DNA of 64,000 nt, taken from the IMG/VR virus record IMGVR_UViG_3300032030_000013; one strand, given 5' to 3'. A model generated the notes under the pieces. That model worked only from the letters and a program-made list of their open reading frames with translations. It ran no database searches and was not told the origin of the DNA. The DNA is from a virus. Taxonomy: Duplodnaviria; Heunggongvirae; Uroviricota; Caudoviricetes. Shown here piece by piece: positions 1 through 64,000 of this stretch; position 1 is the stretch's first letter; every line of letters starts with the position of its first letter. The translations under genes were made by a program, and so were the position numbers.

Positions 1-504
1 ACCAATGTTGTTCTTACATAGAACTGTTGGTATGATTGGAAGATATGTCATTGGTTCAACATACTGTCCTTCTTCAAAAACAAAATCTAATAAGTCATAG
101 TCAGTTTTATAGATTAAGTCCATATATTTTGAATGCTTCACATAAAGATAACGAGGAGCACCAGCAGAATCAGGATCTCTCAATGAACCTACCTGAGAAT
201 CAGATTCTAATGGATTTAGATTGTCATTAAACCATTTGCACATATTAACGATTGTGCTATTTAATGAAATGTCGCCATGTGCGTAAAGTGATACTCGCAT
301 TGCATCTCCAGACAATGCTAACAACTTATATAACTTACCATCTTTTGTTGTACCTGATAAACTCGCATGCATGATCTTTCTTGCACCAGGTTTGAATCCA
401 TCAATAACTGAAGGAATTGCACGTTCCTCCAATACAGAAAATGCATAATTAAGATATTCTGTATTTAAAAAATTTGTTATAGTTCTCTTTTGTACTTTAT
501 CCAT
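1..504 (-). CDS. DNA topoisomerase II GyrA-like (T4 gp52-type) subunit, N-terminal part; CDS runs off the window start
   Basis: Not in the ORF track (no stop within window). Reverse strand from ATG at 504-502 reads MDKVQKRTITNFLNTEYLNYAFSVLEERAIPSVIDGFKPGARKIMHASL..., which carries the GyrA/ParC signature AIPxxxDGxKPxxRK. Open frame through position 1 (168 codons). Confidence 0.65.
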   Translation of the reverse strand, partial: MDKVQKRTITNFLNTEYLNYAFSVLEERAIPSVIDGFKPGARKIMHASLSGTTKDGKLYKLLALSGDAMRVSLYAHGDISLNSTIVNMCKWFNDNLNPLESDSQVGSLRDPDSAGAPRYLYVKHSKYMDLIYKTDYDLLDFVFEEGQYVEPMTYLPIIPTVLCKNNIG

Positions 505-539
505 ATAAATATAAATATTCTAAATATAATATAGAAAAC

Positions 540-652
540 AAAAGGAACTAATTTAATAGTTCCTTAATTTATTTTATTTTTAATTTACATATATTTAAAT
601 ATAGTTCAAAAATATAAAAAATACAAAAAGCTGTACATAAGTACAGCTTTTA
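540..652 (-). repeat. About 125-bp intergenic cassette, copy A: stem-loop AAGGAACTA/TAGTTCCTT (542-565), AT-rich spacer, terminator hairpin AGCTGTAC-ATAA-GTACAGCT (629-648) followed by a T-run on the minus strand
   Basis: About 90% identical by eye to 1749-1867. Sits between two minus-strand genes (stop at 680, next start at 504). Confidence 0.7.
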
Positions 653-679
653 ATTATTTATATCCTCCAACAATTTTTA

Positions 680-1690
680 TTAAAATTGCACGCATACCCA
701 TGCATAACCCATATCTCCAGAATCTATAACATATATTTTTCTATCATCTTTAGATTTAAATCTCATTAATCTTGAGTTATCCCCAAATCCTTCTTGTTCA
801 TATTCTGGTGTATAATCCCACCAACTTCCTTTTTTAAATATGGATTCTGAAGCTTCATCTGCGTCAGTATGACCTGATGAGTTTCCATCTAATTCTATAA
901 TGCCAAAATTATAATCATTTATATCTTTAAATAAATCTATTATTTGATTAACAGTAAACATTGGTTCATCACCCCATCCATTTTTAAATTCTTTAATTGC
1001 TGCTTTAATTAAAGCATCACCACCAAGTTCCTTATCATAGTAAAAATCATTTGGTATTTTTATTAAAGATGATTTTGTGTTATAAACTGGTTTTTTAGGT
1101 TTTAATTTTCTTTTTCTTTCCTTTTCTGCCTTTTTTTCTGCTTTTCGTTTTTCTTCATCAGCTTTTAATGTAGCTTTTTCAATTTCTTCAAATTCTGTTG
1201 TATCTAAATTTTCAATCCAATTACTAAATATTTCTTTATTTTCCTTACTTAATGCTATAACTGTAAAACCTTTACCCCAGTCACTGGTACTTGTAAGATA
1301 CAATATGCCTTCATTATCAACAGCATCTCCTTTTTTATAGTTAAACCATAAATCTCTGCAACCACGCCATTCTTCTAATAAACTAGGCATATAATCTTTT
1401 ATATGCTCTGGTACATTACTATATTCTTTAGCTGCATCCATTTTAAATGTTGCAGATGTATCTGATTGTACTATCTCTTTTACAATTAATTCATATTCGC
1501 CAATAACTTTTTGCTTATCATTATCAATATCTAATGCATAAACAGTAAAATTTTTCTTATTTAATATATCTTTAAAAGTAGTTTTTATTTGATTGCCACA
1601 ATCTCTGTCAAAAAGTTTAAATAACTCAGTAGCAGCATTACCCCACTGCATACTTAATTTTTCATTGATGTATGTTAATATGTTTTTCAT
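680..1690 (-). CDS. hypothetical protein, N-terminal MK-x-I-x-x-FI-x-E tag family (MKNILTYINE); K/E-rich basic stretch
   Basis: 336-aa ORF in a tight minus-strand array with a family N-terminus. No recognisable catalytic motif. Confidence 0.5.
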   Translation of the reverse strand: MKNILTYINEKLSMQWGNAATELFKLFDRDCGNQIKTTFKDILNKKNFTVYALDIDNDKQKVIGEYELIVKEIVQSDTSATFKMDAAKEYSNVPEHIKDYMPSLLEEWRGCRDLWFNYKKGDAVDNEGILYLTSTSDWGKGFTVIALSKENKEIFSNWIENLDTTEFEEIEKATLKADEEKRKAEKKAEKERKRKLKPKKPVYNTKSSLIKIPNDFYYDKELGGDALIKAAIKEFKNGWGDEPMFTVNQIIDLFKDINDYNFGIIELDGNSSGHTDADEASESIFKKGSWWDYTPEYEQEGFGDNSRLMRFKSKDDRKIYVIDSGDMGYAWVCVQF

Positions 1691-1748
1691 AACTTTACTT
1701 ATTTTTTTGTATTTATATAAAAATAAAAAAAAAATGATTTTATATAAA

Positions 1749-1867
1749 ACAAAAGGAACTTAATTTTAATAGTTCCTTAATTTATTTTATTTTTGATTTA
1801 CATATATTTAAATATAGTTAAGAATATATAAAAATACAAAAGCTGTACTTAATGTACAGCTTTTTTT
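1749..1867 (-). repeat. About 125-bp intergenic cassette, copy B (stem-loop 1753-1778; terminator hairpin 1841-1861 plus T-run)
   Basis: Near-identical to 540-652. Downstream of the stop of 1886..2515 and upstream of the start of 680..1690. Confidence 0.7.
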
Positions 1868-1885
1868 AATTATTATTTTAACTTA

Positions 1886-2515
1886 TTATTCTTCTTTTAA
1901 TGAAAATGTTATTGCATCTTTACCATTTTTAATAACTTTTGCAGGAATATTCTTTGTTTTTATTTCTGATAATGTATCACCTTTCCAACTTAATTTAATA
2001 GAATTAAATTTAATAACATTATCTGTAATTGAATAATCAACAAATATATATAAATCTACATCGTTCTTTTGATTATTAGATGAATATTTTACATTTTTAA
2101 TTTGTCCATCTTTATATGATTTTACTTCAATATTAATATTATTTGACTTATTTTCTTCATTATAATATCCAAAATCATAATGTGTTGTATTATCAGGTTC
2201 AATTTTACTCCAATTTTTACCTTCAGAATCTATTAATTCATCTGGCATATTTGATATAATCCAACCTTCTATTATTTGGTTTGCACATCGTTGAATTATT
2301 TTAGTAGATTGTTTTTTGTCGAATTTTGGAGTATTTATAATAATGTTTACTTCAATATGATTAGGATTTTCAGGACCTTTATATTTTTTTTCTTCTGTAT
2401 CAGGTCCATAATAAGTGCCACTTGCCCATTTAGCAGCTTCAGACAATGCATTAATAAATTCTTGTTCAATCTTACTATCGACTGATTCATTTATAAACAT
2501 TTTGAGTTGTTTCAT
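1886..2515 (-). CDS. hypothetical protein, tag family (MKQLKMFINE)
   Basis: 209-aa ORF with a family N-terminus. Confidence 0.5.
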   Translation of the reverse strand: MKQLKMFINESVDSKIEQEFINALSEAAKWASGTYYGPDTEEKKYKGPENPNHIEVNIIINTPKFDKKQSTKIIQRCANQIIEGWIISNMPDELIDSEGKNWSKIEPDNTTHYDFGYYNEENKSNNINIEVKSYKDGQIKNVKYSSNNQKNDVDLYIFVDYSITDNVIKFNSIKLSWKGDTLSEIKTKNIPAKVIKNGKDAITFSLKEE

Positions 2516-2703
2516 AGTTATATTAATTTTAATTTTCTTATTTTATTAAAAATAAAATAAATTAAGTAATATGTACAAATTAATTATTAAAATAAATCTA
2601 ACTCATTAGGAAAATGTATATAACTTATGGTTTCATTTATTCCATTTTTATATTTTCTTGATAATGTATTTAATATAAAAATAAAAATTTATTTATGATT
2701 TAT

Positions 2704-4596
2704 TTACGAATTCAACATTTGTTTACGTGTTTCAGAATCGCCCTTTGCAAACCATTTTCTAAACATACTATCTGCAGCTTCATCTTTTTTGAAATATAAG
2801 AATTTTGGTTCTTGATACATTTCCTTTGATTCTTGATTTGATAGACCACCAAGACCTTTCGCATATTTATGAGAATAACCTTTAAGTTTCTTTTCAGCTT
2901 CTTTAAATTCATCCATTGTATAGAATTTCTGACAGTCCTTTCCTTTTCTTGATATAATAATTGGAGATAGGCTTCTGCATACAATTCCTTTTTCAATAAG
3001 TTCAGGCCAATTATTAAAGAATAATAGAAGTAATGCCGCAATCTTATCACCATCAACATCAGCATCAGTAGATATAACAATCTTACCGAAGTTCAGATCA
3101 TTGATATTGAATTCTTTACCCCACTTAAGACCAAGAATTGTTACAATATCATTAAATACTTCATTTTTCATAACTTGAAGTGGTGTCATTCCATAACAAT
3201 TAGGTGGAACTCCTCGCATTGTATAGCCTGCCTGAAATTCTGGATTACGACCTCCTCTAAAGCCCGACTTTGCAGAGTCGCCTTCGAAGATCCATAGCTG
3301 TTTATTTGCTCTTACTTTTGAAGAACATGTTATATATTTATCAGGGCGTTTCAATCCTTTATTTGTTTCCCTATTGATTTTACGAAGTGCCTTTTCATCC
3401 TCAGCCGCAGATTTCTGTTTATACCAATCTCTTACTAATGCAACGATTTCTGACTTAATGATCTTATTTAAGAATTTTTCATTTACTTCCCACTTAAGTT
3501 TCTCATCTTTTGAGAACTTATCAATAGGAGTAGTCAACGTATCTTTAGTCTGTGAATCGAACGCAGGATTTGATACATTAATATCTATAAATACAGAATA
3601 CTTATTGTCGACTCCACGTGTAGTCAAATCCTTAAGTTTGTCTTTCTTTATAAGATAATCACACACAGCTTGATTGATTTCATTTCTAATTGCACGCATG
3701 TGAGTTCCTTTTGAACATTCTGCACCATTTACAAACCCAACATCAACAGAACTATCTGGGAATATCCATGCAGTACATAAATCATTTTCAAATGGAATCT
3801 TATCAGGAATATTCAATAAATTAGAATAAAGATCAATATATTCATCCAATTTCTTAAACTTCCATTCAATATCTTCACCACCACTATTGAATGTTACCTT
3901 AAGACCTGGATTAGCTGCAGCAGCATCAATGCATCTTTTATGAATTATATTAATGAAGTCATTATCAAAAGTTGTCAGTTCAGTTTCAAATCTACTAAAA
4001 TCTAATTTAAATCTCGTCTGTGTATAATGAGTTTTCTTTCCGCATTTTGTAACTTTAAGATCATTATTTAAAGTCTCCATATTATTAGACCAAGAACGAT
4101 GAAATTCATTCTTGCCATCTGCAGATTCAATTTCAAAATATGTAGAAAAAATGTTTGCTAGACTTGCTCCAACCCCATTCGTCCCTATAACGTTTCTATC
4201 TTCATTATCATCATAGTTTGAAGATGTACGTAATCGTCCAAATATAAATTCAGGAACATAGATACCTGCATCTTTATGTTTTACAATAGGAATACCACCA
4301 TTGTCTCTTACTACAATTTCTCCATTATCTTTATCAATCTTAACGTAAAGCTCAGTCAACCCCATGTTGTCTTTACGTCTAAATTCGTCAATAGAATTTG
4401 AAATGACTTCATCAGCAATTTTTAACATAGCAGGAATATAATTAACAATTTTCATTTCAAACTTTCCTGTCTTATAATTATAAATGAAGGCATCCTTTTC
4501 TTCATATTTTGTTGATCCTACCCACATTCCACTACGATGTAGAACATGTTGAACTTCTGATAACTCCTGGTATTTCTCTTCAATTTTCTTTGTCAT
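2704..4596 (-). CDS. DNA topoisomerase II large subunit (GyrB-like ATPase + Toprim; T4 gp39-type)
   Basis: HVLHRSGMWVGS matches the GyrB N-terminal motif. GTNGVGASLANIFS is the GHKL ATP-lid. WIFEGDSAKSG is the Toprim EGDSA motif. 630 aa. Confidence 0.85.
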   Translation of the reverse strand: MTKKIEEKYQELSEVQHVLHRSGMWVGSTKYEEKDAFIYNYKTGKFEMKIVNYIPAMLKIADEVISNSIDEFRRKDNMGLTELYVKIDKDNGEIVVRDNGGIPIVKHKDAGIYVPEFIFGRLRTSSNYDDNEDRNVIGTNGVGASLANIFSTYFEIESADGKNEFHRSWSNNMETLNNDLKVTKCGKKTHYTQTRFKLDFSRFETELTTFDNDFINIIHKRCIDAAAANPGLKVTFNSGGEDIEWKFKKLDEYIDLYSNLLNIPDKIPFENDLCTAWIFPDSSVDVGFVNGAECSKGTHMRAIRNEINQAVCDYLIKKDKLKDLTTRGVDNKYSVFIDINVSNPAFDSQTKDTLTTPIDKFSKDEKLKWEVNEKFLNKIIKSEIVALVRDWYKQKSAAEDEKALRKINRETNKGLKRPDKYITCSSKVRANKQLWIFEGDSAKSGFRGGRNPEFQAGYTMRGVPPNCYGMTPLQVMKNEVFNDIVTILGLKWGKEFNINDLNFGKIVISTDADVDGDKIAALLLLFFNNWPELIEKGIVCRSLSPIIISRKGKDCQKFYTMDEFKEAEKKLKGYSHKYAKGLGGLSNQESKEMYQEPKFLYFKKDEAADSMFRKWFAKGDSETRKQMLNS

Positions 4597-4640
4597 TATA
4601 ATTTCTATATATCTTATTTACATTTTTTTATATATCAAAA

Positions 4641-4680
4641 ATAAAAAGTTACATAACTAAAATAATATAGTTATGTAACC
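4641..4680 (-). terminator. rho-independent terminator (GTTACATAACT / AGTTATGTAAC stem, T-run on minus strand)
   Basis: 11-bp perfect inverted repeat immediately 3' of the gene 4714..5427. Confidence 0.5.
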
Positions 4681-4713
4681 TATGTTTTTCAATTTATTAA
4701 TAATATATTAGAT

Positions 4714-5427
4714 TTAAACATATTTCCAATCTGTCACAATTGCAGTCTCACCGTCAGCAATATACTGTCCAATCATTACCTGACGATTTTTAATTCTCTT
4801 GCCCTTTCCGTTATTATCACAAGGAAGACCGTAAGGGAATTCATGATAATAGTAAATATTGAAATTCTGGAACTTAACAGTAATACCGAGTGGCTCAACA
4901 AAATACTCACCTTCATTATTAAGGTTACGAGTAAAAGTAACAATAAATGGAATTCCCTTCTCCAATTTAGACTTACCATAATTGATCTTCTCCTGCTCCT
5001 TATTATATTCCTCTATGTCTTTCGGAGACTTTAGATAATCATCACCAGGAATATAACCGTATCCGTGCTCAATCAAAATAGGAACAAGATTTGATTTCTG
5101 TTCATCATTACAGCAATTATTTGCGAACCACATCATGTAGTCGTAATCATCAACATCTATGAACAATTTGTTGGCATACTTTCCAACATGGAACTTATTA
5201 TTATCAATAATACGAGAGGAAGTTGACCAAGAACCACGGCGACCAACCAAAGTTTCATCAAATACAGCTCCTGGGAACTTAGCAAATGCACGGTCCTTAT
5301 CAAATGAAAGATTATGACGGTATTTGTAACGCTTAACAAAGAACTTACCGCGAGATGTTTCCATTACTTCTTCGGAATACTCCCAAAGGGTGTAATACTT
5401 GTTTGCAAAACCAATTCTAAGTTCCAT
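4714..5427 (-). CDS. hypothetical protein
   Basis: 237-aa ORF in the operon. No motif recognised. Confidence 0.5.
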   Translation of the reverse strand: MELRIGFANKYYTLWEYSEEVMETSRGKFFVKRYKYRHNLSFDKDRAFAKFPGAVFDETLVGRRGSWSTSSRIIDNNKFHVGKYANKLFIDVDDYDYMMWFANNCCNDEQKSNLVPILIEHGYGYIPGDDYLKSPKDIEEYNKEQEKINYGKSKLEKGIPFIVTFTRNLNNEGEYFVEPLGITVKFQNFNIYYYHEFPYGLPCDNNGKGKRIKNRQVMIGQYIADGETAIVTDWKYV

Positions 5428-5486
5428 ATTATAAATTTTATTTGATAAATTAATATAGAACTTAGATTTAAAAATTCAAATAATAT

Positions 5487-5858
5487 TTATTTTTTATTAT
5501 TTAAATATTCTTCATATGCTTTTTCAAAATATTCATTCTCTTTGTCAAGAATGTATCTATTAAACATGTAATCCCATAGCCGATGTTTCTTATTGACTTC
5601 AACTTTATCCCATTCCCATCGGTCTTCTTTTCCTTGATATGTTATATGAAACATCATTGGAGCCCAGTCTTTCATACCAAGTAAGCAATTAAGACTATCA
5701 AAATTTCCAAAGTCTTCTAATCTATATATGCTTCTTTGTTTTTCTATGCATATACCGAATTCTATTAATTCTTCTGGAGTTGTTTCAAATGTATCTTTAT
5801 CTGACTTATTAGCCATAAACATCAATACTGTACCTGGATTAATTTCAATAAATGGCAT
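5487..5858 (-). CDS. hypothetical protein
   Basis: 123-aa ORF. Confidence 0.45.
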   Translation of the reverse strand: MPFIEINPGTVLMFMANKSDKDTFETTPEELIEFGICIEKQRSIYRLEDFGNFDSLNCLLGMKDWAPMMFHITYQGKEDRWEWDKVEVNKKHRLWDYMFNRYILDKENEYFEKAYEEYLNNKK

Positions 5859-5859
5859 A

Positions 5860-6387
5860 TTAGAATGTAGATGTTATATGTTTTTTATATTCTTTAAGAC
5901 CTAATGCTTTTTGCTTATATTTTATTGATTCTTCCATATATTTATTTACATAGAAATCACTAAGTTTTTTAAATGATTTAATAGCTTCTTTCTTTGTAAT
6001 ATAATATGTACCGCCTTTTATTGGTGAATATGATGTGTTATCTATTGGCGCATCAAATGAAGTCTCAATATTTGAATCATAAATAGATTCTAATTTGATT
6101 GTTATATGTTCTTCATCAGGTTCTTCTGCATATGATGTGCCAACTCCGTTTGGTCTATCACCAGACATTTTCATATATTGCACAGGCCATCTTCGTATAG
6201 CAGGATATTCTACATCTTTTACTTCAACTTCGCATATATCAATACCTTCTGTTATTACTTCAGGTTCTGTCATTAATGAAGCAAATATTTCTTGAATATT
6301 ACTTGTTGGTTTCTGTCCATTCAGCTTTTCATAGTCTTGAATAAAATATATCTTATCCCCAGACTTAATATCTTTAAACGTTTTCAT
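5860..6387 (-). CDS. hypothetical protein
   Basis: 175-aa ORF, tightly packed with its neighbours. Confidence 0.5.
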   Translation of the reverse strand: MKTFKDIKSGDKIYFIQDYEKLNGQKPTSNIQEIFASLMTEPEVITEGIDICEVEVKDVEYPAIRRWPVQYMKMSGDRPNGVGTSYAEEPDEEHITIKLESIYDSNIETSFDAPIDNTSYSPIKGGTYYITKKEAIKSFKKLSDFYVNKYMEESIKYKQKALGLKEYKKHITSTF

Positions 6388-7601
6388 CCTAACATTTCTT
6401 TAATAACTTTTTTATCCATAGCAGGCATATATTGTTCTATAGCTTTCAATGTATTAGATATGCTATATTTAACTTTATTTGGAGATATGCCTTCATTTTC
6501 TGCGATTTCATTTATAGACATTGGGAACGGTTTTTCAATTCCAAATTTCTTTTTGATAATTCTTCTGTCTAATGCAGATACGTTTCCTAATGCTCGTTCG
6601 ATCACTTCTTTAAATAGATTCTGGCGTTCCATGTTTTCCATTATCTCATCTTCTATAACGAACTCTTCATTAGCAACACGAGATATCTGATTATCATGAT
6701 ATGTATCTTCAGTATGTGGGTTCATACTATCTAATCGTAATACGTTTACTGGAGATATGCCTTTTTTCTGAGCAGACTTTGGAACTCTGATTATCTTACC
6801 TACCTTTCCAATTTCTGCTAATATCATTGCACGAATCCATGCAAATCCTATGGATGAAAATGATGCTTTCTTAACATTATTATTCGTCCATTCTATAAAA
6901 TCAAATTTTGAATTAAAACCATTATATGGAAGTTTCTTTAATGTTGGATCTAATATTTTAGAATACTTAAAATTCTTCCTTATAATTTGTTCTGCTTCTT
7001 CTAACGTAAACTCATTATTGGAAGATTCTTTAATGTCATTTAAAATATTATTTCTAAGATTTGATCTATCTGTATCGAATTTATTGAATGCCATCAGTAG
7101 TCCTTCATTACCTGCTTGTATCAAATCTTCTAATGGTAATCCGAGATTCTGATAACGTTTTGCACAATCAATAACAAGTTTTAAATTATTCTTTATGAAT
7201 ATATCTTTATTCTCTGGTACAAAAGCCATCTCATCAGACTCTCCCATAGGGTGCAAGATATATTCACGTTTTACTTCATTAAAATAAATATCTATATTGT
7301 TATCGAATGTAGCTTTAGATACATATTTGTTAGCTAAACGTTTTCTAGTTCTTTCTTTTAGATCATCATAAAATTTTTCGTAAATTTCAAATTCATATGC
7401 ATTTAAAAGTTTATTGCATTCTTCTATATAATAATCTACTATGACTGATTCTGAACAGTCTTTTAGCATTTTGACATCTTTAAATACAATGTCTTCGAAA
7501 TTATCAAAAAATTCGTGATCAATAATATTATTTTCTACAGAATCTAAAAAACTATCAATTTTATTTGAAGATACTTTACTTAAATTAAACTGTCTACTCA
7601 C
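6384..7601 (-). CDS. sigma-70 family RNA polymerase sigma factor (phage-encoded)
   Basis: LEDLIQAGNEGLLMAFNKFD is region-2-like. IGFAWIRAMILAEIGKVGKIIRVP is region 2.4/3-like. The C-terminal HTH INEIAENEGISPNKVKYSISNTLKAIEQ is region-4.2-like. Confidence 0.65.
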   Translation of the reverse strand: MSRQFNLSKVSSNKIDSFLDSVENNIIDHEFFDNFEDIVFKDVKMLKDCSESVIVDYYIEECNKLLNAYEFEIYEKFYDDLKERTRKRLANKYVSKATFDNNIDIYFNEVKREYILHPMGESDEMAFVPENKDIFIKNNLKLVIDCAKRYQNLGLPLEDLIQAGNEGLLMAFNKFDTDRSNLRNNILNDIKESSNNEFTLEEAEQIIRKNFKYSKILDPTLKKLPYNGFNSKFDFIEWTNNNVKKASFSSIGFAWIRAMILAEIGKVGKIIRVPKSAQKKGISPVNVLRLDSMNPHTEDTYHDNQISRVANEEFVIEDEIMENMERQNLFKEVIERALGNVSALDRRIIKKKFGIEKPFPMSINEIAENEGISPNKVKYSISNTLKAIEQYMPAMDKKVIKEMLG

Positions 7602-7743
7602 TTTATAATTAATCCCATGTATATATTTTTATATGTGGGATTTTAAAGTTAATAATAAAATATAGTAAAGTATTTCAAATAAAATTCAAAAAATATAAAA
7701 AAAAATTTACAAATATTTGAAAAATATCTATAAATTTTATATT

Positions 7744-7947
7744 TTATTCAGGATCTTTAACAAAATATCCTACTGGAACATCTTCATTCGTAAATACTAA
7801 ATGATCTGTATCTTCCCAGATATTACCATCTTTCATCTCAATAAACCAATAATCACAGTTCTGTTCAAGATTCTTAATCTCATCTAAATACACAGTCGCA
7901 TAATTGAAACGACCTAAAAATAATCTAACTTTTGTTCTTCTTCCCAT
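7744..7947 (-). CDS. hypothetical small protein
   Basis: 67-aa ORF. Confidence 0.35.
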   Translation of the reverse strand: MGRRTKVRLFLGRFNYATVYLDEIKNLEQNCDYWFIEMKDGNIWEDTDHLVFTNEDVPVGYFVKDPE

Positions 7948-7949
7948 AA

Positions 7950-8210
7950 CTATTTACCAATTATATAAATAATGCCTATCATAAATATTATAACAACAAA
8001 TATCATAAAAAATGTAAAACAACCAAGAAATGGATTTTCTGATTTAAGTTTATGTTCTGCATTAATATATCTTTTACATTGTTCAATCCATATTATAAAT
8101 TTATAATATGGTTTTTCATACCATGATGCAAATACTAATGCAAGCTTATAATTAGATTCTTTCTTACTAATTACTTTACCGAAAGACTTATATATTTCAT
8201 AATCACCCAT
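7950..8210 (-). CDS. hypothetical small membrane protein
   Basis: 86 aa with a C-terminal hydrophobic helix FTFFMIFVVIIFMIGIIYIIG. Confidence 0.4.
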   Translation of the reverse strand: MGDYEIYKSFGKVISKKESNYKLALVFASWYEKPYYKFIIWIEQCKRYINAEHKLKSENPFLGCFTFFMIFVVIIFMIGIIYIIGK

Positions 8211-9336
8211 TTATTAAACAATTTAAATCTATAACAAGGCATTCTGCATATAGTTCTTCTTCCTCCATAATATTGAATCTTATTGATGGAGCTCCAGCAC
8301 AATTAAACTGCCATGATGCATCAGAATCTTCAGGACACCAAAGACATTCAATAACGCAAGTTCCTTTATAGTTGTCTTTCTTAAGTTCTTCAAATTCTGA
8401 ATCTTCAATAGAAGTAAACATTGTTTCTTTAGCTTTCTGATATGTCTCTTCATATTCATCAACCAAATAGAAATCACCAGGCTTAACTAATTTAATAGTA
8501 ATACCTTCCCATGCTCCTATCTCATCATCAATAGCACCACGTAATTCTAAGTTATCATCAGAATATCCAAATACTACTACCCAGTTATTTTTTTTACAGA
8601 TTTCTTCTACATTAAGGTTATATTCATTACGAAGTTCATCTCCATATTCATTACCATCAAGCAGATTAGCAAGATCATCAATAGTTTCAATATTTCTTGG
8701 TTTGATCTTAGTCTTAATTTCTTCTAATAATGACTGTTTAATAGATTCAATCATTTTATCATCCCAACTATTATTAACACAATCAAAGAAATTCTGAGCA
8801 CCATATTTATTGATATTATAATCTATCCATTGCTTAATTGTAACACCTGAATCAATTATCAAGTCTCTTTTCTGTTCATCAGTCATAATCATAACTTTAC
8901 TATTTTTTATGTTATTATCTTGTTTATTCTTATAATCTTCATATTGAATATGATATTGTCTTTCAAGATCTTCCTTAAGATATTTAAATTTATTTAATGA
9001 ATTTATCAATGCTGAATATCTATTGCATTCTAAACAGCCAGATGCTAAACTTTTACCACATTCAGTACATTTCTGTCTTATGTCAAGCCATTTAATTTCT
9101 GCTTCTTCTGTTGATTTAATTAACTCTTCGCATTGATATGATATACCATAAGTCTTTTCATATTCATCTAAAGCCTCACGTAATACTTTTTGTAAATCGT
9201 AGTTCTTTTTAGCATCTTCACAACCACGACAGTCATCACAACCATTTCCAGGTCCACAATGAAGACATGGGCTTTCTTTATAATATTTATCCTGAGCTTC
9301 TTTAATCTTCTTAATATGATCTTCTTTAGTTTTCAT
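8203..9336 (-). CDS. hypothetical protein with N-terminal Cys-rich (multi CxxC) zinc-ribbon-like region
   Basis: CLHCGPGNGCDDCRGCED ... CTECGKSLASGCLECNRY. 377 aa. Confidence 0.5.
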   Translation of the reverse strand: MKTKEDHIKKIKEAQDKYYKESPCLHCGPGNGCDDCRGCEDAKKNYDLQKVLREALDEYEKTYGISYQCEELIKSTEEAEIKWLDIRQKCTECGKSLASGCLECNRYSALINSLNKFKYLKEDLERQYHIQYEDYKNKQDNNIKNSKVMIMTDEQKRDLIIDSGVTIKQWIDYNINKYGAQNFFDCVNNSWDDKMIESIKQSLLEEIKTKIKPRNIETIDDLANLLDGNEYGDELRNEYNLNVEEICKKNNWVVVFGYSDDNLELRGAIDDEIGAWEGITIKLVKPGDFYLVDEYEETYQKAKETMFTSIEDSEFEELKKDNYKGTCVIECLWCPEDSDASWQFNCAGAPSIRFNIMEEEELYAECLVIDLNCLING

Positions 9337-9456
9337 CTATATTCTTAATTTTTTTCCTGCTTATCTTATTAAAAAAGTTCACTCTTTTCAATTTATCATC
9401 AGTCTTGTTTGCATTTGCTAAATATGCATTCTTTGCTTTCTTCTTTTTATTTAGAC

Positions 9457-9798
9457 TTACCATATGTTCTGAAGTAAATATAATTGTGGCTTTCCTTTTG
9501 CATACTTACTAAATATCTTATCAATATCAGGATTCTTCTTAATAAAATCATTATATGATTTTGTTATCTTATTAATAAGTTTGTTATCAATAATTAATTC
9601 ATTTTCCTCATTAGAATCATAATGAGCTAGTATAGGACCAAAATAGATATACTTGCCACACATATGATCTTTAATAACTACATTTTGAGTATCATCAAAC
9701 CAATCTTCATTGATCTCATTCATAGCTTCTTCAAACTTATTGATTTTATCTCCGGTCAATTTCCAACCGTAAATTAAACTTGTGTAATTGTCTATCAT
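9457..9798 (-). CDS. hypothetical protein
   Basis: 113-aa ORF. Confidence 0.45.
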   Translation of the reverse strand: MIDNYTSLIYGWKLTGDKINKFEEAMNEINEDWFDDTQNVVIKDHMCGKYIYFGPILAHYDSNEENELIIDNKLINKITKSYNDFIKKNPDIDKIFSKYAKGKPQLYLLQNIW

Positions 9799-9815
9799 AA
9801 TATTAATATTTTTAT

Positions 9816-10277
9816 TTATTCATAAATTTCACATGTTATATCTATATCATTTAAATATTTTATCATAAGTGGTTTTACTTGTGTTTCCCAATCAAGTTTA
9901 CCATTTGCACATCCTAACTTAGGCCATGCTATTGATGCAATATTCCATTTTTTATAATTGTTTACAAAGTTTTGTAGTCCACGTTCTATCCATTCTATCT
10001 TTGATGGATATTGCCACATTACTTTTGTCGCAAAACAAAGTATCTTTCTTTGTTTGAACATATCTACATAATCCCAAATCCATATATCTCCACCATGTGA
10101 TAAATGATGTTCTCTTGTATTATTTTTGCATACATATCTGTATTCATTAAACATCTCAGGATATCGTTGCTTATATTGTAATGCGATGCCTTTTCCCATT
10201 ACACCCATACAATTAACAGTATTGACTAATGTCTGACATTCAGAATCAAATATATTACCCGTTTTGAATATTATCAT
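9816..10277 (-). CDS. macro domain protein, TARG1/OARD1/DarG-like (ADP-ribose binding or removal)
   Basis: GNIFDSECQTLVNTVNCMGVMGKGIALQYKQRYPEMF is the macro-domain core. The C-terminal PKLGCANGKLDWETQV...DIDITCEIYE parallels TARG1 PRIGCGLDRLQWENV...DIKITVYT (recall-based). Confidence 0.65.
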   Translation of the reverse strand: MIIFKTGNIFDSECQTLVNTVNCMGVMGKGIALQYKQRYPEMFNEYRYVCKNNTREHHLSHGGDIWIWDYVDMFKQRKILCFATKVMWQYPSKIEWIERGLQNFVNNYKKWNIASIAWPKLGCANGKLDWETQVKPLMIKYLNDIDITCEIYE

Positions 10278-10701
10278 GTTGCATTTTGATATAGTTTAAT
10301 TTTTCATTAAGTTCTATTAAGTTCTTTTTTCCTTTTTCTATAACTTCTTCTACATTTTTAATACTATCTTCTAATCCTTTTACATATTTATTCCAAAGTG
10401 CATCTTTATCAAAACAACACATTATAGATATTATATCTTTATCATTCCAATCACATTTTAATGTTGGCAATAAATCTGTCAACAAAGGAATATTATAATC
10501 ACGTCTTTTCCCAGTATCAAATAATGATATATATTTATCTGAACCATCAGGAAGCTTAACTGTCAAATCATAATATCCTGTCCAAAGTTGCTTCTTAATA
10601 TTGATATTTGTAACAATCAATGGAACCAACTGTGGCTTAACACCTTCAGATATAGTCCAAAGTATATCATTTACTTTAATGTCTTTTGCAAACTTACTCA
10701 T
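10255..10701 (-). CDS. hypothetical protein
   Basis: 148-aa ORF. Confidence 0.45.
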   Translation of the reverse strand: MSKFAKDIKVNDILWTISEGVKPQLVPLIVTNINIKKQLWTGYYDLTVKLPDGSDKYISLFDTGKRRDYNIPLLTDLLPTLKCDWNDKDIISIMCCFDKDALWNKYVKGLEDSIKNVEEVIEKGKKNLIELNEKLNYIKMQHDNIQNG

Positions 10702-11134
10702 AAATTTTATGATTTCTTCTAATGTTTTCTAAATCAGATATTTCATTCTTATAAGTTTCAATAATAGATTTATATTCATTAATTTTATTATCTATCATTA
10801 AATTAACTAATGAGCAAAGATATAATTTATCATCTATTGGTGATATAATGAAATCTCCATATTTAATTCTCAATTCACGAGCCCATTCTGTTTCTTTTGA
10901 TACAGGCAAATATGAAAAACTACATTTATTCTTATTGATTGGAAGATTAACTTTAATACGTTTTCCATTTTCATCAGTATATTTAAAAGTCAATCTATAT
11001 ATGAACTTATATTCTTTCATATTGATAACTTCTGTTTCCTGATATTTATATTCACATACTTGACCACATATAGGATATATAGGTATCAATAAATATAAGT
11101 TATCTCCCTTCTTTAAGTTTGACCAAAAATCCAT
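10694..11134 (-). CDS. hypothetical protein
   Basis: 146-aa ORF. Confidence 0.45.
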   Translation of the reverse strand: MDFWSNLKKGDNLYLLIPIYPICGQVCEYKYQETEVINMKEYKFIYRLTFKYTDENGKRIKVNLPINKNKCSFSYLPVSKETEWARELRIKYGDFIISPIDDKLYLCSLVNLMIDNKINEYKSIIETYKNEISDLENIRRNHKIYE

Positions 11135-11136
11135 AA

Positions 11137-11535
11137 TTATGCTGCTTCTTTAAGTTCTTTTTCATCTTTATTTTCTTTCTCTTCAAACATTGGAATATCC
11201 TTCTTAATTAATTGTGAATCTGATTCATCACAGAATATATCTAAATATCTTGTTACATGAGTTAATGTATTTTCAATATTCCACTTTCCTTCTGAATTAA
11301 TAAATCCTACTCTATATGAATATCTATATCCAAAAGTCATATCTAATGTAAGTATCTGACAAAGATATAATTTAGGCAATCCGTATTGATTCTTTTCTTT
11401 CTTTGGAATATCTTCTTTCCAATAAGGATTAAAATCTGCCCATTTTGCACCAGCTTCAAAAGACTCCTTATTTTTTGCTGAAGTATATTCTGCAGCATTT
11501 CTTATTTGTTCCTGTCTATTCTTACGTTTGTTCAT
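11137..11535 (-). CDS. hypothetical protein
   Basis: 132-aa ORF. Confidence 0.45.
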   Translation of the reverse strand: MNKRKNRQEQIRNAAEYTSAKNKESFEAGAKWADFNPYWKEDIPKKEKNQYGLPKLYLCQILTLDMTFGYRYSYRVGFINSEGKWNIENTLTHVTRYLDIFCDESDSQLIKKDIPMFEEKENKDEKELKEAA

Positions 11536-11840
11536 AATTTAAATTTTTCGATTATTTCACATTTACATTTATCTCCATAATGAACTTCATGCCAATCTTT
11601 GATGTAATTTTTCATTTCATCTAAAGTATGAGTTGTATGTTGGATTCTTTCTCCTTCATAACCACATTCATGTCCTACCTTATGCCAAAATCCAAATATA
11701 CGACCTTTACGTTTTACTTCATACCATTCGCTTCTTTCAATTGAAGTTTTTTCAGGTATATATTTTTCACTATCTGGAAATTTACCTGGGTGTGTAACTT
11801 TTAATGTCTTTGAATGCTTTTTGATTATTTTATATTTCAT
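11532..11840 (-). CDS. hypothetical protein (His/Cys-containing)
   Basis: 102-aa ORF. Confidence 0.4.
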   Translation of the reverse strand: MKYKIIKKHSKTLKVTHPGKFPDSEKYIPEKTSIERSEWYEVKRKGRIFGFWHKVGHECGYEGERIQHTTHTLDEMKNYIKDWHEVHYGDKCKCEIIEKFKL

Positions 11841-11855
11841 ATATTGTTTACCATA

Positions 11856-12107
11856 TCAATTTAATTTACTATACTGCTCTGATATACGTTCTAAAAACTT
11901 ATTACAATTTAATTCAAGTTCTTTTGCAATATTTCTTAATTTTATAATATCCGAAAAATCTTGTTCGTAACATCCTGTATTAAAGTAATCATTTGTTTCT
12001 TCACGTATTATTTTACGATGTCTAATATTAAGACGAACTTTTAATAACTCAATTAATCTTTTATTTAATCGTTTTTCAATAAACTTATCTATACAATTAC
12101 CTTTCAT
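11856..12107 (-). CDS. hypothetical small protein
   Basis: 83 aa. Confidence 0.35.
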   Translation of the reverse strand: MKGNCIDKFIEKRLNKRLIELLKVRLNIRHRKIIREETNDYFNTGCYEQDFSDIIKLRNIAKELELNCNKFLERISEQYSKLN

Positions 12108-12115
12108 AAGTTTTA

Positions 12116-12373
12116 CTATTTAAAATTAAGAACTTCTATGCGTTGTTTATCTTTATTATCTATTAATTTACAAGTTATACGAACAATTGATTTATCATAA
12201 AACTTATAATCTATTGATCCATCTTCATTACGGGTTTCATCAATTTTAAATGAGTAATCTGACCAATCTATGTTATGATAAATATATTCATTATTTTCAT
12301 CTATTCCTGGATAAAAATATAAATGCTTATAATTTTCTTTATCTATATATATTGAAACAAATCCTGGTATCAT
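12116..12373 (-). CDS. hypothetical small protein
   Basis: 85 aa. Confidence 0.35.
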   Translation of the reverse strand: MIPGFVSIYIDKENYKHLYFYPGIDENNEYIYHNIDWSDYSFKIDETRNEDGSIDYKFYDKSIVRITCKLIDNKDKQRIEVLNFK

Positions 12374-12813
12374 TGCGGAAAATTTGATGGGTCGTCATAT
12401 GATTTATATCTTCCTATATTACTATCTATAATTGGTGTTTTATTATTTTCTGTTGCTTTCTTAATTTCTGCTGCATGATATTTTTCCATATCTGAAAAAT
12501 CTTTAGGTTCCATACCTAATTTATTCATGCAATTGTCTTTTGTTCTATCATCAGCAAAATTAGCATACTTATTCTTAAACTTTTCAAATTCTTCTTGTAA
12601 ATGTTTTAAATCATTTTGAAGTTCATCTGCTATTAATACATCTTTATCGATACAATTAGCAAACATTTTATTAACCCGTAATCCTGGAAGAATATCTTCA
12701 TTTCTTAATAAAGATTTCATTATTTTACTTTCAGTATCAGGATTATATTCATCATAATATTCAACTTCTAAAAAGAACGGAACTTTTGCCTGATGCCATT
12801 GATTATTATCCAT
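12370..12813 (-). CDS. hypothetical protein
   Basis: 147 aa. Confidence 0.45.
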   Translation of the reverse strand: MDNNQWHQAKVPFFLEVEYYDEYNPDTESKIMKSLLRNEDILPGLRVNKMFANCIDKDVLIADELQNDLKHLQEEFEKFKNKYANFADDRTKDNCMNKLGMEPKDFSDMEKYHAAEIKKATENNKTPIIDSNIGRYKSYDDPSNFPQ

Positions 12814-12845
12814 TTAAATTTAAGTCTATATATTTATATCAAAAA

Positions 12846-12881
12846 TAGACAATACTTAGAAAAAGTTCTAAATATTGTCTA
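12846..12881 (-). terminator. putative terminator hairpin (TAGACAATA...TATTGTCTA plus T-run on minus strand)
   Basis: Extended imperfect inverted repeat 3' of 12905..13207. Confidence 0.35.
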
Positions 12882-12904
12882 ATATTATTAAAATTGTAAA
12901 TTAA

Positions 12905-13207
12905 TTATAAGTATTCTTTGAATTTTGGATTAATGCCAAAATCTGTTTCATTTTCATTATATTCTCTTGAAGATAAGACTCTATAATTGCCAGTATCTTC
13001 TAAATCATATATTTCATTATATTGAGCAACTATCCAATATTCTTTATCTTGGTTTTCTTTCTTAAGTTTTTGAATTTCATGTATGCATTTCACAAGATCA
13101 CCAGTGCCCCAATTTGATACTAATGATTCATCTGACATATCTATAATACAGAATCCACTTAAAACTTTATCTATTGCTTCATTAATAAAATTTACTATAT
13201 CTTTCAT
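12905..13207 (-). CDS. hypothetical protein, tag family (MKDIVNFINE)
   Basis: Family N-terminus. 100 aa. Confidence 0.5.
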   Translation of the reverse strand: MKDIVNFINEAIDKVLSGFCIIDMSDESLVSNWGTGDLVKCIHEIQKLKKENQDKEYWIVAQYNEIYDLEDTGNYRVLSSREYNENETDFGINPKFKEYL

Positions 13208-13336
13208 TATTTATTTTATATATGTTTGATATATAATCTTCTATTTTTAATAATTGACGTTTGATAGCATACCTATAAACACCACATTCAACGCATTCTT
13301 TAATAATATTATATTCTTTTATATAATTTTAAATAT

Positions 13337-13555
13337 TTACCAACCCATTTTATCAACTATTTCAATTGCTTGATCAATAACTACTTTAGTTGCACTGGTA
13401 GGTTTTTTTGATGCTACATACATTATTAAATCATATAAGATATTTTCATTACCATCTGAAACATTTGGTTTATTAAAATAAGTATCAAATATTTCTTTTA
13501 AAGAATATTCTGTATATCCTTTGTTTTCATTTATTTTACTTATAATGTCTTTCAT
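13337..13555 (-). CDS. hypothetical small protein, tag family (MKDIISKINE)
   Basis: 72 aa. Confidence 0.4.
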   Translation of the reverse strand: MKDIISKINENKGYTEYSLKEIFDTYFNKPNVSDGNENILYDLIMYVASKKPTSATKVVIDQAIEIVDKMGW

Positions 13556-13571
13556 TTTGCTATTTATTAAT

Positions 13572-14486
13572 TTATTTTGTAACAGATTTCATAAATTTGT
13601 CATCTTTAAGTTTATTCATTGCAGAACCTTCTTTATCAGGCAATGCAGAACTTTTATCATCTTTATCTGTACCACCTTTGAATACTTGTGGCATATTCTT
13701 TCTATCTGGTGCAGTATCAAATGGATAATTATTTGACTTAATATCTAATAGACGTTCAACTATATAATCAACAGTAGTATCATAGTCATAGCATTCTTTT
13801 ATTTTTTCTACATATTGATCTATTAAGTCTTCATCAAGATTATCTTCTATATATTTCTTAATTTTCTTTTTGTCAAATGATTCATCAAAGAAATTAGGAC
13901 CCTTTACATTATTTGATGGAAGTTTACCATTATTATTATTCTTATCAGCTTTAACTGCTGCTATAGTTCCTTGTACTGCCTTAAGCATCTGAATTGGAGA
14001 AATATCACCATCATAATTAAATGATAATATCTTTCCTTTTGGATTTAATGCTATAGCTTGTAACCATGTATGATGACCGTCTATAACGTAATTCTCTCTA
14101 AACGTAACAATAGGCTTATTGATTTCTATAGGATCATTAAAAGTCTTTAACATTGATTCTTTATCAGTCAATGCATATTTTAAAGACTTATCTAAATCTA
14201 TGTTTGCTTGTGTTGGCATTAATTGAGATACTGGAATTTCTTTAACTGAAAATGTTAATTTTGTATCTCCAAGTTCACCTCCAAAACCATCTTCTAATAA
14301 TGCAGCTGATTTTGGATCTTCAAGCATCTTATTTAAAGTTTCTACATAATCATCATACTTCTTATGTTTCAACCACTTCTCAAGCTCCTTACGACGTTGC
14401 TTATTAGAAGCGGTTGAAACTTCACGAGATTCAAATAAGAAACTAGATAAGTTTATATTATCTATGTAATTATTTATAGATTTCAT
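13572..14486 (-). CDS. hypothetical protein, tag family (MKSINNYIDN); weak ParB/Srx-fold-like stretch (YVIDGHHTW), unverified
   Basis: 304 aa. The functional assignment rests on motif resemblance only. Confidence 0.5.
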   Translation of the reverse strand: MKSINNYIDNINLSSFLFESREVSTASNKQRRKELEKWLKHKKYDDYVETLNKMLEDPKSAALLEDGFGGELGDTKLTFSVKEIPVSQLMPTQANIDLDKSLKYALTDKESMLKTFNDPIEINKPIVTFRENYVIDGHHTWLQAIALNPKGKILSFNYDGDISPIQMLKAVQGTIAAVKADKNNNNGKLPSNNVKGPNFFDESFDKKKIKKYIEDNLDEDLIDQYVEKIKECYDYDTTVDYIVERLLDIKSNNYPFDTAPDRKNMPQVFKGGTDKDDKSSALPDKEGSAMNKLKDDKFMKSVTK

Positions 14487-14502
14487 CTAAATATATAATT
14501 TT

Positions 14503-14787
14503 TTATATTTTATATGTTTTTAATTTAGATGCTTTATCTACAATTGCTTCAACTATTGATTTTACATCTTTCTTTTCAGGCTTACAATCTATACGATATA
14601 GAAATGTATATAGTTCATGAAGTGATTGTTCATCATCAAACCACTTATTGACTATTTCTCTGCATGGTACTTCTCCATCAACTTCATTTAATGATATAAT
14701 AGCATGTATGAAAGCATTTTGCCATGAATATGCAAATTTATCTTCATTAATCTGGGTTTCTAATAGTTTTTCTTTAATGTCTTTCAT
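14503..14787 (-). CDS. hypothetical protein (degenerate tag MKDIKEKLLE)
   Basis: 94 aa. Confidence 0.4.
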   Translation of the reverse strand: MKDIKEKLLETQINEDKFAYSWQNAFIHAIISLNEVDGEVPCREIVNKWFDDEQSLHELYTFLYRIDCKPEKKDVKSIVEAIVDKASKLKTYKI

Positions 14788-14792
14788 AATTA

Positions 14793-15152
14793 TTAATATT
14801 CAATTTCTCCACCAAAGTAATTAAGAGCATCACATTCAAATTCTTTACCATCTAATTTGAATGATATTGACCAGCAATTACCAATATCTGTTGATGTTAC
14901 TTTAATTTGTTTATCCCAGTTCTTTTTAAAGAATTCTGCAATTTCTTTACATCCTTTTTCTGGATCTGAATCATCAAAATTATCAAACCAACCATTATCT
15001 AAAAGTCCTTCACAGTCTTCTTGATTAATTATTGATTTATCTGCTTTACCATCTGGAGCTTCGCATCCACAATACCATTGATAAAAATCTGCTAATGTTG
15101 CAGTATCTACATGTTTCTTACCTTCTAAGATAAATTGCTTAATGTCTTTCAT
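14793..15152 (-). CDS. hypothetical protein, tag family (MKDIKQFILE)
   Basis: 119 aa. Confidence 0.5.
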   Translation of the reverse strand: MKDIKQFILEGKKHVDTATLADFYQWYCGCEAPDGKADKSIINQEDCEGLLDNGWFDNFDDSDPEKGCKEIAEFFKKNWDKQIKVTSTDIGNCWSISFKLDGKEFECDALNYFGGEIEY

Positions 15153-15178
15153 AATTATTAAAATATATATTTTTTTAT

Positions 15179-16126
15179 TTAAATTAATTTATCAATATTA
15201 AATGAATAATTTTTAAATTCTTTAATTTGAATATTATTACAAAGAATCTTTGGAACTAATTGATTAAATTTTTTATCAAATTTTTTCCATGATATATTTA
15301 ATTCTTTTTTTATTTCATTAAATGATTTATTACTTTCAAATAATGAATTATATTGTTTTTCTATATATTTTTTATTATCATTATTTATATTTTCTAATCC
15401 TATAATAAATGTTCCTAAATCAAAATATATTTTCCAAATATGATGATCTTTAATTGCTCTTTTAAATTTTTCGTAATCTAAATTATCTGCACTAATATGA
15501 TATTTTTTTATAATATCTTTAATACATAATTCTAAAGATGAAAAATATGCATTACGTTCTTGTGAATTAAAGAAATATTTACATCTACTTAAATATCTTT
15601 TAATATCATTAATATTATTTATATTAATATAAGATTTTTTATAATTTATATTCCAAAGATCAAATATGCCTTTTTTATTTGATGATTTTCTACAATAATC
15701 TTCATATCCATGTAACATTTCATGCAATATTAATTCTATATAATCATCAATATAATCAATAAATGTTTCTTTATCTAAACATAATATTTCAATTTCTAAA
15801 ACATCATTATCAATATTTAAATAACTTGCATTAATTAAATCTTTATTTATTATATCTATTTTAATTTTCTTAAAAAATACATCATAATTATCACAATTAA
15901 TTTCTTGTGAATTAAAATTAGATTTAAGTTCAGTAATTATATGATTTAATACTTTATGAGCATTTTTAAAATTTCCTAATGATTCTTTTAATTGAATATT
16001 TGGGATTATACCACTACCATATTTTGTATATACTATTATAGAAATATGATTGCATAATCTTTCTAATAATTCATTTTCATATAATTTATTAGTATTTTCT
16101 AATATGTAATTATTTAAATCTTTCAT
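15179..16126 (-). CDS. hypothetical protein with HExxH zinc-metallopeptidase-like motif, tag family (MKDLNNYILE)
   Basis: ELILHEMLHGYED contains HEMLH. 315 aa. Confidence 0.5.
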   Translation of the reverse strand: MKDLNNYILENTNKLYENELLERLCNHISIIVYTKYGSGIIPNIQLKESLGNFKNAHKVLNHIITELKSNFNSQEINCDNYDVFFKKIKIDIINKDLINASYLNIDNDVLEIEILCLDKETFIDYIDDYIELILHEMLHGYEDYCRKSSNKKGIFDLWNINYKKSYININNINDIKRYLSRCKYFFNSQERNAYFSSLELCIKDIIKKYHISADNLDYEKFKRAIKDHHIWKIYFDLGTFIIGLENINNDNKKYIEKQYNSLFESNKSFNEIKKELNISWKKFDKKFNQLVPKILCNNIQIKEFKNYSFNIDKLI

Positions 16127-16127
16127 A

Positions 16128-16667
16128 TTATTTTCTATACTCTAATGAGTCTTCATCAAATTTTATTTCAATAGGATAATCTTTATTTGCATCATTAGAT
16201 TCTGCTGCACGGAATATATCTTTAAGTTTTTCCTCAACATTATCATCAGTTACATCAACCATATCAAATCTATCAAAATTAATTATATACTTAAGATTTT
16301 TAATTTTAAAGTAATCTAATTTAACATCATCATTAGTTTTCTTAAGATCAAATTTTGAATCCCATTCGATGAATTCTTTTGGTTCTATATCAATATGCTC
16401 AAATGTATCATATTCAAAATGTACATCTGATATACTGTCATTATTTTTTCCAAAGAATTGTTCTGAATAATCTTGTCCTGATGGTAAAGAATTAAGCCAC
16501 ATATCATCCATATATTGTTGAATATCAGATTCTTGATATGTTTCTGGTGCTTGAAGTATAATTTCTTCAGGTTGAACTAAATATGTAGCTTCAACTTCAT
16601 TTAATCTATAAGCTTCAACAGCTTCAACTATATTATGTTCTAATATATAATTTCTAATATCTTTCAT
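16128..16667 (-). CDS. hypothetical acidic protein, tag family (MKDIRNYILE)
   Basis: 179 aa. Confidence 0.5.
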   Translation of the reverse strand: MKDIRNYILEHNIVEAVEAYRLNEVEATYLVQPEEIILQAPETYQESDIQQYMDDMWLNSLPSGQDYSEQFFGKNNDSISDVHFEYDTFEHIDIEPKEFIEWDSKFDLKKTNDDVKLDYFKIKNLKYIINFDRFDMVDVTDDNVEEKLKDIFRAAESNDANKDYPIEIKFDEDSLEYRK

Positions 16668-16696
16668 TATATTATCTTATATTTAATTGTAATCAC

Positions 16697-17056
16697 TTAT
16701 TTATCTATAGCATAAACACTGTTTAATCCATATCCACAGCAAAAAACAGTATGCCCAGATGTTTTACGTTTTATATATACAAACCATTCAAAATCTCCAA
16801 GCTCGTCTTCATCAAATTCATATAAATCTTTTTTAATGATATCACCTTTATCTTTAATTATCCTAATGTTTTCTGTATAACTTTTATCTTTTATAGATTT
16901 AAATGGTTTACCTATAATAGTTATATCTTCACCATTAGAATCTTTACCTGGAGTTTCTGGTCCTTTGATATTTTCAGGTTCTATATAATTTTTCTTAAAC
17001 TTAGTATTTTTATTTATAATAAGTTTTTCAAATATGAAATTATTTATATCTTTCAT
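16697..17056 (-). CDS. hypothetical protein, extended tag MKDINNFIFEKLIINKNTK
   Basis: Paralog of 17083..17451. Shared stretches ...YIEPE(N/D)I...ETPGKD... and C-terminal Y(G/T)xxxVY(A/G)(I/V)D. Confidence 0.5.
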   Translation of the reverse strand: MKDINNFIFEKLIINKNTKFKKNYIEPENIKGPETPGKDSNGEDITIIGKPFKSIKDKSYTENIRIIKDKGDIIKKDLYEFDEDELGDFEWFVYIKRKTSGHTVFCCGYGLNSVYAIDK

Positions 17057-17082
17057 TTTATATAACTATTATTTATATTTGA

Positions 17083-17451
17083 TTATTCATCTACCCCGTA
17101 AACACCTTCAGGGCCGTATGTATAACAGTTTAATTCTTTATCACCTTTATGAGCGGCATATACGAAATATGTATCATCATCATAATCATTTAAATTATCT
17201 ATATCTGCTAAATCGTTATATACTACATATTTTGATTTTCGTATATATCTAAGTGTTTCTAAATAATTTTGATCTTTTGGTTTTGTTGTAAATGGTTTTC
17301 CTACAATAACAACATCATCTCCAAAGTAATCTTTACCTGGAGTTTCCATATCTTCTATATCTTCTGGCTCTATATAATCTCTTTTAGATGATATTTTAGT
17401 GTTCTTATTGATGATTAGTTTTTCATTAATCGAATCAACTATTGATTTCAT
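17083..17451 (-). CDS. hypothetical protein, extended tag MKSIVDSINEKLIINKNTK; tandem paralog of 16697..17056
   Basis: 122 aa. Similar throughout to the neighbouring gene. Confidence 0.5.
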   Translation of the reverse strand: MKSIVDSINEKLIINKNTKISSKRDYIEPEDIEDMETPGKDYFGDDVVIVGKPFTTKPKDQNYLETLRYIRKSKYVVYNDLADIDNLNDYDDDTYFVYAAHKGDKELNCYTYGPEGVYGVDE

Positions 17452-17457
17452 ATTTAA

Positions 17458-17835
17458 TTATTCACCTTTATTTATAATTTCGTTTATAATATCATATGCG
17501 TGAATCCATAAAGCTTGAGCTATGTTTACTTCTTTACACTTATATTTATCATCATTAGCAATCATATCTAAAAATTTTTGTTCAAATGTTAAATAAGAAG
17601 GTAATTCTTCATTTTCATATGCTTGTTGTAAATCATCAATATCTTCATATCCTGATAATTCATCTAAAATTCTTTCTGGTTTTACTTTAGATTCTTTCAA
17701 TGCTTTCTTTGTGAACTTAATCATATCAGATTTAGAAATATCTTTACATGACCAATAATCTTCACCAGTACTGCTCATTTTAATATTTTTATTTATAATT
17801 AATTTTTCAGATATGAAATTATTAATATTTTTCAT
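17458..17835 (-). CDS. hypothetical protein, extended tag MKNINNFISEKLIINKNIK
   Basis: 125 aa. Confidence 0.5.
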   Translation of the reverse strand: MKNINNFISEKLIINKNIKMSSTGEDYWSCKDISKSDMIKFTKKALKESKVKPERILDELSGYEDIDDLQQAYENEELPSYLTFEQKFLDMIANDDKYKCKEVNIAQALWIHAYDIINEIINKGE

Positions 17836-18050
17836 TAAATATCTTTAAAATATTTTTTGAATTCTTTAGAAGATATACCTATTTGATCTATAAGCCACCA
17901 ATTATCATTAATTTTTGATGCTTTATATTCTGTATCAACTTTAAATGTCTTAGTTCCTGTCTTGCGTTCTATTGTAAGTTCTTTAATGCATTTAACATCA
18001 TGGCATTCTGAATAATCAGTTTGTTTTAAAGATTCAATAATATCTTTCAT
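17835..18050 (-). CDS. hypothetical small protein (degenerate tag MKDIIESLKQ)
   Basis: 71 aa. Confidence 0.4.
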   Translation of the reverse strand: MKDIIESLKQTDYSECHDVKCIKELTIERKTGTKTFKVDTEYKASKINDNWWLIDQIGISSKEFKKYFKDI

Positions 18051-18397
18051 AGTTTACGATTAATCATATATATTGTTTGTGCTAAAACTTCAATCATTGA
18101 TTGTTTTCCGATTGTAGCTAAACTGTATGTATTGATAACATCTCTTTGTGTTATTCCATTATCTCTTGTAAGAATATGATCTATAAGATAATTATTCATT
18201 GTATCCCATTGATCTTTCAAATCACCTTTCCACAAACGTTGTTCAATTTCTTCCATTGTGTAATTTGTATTATTATCTTTATCTATGGCATATTTTTTAA
18301 TCCATTCTTTATCTTCATCAGATAATTTTTTTACAAGAGATGCCCATTTATTGTGACAATCTTTACTTTCATTAATGAAGTTTGTAATATTTTTCAT
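18047..18397 (-). CDS. hypothetical protein, tag family (MKNITNFINE)
   Basis: 116 aa. Confidence 0.5.
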   Translation of the reverse strand: MKNITNFINESKDCHNKWASLVKKLSDEDKEWIKKYAIDKDNNTNYTMEEIEQRLWKGDLKDQWDTMNNYLIDHILTRDNGITQRDVINTYSLATIGKQSMIEVLAQTIYMINRKL

Positions 18398-18418
18398 TTA
18401 TATTATCAATATATTTAT

Positions 18419-18796
18419 TTACCAACCACATTTATCAGAATTATTATAGTCCCATTCAATCATATAATCCTCTTCTTCTTTTGTCAAGTCTTCACCTTCA
18501 TTACTTATTGTCTTAAGAAGATTACCAATAATAAACTTATAAAGACGTTTTCTATCATCAGTAGATAAATTTCCAGATTTAGCAGCCTTTAATGTTGCAG
18601 TTGCCAATTTAGATACAACTGATGATTTCTCAAGTGTTTCAATTTTAAAATCACCTGATTTATGTTTCTTTACAAGATTCTGTGCTAATGCCCAATATTG
18701 TTTATAAATATTTTCATTATTATCTAATTCCATGCAAGCATTGAATATAACATGATTTGCATTAGATTCCATTATGAATTCTTTAATATCTTTCAT
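18419..18796 (-). CDS. hypothetical protein, tag family (MKDIKEFIME)
   Basis: 125 aa. Confidence 0.5.
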   Translation of the reverse strand: MKDIKEFIMESNANHVIFNACMELDNNENIYKQYWALAQNLVKKHKSGDFKIETLEKSSVVSKLATATLKAAKSGNLSTDDRKRLYKFIIGNLLKTISNEGEDLTKEEEDYMIEWDYNNSDKCGW

Positions 18797-18798
18797 AA

Positions 18799-19059
18799 TT
18801 ATTTTAATTTTACATATATATTTACAGAATCCTCAAAACTTTCCATTGGTTTTAATTTTAAAACTTTTTCTGTTGCTTCTCCAAAGAAATCTTTATCTTT
18901 TTTAATTTCTTCAATAGTTGCAAATTCAATTATTTTATCTTCAATATTTATGATAAATATATCTGGATCTTTAATTCCTTTACAATCTGTAGACCAAATA
19001 GTATTTTTAATTTGTTCTTCAGAGTTCATTTCAGTTATAAAATTATTAATATCTTTCAT
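18799..19059 (-). CDS. hypothetical protein, tag family (MKDINNFITE)
   Basis: 86 aa. Confidence 0.45.
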   Translation of the reverse strand: MKDINNFITEMNSEEQIKNTIWSTDCKGIKDPDIFIINIEDKIIEFATIEEIKKDKDFFGEATEKVLKLKPMESFEDSVNIYVKLK

Positions 19060-19082
19060 TACTCTTCATCATATATATATTT

Positions 19083-20252
19083 TCATACTTCTTCTAATTC
19101 TATTTTTTCTTGGTGCTTAACTGCTTGAATATCATTAGATTCCCTGTCTGCTTCATTAAGGCATTCTTTCATAAGTTCATATGCATCTGAGAATAAGCTA
19201 AGTATCTTCTTATTCTTCTTAATGAAACTATTAATCTTAAAGCAGTAATATGTAATATTTGAATTTGCTACATTATATTTTTCAGCAATTTCCTTATTCT
19301 TCATTTTCTTGTGACCACGAAGACCATAGAATGAATACCAAACATCAAGAATCTTTGAATCAAATTCATCCTCAAGAACTTTCCAAATACGATTCCAAAG
19401 TTTCTCAAGATCTTCACTATCTAATTTCTTTCCTGCATCTGATGTTGATCCAATGAAATCAAACATTGTTTTTCCGCCTTCATCATCATGTCCTACAGCC
19501 TTATCACCAGATACTGATATGTTCTTTGTATTATGACCCTTTTGATCACGTTCCTTTTTCTGTTGTGAAGCAGGAATTCTTACAAGATGTGAATCATTAA
19601 CACCATTACCAATAATTTGATTACGCATACAATATGCTGCATACTGTCCAAAAGTATAAGATACTACAGCCTCATCAGTTGCAGTAGATTTCTTATTCTT
19701 TTTGCCATAAGTATTCATAGCATAAACCAAACCTTCTGAGCAGCAACCCAAAAGATCATTATAGCCAAGGTTAATCTTGCCAAGCCATTGCTTAGCAATC
19801 TTATGAATAAGTGGTTCATATTTCTTAGCAACAGCAGTACGTCCTGCTTCAGAATTCAAATCAAGTATAATTGCGTCAGGAGCCTGTTTCTTATTGATAA
19901 TTGATTCAAATTCTGCCTTTGTTTGGAACACTGGAATTTCCATATAACGTCCAGTCTTAATAAGAGTTCCAAGTAATTTATAAAGTTCTTTAAGATTATC
20001 CTTTGATGGAACACCAGCTTTATAAAATCCTGCTAAAGCATTCTCATCTAAATCATTAGATAATTCTGCAATATATGTATCATTATTTACAATAAGCCAA
20101 TTAATGATGTCTTTGGCTTCTGGAGAAATGAAATTATCAGCAATTTCTAAATACTTCTTGAGGTCAGCTTCCCCAATATAGTTTATAGAATTACTTTGTA
20201 CATCAAACTGAATTTTTGATTTTGCTTCTTTAATTTGAGTTAAACTTTTCAT
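19083..20252 (-). CDS. second sigma-70-family sigma factor (phage-encoded)
   Basis: CSEGLVYAMNTY...FGQYAAYCMRNQIIGNGVNDSHLVRIPASQQKK is region-2-like (YAxYxxRNxI...RIP). The C-terminal KNKEIAEKYNVANSNITYY is a region-4-like HTH. Confidence 0.6.
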   Translation of the reverse strand: MKSLTQIKEAKSKIQFDVQSNSINYIGEADLKKYLEIADNFISPEAKDIINWLIVNNDTYIAELSNDLDENALAGFYKAGVPSKDNLKELYKLLGTLIKTGRYMEIPVFQTKAEFESIINKKQAPDAIILDLNSEAGRTAVAKKYEPLIHKIAKQWLGKINLGYNDLLGCCSEGLVYAMNTYGKKNKKSTATDEAVVSYTFGQYAAYCMRNQIIGNGVNDSHLVRIPASQQKKERDQKGHNTKNISVSGDKAVGHDDEGGKTMFDFIGSTSDAGKKLDSEDLEKLWNRIWKVLEDEFDSKILDVWYSFYGLRGHKKMKNKEIAEKYNVANSNITYYCFKINSFIKKNKKILSLFSDAYELMKECLNEADRESNDIQAVKHQEKIELEEV

Positions 20253-20471
20253 ATTATATTTAAATTTTAGTTTTTACATCATACTTCAGCTAAATAGATA
20301 TTTAACTTTATTAAAAATAAATTTTTAAATCATATAATATTCATATATTTAATGATATATAAATATAGTATATATTATATAAAATTCAATAGTATATAAA
20401 TTTATTTTCTATTTATTTGAAATTAGTAAAATTTATTTACTATTTTTAATTAAAATTACATTTAACTATAT
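20253..20471. promoter_or_regulatory. About 220-bp AT-rich divergent intergenic region (strand-switch point; candidate divergent promoters or origin-like region)
   Basis: Lies between minus-strand gene start (20252) and plus-strand gene start (20472). Repeated TAGTATATA-like and TTTATTT words. No specific promoter consensus asserted. Confidence 0.4.
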
Positions 20472-20993
20472 ATGAAGTTTTTAAGAGATTTACTAGGTAA
20501 TCTTTTAATAGGTAGAATATGTAAAACAATAAGTTCTTTACGAGATTATCTTAAAGATTACGAATATATATCAGATTCTTTTTATAGTGATGCATTTAAA
20601 ACAGTAATAAAAGAATATTTGAATGTTAATATTCATAAAGATTGGTTGGGTAGATTATATGGAATTGCAAATCCAAATATAAGTAAAGAAGGTCAGTTTG
20701 ATATAACTAGAACAATAATTGAATTTGATGGAGACAATACAAATAATGAAGAATACGTAAAACATTGGGTTCATAAGCAATTGAATATAATAGGAGAAGT
20801 GTTTAAGATTGAAAAACTTTATCATTATATTAATTTGGAATTCAAACATGTTGGCCCAAAGGAAGCAGATAATTATTTATTAATATTTGATATTGTTTCA
20901 AGAAAGGAATTTGCTAAAAATTTTAAAGAGATGTTATTACATACATCAATATATGCAATAATTGGTTTGATAGTATTTTTTATAATTCTATAA
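20472..20993 (+). CDS. hypothetical protein with C-terminal transmembrane helix
   Basis: 173 aa. C-terminal IYAIIGLIVFFIIL. Confidence 0.5.
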   Translation: MKFLRDLLGNLLIGRICKTISSLRDYLKDYEYISDSFYSDAFKTVIKEYLNVNIHKDWLGRLYGIANPNISKEGQFDITRTIIEFDGDNTNNEEYVKHWVHKQLNIIGEVFKIEKLYHYINLEFKHVGPKEADNYLLIFDIVSRKEFAKNFKEMLLHTSIYAIIGLIVFFIIL

Positions 20994-21018
20994 TACAAAA
21001 ATATATAAACGTTTATAC

Positions 21019-21543
21019 ATGAATATAGAGGAAAAACAAAAGTTTTTGAAAGAGTATGAAGCTTCTATTGAAGGTAAGACTTTAGAAGAACTTCAAAACA
21101 TTGAAGCAGAATTGATTGCTGATGCTGAAGCAAATGATGAAAGAGTATCTAAACTTGAATTTGATTTGCCAAAGGATAATTATAAAGTAGTTGCTGAAGG
21201 AATTCGTATGCTATTAAATAAGCAGACCGTGCAATGGCAATATACATTAGGTCTTGTTGGTATGTACGATTTCTGGAACCCTGAAAAGAAAGCAAAGAAG
21301 ATTCCTTATGCACAGCTTGACAGTATTCTTCGTACATTAGGTTCAATGTCATTTACTGGTTATACAGAATGGTCTGCAGTTGTAGCAATCAATAAATATT
21401 TTGAGCCATTGCATAATGCTTATGTAGATGCTACTGAAGCTACATATGATATTGCTTCCAAACACGATATCGTTATTCGTAAGATGGAAACATTCAATAA
21501 AAAGGATGATGAAGATAAAGAAAAGAAGAAGCTTCCAAATTAA
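21019..21543 (+). CDS. hypothetical protein
   Basis: 174 aa. Followed by a terminator hairpin. Confidence 0.5.
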   Translation: MNIEEKQKFLKEYEASIEGKTLEELQNIEAELIADAEANDERVSKLEFDLPKDNYKVVAEGIRMLLNKQTVQWQYTLGLVGMYDFWNPEKKAKKIPYAQLDSILRTLGSMSFTGYTEWSAVVAINKYFEPLHNAYVDATEATYDIASKHDIVIRKMETFNKKDDEDKEKKKLPN

Positions 21544-21550
21544 TTTATAT

Positions 21551-21575
21551 AAGGTAGGTTACATACCTACCTTTT
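21551..21575 (+). terminator. rho-independent terminator (AAGGTAGGT / ACCTACCTT stem plus TTTT)
   Basis: Perfect 8-9 bp stem and T-run right after the stop of 21019..21543. Confidence 0.55.
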
Positions 21576-21576
21576 A

Positions 21577-21816
21577 TTGAATATGCCTAGAAAAAAGAAA
21601 GTTCAATTACAGCCAAAATCTAAACTTGGATTAAATGATCAAATTAAAATATGCTTTAATTGCATGTTTTACCAAAAAGATGGATTTTGCCCATGGGAAA
21701 ATGAATATAAAAACTATAATGATAAATGTGCAATCCATTTAAAGCATTGGCCGCATACATCTTTTAGATATAGATTAGATCTACCATATAAATTATTAGA
21801 CCCAACAAAAAAATAA
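21577..21816 (+). CDS. hypothetical small Cys-rich (zinc-ribbon-like) protein
   Basis: CFNCMFYQKDGFCPW...CAIH. 79 aa. Confidence 0.4.
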   Translation: MNMPRKKKVQLQPKSKLGLNDQIKICFNCMFYQKDGFCPWENEYKNYNDKCAIHLKHWPHTSFRYRLDLPYKLLDPTKK

Positions 21817-21824
21817 ATTATTTA

Positions 21825-22118
21825 TTGATTATGATTTTAACAACAGACATTTTATTAGCAAATGGATTCTATACAAATCATCCAGAAAAAGTATTAGGAT
21901 CATATAAAAAGACAGGATCAAATCCAGAATATTATATAGATGTACAATCAAAATATAAATCTTTATCAAATGAATATTGTTTTGATGTTGATTGCTGGAA
22001 ATGTAATAATGAAGGAGAAATAATCGAACGAACATTAAGATCTAATGTAAAGACTGTTGAAGACTTAAATGATATATTAACATATACACATATAGAAACT
22101 TTAAATTATAATTATTAA
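21825..22118 (+). CDS. hypothetical small protein (CWKCNNEG)
   Basis: 97 aa. Confidence 0.4.
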   Translation: MIMILTTDILLANGFYTNHPEKVLGSYKKTGSNPEYYIDVQSKYKSLSNEYCFDVDCWKCNNEGEIIERTLRSNVKTVEDLNDILTYTHIETLNYNY

Positions 22119-22137
22119 TTTTTGAAATATTAAATAG

Positions 22138-23913
22138 ATGATACATTTTGTTTTTTCTGATAGTGATCCAAGATATTTGTTTTTAAAATATGATTCTGAA
22201 TATGATGAAATTAATTTAAAGAAACTTAAGGATCATATCAATCTTACAGATCCTATATGTTATCTTTCAACATATCATGGACCACCATTTACTCAGGATT
22301 TCTTATATACATATGTCCAGCCTTCAGGTAATATCATATATTATTGTGCAATAGGTTTATGGCAAGAAATATATTTATTCTTTAAAGAAAATGATATTCC
22401 TTTTGATGGTTTATTAGATCATAGCGAAGTATTCAAAAGAAACATACCGCATACATTTGAACAATTTAAAGAAATTGTAGATAACTGGGGATTGAAGTTT
22501 TCACCAAGACCATATCAATATGAAGCTGCATATAAGATATTAAACTGGAAACAATCTGTATCTGAATTAGCTACTCGTGCAGGTAAGACATTGATAGCTT
22601 ATATGATATTTAGATATTGTATTGAATATCTTGGGGCTAAAAGGATATTAATGATTGTGCCTTCTATTCAGTTAGTAACACAAGGATATAATGATTTTTC
22701 AGAATATGCAGAATTCTTTAATACTGAATGTGTATGGGGCGGTGGTAAGTTAGTTGAATTTGCTAATCTTACAATAGGAACATTCCAATCATTAATTAAA
22801 TTCTTAGATAAAGGAACAAAATCAAAACCAAATAAAAAGTATAATCCAGATTTCTTTAATGGATATGATATAGTGTTTGTTGACGAGACACATAGAGCAA
22901 CTGCTAATCAAATTAAGACAATTATTAGTCAGCCATTTATGAAGGATGTTAAAATTGCTTTTGGTATGACTGGAACGATTCCTAAGAAAAAGACTATTGA
23001 ATATTACTGTCTTAAATCATTACTTGGTGCTACAATACAAGAGATTAAGCCAAAATATTTGATGGATGAAGGATATATATCAAAAGTAAATATTACACAA
23101 GTAAGACTTCATTATAAAGATTTAGAGAAATCTATTAATAATTATATATTATGCGCGGAATATGCATTATCTGAATTTGTAACAGAAGAAAGAATCAATC
23201 GTAATGGAAAGAAAGTACAAGAACGAATAAAATTAGATAATCCACAGTTTCAGATACAGTTCAAAAAGAAACTACCAATGGGTATTAATGAAATGAAATT
23301 GCAATTTTATGAAGATACTGATGAAGGAAAAAAGAATTGGATTCAAACATTAAAGACTTATATCAATATGTCAGAATCAACTAATTCATTAGTTGTTGAA
23401 AGAATGGTATCGCATTTTATGACAGAACGTATTGATTATCTTTGCAATAATATATTAGCGCAATGTGATAAGAATACATTGGTACTTGCGCATCATACAG
23501 AATATATTCATTATATAACAGATATCATTAAGAAACGTTTTCCAAATAAGCATATAGATACAATTACTGGAGCAGTATCACCAAAGAAACGTGATGAGAT
23601 TAAACAAATGCTTAAAGAAAATAATGATTGTATATTGATAGCATCTTATGGTACGTTATCAACGGGTATTACGTTATCAAATCTTTGTTATGGTGTTTTA
23701 TTTGAATCATTTAAGTCAGAAGTAATTAATATGCAATCAATAGGTCGTGGGTTGGGATTATCTGAACTTAAGGAAGAATTTATATTATTTGATGTAATTG
23801 ATTGTTTTGATAGAAAGATATTATCAAATAAAATATATCTACAAGGTTTAGCAAAATGTAGAAAATATGATGAAGAAAAATATCCATATAAAATTATAAA
23901 TGTAAATATATAA
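22138..23913 (+). CDS. superfamily-2 DNA/RNA helicase (DExH box)
   Basis: LATRAGKT (Walker A), IVFVDETHRA (DExH), MTGT (motif III), C-terminal helicase domain with QSIGRGLG. 591 aa. Confidence 0.7.
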   Translation: MIHFVFSDSDPRYLFLKYDSEYDEINLKKLKDHINLTDPICYLSTYHGPPFTQDFLYTYVQPSGNIIYYCAIGLWQEIYLFFKENDIPFDGLLDHSEVFKRNIPHTFEQFKEIVDNWGLKFSPRPYQYEAAYKILNWKQSVSELATRAGKTLIAYMIFRYCIEYLGAKRILMIVPSIQLVTQGYNDFSEYAEFFNTECVWGGGKLVEFANLTIGTFQSLIKFLDKGTKSKPNKKYNPDFFNGYDIVFVDETHRATANQIKTIISQPFMKDVKIAFGMTGTIPKKKTIEYYCLKSLLGATIQEIKPKYLMDEGYISKVNITQVRLHYKDLEKSINNYILCAEYALSEFVTEERINRNGKKVQERIKLDNPQFQIQFKKKLPMGINEMKLQFYEDTDEGKKNWIQTLKTYINMSESTNSLVVERMVSHFMTERIDYLCNNILAQCDKNTLVLAHHTEYIHYITDIIKKRFPNKHIDTITGAVSPKKRDEIKQMLKENNDCILIASYGTLSTGITLSNLCYGVLFESFKSEVINMQSIGRGLGLSELKEEFILFDVIDCFDRKILSNKIYLQGLAKCRKYDEEKYPYKIINVNI

Positions 23914-23915
23914 TT

Positions 23916-24113
23916 ATGAAAGAAAGATTCGGTTGTTTATTAGATCCAAACGATTATCCTAATATGTGTTATTCATGTGAACACTATAATGATTATGGAC
24001 CAGTTGCTGGCAGATTTAGTAAGTATAATGGCAAATGTAAATTTGATGGACATGAAACAGATGCATTAGTTAAATGTAAAATAAATCAATATAAGAAATT
24101 AAATCATGAATAA
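23916..24113 (+). CDS. hypothetical small Cys-rich protein
   Basis: CYSCEHYNDYG...CKFDGHETDALVKCK. 65 aa. Confidence 0.4.
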   Translation: MKERFGCLLDPNDYPNMCYSCEHYNDYGPVAGRFSKYNGKCKFDGHETDALVKCKINQYKKLNHE

Positions 24114-24480
24114 TATTAATATATTAAAAGAATATGAAGAGTTTATGCAGACGTCAAAGTTCTATCCACAAGATAAGTTGCCAATAACATATCCTGCATT
24201 AGGATTGAATGGAGAAGCTGGTGAAGTAGCAGAAAAAGTAAAGAAATGCTTGAGAGATAACAATGGTGTTTTTACTGAAGACATTAAGAAAGCAATACTT
24301 AAAGAACTTGCAGATACATTATGGTATATATGGGCATGTGCTGATGATATGGGATATGCATTACATGATGTATTAAGAGTTGGTATTGAAAAAGTTAAGA
24401 ATCGTAAAGAAACAAATACTGTGCATGGTTCTGGAGATAATAGAGAAGAAAAACAATTAGAATTTTTGAAAAATATTTAA
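24106..24480 (+). CDS. MazG-like nucleotide pyrophosphohydrolase
   Basis: All-alpha NTP-PPase signature GLNGEAGEVAEKVKK...ELADTLWYIWACADDMG. 124 aa. Confidence 0.6.
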   Translation: MNNINILKEYEEFMQTSKFYPQDKLPITYPALGLNGEAGEVAEKVKKCLRDNNGVFTEDIKKAILKELADTLWYIWACADDMGYALHDVLRVGIEKVKNRKETNTVHGSGDNREEKQLEFLKNI

Positions 24481-24489
24481 AAACGCATT

Positions 24490-24792
24490 ATGGACATTAA
24501 TGAATATCAAGCAAAAATACAAGAATATAAAAATTATCCTGAAGAAATAGGACCATATTCAACAATATTATCATTAACTAAAAACATAGGAAGATTATCT
24601 GAAAAACTTAATGATGTATTAATTAATGATCAAGGAAATTTTGACCAAAGAAAATCATTAAATGCAATTATAACATTAGGTGATATATTATTTGATATTA
24701 CACAAATGACGTCTGATTTAAAATATAATATGTCAGATGTAATATCTATTAATTTAATGAAACATGATAAAGAAAAGGAAGGTAAAAAATAA
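24490..24792 (+). CDS. hypothetical protein, possibly a second MazG-like all-alpha domain
   Basis: 100 aa. Weak resemblance (KNIGRLSEKLND...LGDILFDITQM). Confidence 0.4.
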   Translation: MDINEYQAKIQEYKNYPEEIGPYSTILSLTKNIGRLSEKLNDVLINDQGNFDQRKSLNAIITLGDILFDITQMTSDLKYNMSDVISINLMKHDKEKEGKK

Positions 24793-24820
24793 TTACATAA
24801 TTATTATCATAAATTAAGTG

Positions 24821-24910
24821 CTAGATATATCTAGAAAGCTTGCTAAGACCTTAGAATATTAAAATTTATAAACTATATATAAATTATATTCTAAGGTCTT
24901 AGCAAGCTTT
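24821..24910. terminator. long perfect inverted repeat between convergent genes (25-bp arms AAAGCTTGCTAAGACCTTAGAATAT, 24835-24859 and 24886-24910), preceded by the palindrome CTAGATATATCTAG (24821-24834); likely bidirectional terminator
   Basis: Read directly: perfect 25-bp arms with a 26-nt AT-rich loop. Confidence 0.55.
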
Positions 24911-24923
24911 AGAATGCATAATT

Positions 24924-25361
24924 TTAAATTATCTTATCTACAATTTCTTTTTTACCATTTTCATATTTTACCCAGTTTCCATTTACAAAATAATAATTTG
25001 CTTCTGTTTTACCTAAGTATTCCCATCTTTTATAAAATTCAGGATCTTTTGCATATAATCGTCTTTTGAAATTTGTATATAATTCATCACATAGAAAATT
25101 AGGTTGAATCAATTCTGCTTCTTTAGATAATTGTTTACATAATTCATAATCTTTATTTCTATATGCAATAAAGCATTCCTTATATTTTTTTACCCAGTCA
25201 ATATGGTCTTTATACATTAAATATGCAGGGTGATTAGAAGGTTTTGTTTTTCCTTCTGCCATATTTATAATCCATTGACATTCTACAATCTGCTTATTAA
25301 ATCTTTTTACATCAAGATCATTAGCAGTATCAGCAACAGTACCAGTTATAAAGATTGTCAT
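24924..25361 (-). CDS. hypothetical protein
   Basis: 145 aa. Confidence 0.45.
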   Translation of the reverse strand: MTIFITGTVADTANDLDVKRFNKQIVECQWIINMAEGKTKPSNHPAYLMYKDHIDWVKKYKECFIAYRNKDYELCKQLSKEAELIQPNFLCDELYTNFKRRLYAKDPEFYKRWEYLGKTEANYYFVNGNWVKYENGKKEIVDKII

Positions 25362-25363
25362 AA

Positions 25364-26194
25364 TTATTCTTCCTCCTCATTATCTGATTCTGCTTCTTTA
25401 GCATCCATCCATGGGTGTCTAACAGGATGTGGTTCAACTAATTCTACACTTAATCCAAATTCTTTATTAAGTTCATTTTGTTGTGTAAACTCATATTTAG
25501 TCATTAGATTAAATGCTTCATTATATCTATTGAATATCGACCAAAGTTTTGCAGGAGATGTTGGTGATGGGTATCCACCTTCTTTATAATGTTCCCAGTC
25601 TACAAGATTCTTAAACTTTGAATATGAAAGATCTAATTTTGTAATATATTCAGCAGCTTTTGCTAAAGTCTTGTAATGACCATAAAGTATTTTATTGATA
25701 TATTCACGTTTCTTTGCAGAATCTTCCATGATCCTTTCAAATTCTTCAGACTTATAATCTTCAAATGGCTTATATTCATAATTGTCTTGGTCAGTAATCT
25801 TAAGATCATTTCCTGACATATAAGATTCTAAGAATGAGTGACGAAGATTAGCAATCATTAATTTGTTTGAAAAATCATTCTCAAATTTAGCTATAGCCTT
25901 TTCCTTAAGTTTGTCATTATTTTTTAAAGCAGTAATATTTACAAAATCCAAATATGTCTTTTTATCAATATCAGTAATATCCTGTACCTTAAGTAAGTCA
26001 TCAATCTTAATAGAATCAGCTACTGAACAGATTTCACTTTGAATATCTGAACATGCCATTACAAGAGTATGAATCTGTTCATTAATAGGTTTACCTGCAA
26101 TATGTAATTCATTATCCGCTAATTCATAAGCAGATGCAAGTTTTGCAAGTTTCTTTTCTTTCTTTTGTTCTTCAGTTAATTGTTTCTTTGCCAT
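25364..26194 (-). CDS. hypothetical protein (adjacent to tail tube; possible tail assembly role)
   Basis: 276 aa. No motif recognised. Confidence 0.5.
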   Translation of the reverse strand: MAKKQLTEEQKKEKKLAKLASAYELADNELHIAGKPINEQIHTLVMACSDIQSEICSVADSIKIDDLLKVQDITDIDKKTYLDFVNITALKNNDKLKEKAIAKFENDFSNKLMIANLRHSFLESYMSGNDLKITDQDNYEYKPFEDYKSEEFERIMEDSAKKREYINKILYGHYKTLAKAAEYITKLDLSYSKFKNLVDWEHYKEGGYPSPTSPAKLWSIFNRYNEAFNLMTKYEFTQQNELNKEFGLSVELVEPHPVRHPWMDAKEAESDNEEEE

Positions 26195-26255
26195 ATTTAA
26201 TTAAATTTAAAGTTTATTAAAATATAAATAGTTAAATATAGGAAACAATTCAATA

Positions 26256-26288
26256 TACAAAAAAGGAACCCATTTCTGAGTTCCTTGT
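26256..26288 (-). terminator. rho-independent terminator (AAGGAAC...GTTCCTT plus T6 on minus strand)
   Basis: Immediately 3' of the tail tube gene. Confidence 0.5.
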
Positions 26289-26305
26289 TATGTTTATAAA
26301 TTATC

Positions 26306-26890
26306 TTATGATAATTCGTCTTCCCAATAGTCAGAACGTAATATAATAGATAATTTCATAGCTTCGTTATTAGCATAATCAAGATTTTCCAATCCTGTAA
26401 CGCTCTTAAGCATAACGTGGTGGAATATAGTACTTCTCCAGATATCACCATTACGAGTTGCAACAGCAATTCTTAAGTTATCTGAAATATATCCAACCTT
26501 AATTGAACGTGTACCATCAGCTAAATTATAAGAGAGATTTTCCCAAGCACGGAATACTTTCAATACAAAGTTATCAGTAACATTACGTAAGTTAAGATTA
26601 AGATCTATAGTAATGTCAGCTGCAGTTGTATCAAGAACAGGATTCAAATAAGAAACAGTAACACCATAGAATTTTTGTTCTCCAGTTTCTGTTGTCTTTT
26701 GTAATACGTCCAAACCTGCAACGTTTGTAACTTGTTCAGTTAAAAGTATTTCGTCTTCCTTAAATTGTTCTTGGATAGCTGCTGGCAATGTGAAATATAC
26801 TTCATATATAGAATTATGAACTGGGTCATATTTATTGATACCAGATTTAACATTCTTGATATGAGGTAAATGTGTTAATGTAGTAGCCAT
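26306..26890 (-). CDS. tail tube protein (T4 gp19-like)
   Basis: 194 aa directly downstream of the sheath. The C-terminus ...ILRSDYWEDELS parallels the T4 gp19 C-terminus ...LALDYWE (recall-based). Confidence 0.6.
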   Translation of the reverse strand: MATTLTHLPHIKNVKSGINKYDPVHNSIYEVYFTLPAAIQEQFKEDEILLTEQVTNVAGLDVLQKTTETGEQKFYGVTVSYLNPVLDTTAADITIDLNLNLRNVTDNFVLKVFRAWENLSYNLADGTRSIKVGYISDNLRIAVATRNGDIWRSTIFHHVMLKSVTGLENLDYANNEAMKLSIILRSDYWEDELS

Positions 26891-26972
26891 TATATTTTAA
26901 TATATCATATATTTTGTATTCTTCTTTTTAGAAGGATGGCACCGAAGTACCATCCCTTATATAATTATAATA

Positions 26973-29900
26973 TTAATCTATAATATTAGCAGTCATCTGG
27001 CCTGTTCTATATAAATGAAGTTCTTGTACCATCTTACCACAACCCATACCAGGTTCAATGTGAGTAGAGATAACAGCCATTTCATTATCAATAATTTCAG
27101 GAGTATTATTAGATTCGTCCATAATATTTCTGTAAGCTTGTATACCACCATTAGCAGCAGTTACAGCACAGATTTGATTAACCTTATCAAGGATTGCATC
27201 ACGTGTACGTTGGTTATTGAATTCCCATTGATAACGTTGAAGAACCTTTTCAATTTCATCCTGTAAGTATATGCATAATTCACGAACATTTACCTTAGAT
27301 AATGCAGAAACTGGAGTCTGCTTAGCAGTTTGGTTAGCGTTAATGAATGTACCGAAGTTTGGACGATAAACCATAACGTTTACACCAAATGGTTCAATTA
27401 TCTGAAGTTCATCTTGAGAATATTTGTAGTCAGGACCAACAAGACCTGCAGCAGAAATATTACCATAATTAGGACCAGCTACAATGTAGTATGGTTGACG
27501 TGACATATACTTTTCAATAAATAAGTTAGATACAAGACCTGCAGAAGGAACTATAGTATCAATATATCCATCAGTAAACTTAAGAGGTGTATAGAATGCG
27601 ATGAATGATGCTCCGTCTAATTCTGTTGGTAAACTAAACATTATAGCAGCAGCTTTCTTCTTGTTATATCCTTTAACAACGTATTCTACATTGAATACTC
27701 CCTTTGAATCAGTAAATGAAGTATATGGACACTTAACAAATGATTGTACTGATGGGAAGTTACCAATTGCAAATGCAGATTGTTTTTCTTTACATAAGTA
27801 AGAAAGTGTATTCTTAAGATTAGAAACTGGGAATGATTCAAATGTATCAATTACATAACGGTAATCAATTTCAGCCTTATTCAAAAGACCTGTACGAAGA
27901 CCCTTGTAATCAGTAATAGCAGAAAGTATGAATTCTTGCCATTTTACTTTAGCATACATATCAGTTCCAAGTGGACGATCATTCTTGTATGTATAACCTT
28001 CAAGATATTGAGGTTTCATTGTACCGATTTCTTGGTTAAGAGCAGCATCAATACGAACTAATGATTGGTTAGTAATTGAACCAGTTTCAGAATCTAATAT
28101 TTCGTATAAGAATGGCTCTGCAGAAAGAAGAACATAATAATATAAGAAATTACCATTTTCATCTAACTTAGTACCTGTTTCTTGTACATATACATTATCT
28201 TCAAATCCATCATTATCGTCATTTTCACCATTATCGTTATAATCAACAGTATTATCTTTAGCTAAGATACAATCACCCTTTTGAAGTACGTTAATCAATG
28301 AAGAATCATATTTAGCAGTACCAATTAATGCAGCTTGTGGAAGACCTGGAGTTATTTCAACGTCAGTTCTCCATTCCCAGTTATCATCACAGAAATCAAT
28401 GAATGAAACAGAAGAACCATAAACAGAATCAGCACCAACTGTATTAGTATTTAAGTATGTAAGATTAGTCTTGATTTGAACTGTCTTAAATGATGGCTTC
28501 ATGTTTTCATCTATATCAGTATAGATTTGACCATCAGCACCTTTATTTTCAAGACGAGATAATGCAGTAATAACCTTTTCAGGACCAGCTAATGGATTGC
28601 TTTCTTCAATAAATGCATTACCATTTTTCCAATATGTTCCTAAGCCATCAACAGGATTTCCTTCTTCATCATAAATAACACCTAATTTCTTAGCAGCTTC
28701 AACTGTCTTATTAGATTCACCATCATTAAAGAATGTCATTGTAACTTCTTGTTCAGTACCAACTTGAGAAAGTTTAATTTGATTAGAAGTAATTGTCTTA
28801 ACATATAATGTACCTGCAACACGAGTATTGCCAACAAAGATATCTTGTGCTGGAGTCTTTGTTTCAGGATCATATACATCAGTATGGAATTTAATCAAAT
28901 CAGCAATAACTGGTGAATTAATATTACCTAATACTGATGTTGTAGCAGTACCTGCATATATCTTATCAATATTTAATGATGAATTTAATTTATTAGGATT
29001 TTCAATTGTTGGGATAAACATACGACCTGAAAGATCAATGTTAGCAGCCAATTCTTCTTCTAATAAATCAGTATTGAATGACATCATTAAGTTATGAGTA
29101 TCAATATCACTATTGAATACAACGTTAAGACATGCATATGCACCTTGTTTATTCTTGAAGTAAGGTATTAATGATCCAATATAGTGACCTAATGCATTAG
29201 ATGTTTCATCTCTATACAATGCGTCAAGAGTATCAACTGAATCACCAAATGGATTAATTACTTTATCACGTAATTTAAGAACTTGGTTACCATTATCATC
29301 AAGTTCATTAGTGATAATGAAATAATCTTTAAGTGTATCAGAAGCTAATATCTGTTTTGCTTCGAACTTTCCTTTGAACACGTAAATTTCTGCAAAGAAG
29401 TCAGAAATTAAGTTATTTTTGTAAGGTTCCATAAATTCAGGCATATCTTCATCAGAATACCAATCGTTTACAGTAATGTTATATCCTGCAACTTTTGAAC
29501 CTGATGCTTTACGTATAAAATATGTTGCTGAATTTGCTTTTATATTAGTTGCAGAAATATTAATATATTGATCTAACAATGCACCTTCTACTGAACGTAA
29601 ATTATTTAAATGTTCTGCATCTAATGTCCAAAAACGAGTTGTGTCATATATATCCTCTATATTAAGCTTAACCTCATCAATAGGATTGAATTTAGGGTTA
29701 AAGTCTGTACTGATTGTAGCAGCACCTACTGTTTCATTATCAAACTTTTTAAGGTTAAGACATAAAATAGGACTTACCTTAAGCATTTGTAAAGCCAAAC
29801 GATGGAAGTATATGCCACGCTTTTCAAGCTTTTTAGATATGTCACCAAATAACAACTTAAATTCTTGTGGGTTACGAACGAATACTGGAACATTGAAAGG

Positions 29901-30029
29901 TCCTTTTTCTGAGTAACCAACAACTAATCTAAGAAGCTGTGTATCTTCATTCATTATTGTAGAATGGTCAAATACAACACGGTAAATACCTGCAGCTTTA
30001 AATTGTTGCAAATGTACTGGAATTGCCAT
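26973..30029 (-). CDS. contractile tail sheath protein (T4 gp18-like), 1018 aa
   Basis: C-terminus DESNNTPEIIDNEMAVISTHIEP parallels T4 gp18 DTTNNTPSVIDRNEFVATFYIQP. Lies between the MCP and the tube. Less AT-rich codon usage. Confidence 0.75.
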   Translation of the reverse strand: MAIPVHLQQFKAAGIYRVVFDHSTIMNEDTQLLRLVVGYSEKGPFNVPVFVRNPQEFKLLFGDISKKLEKRGIYFHRLALQMLKVSPILCLNLKKFDNETVGAATISTDFNPKFNPIDEVKLNIEDIYDTTRFWTLDAEHLNNLRSVEGALLDQYINISATNIKANSATYFIRKASGSKVAGYNITVNDWYSDEDMPEFMEPYKNNLISDFFAEIYVFKGKFEAKQILASDTLKDYFIITNELDDNGNQVLKLRDKVINPFGDSVDTLDALYRDETSNALGHYIGSLIPYFKNKQGAYACLNVVFNSDIDTHNLMMSFNTDLLEEELAANIDLSGRMFIPTIENPNKLNSSLNIDKIYAGTATTSVLGNINSPVIADLIKFHTDVYDPETKTPAQDIFVGNTRVAGTLYVKTITSNQIKLSQVGTEQEVTMTFFNDGESNKTVEAAKKLGVIYDEEGNPVDGLGTYWKNGNAFIEESNPLAGPEKVITALSRLENKGADGQIYTDIDENMKPSFKTVQIKTNLTYLNTNTVGADSVYGSSVSFIDFCDDNWEWRTDVEITPGLPQAALIGTAKYDSSLINVLQKGDCILAKDNTVDYNDNGENDDNDGFEDNVYVQETGTKLDENGNFLYYYVLLSAEPFLYEILDSETGSITNQSLVRIDAALNQEIGTMKPQYLEGYTYKNDRPLGTDMYAKVKWQEFILSAITDYKGLRTGLLNKAEIDYRYVIDTFESFPVSNLKNTLSYLCKEKQSAFAIGNFPSVQSFVKCPYTSFTDSKGVFNVEYVVKGYNKKKAAAIMFSLPTELDGASFIAFYTPLKFTDGYIDTIVPSAGLVSNLFIEKYMSRQPYYIVAGPNYGNISAAGLVGPDYKYSQDELQIIEPFGVNVMVYRPNFGTFINANQTAKQTPVSALSKVNVRELCIYLQDEIEKVLQRYQWEFNNQRTRDAILDKVNQICAVTAANGGIQAYRNIMDESNNTPEIIDNEMAVISTHIEPGMGCGKMVQELHLYRTGQMTANIID

Positions 30030-30187
30030 ATTTATATATCTTTGTATATTTATTATTTTTTTAATTGTAAATCTTTATAATCTAATGACTTAAAGTCATA
30101 ATAGATAAAAATACAATTTAAATAAAAATAAAAATTTTACAAACTAATTGTTTAAAAGTAAAGCTTGTAATTATTATTAATATCTTA

Positions 30188-30222
30188 ATCAAAATAAAAA
30201 AGGGTAACCTCTAAGGTTACCC
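30188..30222 (-). terminator. strong rho-independent terminator (GGGTAACCT-cta-AGGTTACCC plus T6ATTTTG on minus strand)
   Basis: 9-bp GC-containing perfect stem 3' of the MCP gene. Confidence 0.65.
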
Positions 30223-30281
30223 TTGATACTTTCACAAGTATCGATTTAATATATAGAGGCGAGTTATTGCTCGTATATATT

Positions 30282-32066
30282 TTAGATGATATCGAACTCT
30301 GAATCAACAACCATTGTGAAATATGCGAGTTCTGGGAAGAAGCCAGCTTCAGCGATTGCATAACGGCTGTTAACCAACATCTTAGGAGCCATAGTTCCTT
30401 CAGCAGTAATACTAATAGTATCTGCAAGAATATAAGGCATAAAGATTACACCAGGTTCGTTACCAGTACCCTTACGACCGATACAGATACGAGTATCATT
30501 CCAATCCATGTAAGGATCTACATAAACTTGGAGACCAGCAACAGTACCTGCGTGGTATAAGTTCTGAGTATTAGCTTGAGACATTGTGTTCAAGAATGGA
30601 GCTACAACGTAACCAGATACATCTTGTAATGCAGAAGCAATCTTACCGTTAGTAACGATCCATGTTGGACGGCCACGACGACCTACCAATTGGATTAAGT
30701 TAGCAGCAGCTAAGATACGGCTCATGATACGACGTTGACGTGTAGAAAGATTTTCAGCAGAAGTATTAACTTCTGAGTTCTTAATACCTGTCCAAGTTGG
30801 TTTGTGATCATATCCGTAGATATCTGTGAAGTGAGGTACACCAGCATAAGCTTGAGCCATAGAAATTGTAGAACCAGTCTTACCCATCCACAAGTTCAAA
30901 TCAACACCCTGACGAGCCTTTTGTTGAGCAGCATTAGTAACACCAAGTGCGAATACTCTTTCAAGGATACGTTGGTTGATATGTTGAGTGATTTCGTTTT
31001 GAAGAGCTTCCATAACTTTACCTACAGCATCTACGCCATATAATGGAAGATCTTGTAACTGTTGACGAGTAACAGTACCAGTTACTTCATAAGCACCCAT
31101 TTGGATCCACTTGCTGAATAAACGAAGACCGATTACATTACCTGTACCAGTTTCATTCTGAGCACGTGTCATTGAATTCTTAGAACCATCGAAGAAGTTT
31201 GCGAAACCATCTACTAAATCAACAGAAGTCTGTACGAAGTCAGCTTCAACCTTTTGAGCAGGAACACCTGTAGAAGCATTAGCAGCAGTAAGAGTGATAG
31301 TAACACTACCGATTACTACAGAAGTAGCAGCGTCGAATTCTTCACGGATTGAGTGATTAGCATCTGAACACTTAACAACTTTTACAAGTGGGCAAGCATC
31401 CATACGACCTAATGAAATGAACTTACCTTCAAATCCACCTACAGTTACAGTATCATCAGCTTTAACTGTTGGAGTTGCAGCTTCCATACCTTGACGGATT
31501 GTTTGGATCTGAGCAAGTGTAAGACCCTTGATCTTAACATAGATTGGTTTGTTTTCATTAAGATCACCCTTACCATCGAATGAAGTTTCGTTTACACGAC
31601 CTAACTTACCACCAGCATATGGGAAGTCCATGTAAGTTAACATAGCCCAAGGACCCTTAGCAGGGATAACTGGAACTAATTCAAGACCAATAGTTAACAA
31701 TGCAACGTTAAGAGCCATTGGTAATGTTGATACAGGAATATCACCTGAACCTGGAGTTTGACCCCAGAATGAACCTGTTGGATTAGCTTGGTTATATGGA
31801 GCTGTGCTCATTGGATCTAATTGACTTGGAGCAGCAATATTACCCATACCTGTAGTGTTCATTGGAGTAGTATAGATAGGACCAACACCTGGATAAGTTG
31901 TAGCGTTAGTAACTACTTGACCACCATTAATTCCAAGTTGAGATTCGTGAATTTCATGAATAGCTGCGTACTGAGACACCCAGTTAAGTTTTTCCTGGTC
32001 TGTAACATTGAAGTTTTCTTTCAACATCTTCTCCCATGTCTGTACACCATTTTGTTCATTAAACAT
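30282..32066 (-). CDS. major capsid protein (T4 gp23 family)
   Basis: C-terminal PTWIVTNGKIASALQDVSGYVVAPF...LQVYVDPYMD...GRKGTGNEPGVIFMPYILAD parallels T4 gp23 GNFIIASRNVVNVLASVDTGISYAAQG...YRVYIDQYAK...GYKGPNEMDAGIYYAPYVAL (recall-based). Higher GC. Follows the protease-scaffold gene. Confidence 0.8.
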   Translation of the reverse strand: MFNEQNGVQTWEKMLKENFNVTDQEKLNWVSQYAAIHEIHESQLGINGGQVVTNATTYPGVGPIYTTPMNTTGMGNIAAPSQLDPMSTAPYNQANPTGSFWGQTPGSGDIPVSTLPMALNVALLTIGLELVPVIPAKGPWAMLTYMDFPYAGGKLGRVNETSFDGKGDLNENKPIYVKIKGLTLAQIQTIRQGMEAATPTVKADDTVTVGGFEGKFISLGRMDACPLVKVVKCSDANHSIREEFDAATSVVIGSVTITLTAANASTGVPAQKVEADFVQTSVDLVDGFANFFDGSKNSMTRAQNETGTGNVIGLRLFSKWIQMGAYEVTGTVTRQQLQDLPLYGVDAVGKVMEALQNEITQHINQRILERVFALGVTNAAQQKARQGVDLNLWMGKTGSTISMAQAYAGVPHFTDIYGYDHKPTWTGIKNSEVNTSAENLSTRQRRIMSRILAAANLIQLVGRRGRPTWIVTNGKIASALQDVSGYVVAPFLNTMSQANTQNLYHAGTVAGLQVYVDPYMDWNDTRICIGRKGTGNEPGVIFMPYILADTISITAEGTMAPKMLVNSRYAIAEAGFFPELAYFTMVVDSEFDII

Positions 32067-32183
32067 ATTATTTAAGTTGAAATTTATTTGTTATTCTCTT
32101 TTGAGATAAATTAATTTTATATAAAAATAAATATTTTCTTTCCTAATAGAAAATATATGCAATTTCCTTATTAGTTATTAAAT

Positions 32184-33911
32184 TTAGCAATTTCTACGAA
32201 GAGCTTTCATCTTTGCAACAATTGAATTCTGATAAGCTTCCATAGGATTTTCCTTAGCTTCATTTACATAAACAGGATTTTGTTGATTGAAATCAACGTT
32301 AGCCCAGAACTTCTCAATTTGACCTTCCTTCATGAAGTCATACATACGAGAACTTCTAATAATTTCTTGTTGACGAGCTTCTGTAAGAAGTTCCCAAGAA
32401 GGACGATATTCAGCAGGCATGTTTTCTACAACATAAACTCCTTTATATTTATTGTTCTTTCCTTCTTCTTCAACAATTTTGTTAACTGATGCATTATCGT
32501 CATTTGCAATTGATTCAAGTAAACTATCAATTTCTTCTAAACGACCAGCCTTTTGAGATTCCATAAATGCAGAAACATTCTCATTTACTTTATTTTCAAT
32601 AGTTTGTGATTGTTCAGGAGCAAATTCTTCAGTAATCCATCCTTCTACTACTGGAGCAAATTCTTCAGTAATCCATCCTTGAATTTCAGGTGAGAATTCC
32701 TCTACGATCCAATTTTGTACTTCAGGTGAGAATTCTTCAACTACCCAGTTCTGAACTTCTGGAGCAAATTCTTCAACTACCCAGTTCTGAACTTCTGGAG
32801 CAAATTCTTCAACTATCCATTGTTGTACCATTGGAGCGAATTCTTCATTAACCCACTTTTGAACTTCAGGATTATATTCTTCATTAATCCAATTTTCTAC
32901 GCCTGTAGCAATAGTTTCCATTGATTCATTAACTTTAGTATCAATCTTTTCATCAATATCTTCGTTAATTTCATTAGATACTTCTTGCTTGAATTCTGGA
33001 GCAAATTCTTCCTTTACCCATTGTTCAATAGCTTCGTAATTAACTGGCTTAACTGATTCTCTAGTCTCTTCTAAACTTTCTTTTGCAACATGCAATTCAG
33101 CTTGGAGAGATTCTACTTTTTTAGCAAGCTCTTCAACAGCTTCTCTAAGTTTTTCCATATCGGTATTATCATTGCCATTATTTTTGTTATCTTCTTTATC
33201 ATTATCCTTATCTTTAGAGTCATCTTTATCCTTGTCATCTTCCTTAGGTTTATCCTTTGGTTTATCATCTTCCTTAGGTTCTTCTTTAGGTTCTTTATCT
33301 TTATCCTTATCATCATCATCAGATAAAAGATCATCAGAACCTTCAACGATTACCCAAGTTTCATTGTTACCTTCTTCTAAACCTTCATTAAGACATTCAA
33401 GTTTTTGATTCTCTTTAAGAGTAAGTTTGGCTTGACTAAAACCTGGAGTACCGACCAAATCGTAAGTCTTAATAGTAGATAACGTTACACGACCTTCATT
33501 AGTGATAGTACCTGCACCTCTTGAAGATATATACAATGGAAGACCGCCTTCTACAATTGCTTGAGCAATTTTTCCACTTGGAGTATTCAAAAGCAAGATA
33601 TCACCAGTGATGGTTCCATCTTCATTCATTTGAATAGATTCAATCTTGTGAGATACATTTTGTAAATTAATATTCATTGAGTTTGGGTGTTCCAATTCAC
33701 CAGGACAACCTGATTCTTTGATAACTTTTTGTAAAGACTCAACCATCTGCTTATAATTTTCTTTATCATAAACACGATTATTTTGATTCTTTATACCACA
33801 AACACCAAATACACCATGAAGACGCATACCGTTGCTACCTTTACTTTCAACGATTTCAAGATCTGAAACTTTACCAAGAGTCTCATAAATCAAGCAACGT
33901 TTATCTGTCAT
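32184..33911 (-). CDS. prohead protease - scaffold fusion protein
   Basis: N-terminal about 190 aa (LHGVFGVCGIKNQNNRVY ... LEHPNS ... ISSRGAG) resembles phage prohead serine protease domains. Then a D/K-rich low-complexity linker, then a coiled-coil and acidic repeat region. Immediately upstream of the MCP. Confidence 0.55.
   Translation of the reverse strand: MTDKRCLIYETLGKVSDLEIVESKGSNGMRLHGVFGVCGIKNQNNRVYDKENYKQMVESLQKVIKESGCPGELEHPNSMNINLQNVSHKIESIQMNEDGTITGDILLLNTPSGKIAQAIVEGGLPLYISSRGAGTITNEGRVTLSTIKTYDLVGTPGFSQAKLTLKENQKLECLNEGLEEGNNETWVIVEGSDDLLSDDDDKDKDKEPKEEPKEDDKPKDKPKEDDKDKDDSKDKDNDKEDNKNNGNDNTDMEKLREAVEELAKKVESLQAELHVAKESLEETRESVKPVNYEAIEQWVKEEFAPEFKQEVSNEINEDIDEKIDTKVNESMETIATGVENWINEEYNPEVQKWVNEEFAPMVQQWIVEEFAPEVQNWVVEEFAPEVQNWVVEEFSPEVQNWIVEEFSPEIQGWITEEFAPVVEGWITEEFAPEQSQTIENKVNENVSAFMESQKAGRLEEIDSLLESIANDDNASVNKIVEEEGKNNKYKGVYVVENMPAEYRPSWELLTEARQQEIIRSSRMYDFMKEGQIEKFWANVDFNQQNPVYVNEAKENPMEAYQNSIVAKMKALRRNC
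32625..32895 (-). repeat. in-frame tandem 36-nt repeats (about 7 copies) inside the scaffold gene, encoding W(I/V)(V/T)EEFAPEVQN
   Basis: Two copies are nucleotide-identical (32741-32776 and 32777-32812). Flanking copies are diverged. Confidence 0.75.
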
Positions 33912-34029
33912 ATTATTGGTTTACAATATTTTTGTTATAATATTTCAAATACAATTAAAAATAATATACTTTTTTTTAAATTAATATTAAAAAATACATA
34001 TTTTAATAAAAATAAATATTTTTTAAGAT

Positions 34030-34064
34030 CAAAATAAAAAGGAATTACTTTCATAATTCCTTTT
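34030..34064 (-). terminator. rho-independent terminator (GGAATTA...TAATTCC plus T-run on minus strand)
   Basis: 3' of the fibre gene 34077..35120. Confidence 0.55.
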
Positions 34065-34076
34065 ACATATATTCTT

Positions 34077-35120
34077 TTATTTAATTGTACCCATATCTTT
34101 ATATGTTTGTGGTAATTCTGATAATCCATATATTCCAGAAAGTCTAGGAAAGTTACTCCAAGCAGTTTGATATTCGGATATTAATTCATCTGGTACATAT
34201 ATTGTAGTATCAGCATCATGAAATCCATCAGTCCTTAATAATGTTGGCGGAGTTATAGCTTTACATGCCAAAACTATTTGTCCAGTACCACCAGATCTTT
34301 CATTCATATTTCGTCCCCAATGTTGTGCATCTATTTCTGTAACTGTTGTAGGTAATTCAATATATACACATTTTGTCGCACCAACAATAGCACCCATACA
34401 TGTAATACCTTCTGGAGCTATTATTTTTTCAACACCACTATTATTAAACATGTGTTCACTAATTTCATCACATCCTGGAGGCAATATTCCATCATACCAT
34501 TTTATTGATGAGCATTTATTATATAATCCAAAATATTTTCTATATTTATCTCCTCCAGTTATTGTACAATTATTCCAATTAACTTTTGTTAATGATGAGC
34601 AGTTATAAAATGGGCTATGATCATAATATCCTCTAGCCCAAGATGCAACAATTGGTGGCATAGTTACTTCTTTTAATGATGTGCAATTTTTAAATAAATC
34701 AGTAAGACCACTATTACTTGTAAAATATTTAAATTCATTAAAATATATTATTGAAGTTCCACTAATTTTTGTATTTGATGCAATTAAATTAATATTAGCT
34801 GCTTGTTCTGCAGTAATTCCTTCTTCAGTCCAATTAATTGCATTAAATAATATTTGTTTAGAATTTTCATCTTCAAATAATATATAATATCCATCTGCAT
34901 TTATATGTAACTGGTTGAATCTGTTTTTGATAATATTTATATATTCTTCATAAGTATATTCAGTATTGATTGTTCCAATTATATTAGTATTATTATCAAA
35001 TATTGTTTCACCATTATTTTCCCTGTTAACTAATTTATATAACTTGTTTATCAATGAAGGTGGAACATTATATTCAATTATACTTTCTTGTTGATTTACG
35101 TTTATATGTAAAGTTGACAT
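34077..35120 (-). CDS. tail fibre / receptor-binding protein paralog 3 with BspA-type leucine-rich repeats
   Basis: Shares the N-terminal module (M..HI.VNQ..NVP..LI.KLY.L ... YTYEEY ... GYYILFED) with 35245..37044 and 37073..39226. The C-terminal part is LRR_5-like. Confidence 0.6.
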   Translation of the reverse strand: MSTLHINVNQQESIIEYNVPPSLINKLYKLVNRENNGETIFDNNTNIIGTINTEYTYEEYINIIKNRFNQLHINADGYYILFEDENSKQILFNAINWTEEGITAEQAANINLIASNTKISGTSIIYFNEFKYFTSNSGLTDLFKNCTSLKEVTMPPIVASWARGYYDHSPFYNCSSLTKVNWNNCTITGGDKYRKYFGLYNKCSSIKWYDGILPPGCDEISEHMFNNSGVEKIIAPEGITCMGAIVGATKCVYIELPTTVTEIDAQHWGRNMNERSGGTGQIVLACKAITPPTLLRTDGFHDADTTIYVPDELISEYQTAWSNFPRLSGIYGLSELPQTYKDMGTIK

Positions 35121-35145
35121 ATTATATGTTCATATATTTATATTG

Positions 35146-35220
35146 ACCATGTTGGAGTTGAATCCCAGTTAATTGTTTCATTTGGACCTAATCCCATATA
35201 TTCTTCTATTAAATATTATT
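35146..35220 (-). pseudogene. orphan remnant of a fibre C-terminal module (encodes ..LIEEYMGLGPNETINWDSTPTWSI*) with no start codon
   Basis: Nucleotide and protein similarity to the 3' end of 37073..39226 (..LIEEYMGLLPGESINWDSTPTWGV*). Lies just downstream of the stop of 35245..37044, whose product ends LIEEYMNEK*. Confidence 0.5.
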
Positions 35221-35244
35221 TAATTTTATTTTTTAGTTTTATGT

Positions 35245-37044
35245 TTATTTTTCATTCATATATTCTTCTATTAGTCCAGCCATACCACCCATGCCTTGTT
35301 CAATAGTAATTCGTGGACATATACTTAAAGGTTTAATTTTATCTATAACACTTGAGAAATATGAAGTAGCTTTATATGTTTCTACTGCAGAATCTGGTAC
35401 ATAAATACCATCATTAATGATAGTAGTTCTAAACATATCTTCATTAAATAAGCATATTCCATTATCACCATCTCCAGTATCTACCCAATCACTCATTATT
35501 TCAAGTTGAGGAGGTGTTGCATTATTAAATATAAGTATATCTACAGTAAATCCTGCAAATGTACTAGCCTGTACTTTATTTAATTTTTTAAAATATAATG
35601 TTTTAATAGTTGAATGGTCATGATGTTGATTATGAACATTATTTGAAAATAATGTTATATATGGCATATATATCCTTTCACCAAAATATGATACTCTATT
35701 TCCTCTTGAATTATTAGATGCATATGAATCATGAATTTCAGTAATTTTTGGTAAATAAAAACTATAATTACCTATCATACCTATAAATGGAGCAGTAGAT
35801 CCATCATAATTAGATCCTCTTCCATGATTATATACACCACCAAATTTTATACAACGTGGTAAATAAAATACTTTATGTGTAAAATTAGTTTTATAAAAAG
35901 CATTTCCATCAATTATAGTAAGATTTTCTTGAAAATCACTAAAATTAACTGTAGTTAAATTTGTACAATTATAAAATATATGATATGATAAATTTGATAA
36001 ATTTACTGGTAATTCTACTTCTCTTAAATTAACGCAACTTTCAAACATACCATTACCATTATATGAAAAATCACCATCTATTTCAATAAATGTTCCAATT
36101 AATTTTGCTGTAATTAATTGTGTACATCCATAAAATGTTTTATTTCCACATAGTGTGTTTAAATTTTCTAAATTAACATATTTTATATTTGTTTGTTTAG
36201 TAAAAGTAGTATCTGCTACATATGTACAATTTGGTAAATCTAATAGTTCAATGTCTAATAATGTTACATAATTACCCGCGCCAAAAACGCCTGAATCACG
36301 ATTTCCAATAAATGTAGATATATTTTGTAAATCTTCATTTGTTAGAACTAATCCTGTTTGTCTTAAAGAGTCTTTATATAAACATGTAATATTTGATAAA
36401 TCTATTGAAGTTAATGAAGTACAACCAGAAAATGCAGATTCTCCAATATAACTGCATTTTGATAAACTACCTATTGAAGTTAATGATGTACAACCTTTAA
36501 ATGCATTATAAGGTACTGGAGCTGTTAAATTACTTAAGTCTATTGATTTTAAATTTGAATCTCTAAAACAAAAACTTCTATTATTACCAGGATTATTAGA
36601 TTGTGTATTTCTACTATTTAAATCAGAAAAATATTTAAATTCATTAAAATATTCTATTTCAGTTGATTTAAACATATCCCATGGATTAAACATAATATTT
36701 CTAGCTACATCTGTAGATATACCTGTACCATCACCGAATCCTTTGTCTAATAAAGTATTTAAAACAAAATCATCTTGAAATAAAATATAATATCCTTCAG
36801 CTTCTATAGTTAAAGTACCATCAAAATATTGATTTATTTTATCTACATATTCTTCATATGTATATCCTTTTGTTTTAAATGATCCTACTAATGCCGTATC
36901 TATTTTGCCTTCATCCATAGCATCCCATACTTCGTTTCCAGCTTCAGTACTTTTAATTAATCTATAAAGTTTGGTAATTAATTCAGAAGGAACATTAGTT
37001 TCTTGAACATTTATTTGATTAACTTTAATATGTTTTTTAGACAT
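35245..37044 (-). CDS. tail fibre / receptor-binding protein paralog 2 with BspA-type leucine-rich repeats
   Basis: Conserved N-terminal module. Central repeats of the type F.GCTSLTSI.L..I..I...AF. 599 aa. Confidence 0.6.
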   Translation of the reverse strand: MSKKHIKVNQINVQETNVPSELITKLYRLIKSTEAGNEVWDAMDEGKIDTALVGSFKTKGYTYEEYVDKINQYFDGTLTIEAEGYYILFQDDFVLNTLLDKGFGDGTGISTDVARNIMFNPWDMFKSTEIEYFNEFKYFSDLNSRNTQSNNPGNNRSFCFRDSNLKSIDLSNLTAPVPYNAFKGCTSLTSIGSLSKCSYIGESAFSGCTSLTSIDLSNITCLYKDSLRQTGLVLTNEDLQNISTFIGNRDSGVFGAGNYVTLLDIELLDLPNCTYVADTTFTKQTNIKYVNLENLNTLCGNKTFYGCTQLITAKLIGTFIEIDGDFSYNGNGMFESCVNLREVELPVNLSNLSYHIFYNCTNLTTVNFSDFQENLTIIDGNAFYKTNFTHKVFYLPRCIKFGGVYNHGRGSNYDGSTAPFIGMIGNYSFYLPKITEIHDSYASNNSRGNRVSYFGERIYMPYITLFSNNVHNQHHDHSTIKTLYFKKLNKVQASTFAGFTVDILIFNNATPPQLEIMSDWVDTGDGDNGICLFNEDMFRTTIINDGIYVPDSAVETYKATSYFSSVIDKIKPLSICPRITIEQGMGGMAGLIEEYMNEK

Positions 37045-37072
37045 TCGTTATTTACTTTATAATTTTATTATA

Positions 37073-39226
37073 TTATACTCCCCAAGTTGGAGTTGAATCC
37101 CAGTTAATTGACTCTCCTGGTAATAATCCCATGTATTCTTCTATTAGATATTCATTTTTACTATGTACTCCATCTGGCATATCTGGAGCAGCATCATATT
37201 CTGCTTTTGTTGCAAAATGCCCCATGCTTTCTAAAGCTATTATTCTATTTTCAGTAGCATCATTTGTAAACTTGGTAATATCAGTAAATTTTTGTCTATA
37301 CTCACTGTCTAAATTTGGTGAACTTAAATCAGGATTGATTGCATCCCAGTTTAAATATGTATTAATTGCAGATCTAGGTACAACCAAATAATGGAAAGTT
37401 TCATTAGATCCGCTCTCAGCTTTCATATATAATGATATACTACTAAATATACTGCCTCCATATTGATATGTTGATTGCCAATATTCTGGTGGTGTTGTAT
37501 TATTTATGACCAAATATTTTATATTTGCCCAAAGTACATTAGCTGCCCACTTGTCGATACGTTGCCCACGTTCTCCAAATGGTACCGCGCCTTTATATTC
37601 CTGTACCCAATTATTGTTTTCTCTACGTCTTCCTAGACCTTCATAGTTTGTATTATAATATAAGGTTCCATCCCATTCCGTTGCATATATGTCGGCGTAT
37701 GACTTACCACCAAATAGCCATCCATTTATTTTACGAATATTTTTTAGATAATAGATATCCATTGTTGATCCACACATTACTGTTCTATTTAATCTACCAA
37801 CACCTGGAGTATCATATCCACTAATACTGTTTGTATGTGTTATGTTAGGAAGATACATTGATCTAACATTTGAATCTTTAAATGGTCTATAACTACAAAC
37901 ATTAGCTTTTATGTATATAATTGATGGTAATGTTAATATACCTGTCATACAATCAGTATCAAAATATGTTATTCTATTTATGATATCATTGACACCTGTT
38001 AGATTGACACATCCCATAAACGCACTTTGACCTAATTTATTTGCACTTAATGGAATTGATACTGATGTTAGTGTTGTGCAATTTGTAAATCCAGTTACTG
38101 TTGTTACATTACCTAAGTTCGATACTGTTTTTATTTTACATCCTCTAAATGCATCTTCACTAATTTCTGTTAATTGTGGTAGACTTAAGTCATCTATTAC
38201 CAAATTTGTACAATATGCAAATGCCCCTTTATATATTTTTGTTATATTTTCTAATGCTTCTGGAGATATTGATGTTAATTTATCACAGTATTCAAATGTG
38301 TATTCACATATCGTACAGTTTCCCAATTCAGATATTTTCTTTATTTGTGTATTGCGAAATGCTTCATTTCCTATAGTTGTTATATTAGGCAATTTTAAGT
38401 CATTTATTATCAAGTTTTCACAGTATTGAAATGAATAATGTCCAATACGTGTAATTTGTTCTAATATGCCGTCTTCAATATATTCAAGTGAAATACAGTG
38501 TAAAAATATTCTATCTTGTATGACTGTACAGTTTCCTAAGTCATATATCTTTTTTACTTTAGGACCTCTCCATACATTATTTGTCTTTTCCCATTGAAAG
38601 ATTCCTCCAGAGAAACCGTTTGATTTAAGGTTAGGCAAACGTAAAGATCCTTTTTCTGAATTCTGTCCATTAAAGAATTCTAAATTAGAACAATATGCAA
38701 ATGCATTAATTCCAAATGTTTCAATATTTGTTAAATCTATGCTTGTTAATGATTGTGAACTAGCAAATTCACTTGTTGCTAATGCTTTCACATTTGTTAG
38801 TTTTGATAGCTCATCAAATGTTTGTATTTCATTATTGCCTTTAAATATTCGTCTAAATCCATAATAATCAGAATTACCTGAATTATTTACTTCTAAACCT
38901 GTAATAACTCCTTCATAATGTTTTTCTGGATATATTACATTAACTAATTGGTTTAATATTATTGATTCTACAACAGGATCTTCAAAATATACATAATATC
39001 CTTCAGATATAATATTAAGATTATTGAAGAATGAATGTAATGCTTCTACATATTTATCATATGTATATCCTGTCTTAAATGTTCCTTGTATAGAGTCTTC
39101 ATTACAGTCCCATGAATCCAATCCTTTTAATTGATTACTATATAATGTATATAGTTTTGTTATAAGTTGAGCAGGTACGTTATTTTCCTGCCCAACTGTT
39201 TGAGTTAATTTAATATGTTTTCCCAT
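37073..39226 (-). CDS. tail fibre / receptor-binding protein paralog 1 with BspA-type leucine-rich repeats
   Basis: Conserved N-terminal module. Multiple AF.YC.NL..I.LP.I..I...AF repeats. 717 aa. Confidence 0.6.
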   Translation of the reverse strand: MGKHIKLTQTVGQENNVPAQLITKLYTLYSNQLKGLDSWDCNEDSIQGTFKTGYTYDKYVEALHSFFNNLNIISEGYYVYFEDPVVESIILNQLVNVIYPEKHYEGVITGLEVNNSGNSDYYGFRRIFKGNNEIQTFDELSKLTNVKALATSEFASSQSLTSIDLTNIETFGINAFAYCSNLEFFNGQNSEKGSLRLPNLKSNGFSGGIFQWEKTNNVWRGPKVKKIYDLGNCTVIQDRIFLHCISLEYIEDGILEQITRIGHYSFQYCENLIINDLKLPNITTIGNEAFRNTQIKKISELGNCTICEYTFEYCDKLTSISPEALENITKIYKGAFAYCTNLVIDDLSLPQLTEISEDAFRGCKIKTVSNLGNVTTVTGFTNCTTLTSVSIPLSANKLGQSAFMGCVNLTGVNDIINRITYFDTDCMTGILTLPSIIYIKANVCSYRPFKDSNVRSMYLPNITHTNSISGYDTPGVGRLNRTVMCGSTMDIYYLKNIRKINGWLFGGKSYADIYATEWDGTLYYNTNYEGLGRRRENNNWVQEYKGAVPFGERGQRIDKWAANVLWANIKYLVINNTTPPEYWQSTYQYGGSIFSSISLYMKAESGSNETFHYLVVPRSAINTYLNWDAINPDLSSPNLDSEYRQKFTDITKFTNDATENRIIALESMGHFATKAEYDAAPDMPDGVHSKNEYLIEEYMGLLPGESINWDSTPTWGV

Positions 39227-39230
39227 TATA

Positions 39231-42200
39231 TTATGCCAAGAATTTATTTAATAGCTTAAACATTATCAAACTGTCTGTAGATGTTGATTTCAAATCAATA
39301 CTATTAACCAATGAGTTATCTGTTATTGTTACACCATTATTTGTTAAACTTGCACAGTCAGATATGTTTATTAAACTTGGTTTACCTAGACTTATTGTAG
39401 TTAATGCAGGATTATTTTTACAAATAAGACCAGCATTACAGTTTCCACTTAAGTCTAATTCTTGTATTGTTGAGCTATTCTCAATAAGTAGATCCATACT
39501 TGTTGCAGGACAGTCCTTTAATATCAGTTTATTTAATGATCTTAACTTTTTCATATTAAAGTATTGTTTTCCTTGTGTAGCAAAATCTTCAAAGTTATAT
39601 GTTAATCCTGTAAAGTCAAGTATCTGTATGTTAGGCATATAATTGAATATGCTTTCATTTTTACCAGATGCGATAAATGACTGTGCATCATTTGCCATAT
39701 CTATTGTGTTTCCTTGGTCATCTTTAAAATCTAATGTTCCGTTTAATACTGATAGGTCTGACTTATATAATGATGTTATAGGACTATAGTATTCTGTATT
39801 ATATTCCTTAAGCTTTCTTAATATAGGTGCGAATGCTTTAGAGCTTTGCGACAATATGAAGTTAGAATCATCATATAATATGATATTGCATGCATATGTA
39901 TGAGTGCCGATACTTGGAGAATTATATTTGACACTTCCATATAATGTAAAGTATTTCATATCTTCACAAGTGGTATTGAATAATGTTATGTCATCACATG
40001 TCTTAAACTTAATACTATTACGAACACCAGTCAATATGCCATTAACTACCTTCTTAGTACGATTGATATAACTATCGGCTGTTGTCAATACTTTAATTAA
40101 TTCTCCATCTGCTACTTCATTAGTAGTTACATAATATTCAGTTGAATCATTAACTGATAATTCATTTCCTGTCCATCCTGTTGATGCAGTTTCTCTGATA
40201 GGTAATGAGTTATTGATTGCCCCAATTCTGAAACTTACACTATGTATTGTAGCATCAAATTCTGTAGTAGTATCTAACTTAAATTCTTGTTGCATTCCAC
40301 CTTTAGGAATGATGAATATGTCTCTAAGCTGACCATTTACCATAGCATTATTTCCGAACATATTACGAGCAGTTACTTCGTCACATATGAATCGTCTAAC
40401 ATCACGACCGTTTACAGGTTCAAACTTAAAGTCACGAGCAGTTATTGTAGGATCTATATATACAATTACTGATGAATTAATTGATTGATCACCTATTTTT
40501 GTTGCAGTAATAGTAATAGTATATCTTTCAGGTTTTGTTGTTTGATCTAATATAAGATTTCTTGTAAATCCATCAGGAGCATTTTCGAATGTGTTTCCTT
40601 CAGCTCCATTGATTGTCCATACATAATTTTCAACACTTTCAGAAGAAAGTAAGAATGATGTACATTTAAATTTAATCAATGATCCTTCATTAGCAACGAT
40701 TATAGATTCACCGGTTGTTGTATCTGTTTCTATATGTATGTTTCCTGATACTGAAATCTGAGCATAGTTACTTTCTTGGTCAATAACTAAGTTAGAGTTA
40801 ATATTACTTAAAGTAAATACATTTTCACCAAATAAGTTAGATAATTCAGTTAATTGCGCAGGTTTCATATTCTCACCTTCAATTTTAACATATCCTTTTA
40901 ATGATGAATTTGTACCCCAGTTTACGCCAATTCCATTTTCATCAGGCATTCCGTTTAGGTATCCTAATCTTACTACATCTTTATATGTTATTGGTCTATA
41001 GTCAGGATCATTAAATGACTTATTATAGTTCCATCTAATATTATCTAATGATGCGGTGCAATTATTACCAATATATTCAAGTACTTTACGTTCTAATGCA
41101 TCTCCAGATAATTCAGGATTGTCTTGACTAACATAATATTCAATAGAATTAAACCAATCTAATACAAATTCTAATGTACATACATTATTAGCAGTAGATC
41201 CTTTGAATGTCAATGATTTAAATTCTTTAGGAATTCTATTCATCTTTTTAAATGTAGCTACAGTAGGATTTTCTATATATATGATATCTCCATTCTCATC
41301 TCTCTGTACTTCCCCATTAATTTCATAAGGAACTCTTTCAGTACCTGATGAGTTATATGATGTTTCCCAGAATGTTATGTTTTTCCATGATGTATTAGTA
41401 ACATTAATACTAATAACGCCAGGTGTTGTTTTTACAGTAGATCCAGTATTTTCTAAAGTTCTTCCTGGCAAATGGACGTTTTCATATACGTTTCCTAATG
41501 CAGAAGAAGTCAATGTTGTAAATCCAGTACCTATAGCATATATGTTCTTTAGTTTTGCTCTATTAGATTTTATTATATCACCATCCTTAAGGCCAAGTTG
41601 TCCTGTTATATTATATGTTATAATGTTTTCTAATGCATCTGGTGCTCCTTCAGAATCATCTTCAGAAGTTGTAGATGAAGAGTTTGTTATACTTGGAGCT
41701 ACCTTATGAATCCATCCAGTGAATTGCGTTCTACTTGGACTTTCTAAGTCTTCAGGCAATCTACTACCTATACTTAATTCTTTAATAGTTGCTCCTAATA
41801 CTGGGTCAACTGCATTTTGGAATGATAATACTTGTAATCCTTGTCCAAATACATCCAAGTCAATCTTCTCCATGAATAATGCACCAAATAAGTGTGATGG
41901 GTCTTTTGTAGAGAATGACCAGTTTGTAGCATCCCATCTTGCAGGAGAAGATTTGGTAGCTCTATATAATCCTCTATTTAATGTAGTATCCATCTGTGTC
42001 AATTTAAAATATGATTCAGATGTAGGCACAACTGTTATGATAGCTTCAGTTCCTTGAGGTTTATCAACAGCCATATATATTCTTGATGAATTAAACTGTC
42101 CACAAGTCCATTTAGAATCATAATAGTTCATTGATGTAGATATCCACCAGTGACGGTGTGAAGTACGAGATCCTTGTAACCAGTTAAGCCATGTAGCATC

Positions 42201-45200
42201 CTGAGCTTTTTCTACGTACTTATACATACCAGATTCATTATATACTAATTCTGCCCATTTATTAGCAAAATTGTTATCAAACATTTCTGTTATCTTATCG
42301 TATGTCAATCCACCTTCATATAATGCTTGTGCAGTTTCAGGAACAATTACATCTCTCCAATAATCCCATTTTTCTAAGCAATCCCATAGAACATTAGAAG
42401 TAGTTTTTGATCTTCCTGAATATGCATATGTCTGTGATGTAGCATCAAGCATTGTTGTACGGTCCATAGGAGGATCAAATGCAAGACCACCAGTATTCTT
42501 ATTACCTAATGCGATATCCATATCCCATGGCTCTAAGAACCAGTGTAATCCATCATATGTTTTATATTGAGCATTACGTTCTACAGAGTCAACAAGACCA
42601 AATCTTATGTAGAATATATAATAAGCAGCTAACTTATAAAGATCTAAGTGGTCATGTGCTTCAGATTTAAATTTATTTAATGCTGCTGTAGAAACATTGC
42701 CATTTATAATTGGGTTTCCTTGTGAATCTTTATTAAGCTGTCCTATTGAACAGATCCATCTCAAGAAATCTATCCATGGTTGTGCTTTCTTAATGAACTT
42801 AGATGTTCCTTCTGGCCATTTATAATTTGGATCTGCTGCTTGTTCTGGAGTCTTATGAACACCACTAAATTTATTTAAATTCTCAGCAGCATCATCTTCA
42901 GAAATATCATCTTCATCAGGGAATATCATTTCAAAATAGTCTTCCCAGTAATAGTTCAATGGTTTCTTATTACCATTTTCATCAAGTATGAATTCTCCAG
43001 TTGAAGGATCTGTTTCATATTTAATATCTGAAGCGGCATGATCATTTGTAAATGTTTGATCATCTTCAGTATTACCGTCTTTATCAATAACAATGTCATT
43101 AGGTACATTAAAATCCATGAATGATGTTAATGGAGTGTTAATAAGTACGCATTCAATTCTTAATACACGTTTATTATCCCAAACACAGAATTCATCTTGG
43201 TCATATCCTTTTTTAGTCTTACCATTTATAATTACTGGAGTATCTGCACCTTCTGTTGTCATACAGAATGGATCATTACCATCACCCCAAAGATAAATAG
43301 AACGTTCGCCAAATATATGATCTGATTTCTTATCATCCATTAATACGAATTGTCCTAAGAACTTTTTAGTAGGTATTGCTGAAGATGTATCAGTATAGAA
43401 TACAACAGCAGGACGTGAATCAGGAGCATTACGTAACTTATATGGGAATGCTGTTAGTTGTGCATTTCCAGTTTCAGCTATACGTAAGTCACCCCATGTA
43501 TGATTTTTTGCGCTTACTCCATTTATTTCTACATCAGTATTTCCATATCCATCAGTCCATACAGATGATCCAACTTCATTTAATAGTGTATCATTATGAA
43601 TAACTGTTTGGTTAGATGTAAATAACTGTGGAGAAGTTCTTAATTTATATTCTATTACACCATTTGATTTCTTAAATGGGGCATTATACCATGTTTCATT
43701 AATTAATCTAAGTAATCCTCCATTATGAACACCAGATGAGTCAGCATAGTTTGCTTGTAAAACATATTTATTAGAAGGAATTGAACCTATGTTAATAGGA
43801 TATCTATTCTTAACTAACCTTAAGTTTTTAACACCATCTTTAAATTCAACTTGTGGATTATTTTCACCCTTTGATTTGTTAAGCCAGAATTTAAATGAAG
43901 CAATAGGATAGTTCAATGTTGACTGACCATGTTTTCTCATTTTAACTGCGGTAGCATTGAATCCTAAATACTGACCATCTGAAGGCGTTGTATATAAAAT
44001 GTTAACTGGAGTTTCAGAATCTTCTTTATTAACACCAGGAGTCAATATATTATTAATGTTACCTGATATTAAGAATGTATCTATTTTTGATACGCATCTA
44101 TCATAATCAATTTCAGATGATCCAGAACCTTTTGTAATTGAGTTTCTAATAATGATTGATGATTTATTAGGAGCATCAAATAAGAAGTTTGTAAATGCAT
44201 CATAAACTGGCATATTTCTCCACCAAACTCTTATATTATATAAAGATATTTGAGAGTTTGTTCCACCAATTCTAATCCATCCATTTGCATTACTTATTGT
44301 TTGGTCACTTAAGTTAGCACCACGTTCAAGTACACCATTATTAACAATATAAACGTTTTTAGCATCTTTAATGGCAGTATTAGGCATAAATATGAATGTT
44401 AACTGAATACGTTCATTAGATTTATAGTTTGTCTTAATGACTTCAGTTGCACCTGAATACATAACCGCCTTTGTAGGATAAATATATATCGCAGGATTTG
44501 TACGAGTAGACCCTTCATAAGTTCTACTTGTTTCTCCGTTAGCACCTATTATAATCAATGGATCTTCATCGTTATTAACTGAACCTGACATAAAGTCAAT
44601 TTCTATTGTACGTCCATATTCACTTAATAAATATTGATTTCCACTTGGAAATGCATTAAAGTTAATTGTTCCAAAACATGTTTCTGAATTGAATGTCAAA
44701 CTATTATTTGACCATCCATTTGCAGAATCCCAAGGAATTGACGGAGAAAAATTCATTTGTGGAATATTTGCAGTATTCAATATTGTACCTGTTGGCATCC
44801 ATCTAGTTCTTGATGTTTCAGATTCACTGTTTGTACGGCCATAAGCATTTAATTTAAATACATATCCAGCCCATTCATTAAATTCAAATTCAAATGATGA
44901 TCTTTCAATAATAATTTGTCTATCGAATGCTTTATATCTACGTGGTTCTCCAGATTCAGAATCTTTAATATTACTTAATACAGTACCAACCAAATGCCAG
45001 TTTTCTGATTCTAGATAAGGTTGATCTGGAACAAATCTTAATGGCTCTGCAACCTGGTTTCTAATACCTGATAACGTAGCCAAATATGTTCTAGAATCTT
45101 CAATAACTTCGCCAGTTTCAGTATCATATTGACATAACTCCCATTCAACACTAATAGATGCATCAGTACCACCATTTGTGAAATATGCCCAGTCTAATAT

Positions 45201-46337
45201 AAACTCTTCATATTGAATACCAGTCAAATAAATTCCTTCCATACCATTTGATGTCTGTAAAGAACCAGCAGGTATAGATAGTTTAATGATTATAAAGTGG
45301 TTATTTAATTCTTCTTGTTCATCAGATTGAGTTATAAATTCATAAAGTAATGAATTAGAATCAAAGTTAATACTATTATCTGTTGTTGACATATTACCTT
45401 TGATTAATAGATAATGCTTAGGATGCATACTTTCTTCTGTACCAGATTGTGGCCAAACACATTCTCTAATAATATCGTTAGGAATTGTTAATGAAGTAGC
45501 AACACGTAATCCTTCAATATTTTTTGTTATTGTTCCTTTAGGATTAGAATAATCATCTATGTAATATGAAATTGTCTGTGAAACAGGAGTTGAAATACTT
45601 CTATTAACTATCATATTAATAGGAAGGTTAGAACCAATAGAAATTGGATCAAACCAATTAGATGTAGCATATTCTGCTGATATATTATAACTAATAATAT
45701 TAATAGGAATTTGTGGGTTAATTTTTTCTGCAGATATATCACCAGTTAATCTTATAGATAATGTTAATGTATTTGAACCTGTTTGCAAATAATCAAAACA
45801 GTCAAATAACTGTACGTCTGTTGTACTAGTACTATCATAAGTACGAACATCTTCGTATGTAACTTGATTATTAGGTCCTACAAGTTTAAATTTAACTTCA
45901 TAACTTGAGTTAAGTCCACTAGTTTTATCATCAATATATACTTTAAACTTAATCATTTGACGAGCACTACCACTTAAAATATTCATTGTTTTAAGTACTT
46001 CATCATTTTCCCCTACACAAATAATCTTATGAGGTGCAGGGATATCAAATTCAAGTAATACTAAATCTTTATATTTTTGAGCTATGGCATTTTCATTACC
46101 ACCCGCTTCTTCTACTGCTTTAAAATATCTAATCTTAGATTCTTCACTTGAGAACAATAGTTTTCTATTATTATCAATATCTTCGTGAACATAAAATGGC
46201 TTACGTAAATGACTCTGTAATAATTCACGAATTGATCCACCACTAATTGTGTCAACTATTGTTTTTCTATTAGTTATTATATCTCTATTAGATATCCAAT
46301 CAATAAATTCATTTAAACTTCCTGTATAAAGACCCAT
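39231..46337 (-). CDS. giant virion-associated protein (2368 aa; putative central fibre/adhesin or baseplate-associated)
   Basis: Single uninterrupted ORF, S/T/N/G-rich and beta-rich composition, located in the structural module upstream of the fibre genes. No catalytic motif recognised. Confidence 0.6.
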   Translation of the reverse strand: MGLYTGSLNEFIDWISNRDIITNRKTIVDTISGGSIRELLQSHLRKPFYVHEDIDNNRKLLFSSEESKIRYFKAVEEAGGNENAIAQKYKDLVLLEFDIPAPHKIICVGENDEVLKTMNILSGSARQMIKFKVYIDDKTSGLNSSYEVKFKLVGPNNQVTYEDVRTYDSTSTTDVQLFDCFDYLQTGSNTLTLSIRLTGDISAEKINPQIPINIISYNISAEYATSNWFDPISIGSNLPINMIVNRSISTPVSQTISYYIDDYSNPKGTITKNIEGLRVATSLTIPNDIIRECVWPQSGTEESMHPKHYLLIKGNMSTTDNSINFDSNSLLYEFITQSDEQEELNNHFIIIKLSIPAGSLQTSNGMEGIYLTGIQYEEFILDWAYFTNGGTDASISVEWELCQYDTETGEVIEDSRTYLATLSGIRNQVAEPLRFVPDQPYLESENWHLVGTVLSNIKDSESGEPRRYKAFDRQIIIERSSFEFEFNEWAGYVFKLNAYGRTNSESETSRTRWMPTGTILNTANIPQMNFSPSIPWDSANGWSNNSLTFNSETCFGTINFNAFPSGNQYLLSEYGRTIEIDFMSGSVNNDEDPLIIIGANGETSRTYEGSTRTNPAIYIYPTKAVMYSGATEVIKTNYKSNERIQLTFIFMPNTAIKDAKNVYIVNNGVLERGANLSDQTISNANGWIRIGGTNSQISLYNIRVWWRNMPVYDAFTNFLFDAPNKSSIIIRNSITKGSGSSEIDYDRCVSKIDTFLISGNINNILTPGVNKEDSETPVNILYTTPSDGQYLGFNATAVKMRKHGQSTLNYPIASFKFWLNKSKGENNPQVEFKDGVKNLRLVKNRYPINIGSIPSNKYVLQANYADSSGVHNGGLLRLINETWYNAPFKKSNGVIEYKLRTSPQLFTSNQTVIHNDTLLNEVGSSVWTDGYGNTDVEINGVSAKNHTWGDLRIAETGNAQLTAFPYKLRNAPDSRPAVVFYTDTSSAIPTKKFLGQFVLMDDKKSDHIFGERSIYLWGDGNDPFCMTTEGADTPVIINGKTKKGYDQDEFCVWDNKRVLRIECVLINTPLTSFMDFNVPNDIVIDKDGNTEDDQTFTNDHAASDIKYETDPSTGEFILDENGNKKPLNYYWEDYFEMIFPDEDDISEDDAAENLNKFSGVHKTPEQAADPNYKWPEGTSKFIKKAQPWIDFLRWICSIGQLNKDSQGNPIINGNVSTAALNKFKSEAHDHLDLYKLAAYYIFYIRFGLVDSVERNAQYKTYDGLHWFLEPWDMDIALGNKNTGGLAFDPPMDRTTMLDATSQTYAYSGRSKTTSNVLWDCLEKWDYWRDVIVPETAQALYEGGLTYDKITEMFDNNFANKWAELVYNESGMYKYVEKAQDATWLNWLQGSRTSHRHWWISTSMNYYDSKWTCGQFNSSRIYMAVDKPQGTEAIITVVPTSESYFKLTQMDTTLNRGLYRATKSSPARWDATNWSFSTKDPSHLFGALFMEKIDLDVFGQGLQVLSFQNAVDPVLGATIKELSIGSRLPEDLESPSRTQFTGWIHKVAPSITNSSSTTSEDDSEGAPDALENIITYNITGQLGLKDGDIIKSNRAKLKNIYAIGTGFTTLTSSALGNVYENVHLPGRTLENTGSTVKTTPGVISINVTNTSWKNITFWETSYNSSGTERVPYEINGEVQRDENGDIIYIENPTVATFKKMNRIPKEFKSLTFKGSTANNVCTLEFVLDWFNSIEYYVSQDNPELSGDALERKVLEYIGNNCTASLDNIRWNYNKSFNDPDYRPITYKDVVRLGYLNGMPDENGIGVNWGTNSSLKGYVKIEGENMKPAQLTELSNLFGENVFTLSNINSNLVIDQESNYAQISVSGNIHIETDTTTGESIIVANEGSLIKFKCTSFLLSSESVENYVWTINGAEGNTFENAPDGFTRNLILDQTTKPERYTITITATKIGDQSINSSVIVYIDPTITARDFKFEPVNGRDVRRFICDEVTARNMFGNNAMVNGQLRDIFIIPKGGMQQEFKLDTTTEFDATIHSVSFRIGAINNSLPIRETASTGWTGNELSVNDSTEYYVTTNEVADGELIKVLTTADSYINRTKKVVNGILTGVRNSIKFKTCDDITLFNTTCEDMKYFTLYGSVKYNSPSIGTHTYACNIILYDDSNFILSQSSKAFAPILRKLKEYNTEYYSPITSLYKSDLSVLNGTLDFKDDQGNTIDMANDAQSFIASGKNESIFNYMPNIQILDFTGLTYNFEDFATQGKQYFNMKKLRSLNKLILKDCPATSMDLLIENSSTIQELDLSGNCNAGLICKNNPALTTISLGKPSLINISDCASLTNNGVTITDNSLVNSIDLKSTSTDSLIMFKLLNKFLA

Positions 46338-46369
46338 ATATCTTATTTATTTAATTTATTTCTTATATT

Positions 46370-46558
46370 TTAATCTTTCCATATAGCATCATCAAGCCAT
46401 GGTAATGTATCTATCCATGTACCACCGCTAAAACATGCTAGTGCACCACTACCACCCCAGATCATTTCACCTTTATGATAAACTGCACTAATATTTTCTA
46501 AAATTTCATTCTTATAAATTTTTATAAGACCAATATTATCTCCATTAATTACTATCAT
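46370..46558 (-). CDS. hypothetical small protein
   Basis: 62 aa between two large structural genes. Confidence 0.35.
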   Translation of the reverse strand: MIVINGDNIGLIKIYKNEILENISAVYHKGEMIWGGSGALACFSGGTWIDTLPWLDDAIWKD

Positions 46559-46561
46559 TGT

Positions 46562-48937
46562 TTAAAAATCAACTACATTTTTAGATTCATCTGTTGGATC
46601 AACTTCATTAAGTATTCTTGGAGAACCAGTTAATGGAATAGGATTTTGAATAGTATCATTTGATTTAATAATTTCATTATAATATAATCTTTTTGCACTA
46701 CCCATATTAATTGTAGAAACAGAACACATTGATCCAGTTATACATACACCAACTAATTCTAAAGTTGTAAATCCAATAATACCTCTTGTAGCTTTACCAT
46801 TTCTTCCATATATATCAGCAAAACCACTATTTTTCTTATCAGTATCAGATAAACCATTTGCTATTTCTGGCATAAATACTTTACAATTATTCTTAACATA
46901 ACATATACCATCAAATGTAGTATATTTTATTTGATCTGTTGGATTTAATCTATTATGTTCTTCAACAAATTCTTTTGTGTAATATTGTTCAATATTGCTC
47001 TTTAATGATATATTTGCATCAGGTCCAATAACAACTGCATTACCTTTTATACCACGTTGACCACATTTTGTTATAATTATGTTTCCTTTAGAATCAGTAA
47101 TTTTAGTTTCACCACCATCTAATCCATCAGCTTTTAACGATGATATATACAAATATGAGTTATTCTTAAGTTCAATTTCTAAGTTATTTTCAGATTTTAC
47201 ACAATCACTTTCAAAATTAATGGCATCAATTCCTGTAGATGTATAATTATTTCTAATAACATTTATAGAATCTTGAACTGCCATTATTTTTATATTTGAT
47301 CCTTCTGAAGAATAATAAACAGATGGTACATTACCACCATTACTTAAATCTGGATTATTATATGTATCTATAAATGCATTATTTAAATATAATGTTACAT
47401 TATCTCCATTTTGATTACCATAGCCATCAAATTGTATTGGTTTATTAATATATCCTGTTGCTAAAATATATTTTCCTTTATTTCCTTTAGTATTAGAAAT
47501 TATATAAGTATCTGTAGCTTCATCTAATTCTATTGGAGTTCCTGTTGTATTTTCATCATAATCAAAATCTGGTTGACCTGGTAATAATTGAATAGATCCA
47601 GTTATATTTCCAAATATTGATTTATAATTTTGTTCAGATAATAAATACATATTATTACAGCTTTGTAATTGTGCTGATGTTAATAAATCTTCTGAGAAAT
47701 ATAATCCTTTGTTTTTACTATCTATAATATTTTGTTTTAAATTACTTGTATATAATATGCCATCATAGAATAATACTCTACCAGAATTGCTAGTACCAAT
47801 TGCATCATTACACCCATTCATGCTATATACACCGCCAATTATATGTATATCTCTACCATGTATACCATCATGTGGTGAATTGATCCAAATATGAGGACCA
47901 CCTAAATTAAGAACATCAGCACGAATACCATGACCTGATTTGGTCTTAATTGATAAATAACCTGCGCCTTGAATGTTAAGATTATTCATTGAATATATTG
48001 CACCAGGTTGATCATCTGTATTTTCTGCAGTTAATGTGCAATATATATAGTTTTCAACATTAGGTGATAATGTTATCTTAAGTGATTTCTGAGCTTTTGC
48101 ATTTTCAGGTATCTTATATAAAATTGCATTATCTGTATCTGATAATATACGTACATTATTTAATATAAGTTCAGTATCATTATTAACTTTAGATAATGAT
48201 GATGTGTCAATTTCAATTGATCCAATTAATGTTCCTTCTAATGTATAAGACTTTTGTGGCGCTAATGATATCTTACCATCTGTTGTGTATATAGTTTCTT
48301 GTATATCTCCATTTTCATCAACATAAGAAACATTTAAGTTTGTACTAATATCTTCAAATGGATCTGTAGGTACAGGAGTTGGCGGTGGTGTTGGAACTCC
48401 ATCATCAATAACCATATATAAAGCATCTTCTTCATATTCTTCTAATGCTTCATATTCTTCTTGTGTTAATATAATATGCTTATAAGTCTCTTTAGGACCT
48501 ATTTGATTAACAATTTCTTCAACACGTTCATTAAATTCTGTTGTTGATATTTTTTCATTAATTGATTGCTGTAATCTACGATCTGCATTATCAACATTTT
48601 CTGCTAATGTACCTAAAGATTCTTCAACTTCACTTGTATGATCCGATAAATTATTTAAACCAGTTTCTAATTCTTGTGTTTTTCTTACTAATTGTTTTGA
48701 TGTTTCATTAATATTACCAATAGTACTTAAGAACATTGCTGTTGAAATAATGTCATCATCCAATCCAGGAACTTCAGCGTTATTCCAATCAATATCAATT
48801 GCATTTATAATTAATTGGGGATTTTTGATATTTCCATTTTCATACTTATATGGTGCTTTATTTATTTTTTGGCCACCAGTGTTCAAACCAGCGGTAACAT
48901 TTTTAAATAAGACACCATTAGATTCATAATTAGGCAT
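46562..48937 (-). CDS. putative tail fibre/spike protein with N-terminal coiled coil, Pro/Thr linker (PTPPPTPVPTDP) and beta-rich C-terminal domain
   Basis: 791 aa. Domain organisation inferred from composition only. Confidence 0.5.
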   Translation of the reverse strand: MPNYESNGVLFKNVTAGLNTGGQKINKAPYKYENGNIKNPQLIINAIDIDWNNAEVPGLDDDIISTAMFLSTIGNINETSKQLVRKTQELETGLNNLSDHTSEVEESLGTLAENVDNADRRLQQSINEKISTTEFNERVEEIVNQIGPKETYKHIILTQEEYEALEEYEEDALYMVIDDGVPTPPPTPVPTDPFEDISTNLNVSYVDENGDIQETIYTTDGKISLAPQKSYTLEGTLIGSIEIDTSSLSKVNNDTELILNNVRILSDTDNAILYKIPENAKAQKSLKITLSPNVENYIYCTLTAENTDDQPGAIYSMNNLNIQGAGYLSIKTKSGHGIRADVLNLGGPHIWINSPHDGIHGRDIHIIGGVYSMNGCNDAIGTSNSGRVLFYDGILYTSNLKQNIIDSKNKGLYFSEDLLTSAQLQSCNNMYLLSEQNYKSIFGNITGSIQLLPGQPDFDYDENTTGTPIELDEATDTYIISNTKGNKGKYILATGYINKPIQFDGYGNQNGDNVTLYLNNAFIDTYNNPDLSNGGNVPSVYYSSEGSNIKIMAVQDSINVIRNNYTSTGIDAINFESDCVKSENNLEIELKNNSYLYISSLKADGLDGGETKITDSKGNIIITKCGQRGIKGNAVVIGPDANISLKSNIEQYYTKEFVEEHNRLNPTDQIKYTTFDGICYVKNNCKVFMPEIANGLSDTDKKNSGFADIYGRNGKATRGIIGFTTLELVGVCITGSMCSVSTINMGSAKRLYYNEIIKSNDTIQNPIPLTGSPRILNEVDPTDESKNVVDF

Positions 48938-48984
48938 TATCTACATATCAAATATATTTTCTTATATTTAAAAATAATATTAAA

Positions 48985-49629
48985 TTAATTGGTTTGATTT
49001 ATGATTTCTGTACTTTGATTTTCGGATTCTTCCTTAGATTGTATCTTCATTCCAGTTAAAGAATTTGTAATTTCCTTAATAAAGTCACGTGAACCGCGAA
49101 CAACCATAGAGCCATCTTCTGATGTTTCTTTTTCTTTTTCCTGGAATGTCTTATCGCAATTATCTTGCATTTCTTTAAAGATGTTTTCAAGATTTGCCGT
49201 TAATGAATTTAATTGTGATTGCATCTGTAACATTGAATTTTGTAAGGAAGTTAATGAAGAATATAAAGTACCTTTAGCCATATTGCCTGCTATAGACATA
49301 ATCAAAGTATCTTGTGCCTTTTCATTAACTGATAACATTTTCAAAAGACGTCTGATGTTATCAATTTCTTGTGTTATCTTTGAAGTAACATAAGGGTGAT
49401 TATCAATATATCTTTGATCAAAATAATAAGCTGCCAATTTGTTAATTATTAATGTGGCACGTTCTAAAGTCTTTTTATCTAATTCGTCCATATCAATAAT
49501 TAACATAGGAGTCTGTAATGCTTCATCTGTATCTGCTAAATCTGGAGCATTACTTTTTATAAATAAATTTTCTAAAGCATCCCCTTTATCTTGAGGATCT
49601 TCTGTTCCAAATTTGCCTTCGTAATTCAT
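48985..49629 (-). CDS. hypothetical coiled-coil protein
   Basis: 214 aa, heptad-like composition. Confidence 0.45.
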   Translation of the reverse strand: MNYEGKFGTEDPQDKGDALENLFIKSNAPDLADTDEALQTPMLIIDMDELDKKTLERATLIINKLAAYYFDQRYIDNHPYVTSKITQEIDNIRRLLKMLSVNEKAQDTLIMSIAGNMAKGTLYSSLTSLQNSMLQMQSQLNSLTANLENIFKEMQDNCDKTFQEKEKETSEDGSMVVRGSRDFIKEITNSLTGMKIQSKEESENQSTEIINQTN

Positions 49630-49684
49630 ATTTTATATCATTTATACTTTATTTATTATAAATAAAAATAAAAATATAAATTTA

Positions 49685-49719
49685 TATAACAACAAAAGGT
49701 TGCCAATATTGGCAACCTT
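49685..49719 (-). terminator. rho-independent terminator (AGGTTGCCA-atat-TGGCAACCT plus T-rich run on minus strand)
   Basis: 3' of 49750..50610. Confidence 0.5.
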
Positions 49720-49749
49720 ATATATGAATATTTTATTAATAATTTTAAG

Positions 49750-50610
49750 TTAACAATTTTTAAGCATACCAATTAATTTATCCTGTTGTTTTTTAGATAA
49801 TTCATTCCATGCAGAAAGACAATCATCATAAGTCATATCATCACTCCATGACCAATTATGTGGAATAACATCATCATATGTCTCATCTTCTATATGAGCA
49901 GAACATAAGAACCAATATTTTCCACTCATAAACACATCATTTACACTGTTTATTAATTTAGGAATTACAGGATATAATTCATAATCTAATAAATCATCAT
50001 GATATATACCAAAATATGTATTTGCATTTTTATCATTTAATGCATTTTGAACATCATCTTTAATATCTTTAAAATCTACTGGAGTTTTTTCAAATGGTTT
50101 CATCAACTTAGAATACTTATCATATATTTTATCACTGTCTTCATCATATCCTTGTTGAATCTTTTCCATTTCATCATCTTTTATACATATACGATATTCC
50201 CCATATTTAACATAACTATTATCAATAACATAATCTATGTTATTTTTTTCTAAATAATCTGTAATTTTATTAATTGTTTCATCATCAGTATTATTTATAT
50301 GTATATTAAAATTATATTCTTCATGTTTTTGTTTTTTAGAATCATAATAATTTACATAACCTGCACTACAACCAAAGAAATCATGTTCATTATTTATATC
50401 ACCATTAATTTTTATATTTTTAACTTCTTTTGATAATGGTTTAATATATTTATTATTAAGTAATGTTAATAATTTTTTATAATATTTATTTTCCCATGCC
50501 CAGTGTTCTTTATCTCTTTTAAAAGCAAGATCACCTAATTTACCATCAGCATAACTATTACGTTCGTGTGGGAATTTTGATTCAAATATAAAATCTATAA
50601 TATTTTTCAT
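49750..50610 (-). CDS. hypothetical protein, tag family (MKNIIDFIFE)
   Basis: 286 aa. Confidence 0.5.
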   Translation of the reverse strand: MKNIIDFIFESKFPHERNSYADGKLGDLAFKRDKEHWAWENKYYKKLLTLLNNKYIKPLSKEVKNIKINGDINNEHDFFGCSAGYVNYYDSKKQKHEEYNFNIHINNTDDETINKITDYLEKNNIDYVIDNSYVKYGEYRICIKDDEMEKIQQGYDEDSDKIYDKYSKLMKPFEKTPVDFKDIKDDVQNALNDKNANTYFGIYHDDLLDYELYPVIPKLINSVNDVFMSGKYWFLCSAHIEDETYDDVIPHNWSWSDDMTYDDCLSAWNELSKKQQDKLIGMLKNC

Positions 50611-50654
50611 CTTTATATATTATTTAATATTTTTAATATCATTATATATAAAAA

Positions 50655-50688
50655 TAATAAAAAAAGGATACTATTAAATAGTATCCTT
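50655..50688 (-). terminator. rho-independent terminator (GGATACTATT-taa-AATAGTATCC plus T7 on minus strand)
   Basis: 3' of the SPFH gene. Confidence 0.55.
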
Positions 50689-50715
50689 TCTTTATATAGT
50701 TAACGCTTTAACTAT

Positions 50716-52740
50716 TTACTTAACTTCCTCGAAGTTATCAGTTTTCTTATTTCTCTTTTTCTTATCTTCATTAATCTGTTGCTCTTCTGGTGCATTAAGC
50801 TCCTTCTTATCATCGGTCATTCCCAAAAGATTCTTGATAGGAGTCTTCATACCAGTTGAGATCATATCAATAGCAGGAGTTACGTTAGCCATAAGATCCT
50901 TAATAAACTTACCACCAGTAGAAGAATCACCATATACCATAACGTGGCCCAAAGATATTTTTGATAAAGCTTCGGCCTGAGCACCAGCGATACCTTCAAG
51001 ATGATCAACAGTCTTCCATTGTACAGCCAAATCTGGGCGACCACCTGCAACCTCTACCATTTTCTCAAATGCCATAGCAGGTGCCAATTCCTTCTGCTGT
51101 AATGCTTCCGCCTCAGCCATCAAACTTGCTCTCTTACCTTCAGCCTCAGCCATTAACTTATTCTTAATACCTTCTGCCTCAGCATTTAACTTAATACGAG
51201 TTGCTTCAGCCTCAGCCTCAGCCTTTCTCAATAATTGAGCTTTAACAGCTTCAGCCTCAAGTTCTGCCTTACGTTTAATTGCCTCAGCCTCAATAACTGC
51301 CTTCTCCTTAGCTTTCTGAGCAGGTACGATTTCAGTAGCATTTAATTGCTCCTCTGCAGCAGCAGCCTGTGCCTTGTTAACTTCCAACTGTCTCTCTTGC
51401 TTGGTTTTAGCAACCGACATCTCTGCATCAACCATAGCAGTTTCCTTCACCTTCTTAGCATCAGCTTCCGCCTTACCTGCCTTAGCAGTAGCCTCAGCAA
51501 CTTCAATCTTTGCAATCTGTTCTGCGACACCAGCTTTCTTATCAGCTTCTGCCTTACGCTTACGTTTCTCAGATTCATATTCTGCAGCCTTAGATTCCTT
51601 TTCCTGTATTGCCTTAATAGTTTCTGCTTCCTTCTCCTGATTAGCCTTAGCAACACGAATCAACTTCTGTGCTTCCTGTTCATTCTTGGTAGCTTCAGCA
51701 TCTGCCTCATACTTAGCGATATTCTTCATCTGTTCTGCCTCAGAACCTGCCTTATTTGATTCTGCTTCAGCCTGTGCCTTAGCTACAGCTGAAATCTGAC
51801 GAGCCTTAGCAGTTGCTTTCTTTGATTCTGCATCAGCCTGTGCCTCAGCAATATTAGCAGCCTTTTCAGCTTCTTGAGTTGCAATACCAGACTCACGTTC
51901 CTTAGCAGCCTCAGCAAGTTTAATTTCCTTATCTCTTTGAATCTCTGCAACTCGAACTTCCTGCTCCTGTTTTGTTTCATTAACAGTTACCTCCTGCTCC
52001 TTAGTAGCTGCAGCAACCTGAATTTCCTCTTCCTTCTTAGTGTTTGCGATCTTAACATTACCTTGCTTCCTCTGTTCAGCAATATCTGCCTCAGCGTTAG
52101 CCTGTGCCTTAGTAGCAGCCTTCTGACCTAAGTTCTTAATGTAATTAGCATCATCAGTAATTTCTGAAATGTTAATGTTAGTAACATCATAACCAACCTT
52201 AGCCAACTCCTGCTCAAGTGATCCACGAACCTTATTCAAGAACTTATCACGTTCTGCGTTAATTTCCTCAATAAGCATTGTTGCCATAATAGCACGTGTC
52301 TCACCAACAAGGATTTCAGATACCTGCTTGTGAATTTCCTCAGATTTAGCACTTAAGAATCTTGTTGCAGCGTTCTGTTGAATTTCCTTATCCCTACTAA
52401 TAGCTGTAGTCAATACAACAGGCAAGTGCATAGGAATAGCCTGAGAATCAATACCGTCAACAGTTACCTTAATCTGAATAGGTGCCATTGACATCTTTTT
52501 GTAATCTTGAATGATAGGCCATACAAATGCACCACCACCCTGAATAATCTTAGATGGAACTACAATAGTCTTCTCCTTACCATCTTCACCTTCAACCTTC
52601 ATCTTTCCAGATTTACCGAACACAACCAAAAGTTCATCTGGTGCAGAACGACGATATCTAGAAAGAATCGCCCAAATGGTAATAATACCGAGCAATACAG
52701 CTCCACCAATCAAAATCAATGTAAATAATTGTTCACTCAT
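50716..52740 (-). CDS. SPFH/band-7 (flotillin/YqiK-like) membrane protein with long Ala/Glu/Lys coiled coil
   Basis: N-terminal TM helix (LFTLILIGGAVLLGIITIWAIL), SPFH core (IQGGGAFVWPIIQDYKKMSMAPIQIKV...), an about 300-aa AEAEA/KAQ-rich coiled coil, and a flotillin-like C-terminus. Confidence 0.8.
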   Translation of the reverse strand: MSEQLFTLILIGGAVLLGIITIWAILSRYRRSAPDELLVVFGKSGKMKVEGEDGKEKTIVVPSKIIQGGGAFVWPIIQDYKKMSMAPIQIKVTVDGIDSQAIPMHLPVVLTTAISRDKEIQQNAATRFLSAKSEEIHKQVSEILVGETRAIMATMLIEEINAERDKFLNKVRGSLEQELAKVGYDVTNINISEITDDANYIKNLGQKAATKAQANAEADIAEQRKQGNVKIANTKKEEEIQVAAATKEQEVTVNETKQEQEVRVAEIQRDKEIKLAEAAKERESGIATQEAEKAANIAEAQADAESKKATAKARQISAVAKAQAEAESNKAGSEAEQMKNIAKYEADAEATKNEQEAQKLIRVAKANQEKEAETIKAIQEKESKAAEYESEKRKRKAEADKKAGVAEQIAKIEVAEATAKAGKAEADAKKVKETAMVDAEMSVAKTKQERQLEVNKAQAAAAEEQLNATEIVPAQKAKEKAVIEAEAIKRKAELEAEAVKAQLLRKAEAEAEATRIKLNAEAEGIKNKLMAEAEGKRASLMAEAEALQQKELAPAMAFEKMVEVAGGRPDLAVQWKTVDHLEGIAGAQAEALSKISLGHVMVYGDSSTGGKFIKDLMANVTPAIDMISTGMKTPIKNLLGMTDDKKELNAPEEQQINEDKKKRNKKTDNFEEVK

Positions 52741-52802
52741 TTTTTAAAAAAATTAAAATTAAACGTTTAAAATTATATATTAATACTCTCTTAATTCAAT
52801 TA

Positions 52803-52994
52803 TTAATATATAGAATATGAATTCGGATATCTTTTATAATTAATTTGTTTTTTCTGTTCCTCTTCCTGTTCTAATTTATTAATTTCATATCTTATATTAT
52901 CACACAAATTATTAACTCCATTTTGAATTTCCAATTTAGTTACAGGAATTTCTAATTCATTCCAAATATAATCAAATAATTCCCTTAGCTTCAT
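52803..52994 (-). CDS. hypothetical small protein
   Basis: 63 aa. Confidence 0.3.
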   Translation of the reverse strand: MKLRELFDYIWNELEIPVTKLEIQNGVNNLCDNIRYEINKLEQEEEQKKQINYKRYPNSYSIY

Positions 52995-53003
52995 ATAATT
53001 TAT

Positions 53004-53150
53004 TTATATTTTTTTATTAATATTTTTTAAATATTTTAATACTTTATAATCATATACCATTTTACAAGTTAATGATCCTACCCATAAAATTAATGGTACA
53101 GTTACAACTGTTCCTAATCCTTTAATACCAAAAATATCTTTTACTTTCAT
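53004..53150 (-). CDS. possible 48-aa small membrane peptide (MKVKDIFGIKGLGTVVTVPLILWVGSLTCKMVYDYKVLKYLKNINKKI)
   Basis: Found by hand translation (below the ORF-track size cut-off). Start overlaps the stop of 53147..53695. Confidence 0.3.
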   Translation of the reverse strand: MKVKDIFGIKGLGTVVTVPLILWVGSLTCKMVYDYKVLKYLKNINKKI

Positions 53151-53695
53151 TTATCTATACAAGAAATTAAAATCTTATCGCCTTCTTTATTTAACTTTAC
53201 TTCAGTTCCAATTTCCAAATCATCTGAAGTGTAAAATGCATCCACATTCGTAGTTCCTGCTACAGTATGAGCTTCAACAGAATATTGTCCATTACCAAGA
53301 TTTAAATAAATATTACCTACACATCCATTAATATTATCTTGAGGTAATGTTGGAGTACAATTAGCTTTCATTGCAGTTTTATAACATAAGAATAAAAGAA
53401 TCATTAAAACTGCTCCGCATAAACCAGCAATAAAATAATCCCAAAAACTAAATGTTACATAACCATTATCTGTAGTTAAATTAATAGGATATAAATAAAC
53501 TCTTCCGCAAAGATAAGCACTAAATCCCATTAAGAAATGCAATACTCCCTTAAATGAAAACGCACTTGATGTATCACAATCTGAATCTCCGTCAAAATCT
53601 ACATCCAAATCAAAATCTCCAGCAAATACTGAAATCAAAAGCTTAACAATAAATATGGCAAAAGTTGCCACAAATAAAATTAAATACCAATTCAT
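53147..53695 (-). CDS. NfeD-like membrane protein (partner of SPFH proteins)
   Basis: 2-3 predicted TM helices, then a C-terminal beta-rich, OB-fold-like segment (VGNIYLNLGNGQYSVEAHTVAG...IGTEVKLNKEGDKILIS). Synteny with the SPFH gene as in bacterial yqiJ-yqiK / stomatin-NfeD operons. Confidence 0.5.
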   Translation of the reverse strand: MNWYLILFVATFAIFIVKLLISVFAGDFDLDVDFDGDSDCDTSSAFSFKGVLHFLMGFSAYLCGRVYLYPINLTTDNGYVTFSFWDYFIAGLCGAVLMILLFLCYKTAMKANCTPTLPQDNINGCVGNIYLNLGNGQYSVEAHTVAGTTNVDAFYTSDDLEIGTEVKLNKEGDKILISCIDK

Positions 53696-53754
53696 TATAA
53701 TTATTTTTATATTAGATTTAATATATAAATAGATTATTAAGGTTAATTATTCAA

Positions 53755-54258
53755 TTATTGCTTAATTAGTTTCAAATCTGAATCCAATAAGCATTTAACT
53801 TGTGAATAAATTTGATATGAACTAAATTTAACATTTTCAACATCTGTTAAATCTTCTTTGGCATAATTAACCCATTTAAGTAATCGTTTATACGTATCCT
53901 TAGTAAAAAGATCATTTTTTAAAGAAGATTTATACTTAAGAAATTTTACATCAGGATTAATAAAATTATATATAGAAGACATTCGAAGTATCATATCATC
54001 TACTTCGTTAATATCCCAATTTAAAGAATTATTAAATACATCATTTTTTATTAATGCATTATAACATACATCCCAAAGTTCTGGAGTGTGTAATATACGA
54101 TCAATACGAAGCAGGTCAACTACAATACGCCCATCTTCAGTTTCACGTCCAGCTTTCTTTAATGTCTTTTCATCAATATCAAACTTAGCACAAATTTCAT
54201 CTTTACGATCTTGTGTTAAGTTCTTAAACCATTGTTTATTTCTAAAATTTTCTGCCAT
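53755..54258 (-). CDS. hypothetical protein
   Basis: 167 aa. Confidence 0.45.
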   Translation of the reverse strand: MAENFRNKQWFKNLTQDRKDEICAKFDIDEKTLKKAGRETEDGRIVVDLLRIDRILHTPELWDVCYNALIKNDVFNNSLNWDINEVDDMILRMSSIYNFINPDVKFLKYKSSLKNDLFTKDTYKRLLKWVNYAKEDLTDVENVKFSSYQIYSQVKCLLDSDLKLIKQ

Positions 54259-54263
54259 CTTAT

Positions 54264-54497
54264 TTATGGGATTAGTTCAATATCATCAAAATGAAGATAA
54301 ATGATTTCAAAATTATCTGGGTCACAAATATATTCATTATATATTGTTGAATGATTTCTACGAAGCCAATCTAAAAAATTATGAGTTAATTTATAATTGT
54401 CATCATAAATATCTCTTCGTAGATGATTTGTCTTAAAATGATATTCTGAATAATCAGAATCATAATATTTACCAGTCTTAATCTCTACTATATTCAT
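54264..54497 (-). CDS. hypothetical small protein
   Basis: 77 aa. Confidence 0.35.
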   Translation of the reverse strand: MNIVEIKTGKYYDSDYSEYHFKTNHLRRDIYDDNYKLTHNFLDWLRRNHSTIYNEYICDPDNFEIIYLHFDDIELIP

Positions 54498-54678
54498 ATC
54501 TTAAATATCATATTCGTTTGCTACAGAATCACAAAACTTATCAATTTGATCATTTGTGAAATAATTCAAAAACTCAGTAAATACAGTTTCATCGCCAAGG
54601 ATTTCTCTCAACTGTTCTAATTTTTCGTATGGCTGTTTCATATTCTATTGTAAGTATGTTATATTTACAAAATTAACA

Positions 54679-55116
54679 TTAATCTTTTACTAAATGTATA
54701 AATGATAAATCACGTTCTCCATAAGGCTTATTACATTCCTCAATGTACTTATTGATAATTTCCATTGTTGCAATAACTGTTGTACCACCTTTTATAAAAA
54801 CACCTTTCCAAGAAGTATGAGTGAAATTGAAATCTTCATTAATAGTAAACTCTTCATCTACCAAATTCCACTTCTTGTTTTTTGCTGCTTTATATGCAAC
54901 CTGTAAAGCTTTACGACGGTTATCTTCCTCGTCAAAAAATGAAACACAACCGGAGCTCTTACGACGAATTGATTTAACCTTATCAAGACCTAATTCTTTA
55001 GTAAGCCATTCTCCGCGACTCATTCCCTTTGGACATCCTTTAGCTTTACCGAAAGTAGCCTCAGTAACTTCATTGATTAACTCCTGATTTGATAAATCTT
55101 CCTTTGTATATTCCAT
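54679..55116 (-). CDS. hypothetical protein
   Basis: 145 aa. Confidence 0.45.
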   Translation of the reverse strand: MEYTKEDLSNQELINEVTEATFGKAKGCPKGMSRGEWLTKELGLDKVKSIRRKSSGCVSFFDEEDNRRKALQVAYKAAKNKKWNLVDEEFTINEDFNFTHTSWKGVFIKGGTTVIATMEIINKYIEECNKPYGERDLSFIHLVKD

Positions 55117-55162
55117 ATTTTATTTGTTTGATATTATAATATAGAATAAAATAAATAATATT

Positions 55163-55196
55163 CAAAAAAGAGTACTAAAATATTTTAGTACTCCTT
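55163..55196 (-). terminator. rho-independent terminator (GAGTACTAAAATA/TATTTTAGTACTC plus T6 on minus strand)
   Basis: 3' of 55215..55472. Confidence 0.5.
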
Positions 55197-55214
55197 TATA
55201 TATATTTGATTATA

Positions 55215-55472
55215 TTATCCCATTACAATATCAAACTCAGAATCAGTATTGTTATACTTCTTACCAGTTACATGGTACTTATCTGTGTAAGGCATTGCAG
55301 GTGCGACATACTTGAGAGTTCCCTGCTCACCAATACGGTTTCGTGGAGTTACCTGTACCAGCATGCGACCGTCAGAACACATTGTAATGAACTTAACAGG
55401 ATTACCCAACTTGGTTGTTGCATTACCACCATTCTTGAACTTCTCGAAATTGAAATTGTTTGTCTGCTTCAT
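55215..55472 (-). CDS. hypothetical protein
   Basis: 85 aa. Confidence 0.4.
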   Translation of the reverse strand: MKQTNNFNFEKFKNGGNATTKLGNPVKFITMCSDGRMLVQVTPRNRIGEQGTLKYVAPAMPYTDKYHVTGKKYNNTDSEFDIVMG

Positions 55473-55520
55473 TTTATTTGAATATTTAAATTAATTATTA
55501 TTTGTATATAATATAGTAAA

Positions 55521-55648
55521 AGCTCAGAATAATTCAATATTCTGAGCTAAAATTTTGAATAATATTTATAATTCAATATTCTGAGCTAAAATTTTGAATA
55601 ATATTTATAATTCAATATTCTGAGCTAAAAATTTAAATATTATTTAAA
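55521..55648. repeat. three tandem direct repeats of a 39-bp unit (ATTCAATATTCTGAGCTAAAATTTTGAATAATATTTATA; copies at 55532-55570, 55571-55609, 55610-about 55648), the first forming a hairpin with upstream AGCTCAGAAT (55521-55530)
   Basis: Read directly. Copies 1 and 2 identical, copy 3 diverged. Intergenic between two minus-strand genes. Confidence 0.75.
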
Positions 55649-55650
55649 AT

Positions 55651-56016
55651 TTAACTTTCTTTTTGTTTATTTGAATTCAATATTAATGCTACACACATTG
55701 ATATTTCTGAAGGATGTATGTCATTTACATCAGGTATAAATTGCTTCCAACCAAAATGATCAACAATTTCTTCAAAATCCTTTTGATTTAATTCTTGTAC
55801 ATAATCAAATAAGAACTGTCCTGCACCTTTCCAAAGATCTGCGTCTTTACCAGACCATGCATCTTTTTCTTTATCATATTTACAATCATTATGTTTAGAT
55901 AATTCATCTAAAATTGATTGTATCATATTTACTGCAGGATTTCTATGCAAAGGTTTTCTATCACCTAATCCTGGCGCAGCTCCGCGTTCAACTATATAGT
56001 TATTTAAATCTTTCAT
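55651..56016 (-). CDS. hypothetical protein, tag family (MKDLNNYIVE)
   Basis: 121 aa. Confidence 0.5.
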   Translation of the reverse strand: MKDLNNYIVERGAAPGLGDRKPLHRNPAVNMIQSILDELSKHNDCKYDKEKDAWSGKDADLWKGAGQFLFDYVQELNQKDFEEIVDHFGWKQFIPDVNDIHPSEISMCVALILNSNKQKES

Positions 56017-56048
56017 TATTACTTATATATGTTTTTTAAAATAAATAT

Positions 56049-56573
56049 TTAGTATCTATCTGTTATAATGATAGTATCTTTATTGTCTTTAAATATTTTC
56101 TTAACTTTATTGATTCCTAATTCCATATCATCAATTACTTTCTCAGGTATGCAATCATTTCTACGTTTCTTGCAAACATCTTTAGGAGTATCTATAATGA
56201 CTATCTTAACATTAGCACCAGCTTTATTTAACTTACTATAATAGTTTTCAACACGTCCTGCTTTAACATTTGTATTATCAATAACAAAATCTTTGCGTTG
56301 TCTTATAAGTTCATTAATACGTTCATCATTAATTCTAGTCACTTCCTTTTCTTGTTCTTTATCACCTATAGCTTTATGATCATCATCTTTCATAATTCCA
56401 AGTTCAACTCTTATTGAATCTTGATTAATAATTTCAATATTTTTTGGAAGTTCTTCTTTAATATATGTAGACTTACCTGAACCTGGAAGACCAACCATTA
56501 TCCAAACATTAAAAGGATTTTGTTTTTCAAATATATTTAATGATTCTTTTATGTATGTTAAAATTGATTTCAT
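56049..56573 (-). CDS. polynucleotide 5'-kinase (T4 Pnk kinase-domain-like P-loop kinase), tag family N-terminus (MKSILTYIKE)
   Basis: MVGLPGSGKSTYIKEEL, then INQDSIR, then VIDNTNVK, arranged like the T4 PNK kinase domain (GCPGSGKST...NRDDYR...ISDTNLN; recall-based). 174 aa. Confidence 0.55.
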   Translation of the reverse strand: MKSILTYIKESLNIFEKQNPFNVWIMVGLPGSGKSTYIKEELPKNIEIINQDSIRVELGIMKDDDHKAIGDKEQEKEVTRINDERINELIRQRKDFVIDNTNVKAGRVENYYSKLNKAGANVKIVIIDTPKDVCKKRRNDCIPEKVIDDMELGINKVKKIFKDNKDTIIITDRY

Positions 56574-56992
56574 TTCTTATTGATAATATCTTTGTATTTT
56601 TCAAATAATTCTTTATATGATAATTTAATATTTCTATCATATTTAAGTGTTATAGTATATCCATTTATAATATTTTGAATTGCCTTTTTATCATTACTTA
56701 TTATTCTCCAAACATTACCTTTTTTAATTTTGCCTTCATCATAATCAATATTCTTATATTCAAAAACATCATTAAGAATATCTATAATGTCGTTATATTG
56801 AATTCTAACTAATGTCTTTTTAAATGTTGGGCCTTCTATATAAGAAGAATTTTTCATTATAGATATAACTGCAGCTTTATAAATATTACATATATCTTCA
56901 GGATTATCATAATCAATATCCTTATAAGATTCAACTTTAGTATTCTTATTGATTATAAGTTTCTCTGATATAATGTCTTTTAGGTTCTTCAT
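56570..56992 (-). CDS. hypothetical protein, extended tag MKNLKDIISEKLIINKNTK
   Basis: 140 aa. Overlaps the upstream gene by about 47 nt. Confidence 0.5.
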   Translation of the reverse strand: MKNLKDIISEKLIINKNTKVESYKDIDYDNPEDICNIYKAAVISIMKNSSYIEGPTFKKTLVRIQYNDIIDILNDVFEYKNIDYDEGKIKKGNVWRIISNDKKAIQNIINGYTITLKYDRNIKLSYKELFEKYKDIINKK

Positions 56993-57281
56993 CCTTTAAA
57001 TCATTTGTATTTATAAATTTCTGAACTTGTTCTAAACTAAAATTATGACGTCCAATAACCATTTCTATATATGCTGCAAATTCTGCTGTACATCTATTAT
57101 CATCTAAACATTGATCTAAATAATCATTTATGTCAGCCGCTTTTAATGAATCTACTTTATCTTTAATGAACTTATAAAAGATGCCATTCTTATTCCACAT
57201 ATCTTTCATAATCTTTCCAATTTCTTGTTCGGAAAAATATGTATTTTGAGATTCATAAATATATTCATTAATTGATTTCAT
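56946..57281 (-). CDS. hypothetical protein, tag family (MKSINEYIYE)
   Basis: 111 aa. Confidence 0.45.
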   Translation of the reverse strand: MKSINEYIYESQNTYFSEQEIGKIMKDMWNKNGIFYKFIKDKVDSLKAADINDYLDQCLDDNRCTAEFAAYIEMVIGRHNFSLEQVQKFINTNDLKDEEPKRHYIRETYNQ

Positions 57282-57284
57282 AAT

Positions 57285-58751
57285 TTATTTACCTGCTAAT
57301 ATAATTATGTGTTTGCCGCTTTCAAGCATTTCAATTACTTGTTTATATGTATAATAATTTTTCTGACTCGAATAAAGATATCTATAATTTGGTTGATAAT
57401 CATTTATTGAATAACTTTGTTTTGTATTTGTTACCCATTTGTCATCTTCAATATTACAAACAAGTATTCTACTATATTTCATTAAATTAAAACGACGTAA
57501 TTGAAGTACAAAACTTTCAAATTTTTTCCATGATTCAGTATCTTCAGCAACTTTTTTAATGACTTCTATTTTCTTACCAGTATTTGTTGAATATACTACT
57601 GTATTAATTTTTGTATCTTTATTAATTTTTAATTTTTCATCAATAAAATATTCACCAAATGATTTAATGTTTCTTCTCATATATTGAGAAAGTTTAGATT
57701 CATTTATTTTTTGAAGTCTTTCGATTACTTTATTGACATTTAATTGGAATTCTTTAGATATAAAATAGTTACGTTTCTTTTGTTTGAAAAATACTTGTAA
57801 ATATTTTTCATATAAGAACTTCATATTGTCACCATACTCTTTGATGATATCTTGTATTTCTTTAGATGCTTTATTAATCTGTAATGTAAAGAAATCTTTA
57901 AACTTAGGTTGTAATGTATCTATTATATCTTCATATTTAGATTTGAATTCTTCATTATTAATCATATTAATAAAATTAGCATCTAAATTCTTAATCCAAT
58001 TATCATTCTCATGTTTGCCAATTTTATTAATAGTTTCATATATCAATTCATATAAGTTAATGTATTCTTCTATTTCTTTCTTATAATCTTCATTTCCTTG
58101 TTTGATTTCTTTATCATGACGAGTCTTAAATGCAGGATTAATTATCTTATACTGCGATATTGCATTATCTATATTCCATGTCAATACAATACCTTCAACT
58201 TCATCTCCGACTAAAAATTTCTGATAGTCACCTTTACCAAATATATTAGTAAGATATTCTTTATATACATCATTAGAAGTTTCTGATTCTAATGTCATCA
58301 TTGACATTAATGATTCAATCTGTTCTTTATTTAATTTACCTTCAAATAATATAGGAACACAATCTATGCCTAATGATTTTGATATTTCTTCTAACTTATT
58401 TCTATCATCTATTATATTATTATCATTATCTATAACAGTCAAAAGAATATAAGAATCGTTGAACATTTCAATAGCATAAAATTTATACTTCTTAACAGCT
58501 TCCTTTTTAGATTCAAAATAATCAATAGCATCATTAATGTTCTTTCTCATTAATTGAGTATATTCATCAATAATAGGACCTAATGATTTTGAAGAACCAC
58601 CACGCTTATGATATGTTATATTATCATTTTCTTTATCATAAGATATCTGAAATGCAGCGCCATCAACTTTTAAAGATATACTTACTTCTTTTGTAAATAA
58701 ATCTTTAACTACTTCAGGCTTCTTTAAATATCTATCTATTAAATGTTCCAT
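57285..58751 (-). CDS. ATP-dependent RNA ligase-like nucleotidyltransferase (KxDG motif)
   Basis: The N-terminal SISLKVDGAAFQ contains the ligase motif I K-x-D-G without the Arg typical of DNA ligases, as in T4 Rnl2 KIDG. 488 aa. Confidence 0.5.
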   Translation of the reverse strand: MEHLIDRYLKKPEVVKDLFTKEVSISLKVDGAAFQISYDKENDNITYHKRGGSSKSLGPIIDEYTQLMRKNINDAIDYFESKKEAVKKYKFYAIEMFNDSYILLTVIDNDNNIIDDRNKLEEISKSLGIDCVPILFEGKLNKEQIESLMSMMTLESETSNDVYKEYLTNIFGKGDYQKFLVGDEVEGIVLTWNIDNAISQYKIINPAFKTRHDKEIKQGNEDYKKEIEEYINLYELIYETINKIGKHENDNWIKNLDANFINMINNEEFKSKYEDIIDTLQPKFKDFFTLQINKASKEIQDIIKEYGDNMKFLYEKYLQVFFKQKKRNYFISKEFQLNVNKVIERLQKINESKLSQYMRRNIKSFGEYFIDEKLKINKDTKINTVVYSTNTGKKIEVIKKVAEDTESWKKFESFVLQLRRFNLMKYSRILVCNIEDDKWVTNTKQSYSINDYQPNYRYLYSSQKNYYTYKQVIEMLESGKHIIILAGK

Positions 58752-58784
58752 TTAATTATCAAATTATCTTTATAATATTTTTTA

Positions 58785-59396
58785 TTATTTCTTGTACCAT
58801 TTAGGTGGATTCTTTTCTAATGGAGAACCTTTAAACATTTTATATATATTTGTATCGCGACTTATATTCCATTTAGAAATGTTTCCACTGAACTTAGAAT
58901 CATTAAACATATATGACATAAATTCAACATTACTTACATCCCAATTAGATATATCTCCATTTTTACCAGTAAATTTAGATTCAGCAAACATTGATGCCAT
59001 ATTTGTAACATTACTTACATCCCATTTACTTAAATCTCCATCAAATTTAGAACTATTAAACATAAATAACATATTTTTAACATTACTTACATCCCATTCA
59101 GATATATCACCGTTAAAATCAGAATTAAGAAATATACCTGACATATCTTTGACATTACTTATATCCCATTTTGATATATCTCCATTAAAATCTGAATCTT
59201 CAAATAAATTTGACATGTCTGTTATCTGTGATGTATCAATATCATTCAAATTTGCTTCATTTCCACGTTCTTTAATTAATTTTTCAATAAGATCTTTTAA
59301 TTCTTTATTATCTATAGGATGATAATGATACTTATCAACTTTAATATTCTTATTTATAATAAGTTTCTCATTTATAAAATTATTTATTTGTTTCAT
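58785..59396 (-). CDS. DUF285 / 26-residue-repeat protein with extended tag MKQINNFINEKLIINKNIK
   Basis: Five tandem repeats of the type F(N/D)GDIS.WDVSNV..M..MF. Confidence 0.55.
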   Translation of the reverse strand: MKQINNFINEKLIINKNIKVDKYHYHPIDNKELKDLIEKLIKERGNEANLNDIDTSQITDMSNLFEDSDFNGDISKWDISNVKDMSGIFLNSDFNGDISEWDVSNVKNMLFMFNSSKFDGDLSKWDVSNVTNMASMFAESKFTGKNGDISNWDVSNVEFMSYMFNDSKFSGNISKWNISRDTNIYKMFKGSPLEKNPPKWYKK

Positions 59397-59399
59397 AAT

Positions 59400-64000: not shown

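What the first reader, a model, noticed from the sequence alone, without database searches (positions are those of the whole stretch)
50716..53695. Phage-encoded flotillin-like SPFH protein paired with an NfeD-like membrane protein
50716..52740 is a complete SPFH/band-7 protein with a TM anchor, a 300-aa coiled coil and a flotillin C-terminus. Two small ORFs upstream lies 53147..53695, with TM helices plus a C-terminal OB-like beta domain typical of NfeD. Together they reproduce the bacterial stomatin-NfeD or yqiJ-yqiK operon. Such pairs organise membrane microdomains and regulate membrane proteases such as FtsH. In a phage this could remodel the host membrane, modulate FtsH-type proteases or mediate superinfection exclusion. 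I do not recall this pair being described in T4-like structural regions.
Basis: partly seen in the sequence, partly recalled or inferred. Interest (0 to 1): 0.6.

Follow-up and report, generated by a model that had tools for sequence, protein, structure and literature searches.

The report
Phage flotillin with divergent NfeD-like partner
A large gut phage carries a flotillin-type membrane-scaffold gene and its small membrane partner, a pair shared with Bacteroidales bacteria, so the phage probably builds its own membrane scaffold in the infected cell, though what the scaffold does is unknown.

Summary
On the minus strand, 50716-52740 encodes a 674-aa flotillin-type SPFH protein: Pfam Band_7 1.4e-21, and flotillin-1/2 are its only solved-structure matches. 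53147-53695 encodes a 182-aa membrane protein with a C-terminal five-stranded barrel. Two small ORFs lie between them.

Other evidence still makes it NfeD-like:
- The best viral structural match is named "NfeD-like C-terminal domain-containing protein".
- The consensus of its bacterial relatives aligns with the whole Pfam NfeD model, below threshold.

The pairing is not chance. All 35 viral contigs found with a partner homologue carry the flotillin downstream. So do Bacteroidales chromosomes, where the same two families sit about 20 nt apart. Both genes are under purifying selection and their trees give the same groups.

Best reading: a host-type flotillin/NfeD-like operon kept by several lineages of large gut phages, here with a longer coiled coil. 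I rate it a new variant of a known kind, of moderate interest. Its role in infection is untested.

The parts
53147..53695 (-). 182-aa membrane protein, a divergent NfeD-like partner of the flotillin. It is the first gene of the module.
53534..53620 (-). Family signature in the partner, residues 26-54: the alternating acidic loop GDFDLDVDFDGDSDCD followed by SFKGVLHF.
   Evidence: Invariant or nearly invariant columns in alignments A1/A2. DxDxD occurs in 95 of 107 family members and FKGxxHF in 82 of 107. AlphaFold2 confidence is low over residues 28-46.
53159..53344 (-). C-terminal OB-like five-stranded barrel of the partner, residues about 118-179.
53004..53150 (-). 48-aa small hydrophobic ORF. 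Its start overlaps the partner's stop (ATGA). It is a lineage-specific insert.
   Evidence: ORF. Sequence. Hydrophobic segment at residues 6-33. A homologue was found only in the closest relative, L019.
52803..52994 (-). 63-aa small ORF, a lineage-specific insert.
   Evidence: ORF. Conserved in L019. Only its N-terminal 28-38 residues are recognisable in L003, L011, L012, L013 and L017. It is absent in L006, L018, L020-L045 and L001, where the two main genes lie 11-32 nt apart.
50716..52740 (-). 674-aa flotillin-type SPFH protein, the last gene of the module.
   Evidence: Pfam Band_7 1.4e-21. NCBIfam FloT 9.2e-37, 127 bits against a cut-off of 700. The only PDB sequence matches are flotillin-1/2, best E 1.9e-21. 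33-38% identical over the full length to Bacteroidales flotillins. dN/dS 0.05 against L019.
52660..52728 (-). N-terminal membrane anchor of the SPFH protein, residues about 5-27.
   Evidence: Kyte-Doolittle hydrophobic segment at residues 1-29, peak 2.68.
52069..52635 (-). SPFH/Band_7 domain, residues 36-224.
   Evidence: Pfam PF01145, profile positions 7-175 of 176.
51049..52149 (-). Long A/E/K/Q-rich helical (coiled-coil) region, residues about 198-564. The phage proteins are about 100-150 residues longer overall than the Bacteroidales homologues, and most of the extra length falls in this region.
   Evidence: Composition. AlphaFold2 helices at 198-466 and 473-564, low pLDDT. Gaps in the alignment with csAssE-Sib, KIT04 and YqiK. 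Length comparison: 640-708 aa in the window clade (truncated loci excluded) against 535-566 aa in named Bacteroidales.
50657..50695 (-). Terminator-like hairpin (GGATACTATT-loop-AATAGTATCC followed by a T run), starting 21 nt after the SPFH stop codon. It is the likely end of the transcription unit.
   Evidence: Scan. Sequence. The scan found no hairpin in the gaps between the four ORFs. The only other minus-strand hit lies inside the partner's coding sequence at 53654-53672.

Best explanation
This is a phage-borne copy of the bacterial flotillin operon. The module has four genes on one strand: partner, two small inserted ORFs, then flotillin. It ends at a terminator and is expressed in the infected cell, probably a Bacteroidota host.

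The flotillin anchors in the cytoplasmic membrane by its N-terminal helix. It oligomerises through its SPFH domain and its very long coiled coil into a ring- or dome-shaped scaffold on the cytoplasmic face, as solved SPFH complexes do.

The 182-aa partner sits in the same membrane patch with its helices. Its cytoplasmic OB-like barrel binds the flotillin coiled-coil or C-terminal region and stabilises the oligomer, as NfeD does for FloA and YbbJ does for QmcA.

Net effect: the phage installs or replaces a flotillin microdomain scaffold. The most likely purpose is to keep the membrane and its proteins working through a long, demanding infection by a very large phage.

Shown: the identity of both proteins, their conserved pairing, their shared ancestry with the Bacteroidales pair, and purifying selection. 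Inferred: complex formation, topology, co-transcription and the physiological role.
For: Identity of the flotillin:
- Pfam Band_7 at 1.4e-21.
- Best NCBIfam model is FloT.
- The only solved-structure sequence matches are flotillin-1/2.

Partner fold and architecture:
- AlphaFold2 model with pLDDT 79, helices plus a five-strand barrel.
- The best viral structure match covers the full length, at E 9.5e-13, and is named NfeD-like.

Sub-threshold sequence links to NfeD:
- NfeD is the only Pfam family hit by more than one of 107 family members.
- The consensus C-terminal domain of the Bacteroidales relatives aligns with NfeD profile positions 2-56 of 57, E 4.9e-4.
- hhalign of the family against E. 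coli YbbJ gives E 0.0015 over 103 columns, in register.

Pairing and ancestry:
- 35 of 35 viral loci and 115 of 122 loci overall keep the partner upstream of the flotillin on the same strand. The gap is 11-45 nt in most.
- The closest cellular flotillins are from Bacteroidales, and their upstream 164-194-aa ORFs belong to the same partner family (hmmsearch E 1e-54 to 1e-68).
- NJ trees of the two proteins give the same groups.
- dN/dS is 0.05 for the flotillin and 0.27 for the partner.

Operon signals:
- The partner's stop overlaps the next start, the other gaps are 9 and 62 nt, and a hairpin with a T run follows the flotillin only.

Mechanistic precedent:
- nfeD is the first gene and the flotillin the second gene of a widespread bacterial operon.
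- The NfeD OB-like domain binds the FloA coiled coil and stabilises the oligomers (PMC11222466).
- QmcA-YbbJ forms a cage of 26 heterodimers (PDB 8z5g; PMC13086221).
Against: - The window partner has no direct hit to Pfam NfeD, YqiJ_N or YqiJ_OB, nor to any NCBIfam, PHROG or PADLOC model.
- The consensus of the phage clade does not hit NfeD either.
- The family profile finds no solved NfeD by sequence.
- The FloT equivalog score is far below its cut-off, 127 against 700 bits, and the Pfam Flot domain is not detected.
- The flotillin model is low confidence (pLDDT 55), so cage formation is argued by analogy only.
- The second helix of the partner is weakly hydrophobic, so the topology is unresolved between two and three membrane spans.
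- No expression or interaction data exist.
- One relative (L005) has a different gene after the partner before the contig ends.
Confidence: 0.7

Rival explanations
1. Passenger genes. The pair is a recently captured piece of host chromosome with no phage-specific role, and will be lost.
For: The same two-gene unit is chromosomal in Bacteroides, Phocaeicola, Parabacteroides and Prevotella. The csAssE-Sib copy groups with Bacteroidaceae in both NJ trees, which suggests transfer between host and phage.
Against: - The window clade branches deeply, at only 33-38% identity to any bacterial flotillin.
- The pair is kept across phage relatives whose partner proteins are only 28-82% identical to the window's.
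- Both genes are under purifying selection.
- The phage proteins have their own features: a longer coiled coil, and small ORFs inserted in one clade.
Confidence: 0.12
2. The pair is a superinfection-exclusion or anti-defence device. The membrane scaffold blocks DNA entry by competing phages or disarms a membrane-based host defence.
For: Phages often place membrane proteins to exclude rivals (general knowledge). The partner evolves much faster than the flotillin, 82% against 98% identity to L019, with dN/dS 0.27 against 0.05. That pattern can occur in conflict genes.
Against: - No PADLOC model matches.
- The same pair is an ordinary chromosomal operon in Bacteroidales.
- A dN/dS of 0.27 is still purifying selection.
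- No neighbouring defence or anti-defence genes were recognised.
Confidence: 0.1
3. The small protein is not an NfeD relative. It is an unrelated membrane protein, for example a cation-binding or channel-like protein with a generic OB barrel, that only sits next to the flotillin gene.
For: - No direct NfeD or YqiJ profile hit.
- The most conserved features are an acidic DxDxD(G) loop and an SFKGxxHF motif, which lie outside the OB domain that the Pfam NfeD model covers.
Against: - A full-length structural match goes to a protein named NfeD-like.
- The bacterial-relative consensus aligns along the whole NfeD model.
- hhalign to YbbJ is in register.
- Position and order are the same as nfeD in flotillin operons (PMC11222466).
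- The partner tree matches the flotillin tree in its groups.
- Even if the ancestry differs, strict co-occurrence argues for a functional partnership.
Confidence: 0.08

Closest known systems
Bacteroidales chromosomal flotillin operon: an unannotated 164-194-aa membrane protein plus a 535-566-aa flotillin (for example Bacteroides hominis L049, Phocaeicola vulgatus L056, Parabacteroides leei L051, Prevotella L105)
   Same: Both protein families, the gene order and the strand are the same. The partner has the same acidic loop, SFKGxxHF motif and C-terminal barrel.
   Different: - Identity is only 33-38% for the flotillin and about 30-35% for the partner.
- The bacterial genes lie about 20 nt apart with nothing between them.
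- The phage flotillin is about 100-150 residues longer, in the coiled coil.
- The bacterial partners also lack any Pfam or NCBIfam hit when scanned singly.
Firmicute nfeD-flotillin operons: B. subtilis yuaF(nfeD2)-floT and S. aureus nfeD-floA
   Different: The window partner is not recognised by Pfam NfeD. The FloT score is far under its equivalog cut-off. The window pair is viral, and it carries two extra small ORFs.
E. coli yqiJ-yqiK
   Same: The order and architecture are the same, a membrane protein with a C-terminal OB followed by a flotillin-family protein. YqiK aligns with the window flotillin at BLASTP E 1e-19, 26% identity.
   Different: YqiJ hits Pfam YqiJ_N and YqiJ_OB and the window partner hits neither. 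hhalign of the family against YqiJ gives only E 0.085. The family HMM does not pick up YqiJ at E<=1e-5.
E. coli QmcA-YbbJ SPFH-NfeD cage (PDB 8z5g; Tan et al. 2024)
   Same: It is an SPFH protein with an NfeD-family operon partner, solved as a cage of 26 heterodimers. That makes it the structural template for how such pairs assemble. YbbJ gives the best hhalign signal for the partner family, E 0.0015.
   Different: QmcA is a stomatin-type SPFH protein of 305 aa with a short coiled coil. Its gene order is reversed, with qmcA upstream of ybbJ. It is not a flotillin.
Flotillin genes already annotated in deposited phage genomes: phage csAssE-Sib (OR575929) and Vibrio phage KIT04 (LC487410)
   Same: Both are annotated 'flotillin family protein' and are 39% and 30% identical to the window protein. 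In csAssE-Sib a 164-aa 'transmembrane protein' directly upstream is a homologue of the window partner (BLASTP 1e-13).
   Different: - Neither record calls the upstream gene NfeD-like.
- KIT04 has only an 82-aa membrane protein upstream, with no barrel.
- No paper on these genes was found in the searchable library.

Membership tests
SPFH / Band 7 superfamily (Pfam PF01145) | Band_7 domain scoring above Pfam's gathering cut-off | tested here: met
   77.8 bits against a cut-off of 23.6, E 1.4e-21, residues 36-224, profile positions 7-175 of 176.
Flotillin subfamily of SPFH proteins | Closest characterised relatives are flotillins rather than stomatin, prohibitin or HflK/C | tested here: met
   The only PDB sequence matches at E<=1e-3 are human flotillin-1/2, E 1.9e-21 to 2.9e-19. 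The only NCBIfam hit is FloT. GenBank homologues are annotated 'flotillin family protein'.
Flotillin subfamily of SPFH proteins | N-terminal membrane anchor, SPFH domain, then a long Ala/Glu-rich coiled coil | tested here: met
   Hydrophobic segment at residues 1-29, and 60-70% A/E/K/Q over residues about 200-550. Predicted helix at 198-564, from a low-confidence model.
Flotillin subfamily of SPFH proteins | FloT equivalog score (NCBIfam NF058507), and the Pfam Flot C-terminal domain | tested here: not met
   127 bits against a cut-off of 700. No Pfam hit other than Band_7 at E<=1. The protein is a distant flotillin-type protein, not a FloT orthologue.
Flotillin subfamily of SPFH proteins | Assembly into large membrane-bound rings or cages | not testable with these tools
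   Only single chains can be modelled here, and the monomer model has pLDDT 55.
NfeD family (Pfam PF01957, NfeD-like C-terminal partner-binding domain) | NfeD profile match above threshold | tested here: not met
   No hit at E<=1 for the window protein. Two of 107 family members hit at E<=0.01. The consensus of the Bacteroidales relatives scores 20.7 bits, E 4.9e-4, against a cut-off of 29.1. The phage-clade consensus gives no hit.
NfeD family (Pfam PF01957, NfeD-like C-terminal partner-binding domain) | C-terminal five-stranded OB-like barrel resembling solved NfeD domains | tested here: met
NfeD family (Pfam PF01957, NfeD-like C-terminal partner-binding domain) | N-terminal membrane helices, and a gene placed in an operon with an SPFH gene | tested here: met
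   Helices at 3-25, 42-67 and 84-112. Partner and flotillin are on the same strand in 115 of 122 loci, and adjacent in most. In the window they are 406 nt apart, with two small ORFs and no terminator between them.
NfeD family (Pfam PF01957, NfeD-like C-terminal partner-binding domain) | Physical binding to the SPFH partner | not testable with these tools
   No multimer prediction or experiment is available.
YqiJ / DUF1449 family (Pfam PF21001 YqiJ_N and PF07290 YqiJ_OB) | Profile matches to YqiJ_N and YqiJ_OB | tested here: not met
   E. coli YqiJ hits both, at 1.1e-15 and 1.7e-14. The window partner and nine bacterial relatives hit neither. hhalign of the family against YqiJ gives E 0.085.
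Known anti-phage defence systems (PADLOC-DB 2.0) | Match to any defence-protein model | tested here: not met
   No hit at E<=1 for any of the four proteins of the module.

The most novel reading that the evidence does not exclude
Several lineages of large gut phages build their own enlarged flotillin cages in the host membrane. The cages use a coiled coil about 100-150 residues longer than the host's and a dedicated cation-binding NfeD-like partner. Together they form a virus-made membrane compartment needed for infection, for example to protect or concentrate membrane proteins during a long jumbo-phage cycle, or to take over the host's own flotillin domains.
Probability: 0.2. Interest if true: 0.75.

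Novelty: new variant of a known kind. Interest (0 to 1): 0.5.

Why it matters
Flotillin/NfeD pairs are near-universal in bacteria, but their function is still debated. I found no study of a virus-encoded version in the searchable literature.

- **A natural experiment.** A phage that carries its own flotillin and partner shows what this scaffold is worth to a replicating genome under strong pressure on gene content.
- **A missed protein family.** The partner has at least 245 clusters at 50% identity, includes the partner of the Bacteroides flotillin, and is missed by the Pfam and NCBIfam models. Flotillin operons in Bacteroidales genomes are therefore probably left with an unnamed first gene. 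This rests on model scans, since no bacterial annotation was read.
- **A testable prediction.** The longer coiled coil should give a larger assembly, because subunit number tracks CC1 helix length in solved SPFH complexes (PMC12624060).

Tried and rejected
- Direct profile searches of the partner against Pfam, NCBIfam, PHROGs and PADLOC found nothing useful.
- The family profile against all PDB sequences gave only chance-level hits.
- The afdb50 library was not available.
- Megablast of the region against deposited phages found no match.
- The search for related loci failed with alignments that were too divergent. It worked with closer ones.
- The profile search with A1 listed only the best 120 hits, so the weak tail could not be read. 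The full HMMER search of representatives replaced it.
- hhalign against single E. coli sequences is weak evidence, because the templates have no depth.
- The flotillin AlphaFold2 model was too uncertain (pLDDT 55) to use beyond secondary structure.
- The sigma-70 promoter scan was no better than shuffled sequence, 19 sites against 22 expected, so I used no promoter call.
- Literature searches for phage-encoded flotillin, SPFH or NfeD found nothing specific.
- The Jug-phage paper does not mention stomatin, prohibitin or band 7, nor flotillin or SPFH.
- I considered an HflK/C-like role as an FtsH regulator. I set it aside because every characterised match is to flotillin, not HflK/C. The FtsH_ext hit in the neighbouring ORF is noise, at E 0.42.
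Full report
**1. What is in the sequence.**

All genes in 46.5-64 kb run on the minus strand. The finding's two ORFs are real.

- 50716-52740 encodes 674 aa and 53147-53695 encodes 182 aa.
- Two small ORFs lie between them: 53004-53150 (48 aa, hydrophobic) and 52803-52994 (63 aa).
- The partner's stop overlaps the next start (ATGA). The other gaps are 9 and 62 nt.
- A clean hairpin followed by a T run starts 21 nt after the flotillin stop, at 50695-50657. No such site lies in the gaps between the four ORFs.
- Co-transcription is therefore plausible, but it is inferred. The promoter scan was no better than shuffled sequence.

**2. The genome is a large tailed phage.**

- The window holds a tail sheath, a major head protein, a head maturation protease, a helicase and topoisomerase II. 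It also holds an RNA ligase and an AAA_33 kinase.
- GC content is 23-38%.
- No deposited phage is close at the DNA level.
- The nearest relatives are metagenomic contigs of up to 435-460 kb. In L019 (435 kb) the partner is 82% identical and the flotillin 98% identical over its full length.
- 'T4-like' is only loosely apt.

**3. The large protein is flotillin-type.**

- Pfam Band_7 matches at E 1.4e-21, residues 36-224.
- The only NCBIfam hit is FloT, at 9.2e-37. It scores 127 bits against an equivalog cut-off of 700, so the protein is not a FloT orthologue.
- Among all PDB sequences, only human flotillin-1/2 match, at 1.9e-21 to 2.9e-19.
- There is one hydrophobic N-terminal segment, then about 350 residues that are 60-70% A/E/K/Q. 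AlphaFold2 predicts these as continuous helix, in a low-confidence model.
- No profile confirmed the 'flotillin C-terminus'.

**4. The small protein fails direct NfeD searches but is NfeD-like by fold and context.**

Direct searches fail. Pfam (including NfeD, YqiJ_N and YqiJ_OB), NCBIfam, PHROGs and PADLOC give nothing. A family profile finds no solved NfeD by sequence.

The fold points to NfeD.
- The AlphaFold2 model (pLDDT 79) has three helices and a five-strand C-terminal barrel.
- Foldseek against viral models gives one outstanding full-length hit, a 175-aa protein that UniProt names 'NfeD-like C-terminal domain-containing protein' (E 9.5e-13).

Sequence signals are consistent but below threshold.
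- NfeD is the only Pfam family hit by more than one of 107 diverse family members (2 members, best E 0.0015).
- The consensus C-terminal domain of the bacterial relatives aligns with NfeD profile positions 2-56 of 57. It scores 20.7 bits at E 4.9e-4, against a cut-off of 29.1. The phage-clade consensus does not hit.
- hhalign of the family against E. coli YbbJ gives E 0.0015 in register, and against YqiJ E 0.085.

I call it a divergent NfeD-like protein. I do not call it a demonstrated member of Pfam NfeD.

**5. The family has its own signature.**

- The family is large: 245 clusters at 50% identity reach E<=1e-3.
- An alternating acidic loop (DxDxD) occurs in 95 of 107 members, and DxDxDG in 51.
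- The motif S-F-K-G-x-x-H-F follows it in 82 of 107.
- This looks like a cation-binding loop. That is my inference.

**6. The pairing is conserved and shared with Bacteroidales.**

- Every one of the 35 IMG/VR loci found through the partner has a flotillin homologue downstream on the same strand.
- In more distant phage relatives the genes lie 11-32 nt apart. These are L006, L018, L020-L045 and csAssE-Sib. The two small ORFs are thus lineage-specific inserts, recognisable only in close relatives.
- The closest cellular flotillins, at 33-38% identity over the full length, are from Bacteroides, Phocaeicola, Parabacteroides and Prevotella.
- In those genomes a 164-194-aa ORF ends about 20 nt upstream. 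It belongs to the same partner family, with hmmsearch E 1e-54 to 1e-68.
- Overall, 115 of 122 loci with a flotillin homologue have the partner. Most exceptions are truncated loci or problems in calling the start codon. The real exceptions are Vibrio phage KIT04, E. coli yqiJ, which belongs to a different family, and L123, whose upstream ORF is only 116 aa.
- Crude NJ trees of the two proteins give the same groups: the window clade, a second phage clade, csAssE-Sib among Bacteroidaceae, and the chromosomal Bacteroidales. They carry no support values.
- dN/dS against L019 is 0.05 for the flotillin and 0.27 for the partner.
- Together these results argue for a co-inherited functional module, a Bacteroidota host, and more than one exchange between host and phage.

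**7. How it probably works.**

Published work sets the precedent.
- nfeD is the first gene and the flotillin the second gene of a widespread bacterial operon.
- NfeD's cytosolic OB-like barrel binds the flotillin coiled coil and stabilises its oligomers.
- That complex confines and stabilises unfolded membrane proteins (PMC11222466).
- QmcA-YbbJ forms a cage of 26 heterodimers (PDB 8z5g; PMC13086221).

By analogy, the phage pair should form a flotillin scaffold with bound partner on the cytoplasmic face of the host membrane.

The phage flotillins are longer than the bacterial ones. They are 640-708 aa in the window clade and 653-686 aa in a second clade, against 535-566 aa in Bacteroidales. 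The extra length lies in the helical region. In solved SPFH complexes, subunit number tracks CC1 helix length (PMC12624060). A larger assembly is therefore a testable prediction.

The physiological role is not addressed by any data here. Candidates are membrane-protein maintenance during a long infection, take-over of host microdomains, and exclusion of rivals.

**8. Novelty.**

- GenBank already labels the csAssE-Sib and KIT04 genes 'flotillin family protein'.
- The partner is unannotated. No paper in the searchable library deals with phage-encoded flotillin or NfeD.
- The paper on 360-402-kb 'Jug' gut phages of Bacteroides and Phocaeicola does not mention these genes.
- Among 50,697 deposited phage records, only nine carry a flotillin-like gene. 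tblastn with the partner found one weak hit. Direct comparison shows that csAssE-Sib also carries a partner homologue, which that search missed.
- This is a known kind of system in a new setting, with a divergent partner and an elongated scaffold. I rate it a new variant of a known kind, of moderate interest.

Noticed in passing
window 53534-53620 (-), partner residues 26-54: The conserved alternating acidic loop (DxDxD in 95 of 107 family members, DxDxDG in 51) resembles a cation-binding motif. Related gut jumbo ('Jug') phages are reported to encode a Ca2+-exporting P-type ATPase (PMC12880540). Any link is untested.
   Followed up: partly
L046 (CACYVR010000057.1, Methanobrevibacter MAG RUG12316) and L112 (CADBGE010000004.1, Erysipelotrichaceae MAG RUG13941): Contigs binned into an archaeal MAG and a Firmicute MAG carry the long phage-type flotillin. 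L046 is 82% identical to the window protein, and L112 has a 670-aa flotillin plus the partner. They are probably mis-binned phage contigs from rumen data.
   Followed up: partly
L002 3689-3937 (Vibrio phage KIT04, LC487410): This phage's flotillin gene is preceded by an 82-aa membrane protein with no OB barrel. Not every phage flotillin therefore has an NfeD-like partner.
   Followed up: partly
L005 4862-5764: One partner homologue (38% identical) is followed by a signal-peptide repeat protein instead of a flotillin before the contig ends. It is the only such case seen.
   Followed up: partly
window 39231-46337 (-): A 2368-aa ORF with no Pfam domain. It matches only PHROG families of unknown function (phrog_14959, E 8e-49). 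It lies between the putative fibre-like genes and the flotillin module.
   Followed up: partly
window 46562-48937 (-): A 791-aa protein with a Cthe_2159 carbohydrate-binding beta-helix domain (E 2.5e-19). It is conserved two genes downstream of the flotillin in L003, and may be a tail fibre or depolymerase.
   Followed up: partly
window 56049-56573 and 57285-58751 (-): An AAA_33/zeta-toxin-like kinase and an RNA ligase lie upstream of the module. Both are conserved in the same position in L003 and L008, and may form an RNA-repair pair.
   Followed up: partly
window 58785-59396 (-): A 203-aa protein with a strong DUF285 match (E 2.4e-46). A 176-aa ORF overlaps it on the opposite strand.
   Followed up: no
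window 20000-26000: GC skew changes sign, and a block of plus-strand genes sits here (20472-23913, including a helicase), between minus-strand blocks. It is a local switch in transcription direction.
   Followed up: no
window 53147-53695 compared with 50716-52740: The partner evolves much faster than the flotillin: 82% against 98% amino-acid identity to L019, with dN/dS 0.27 against 0.05.
   Followed up: partly
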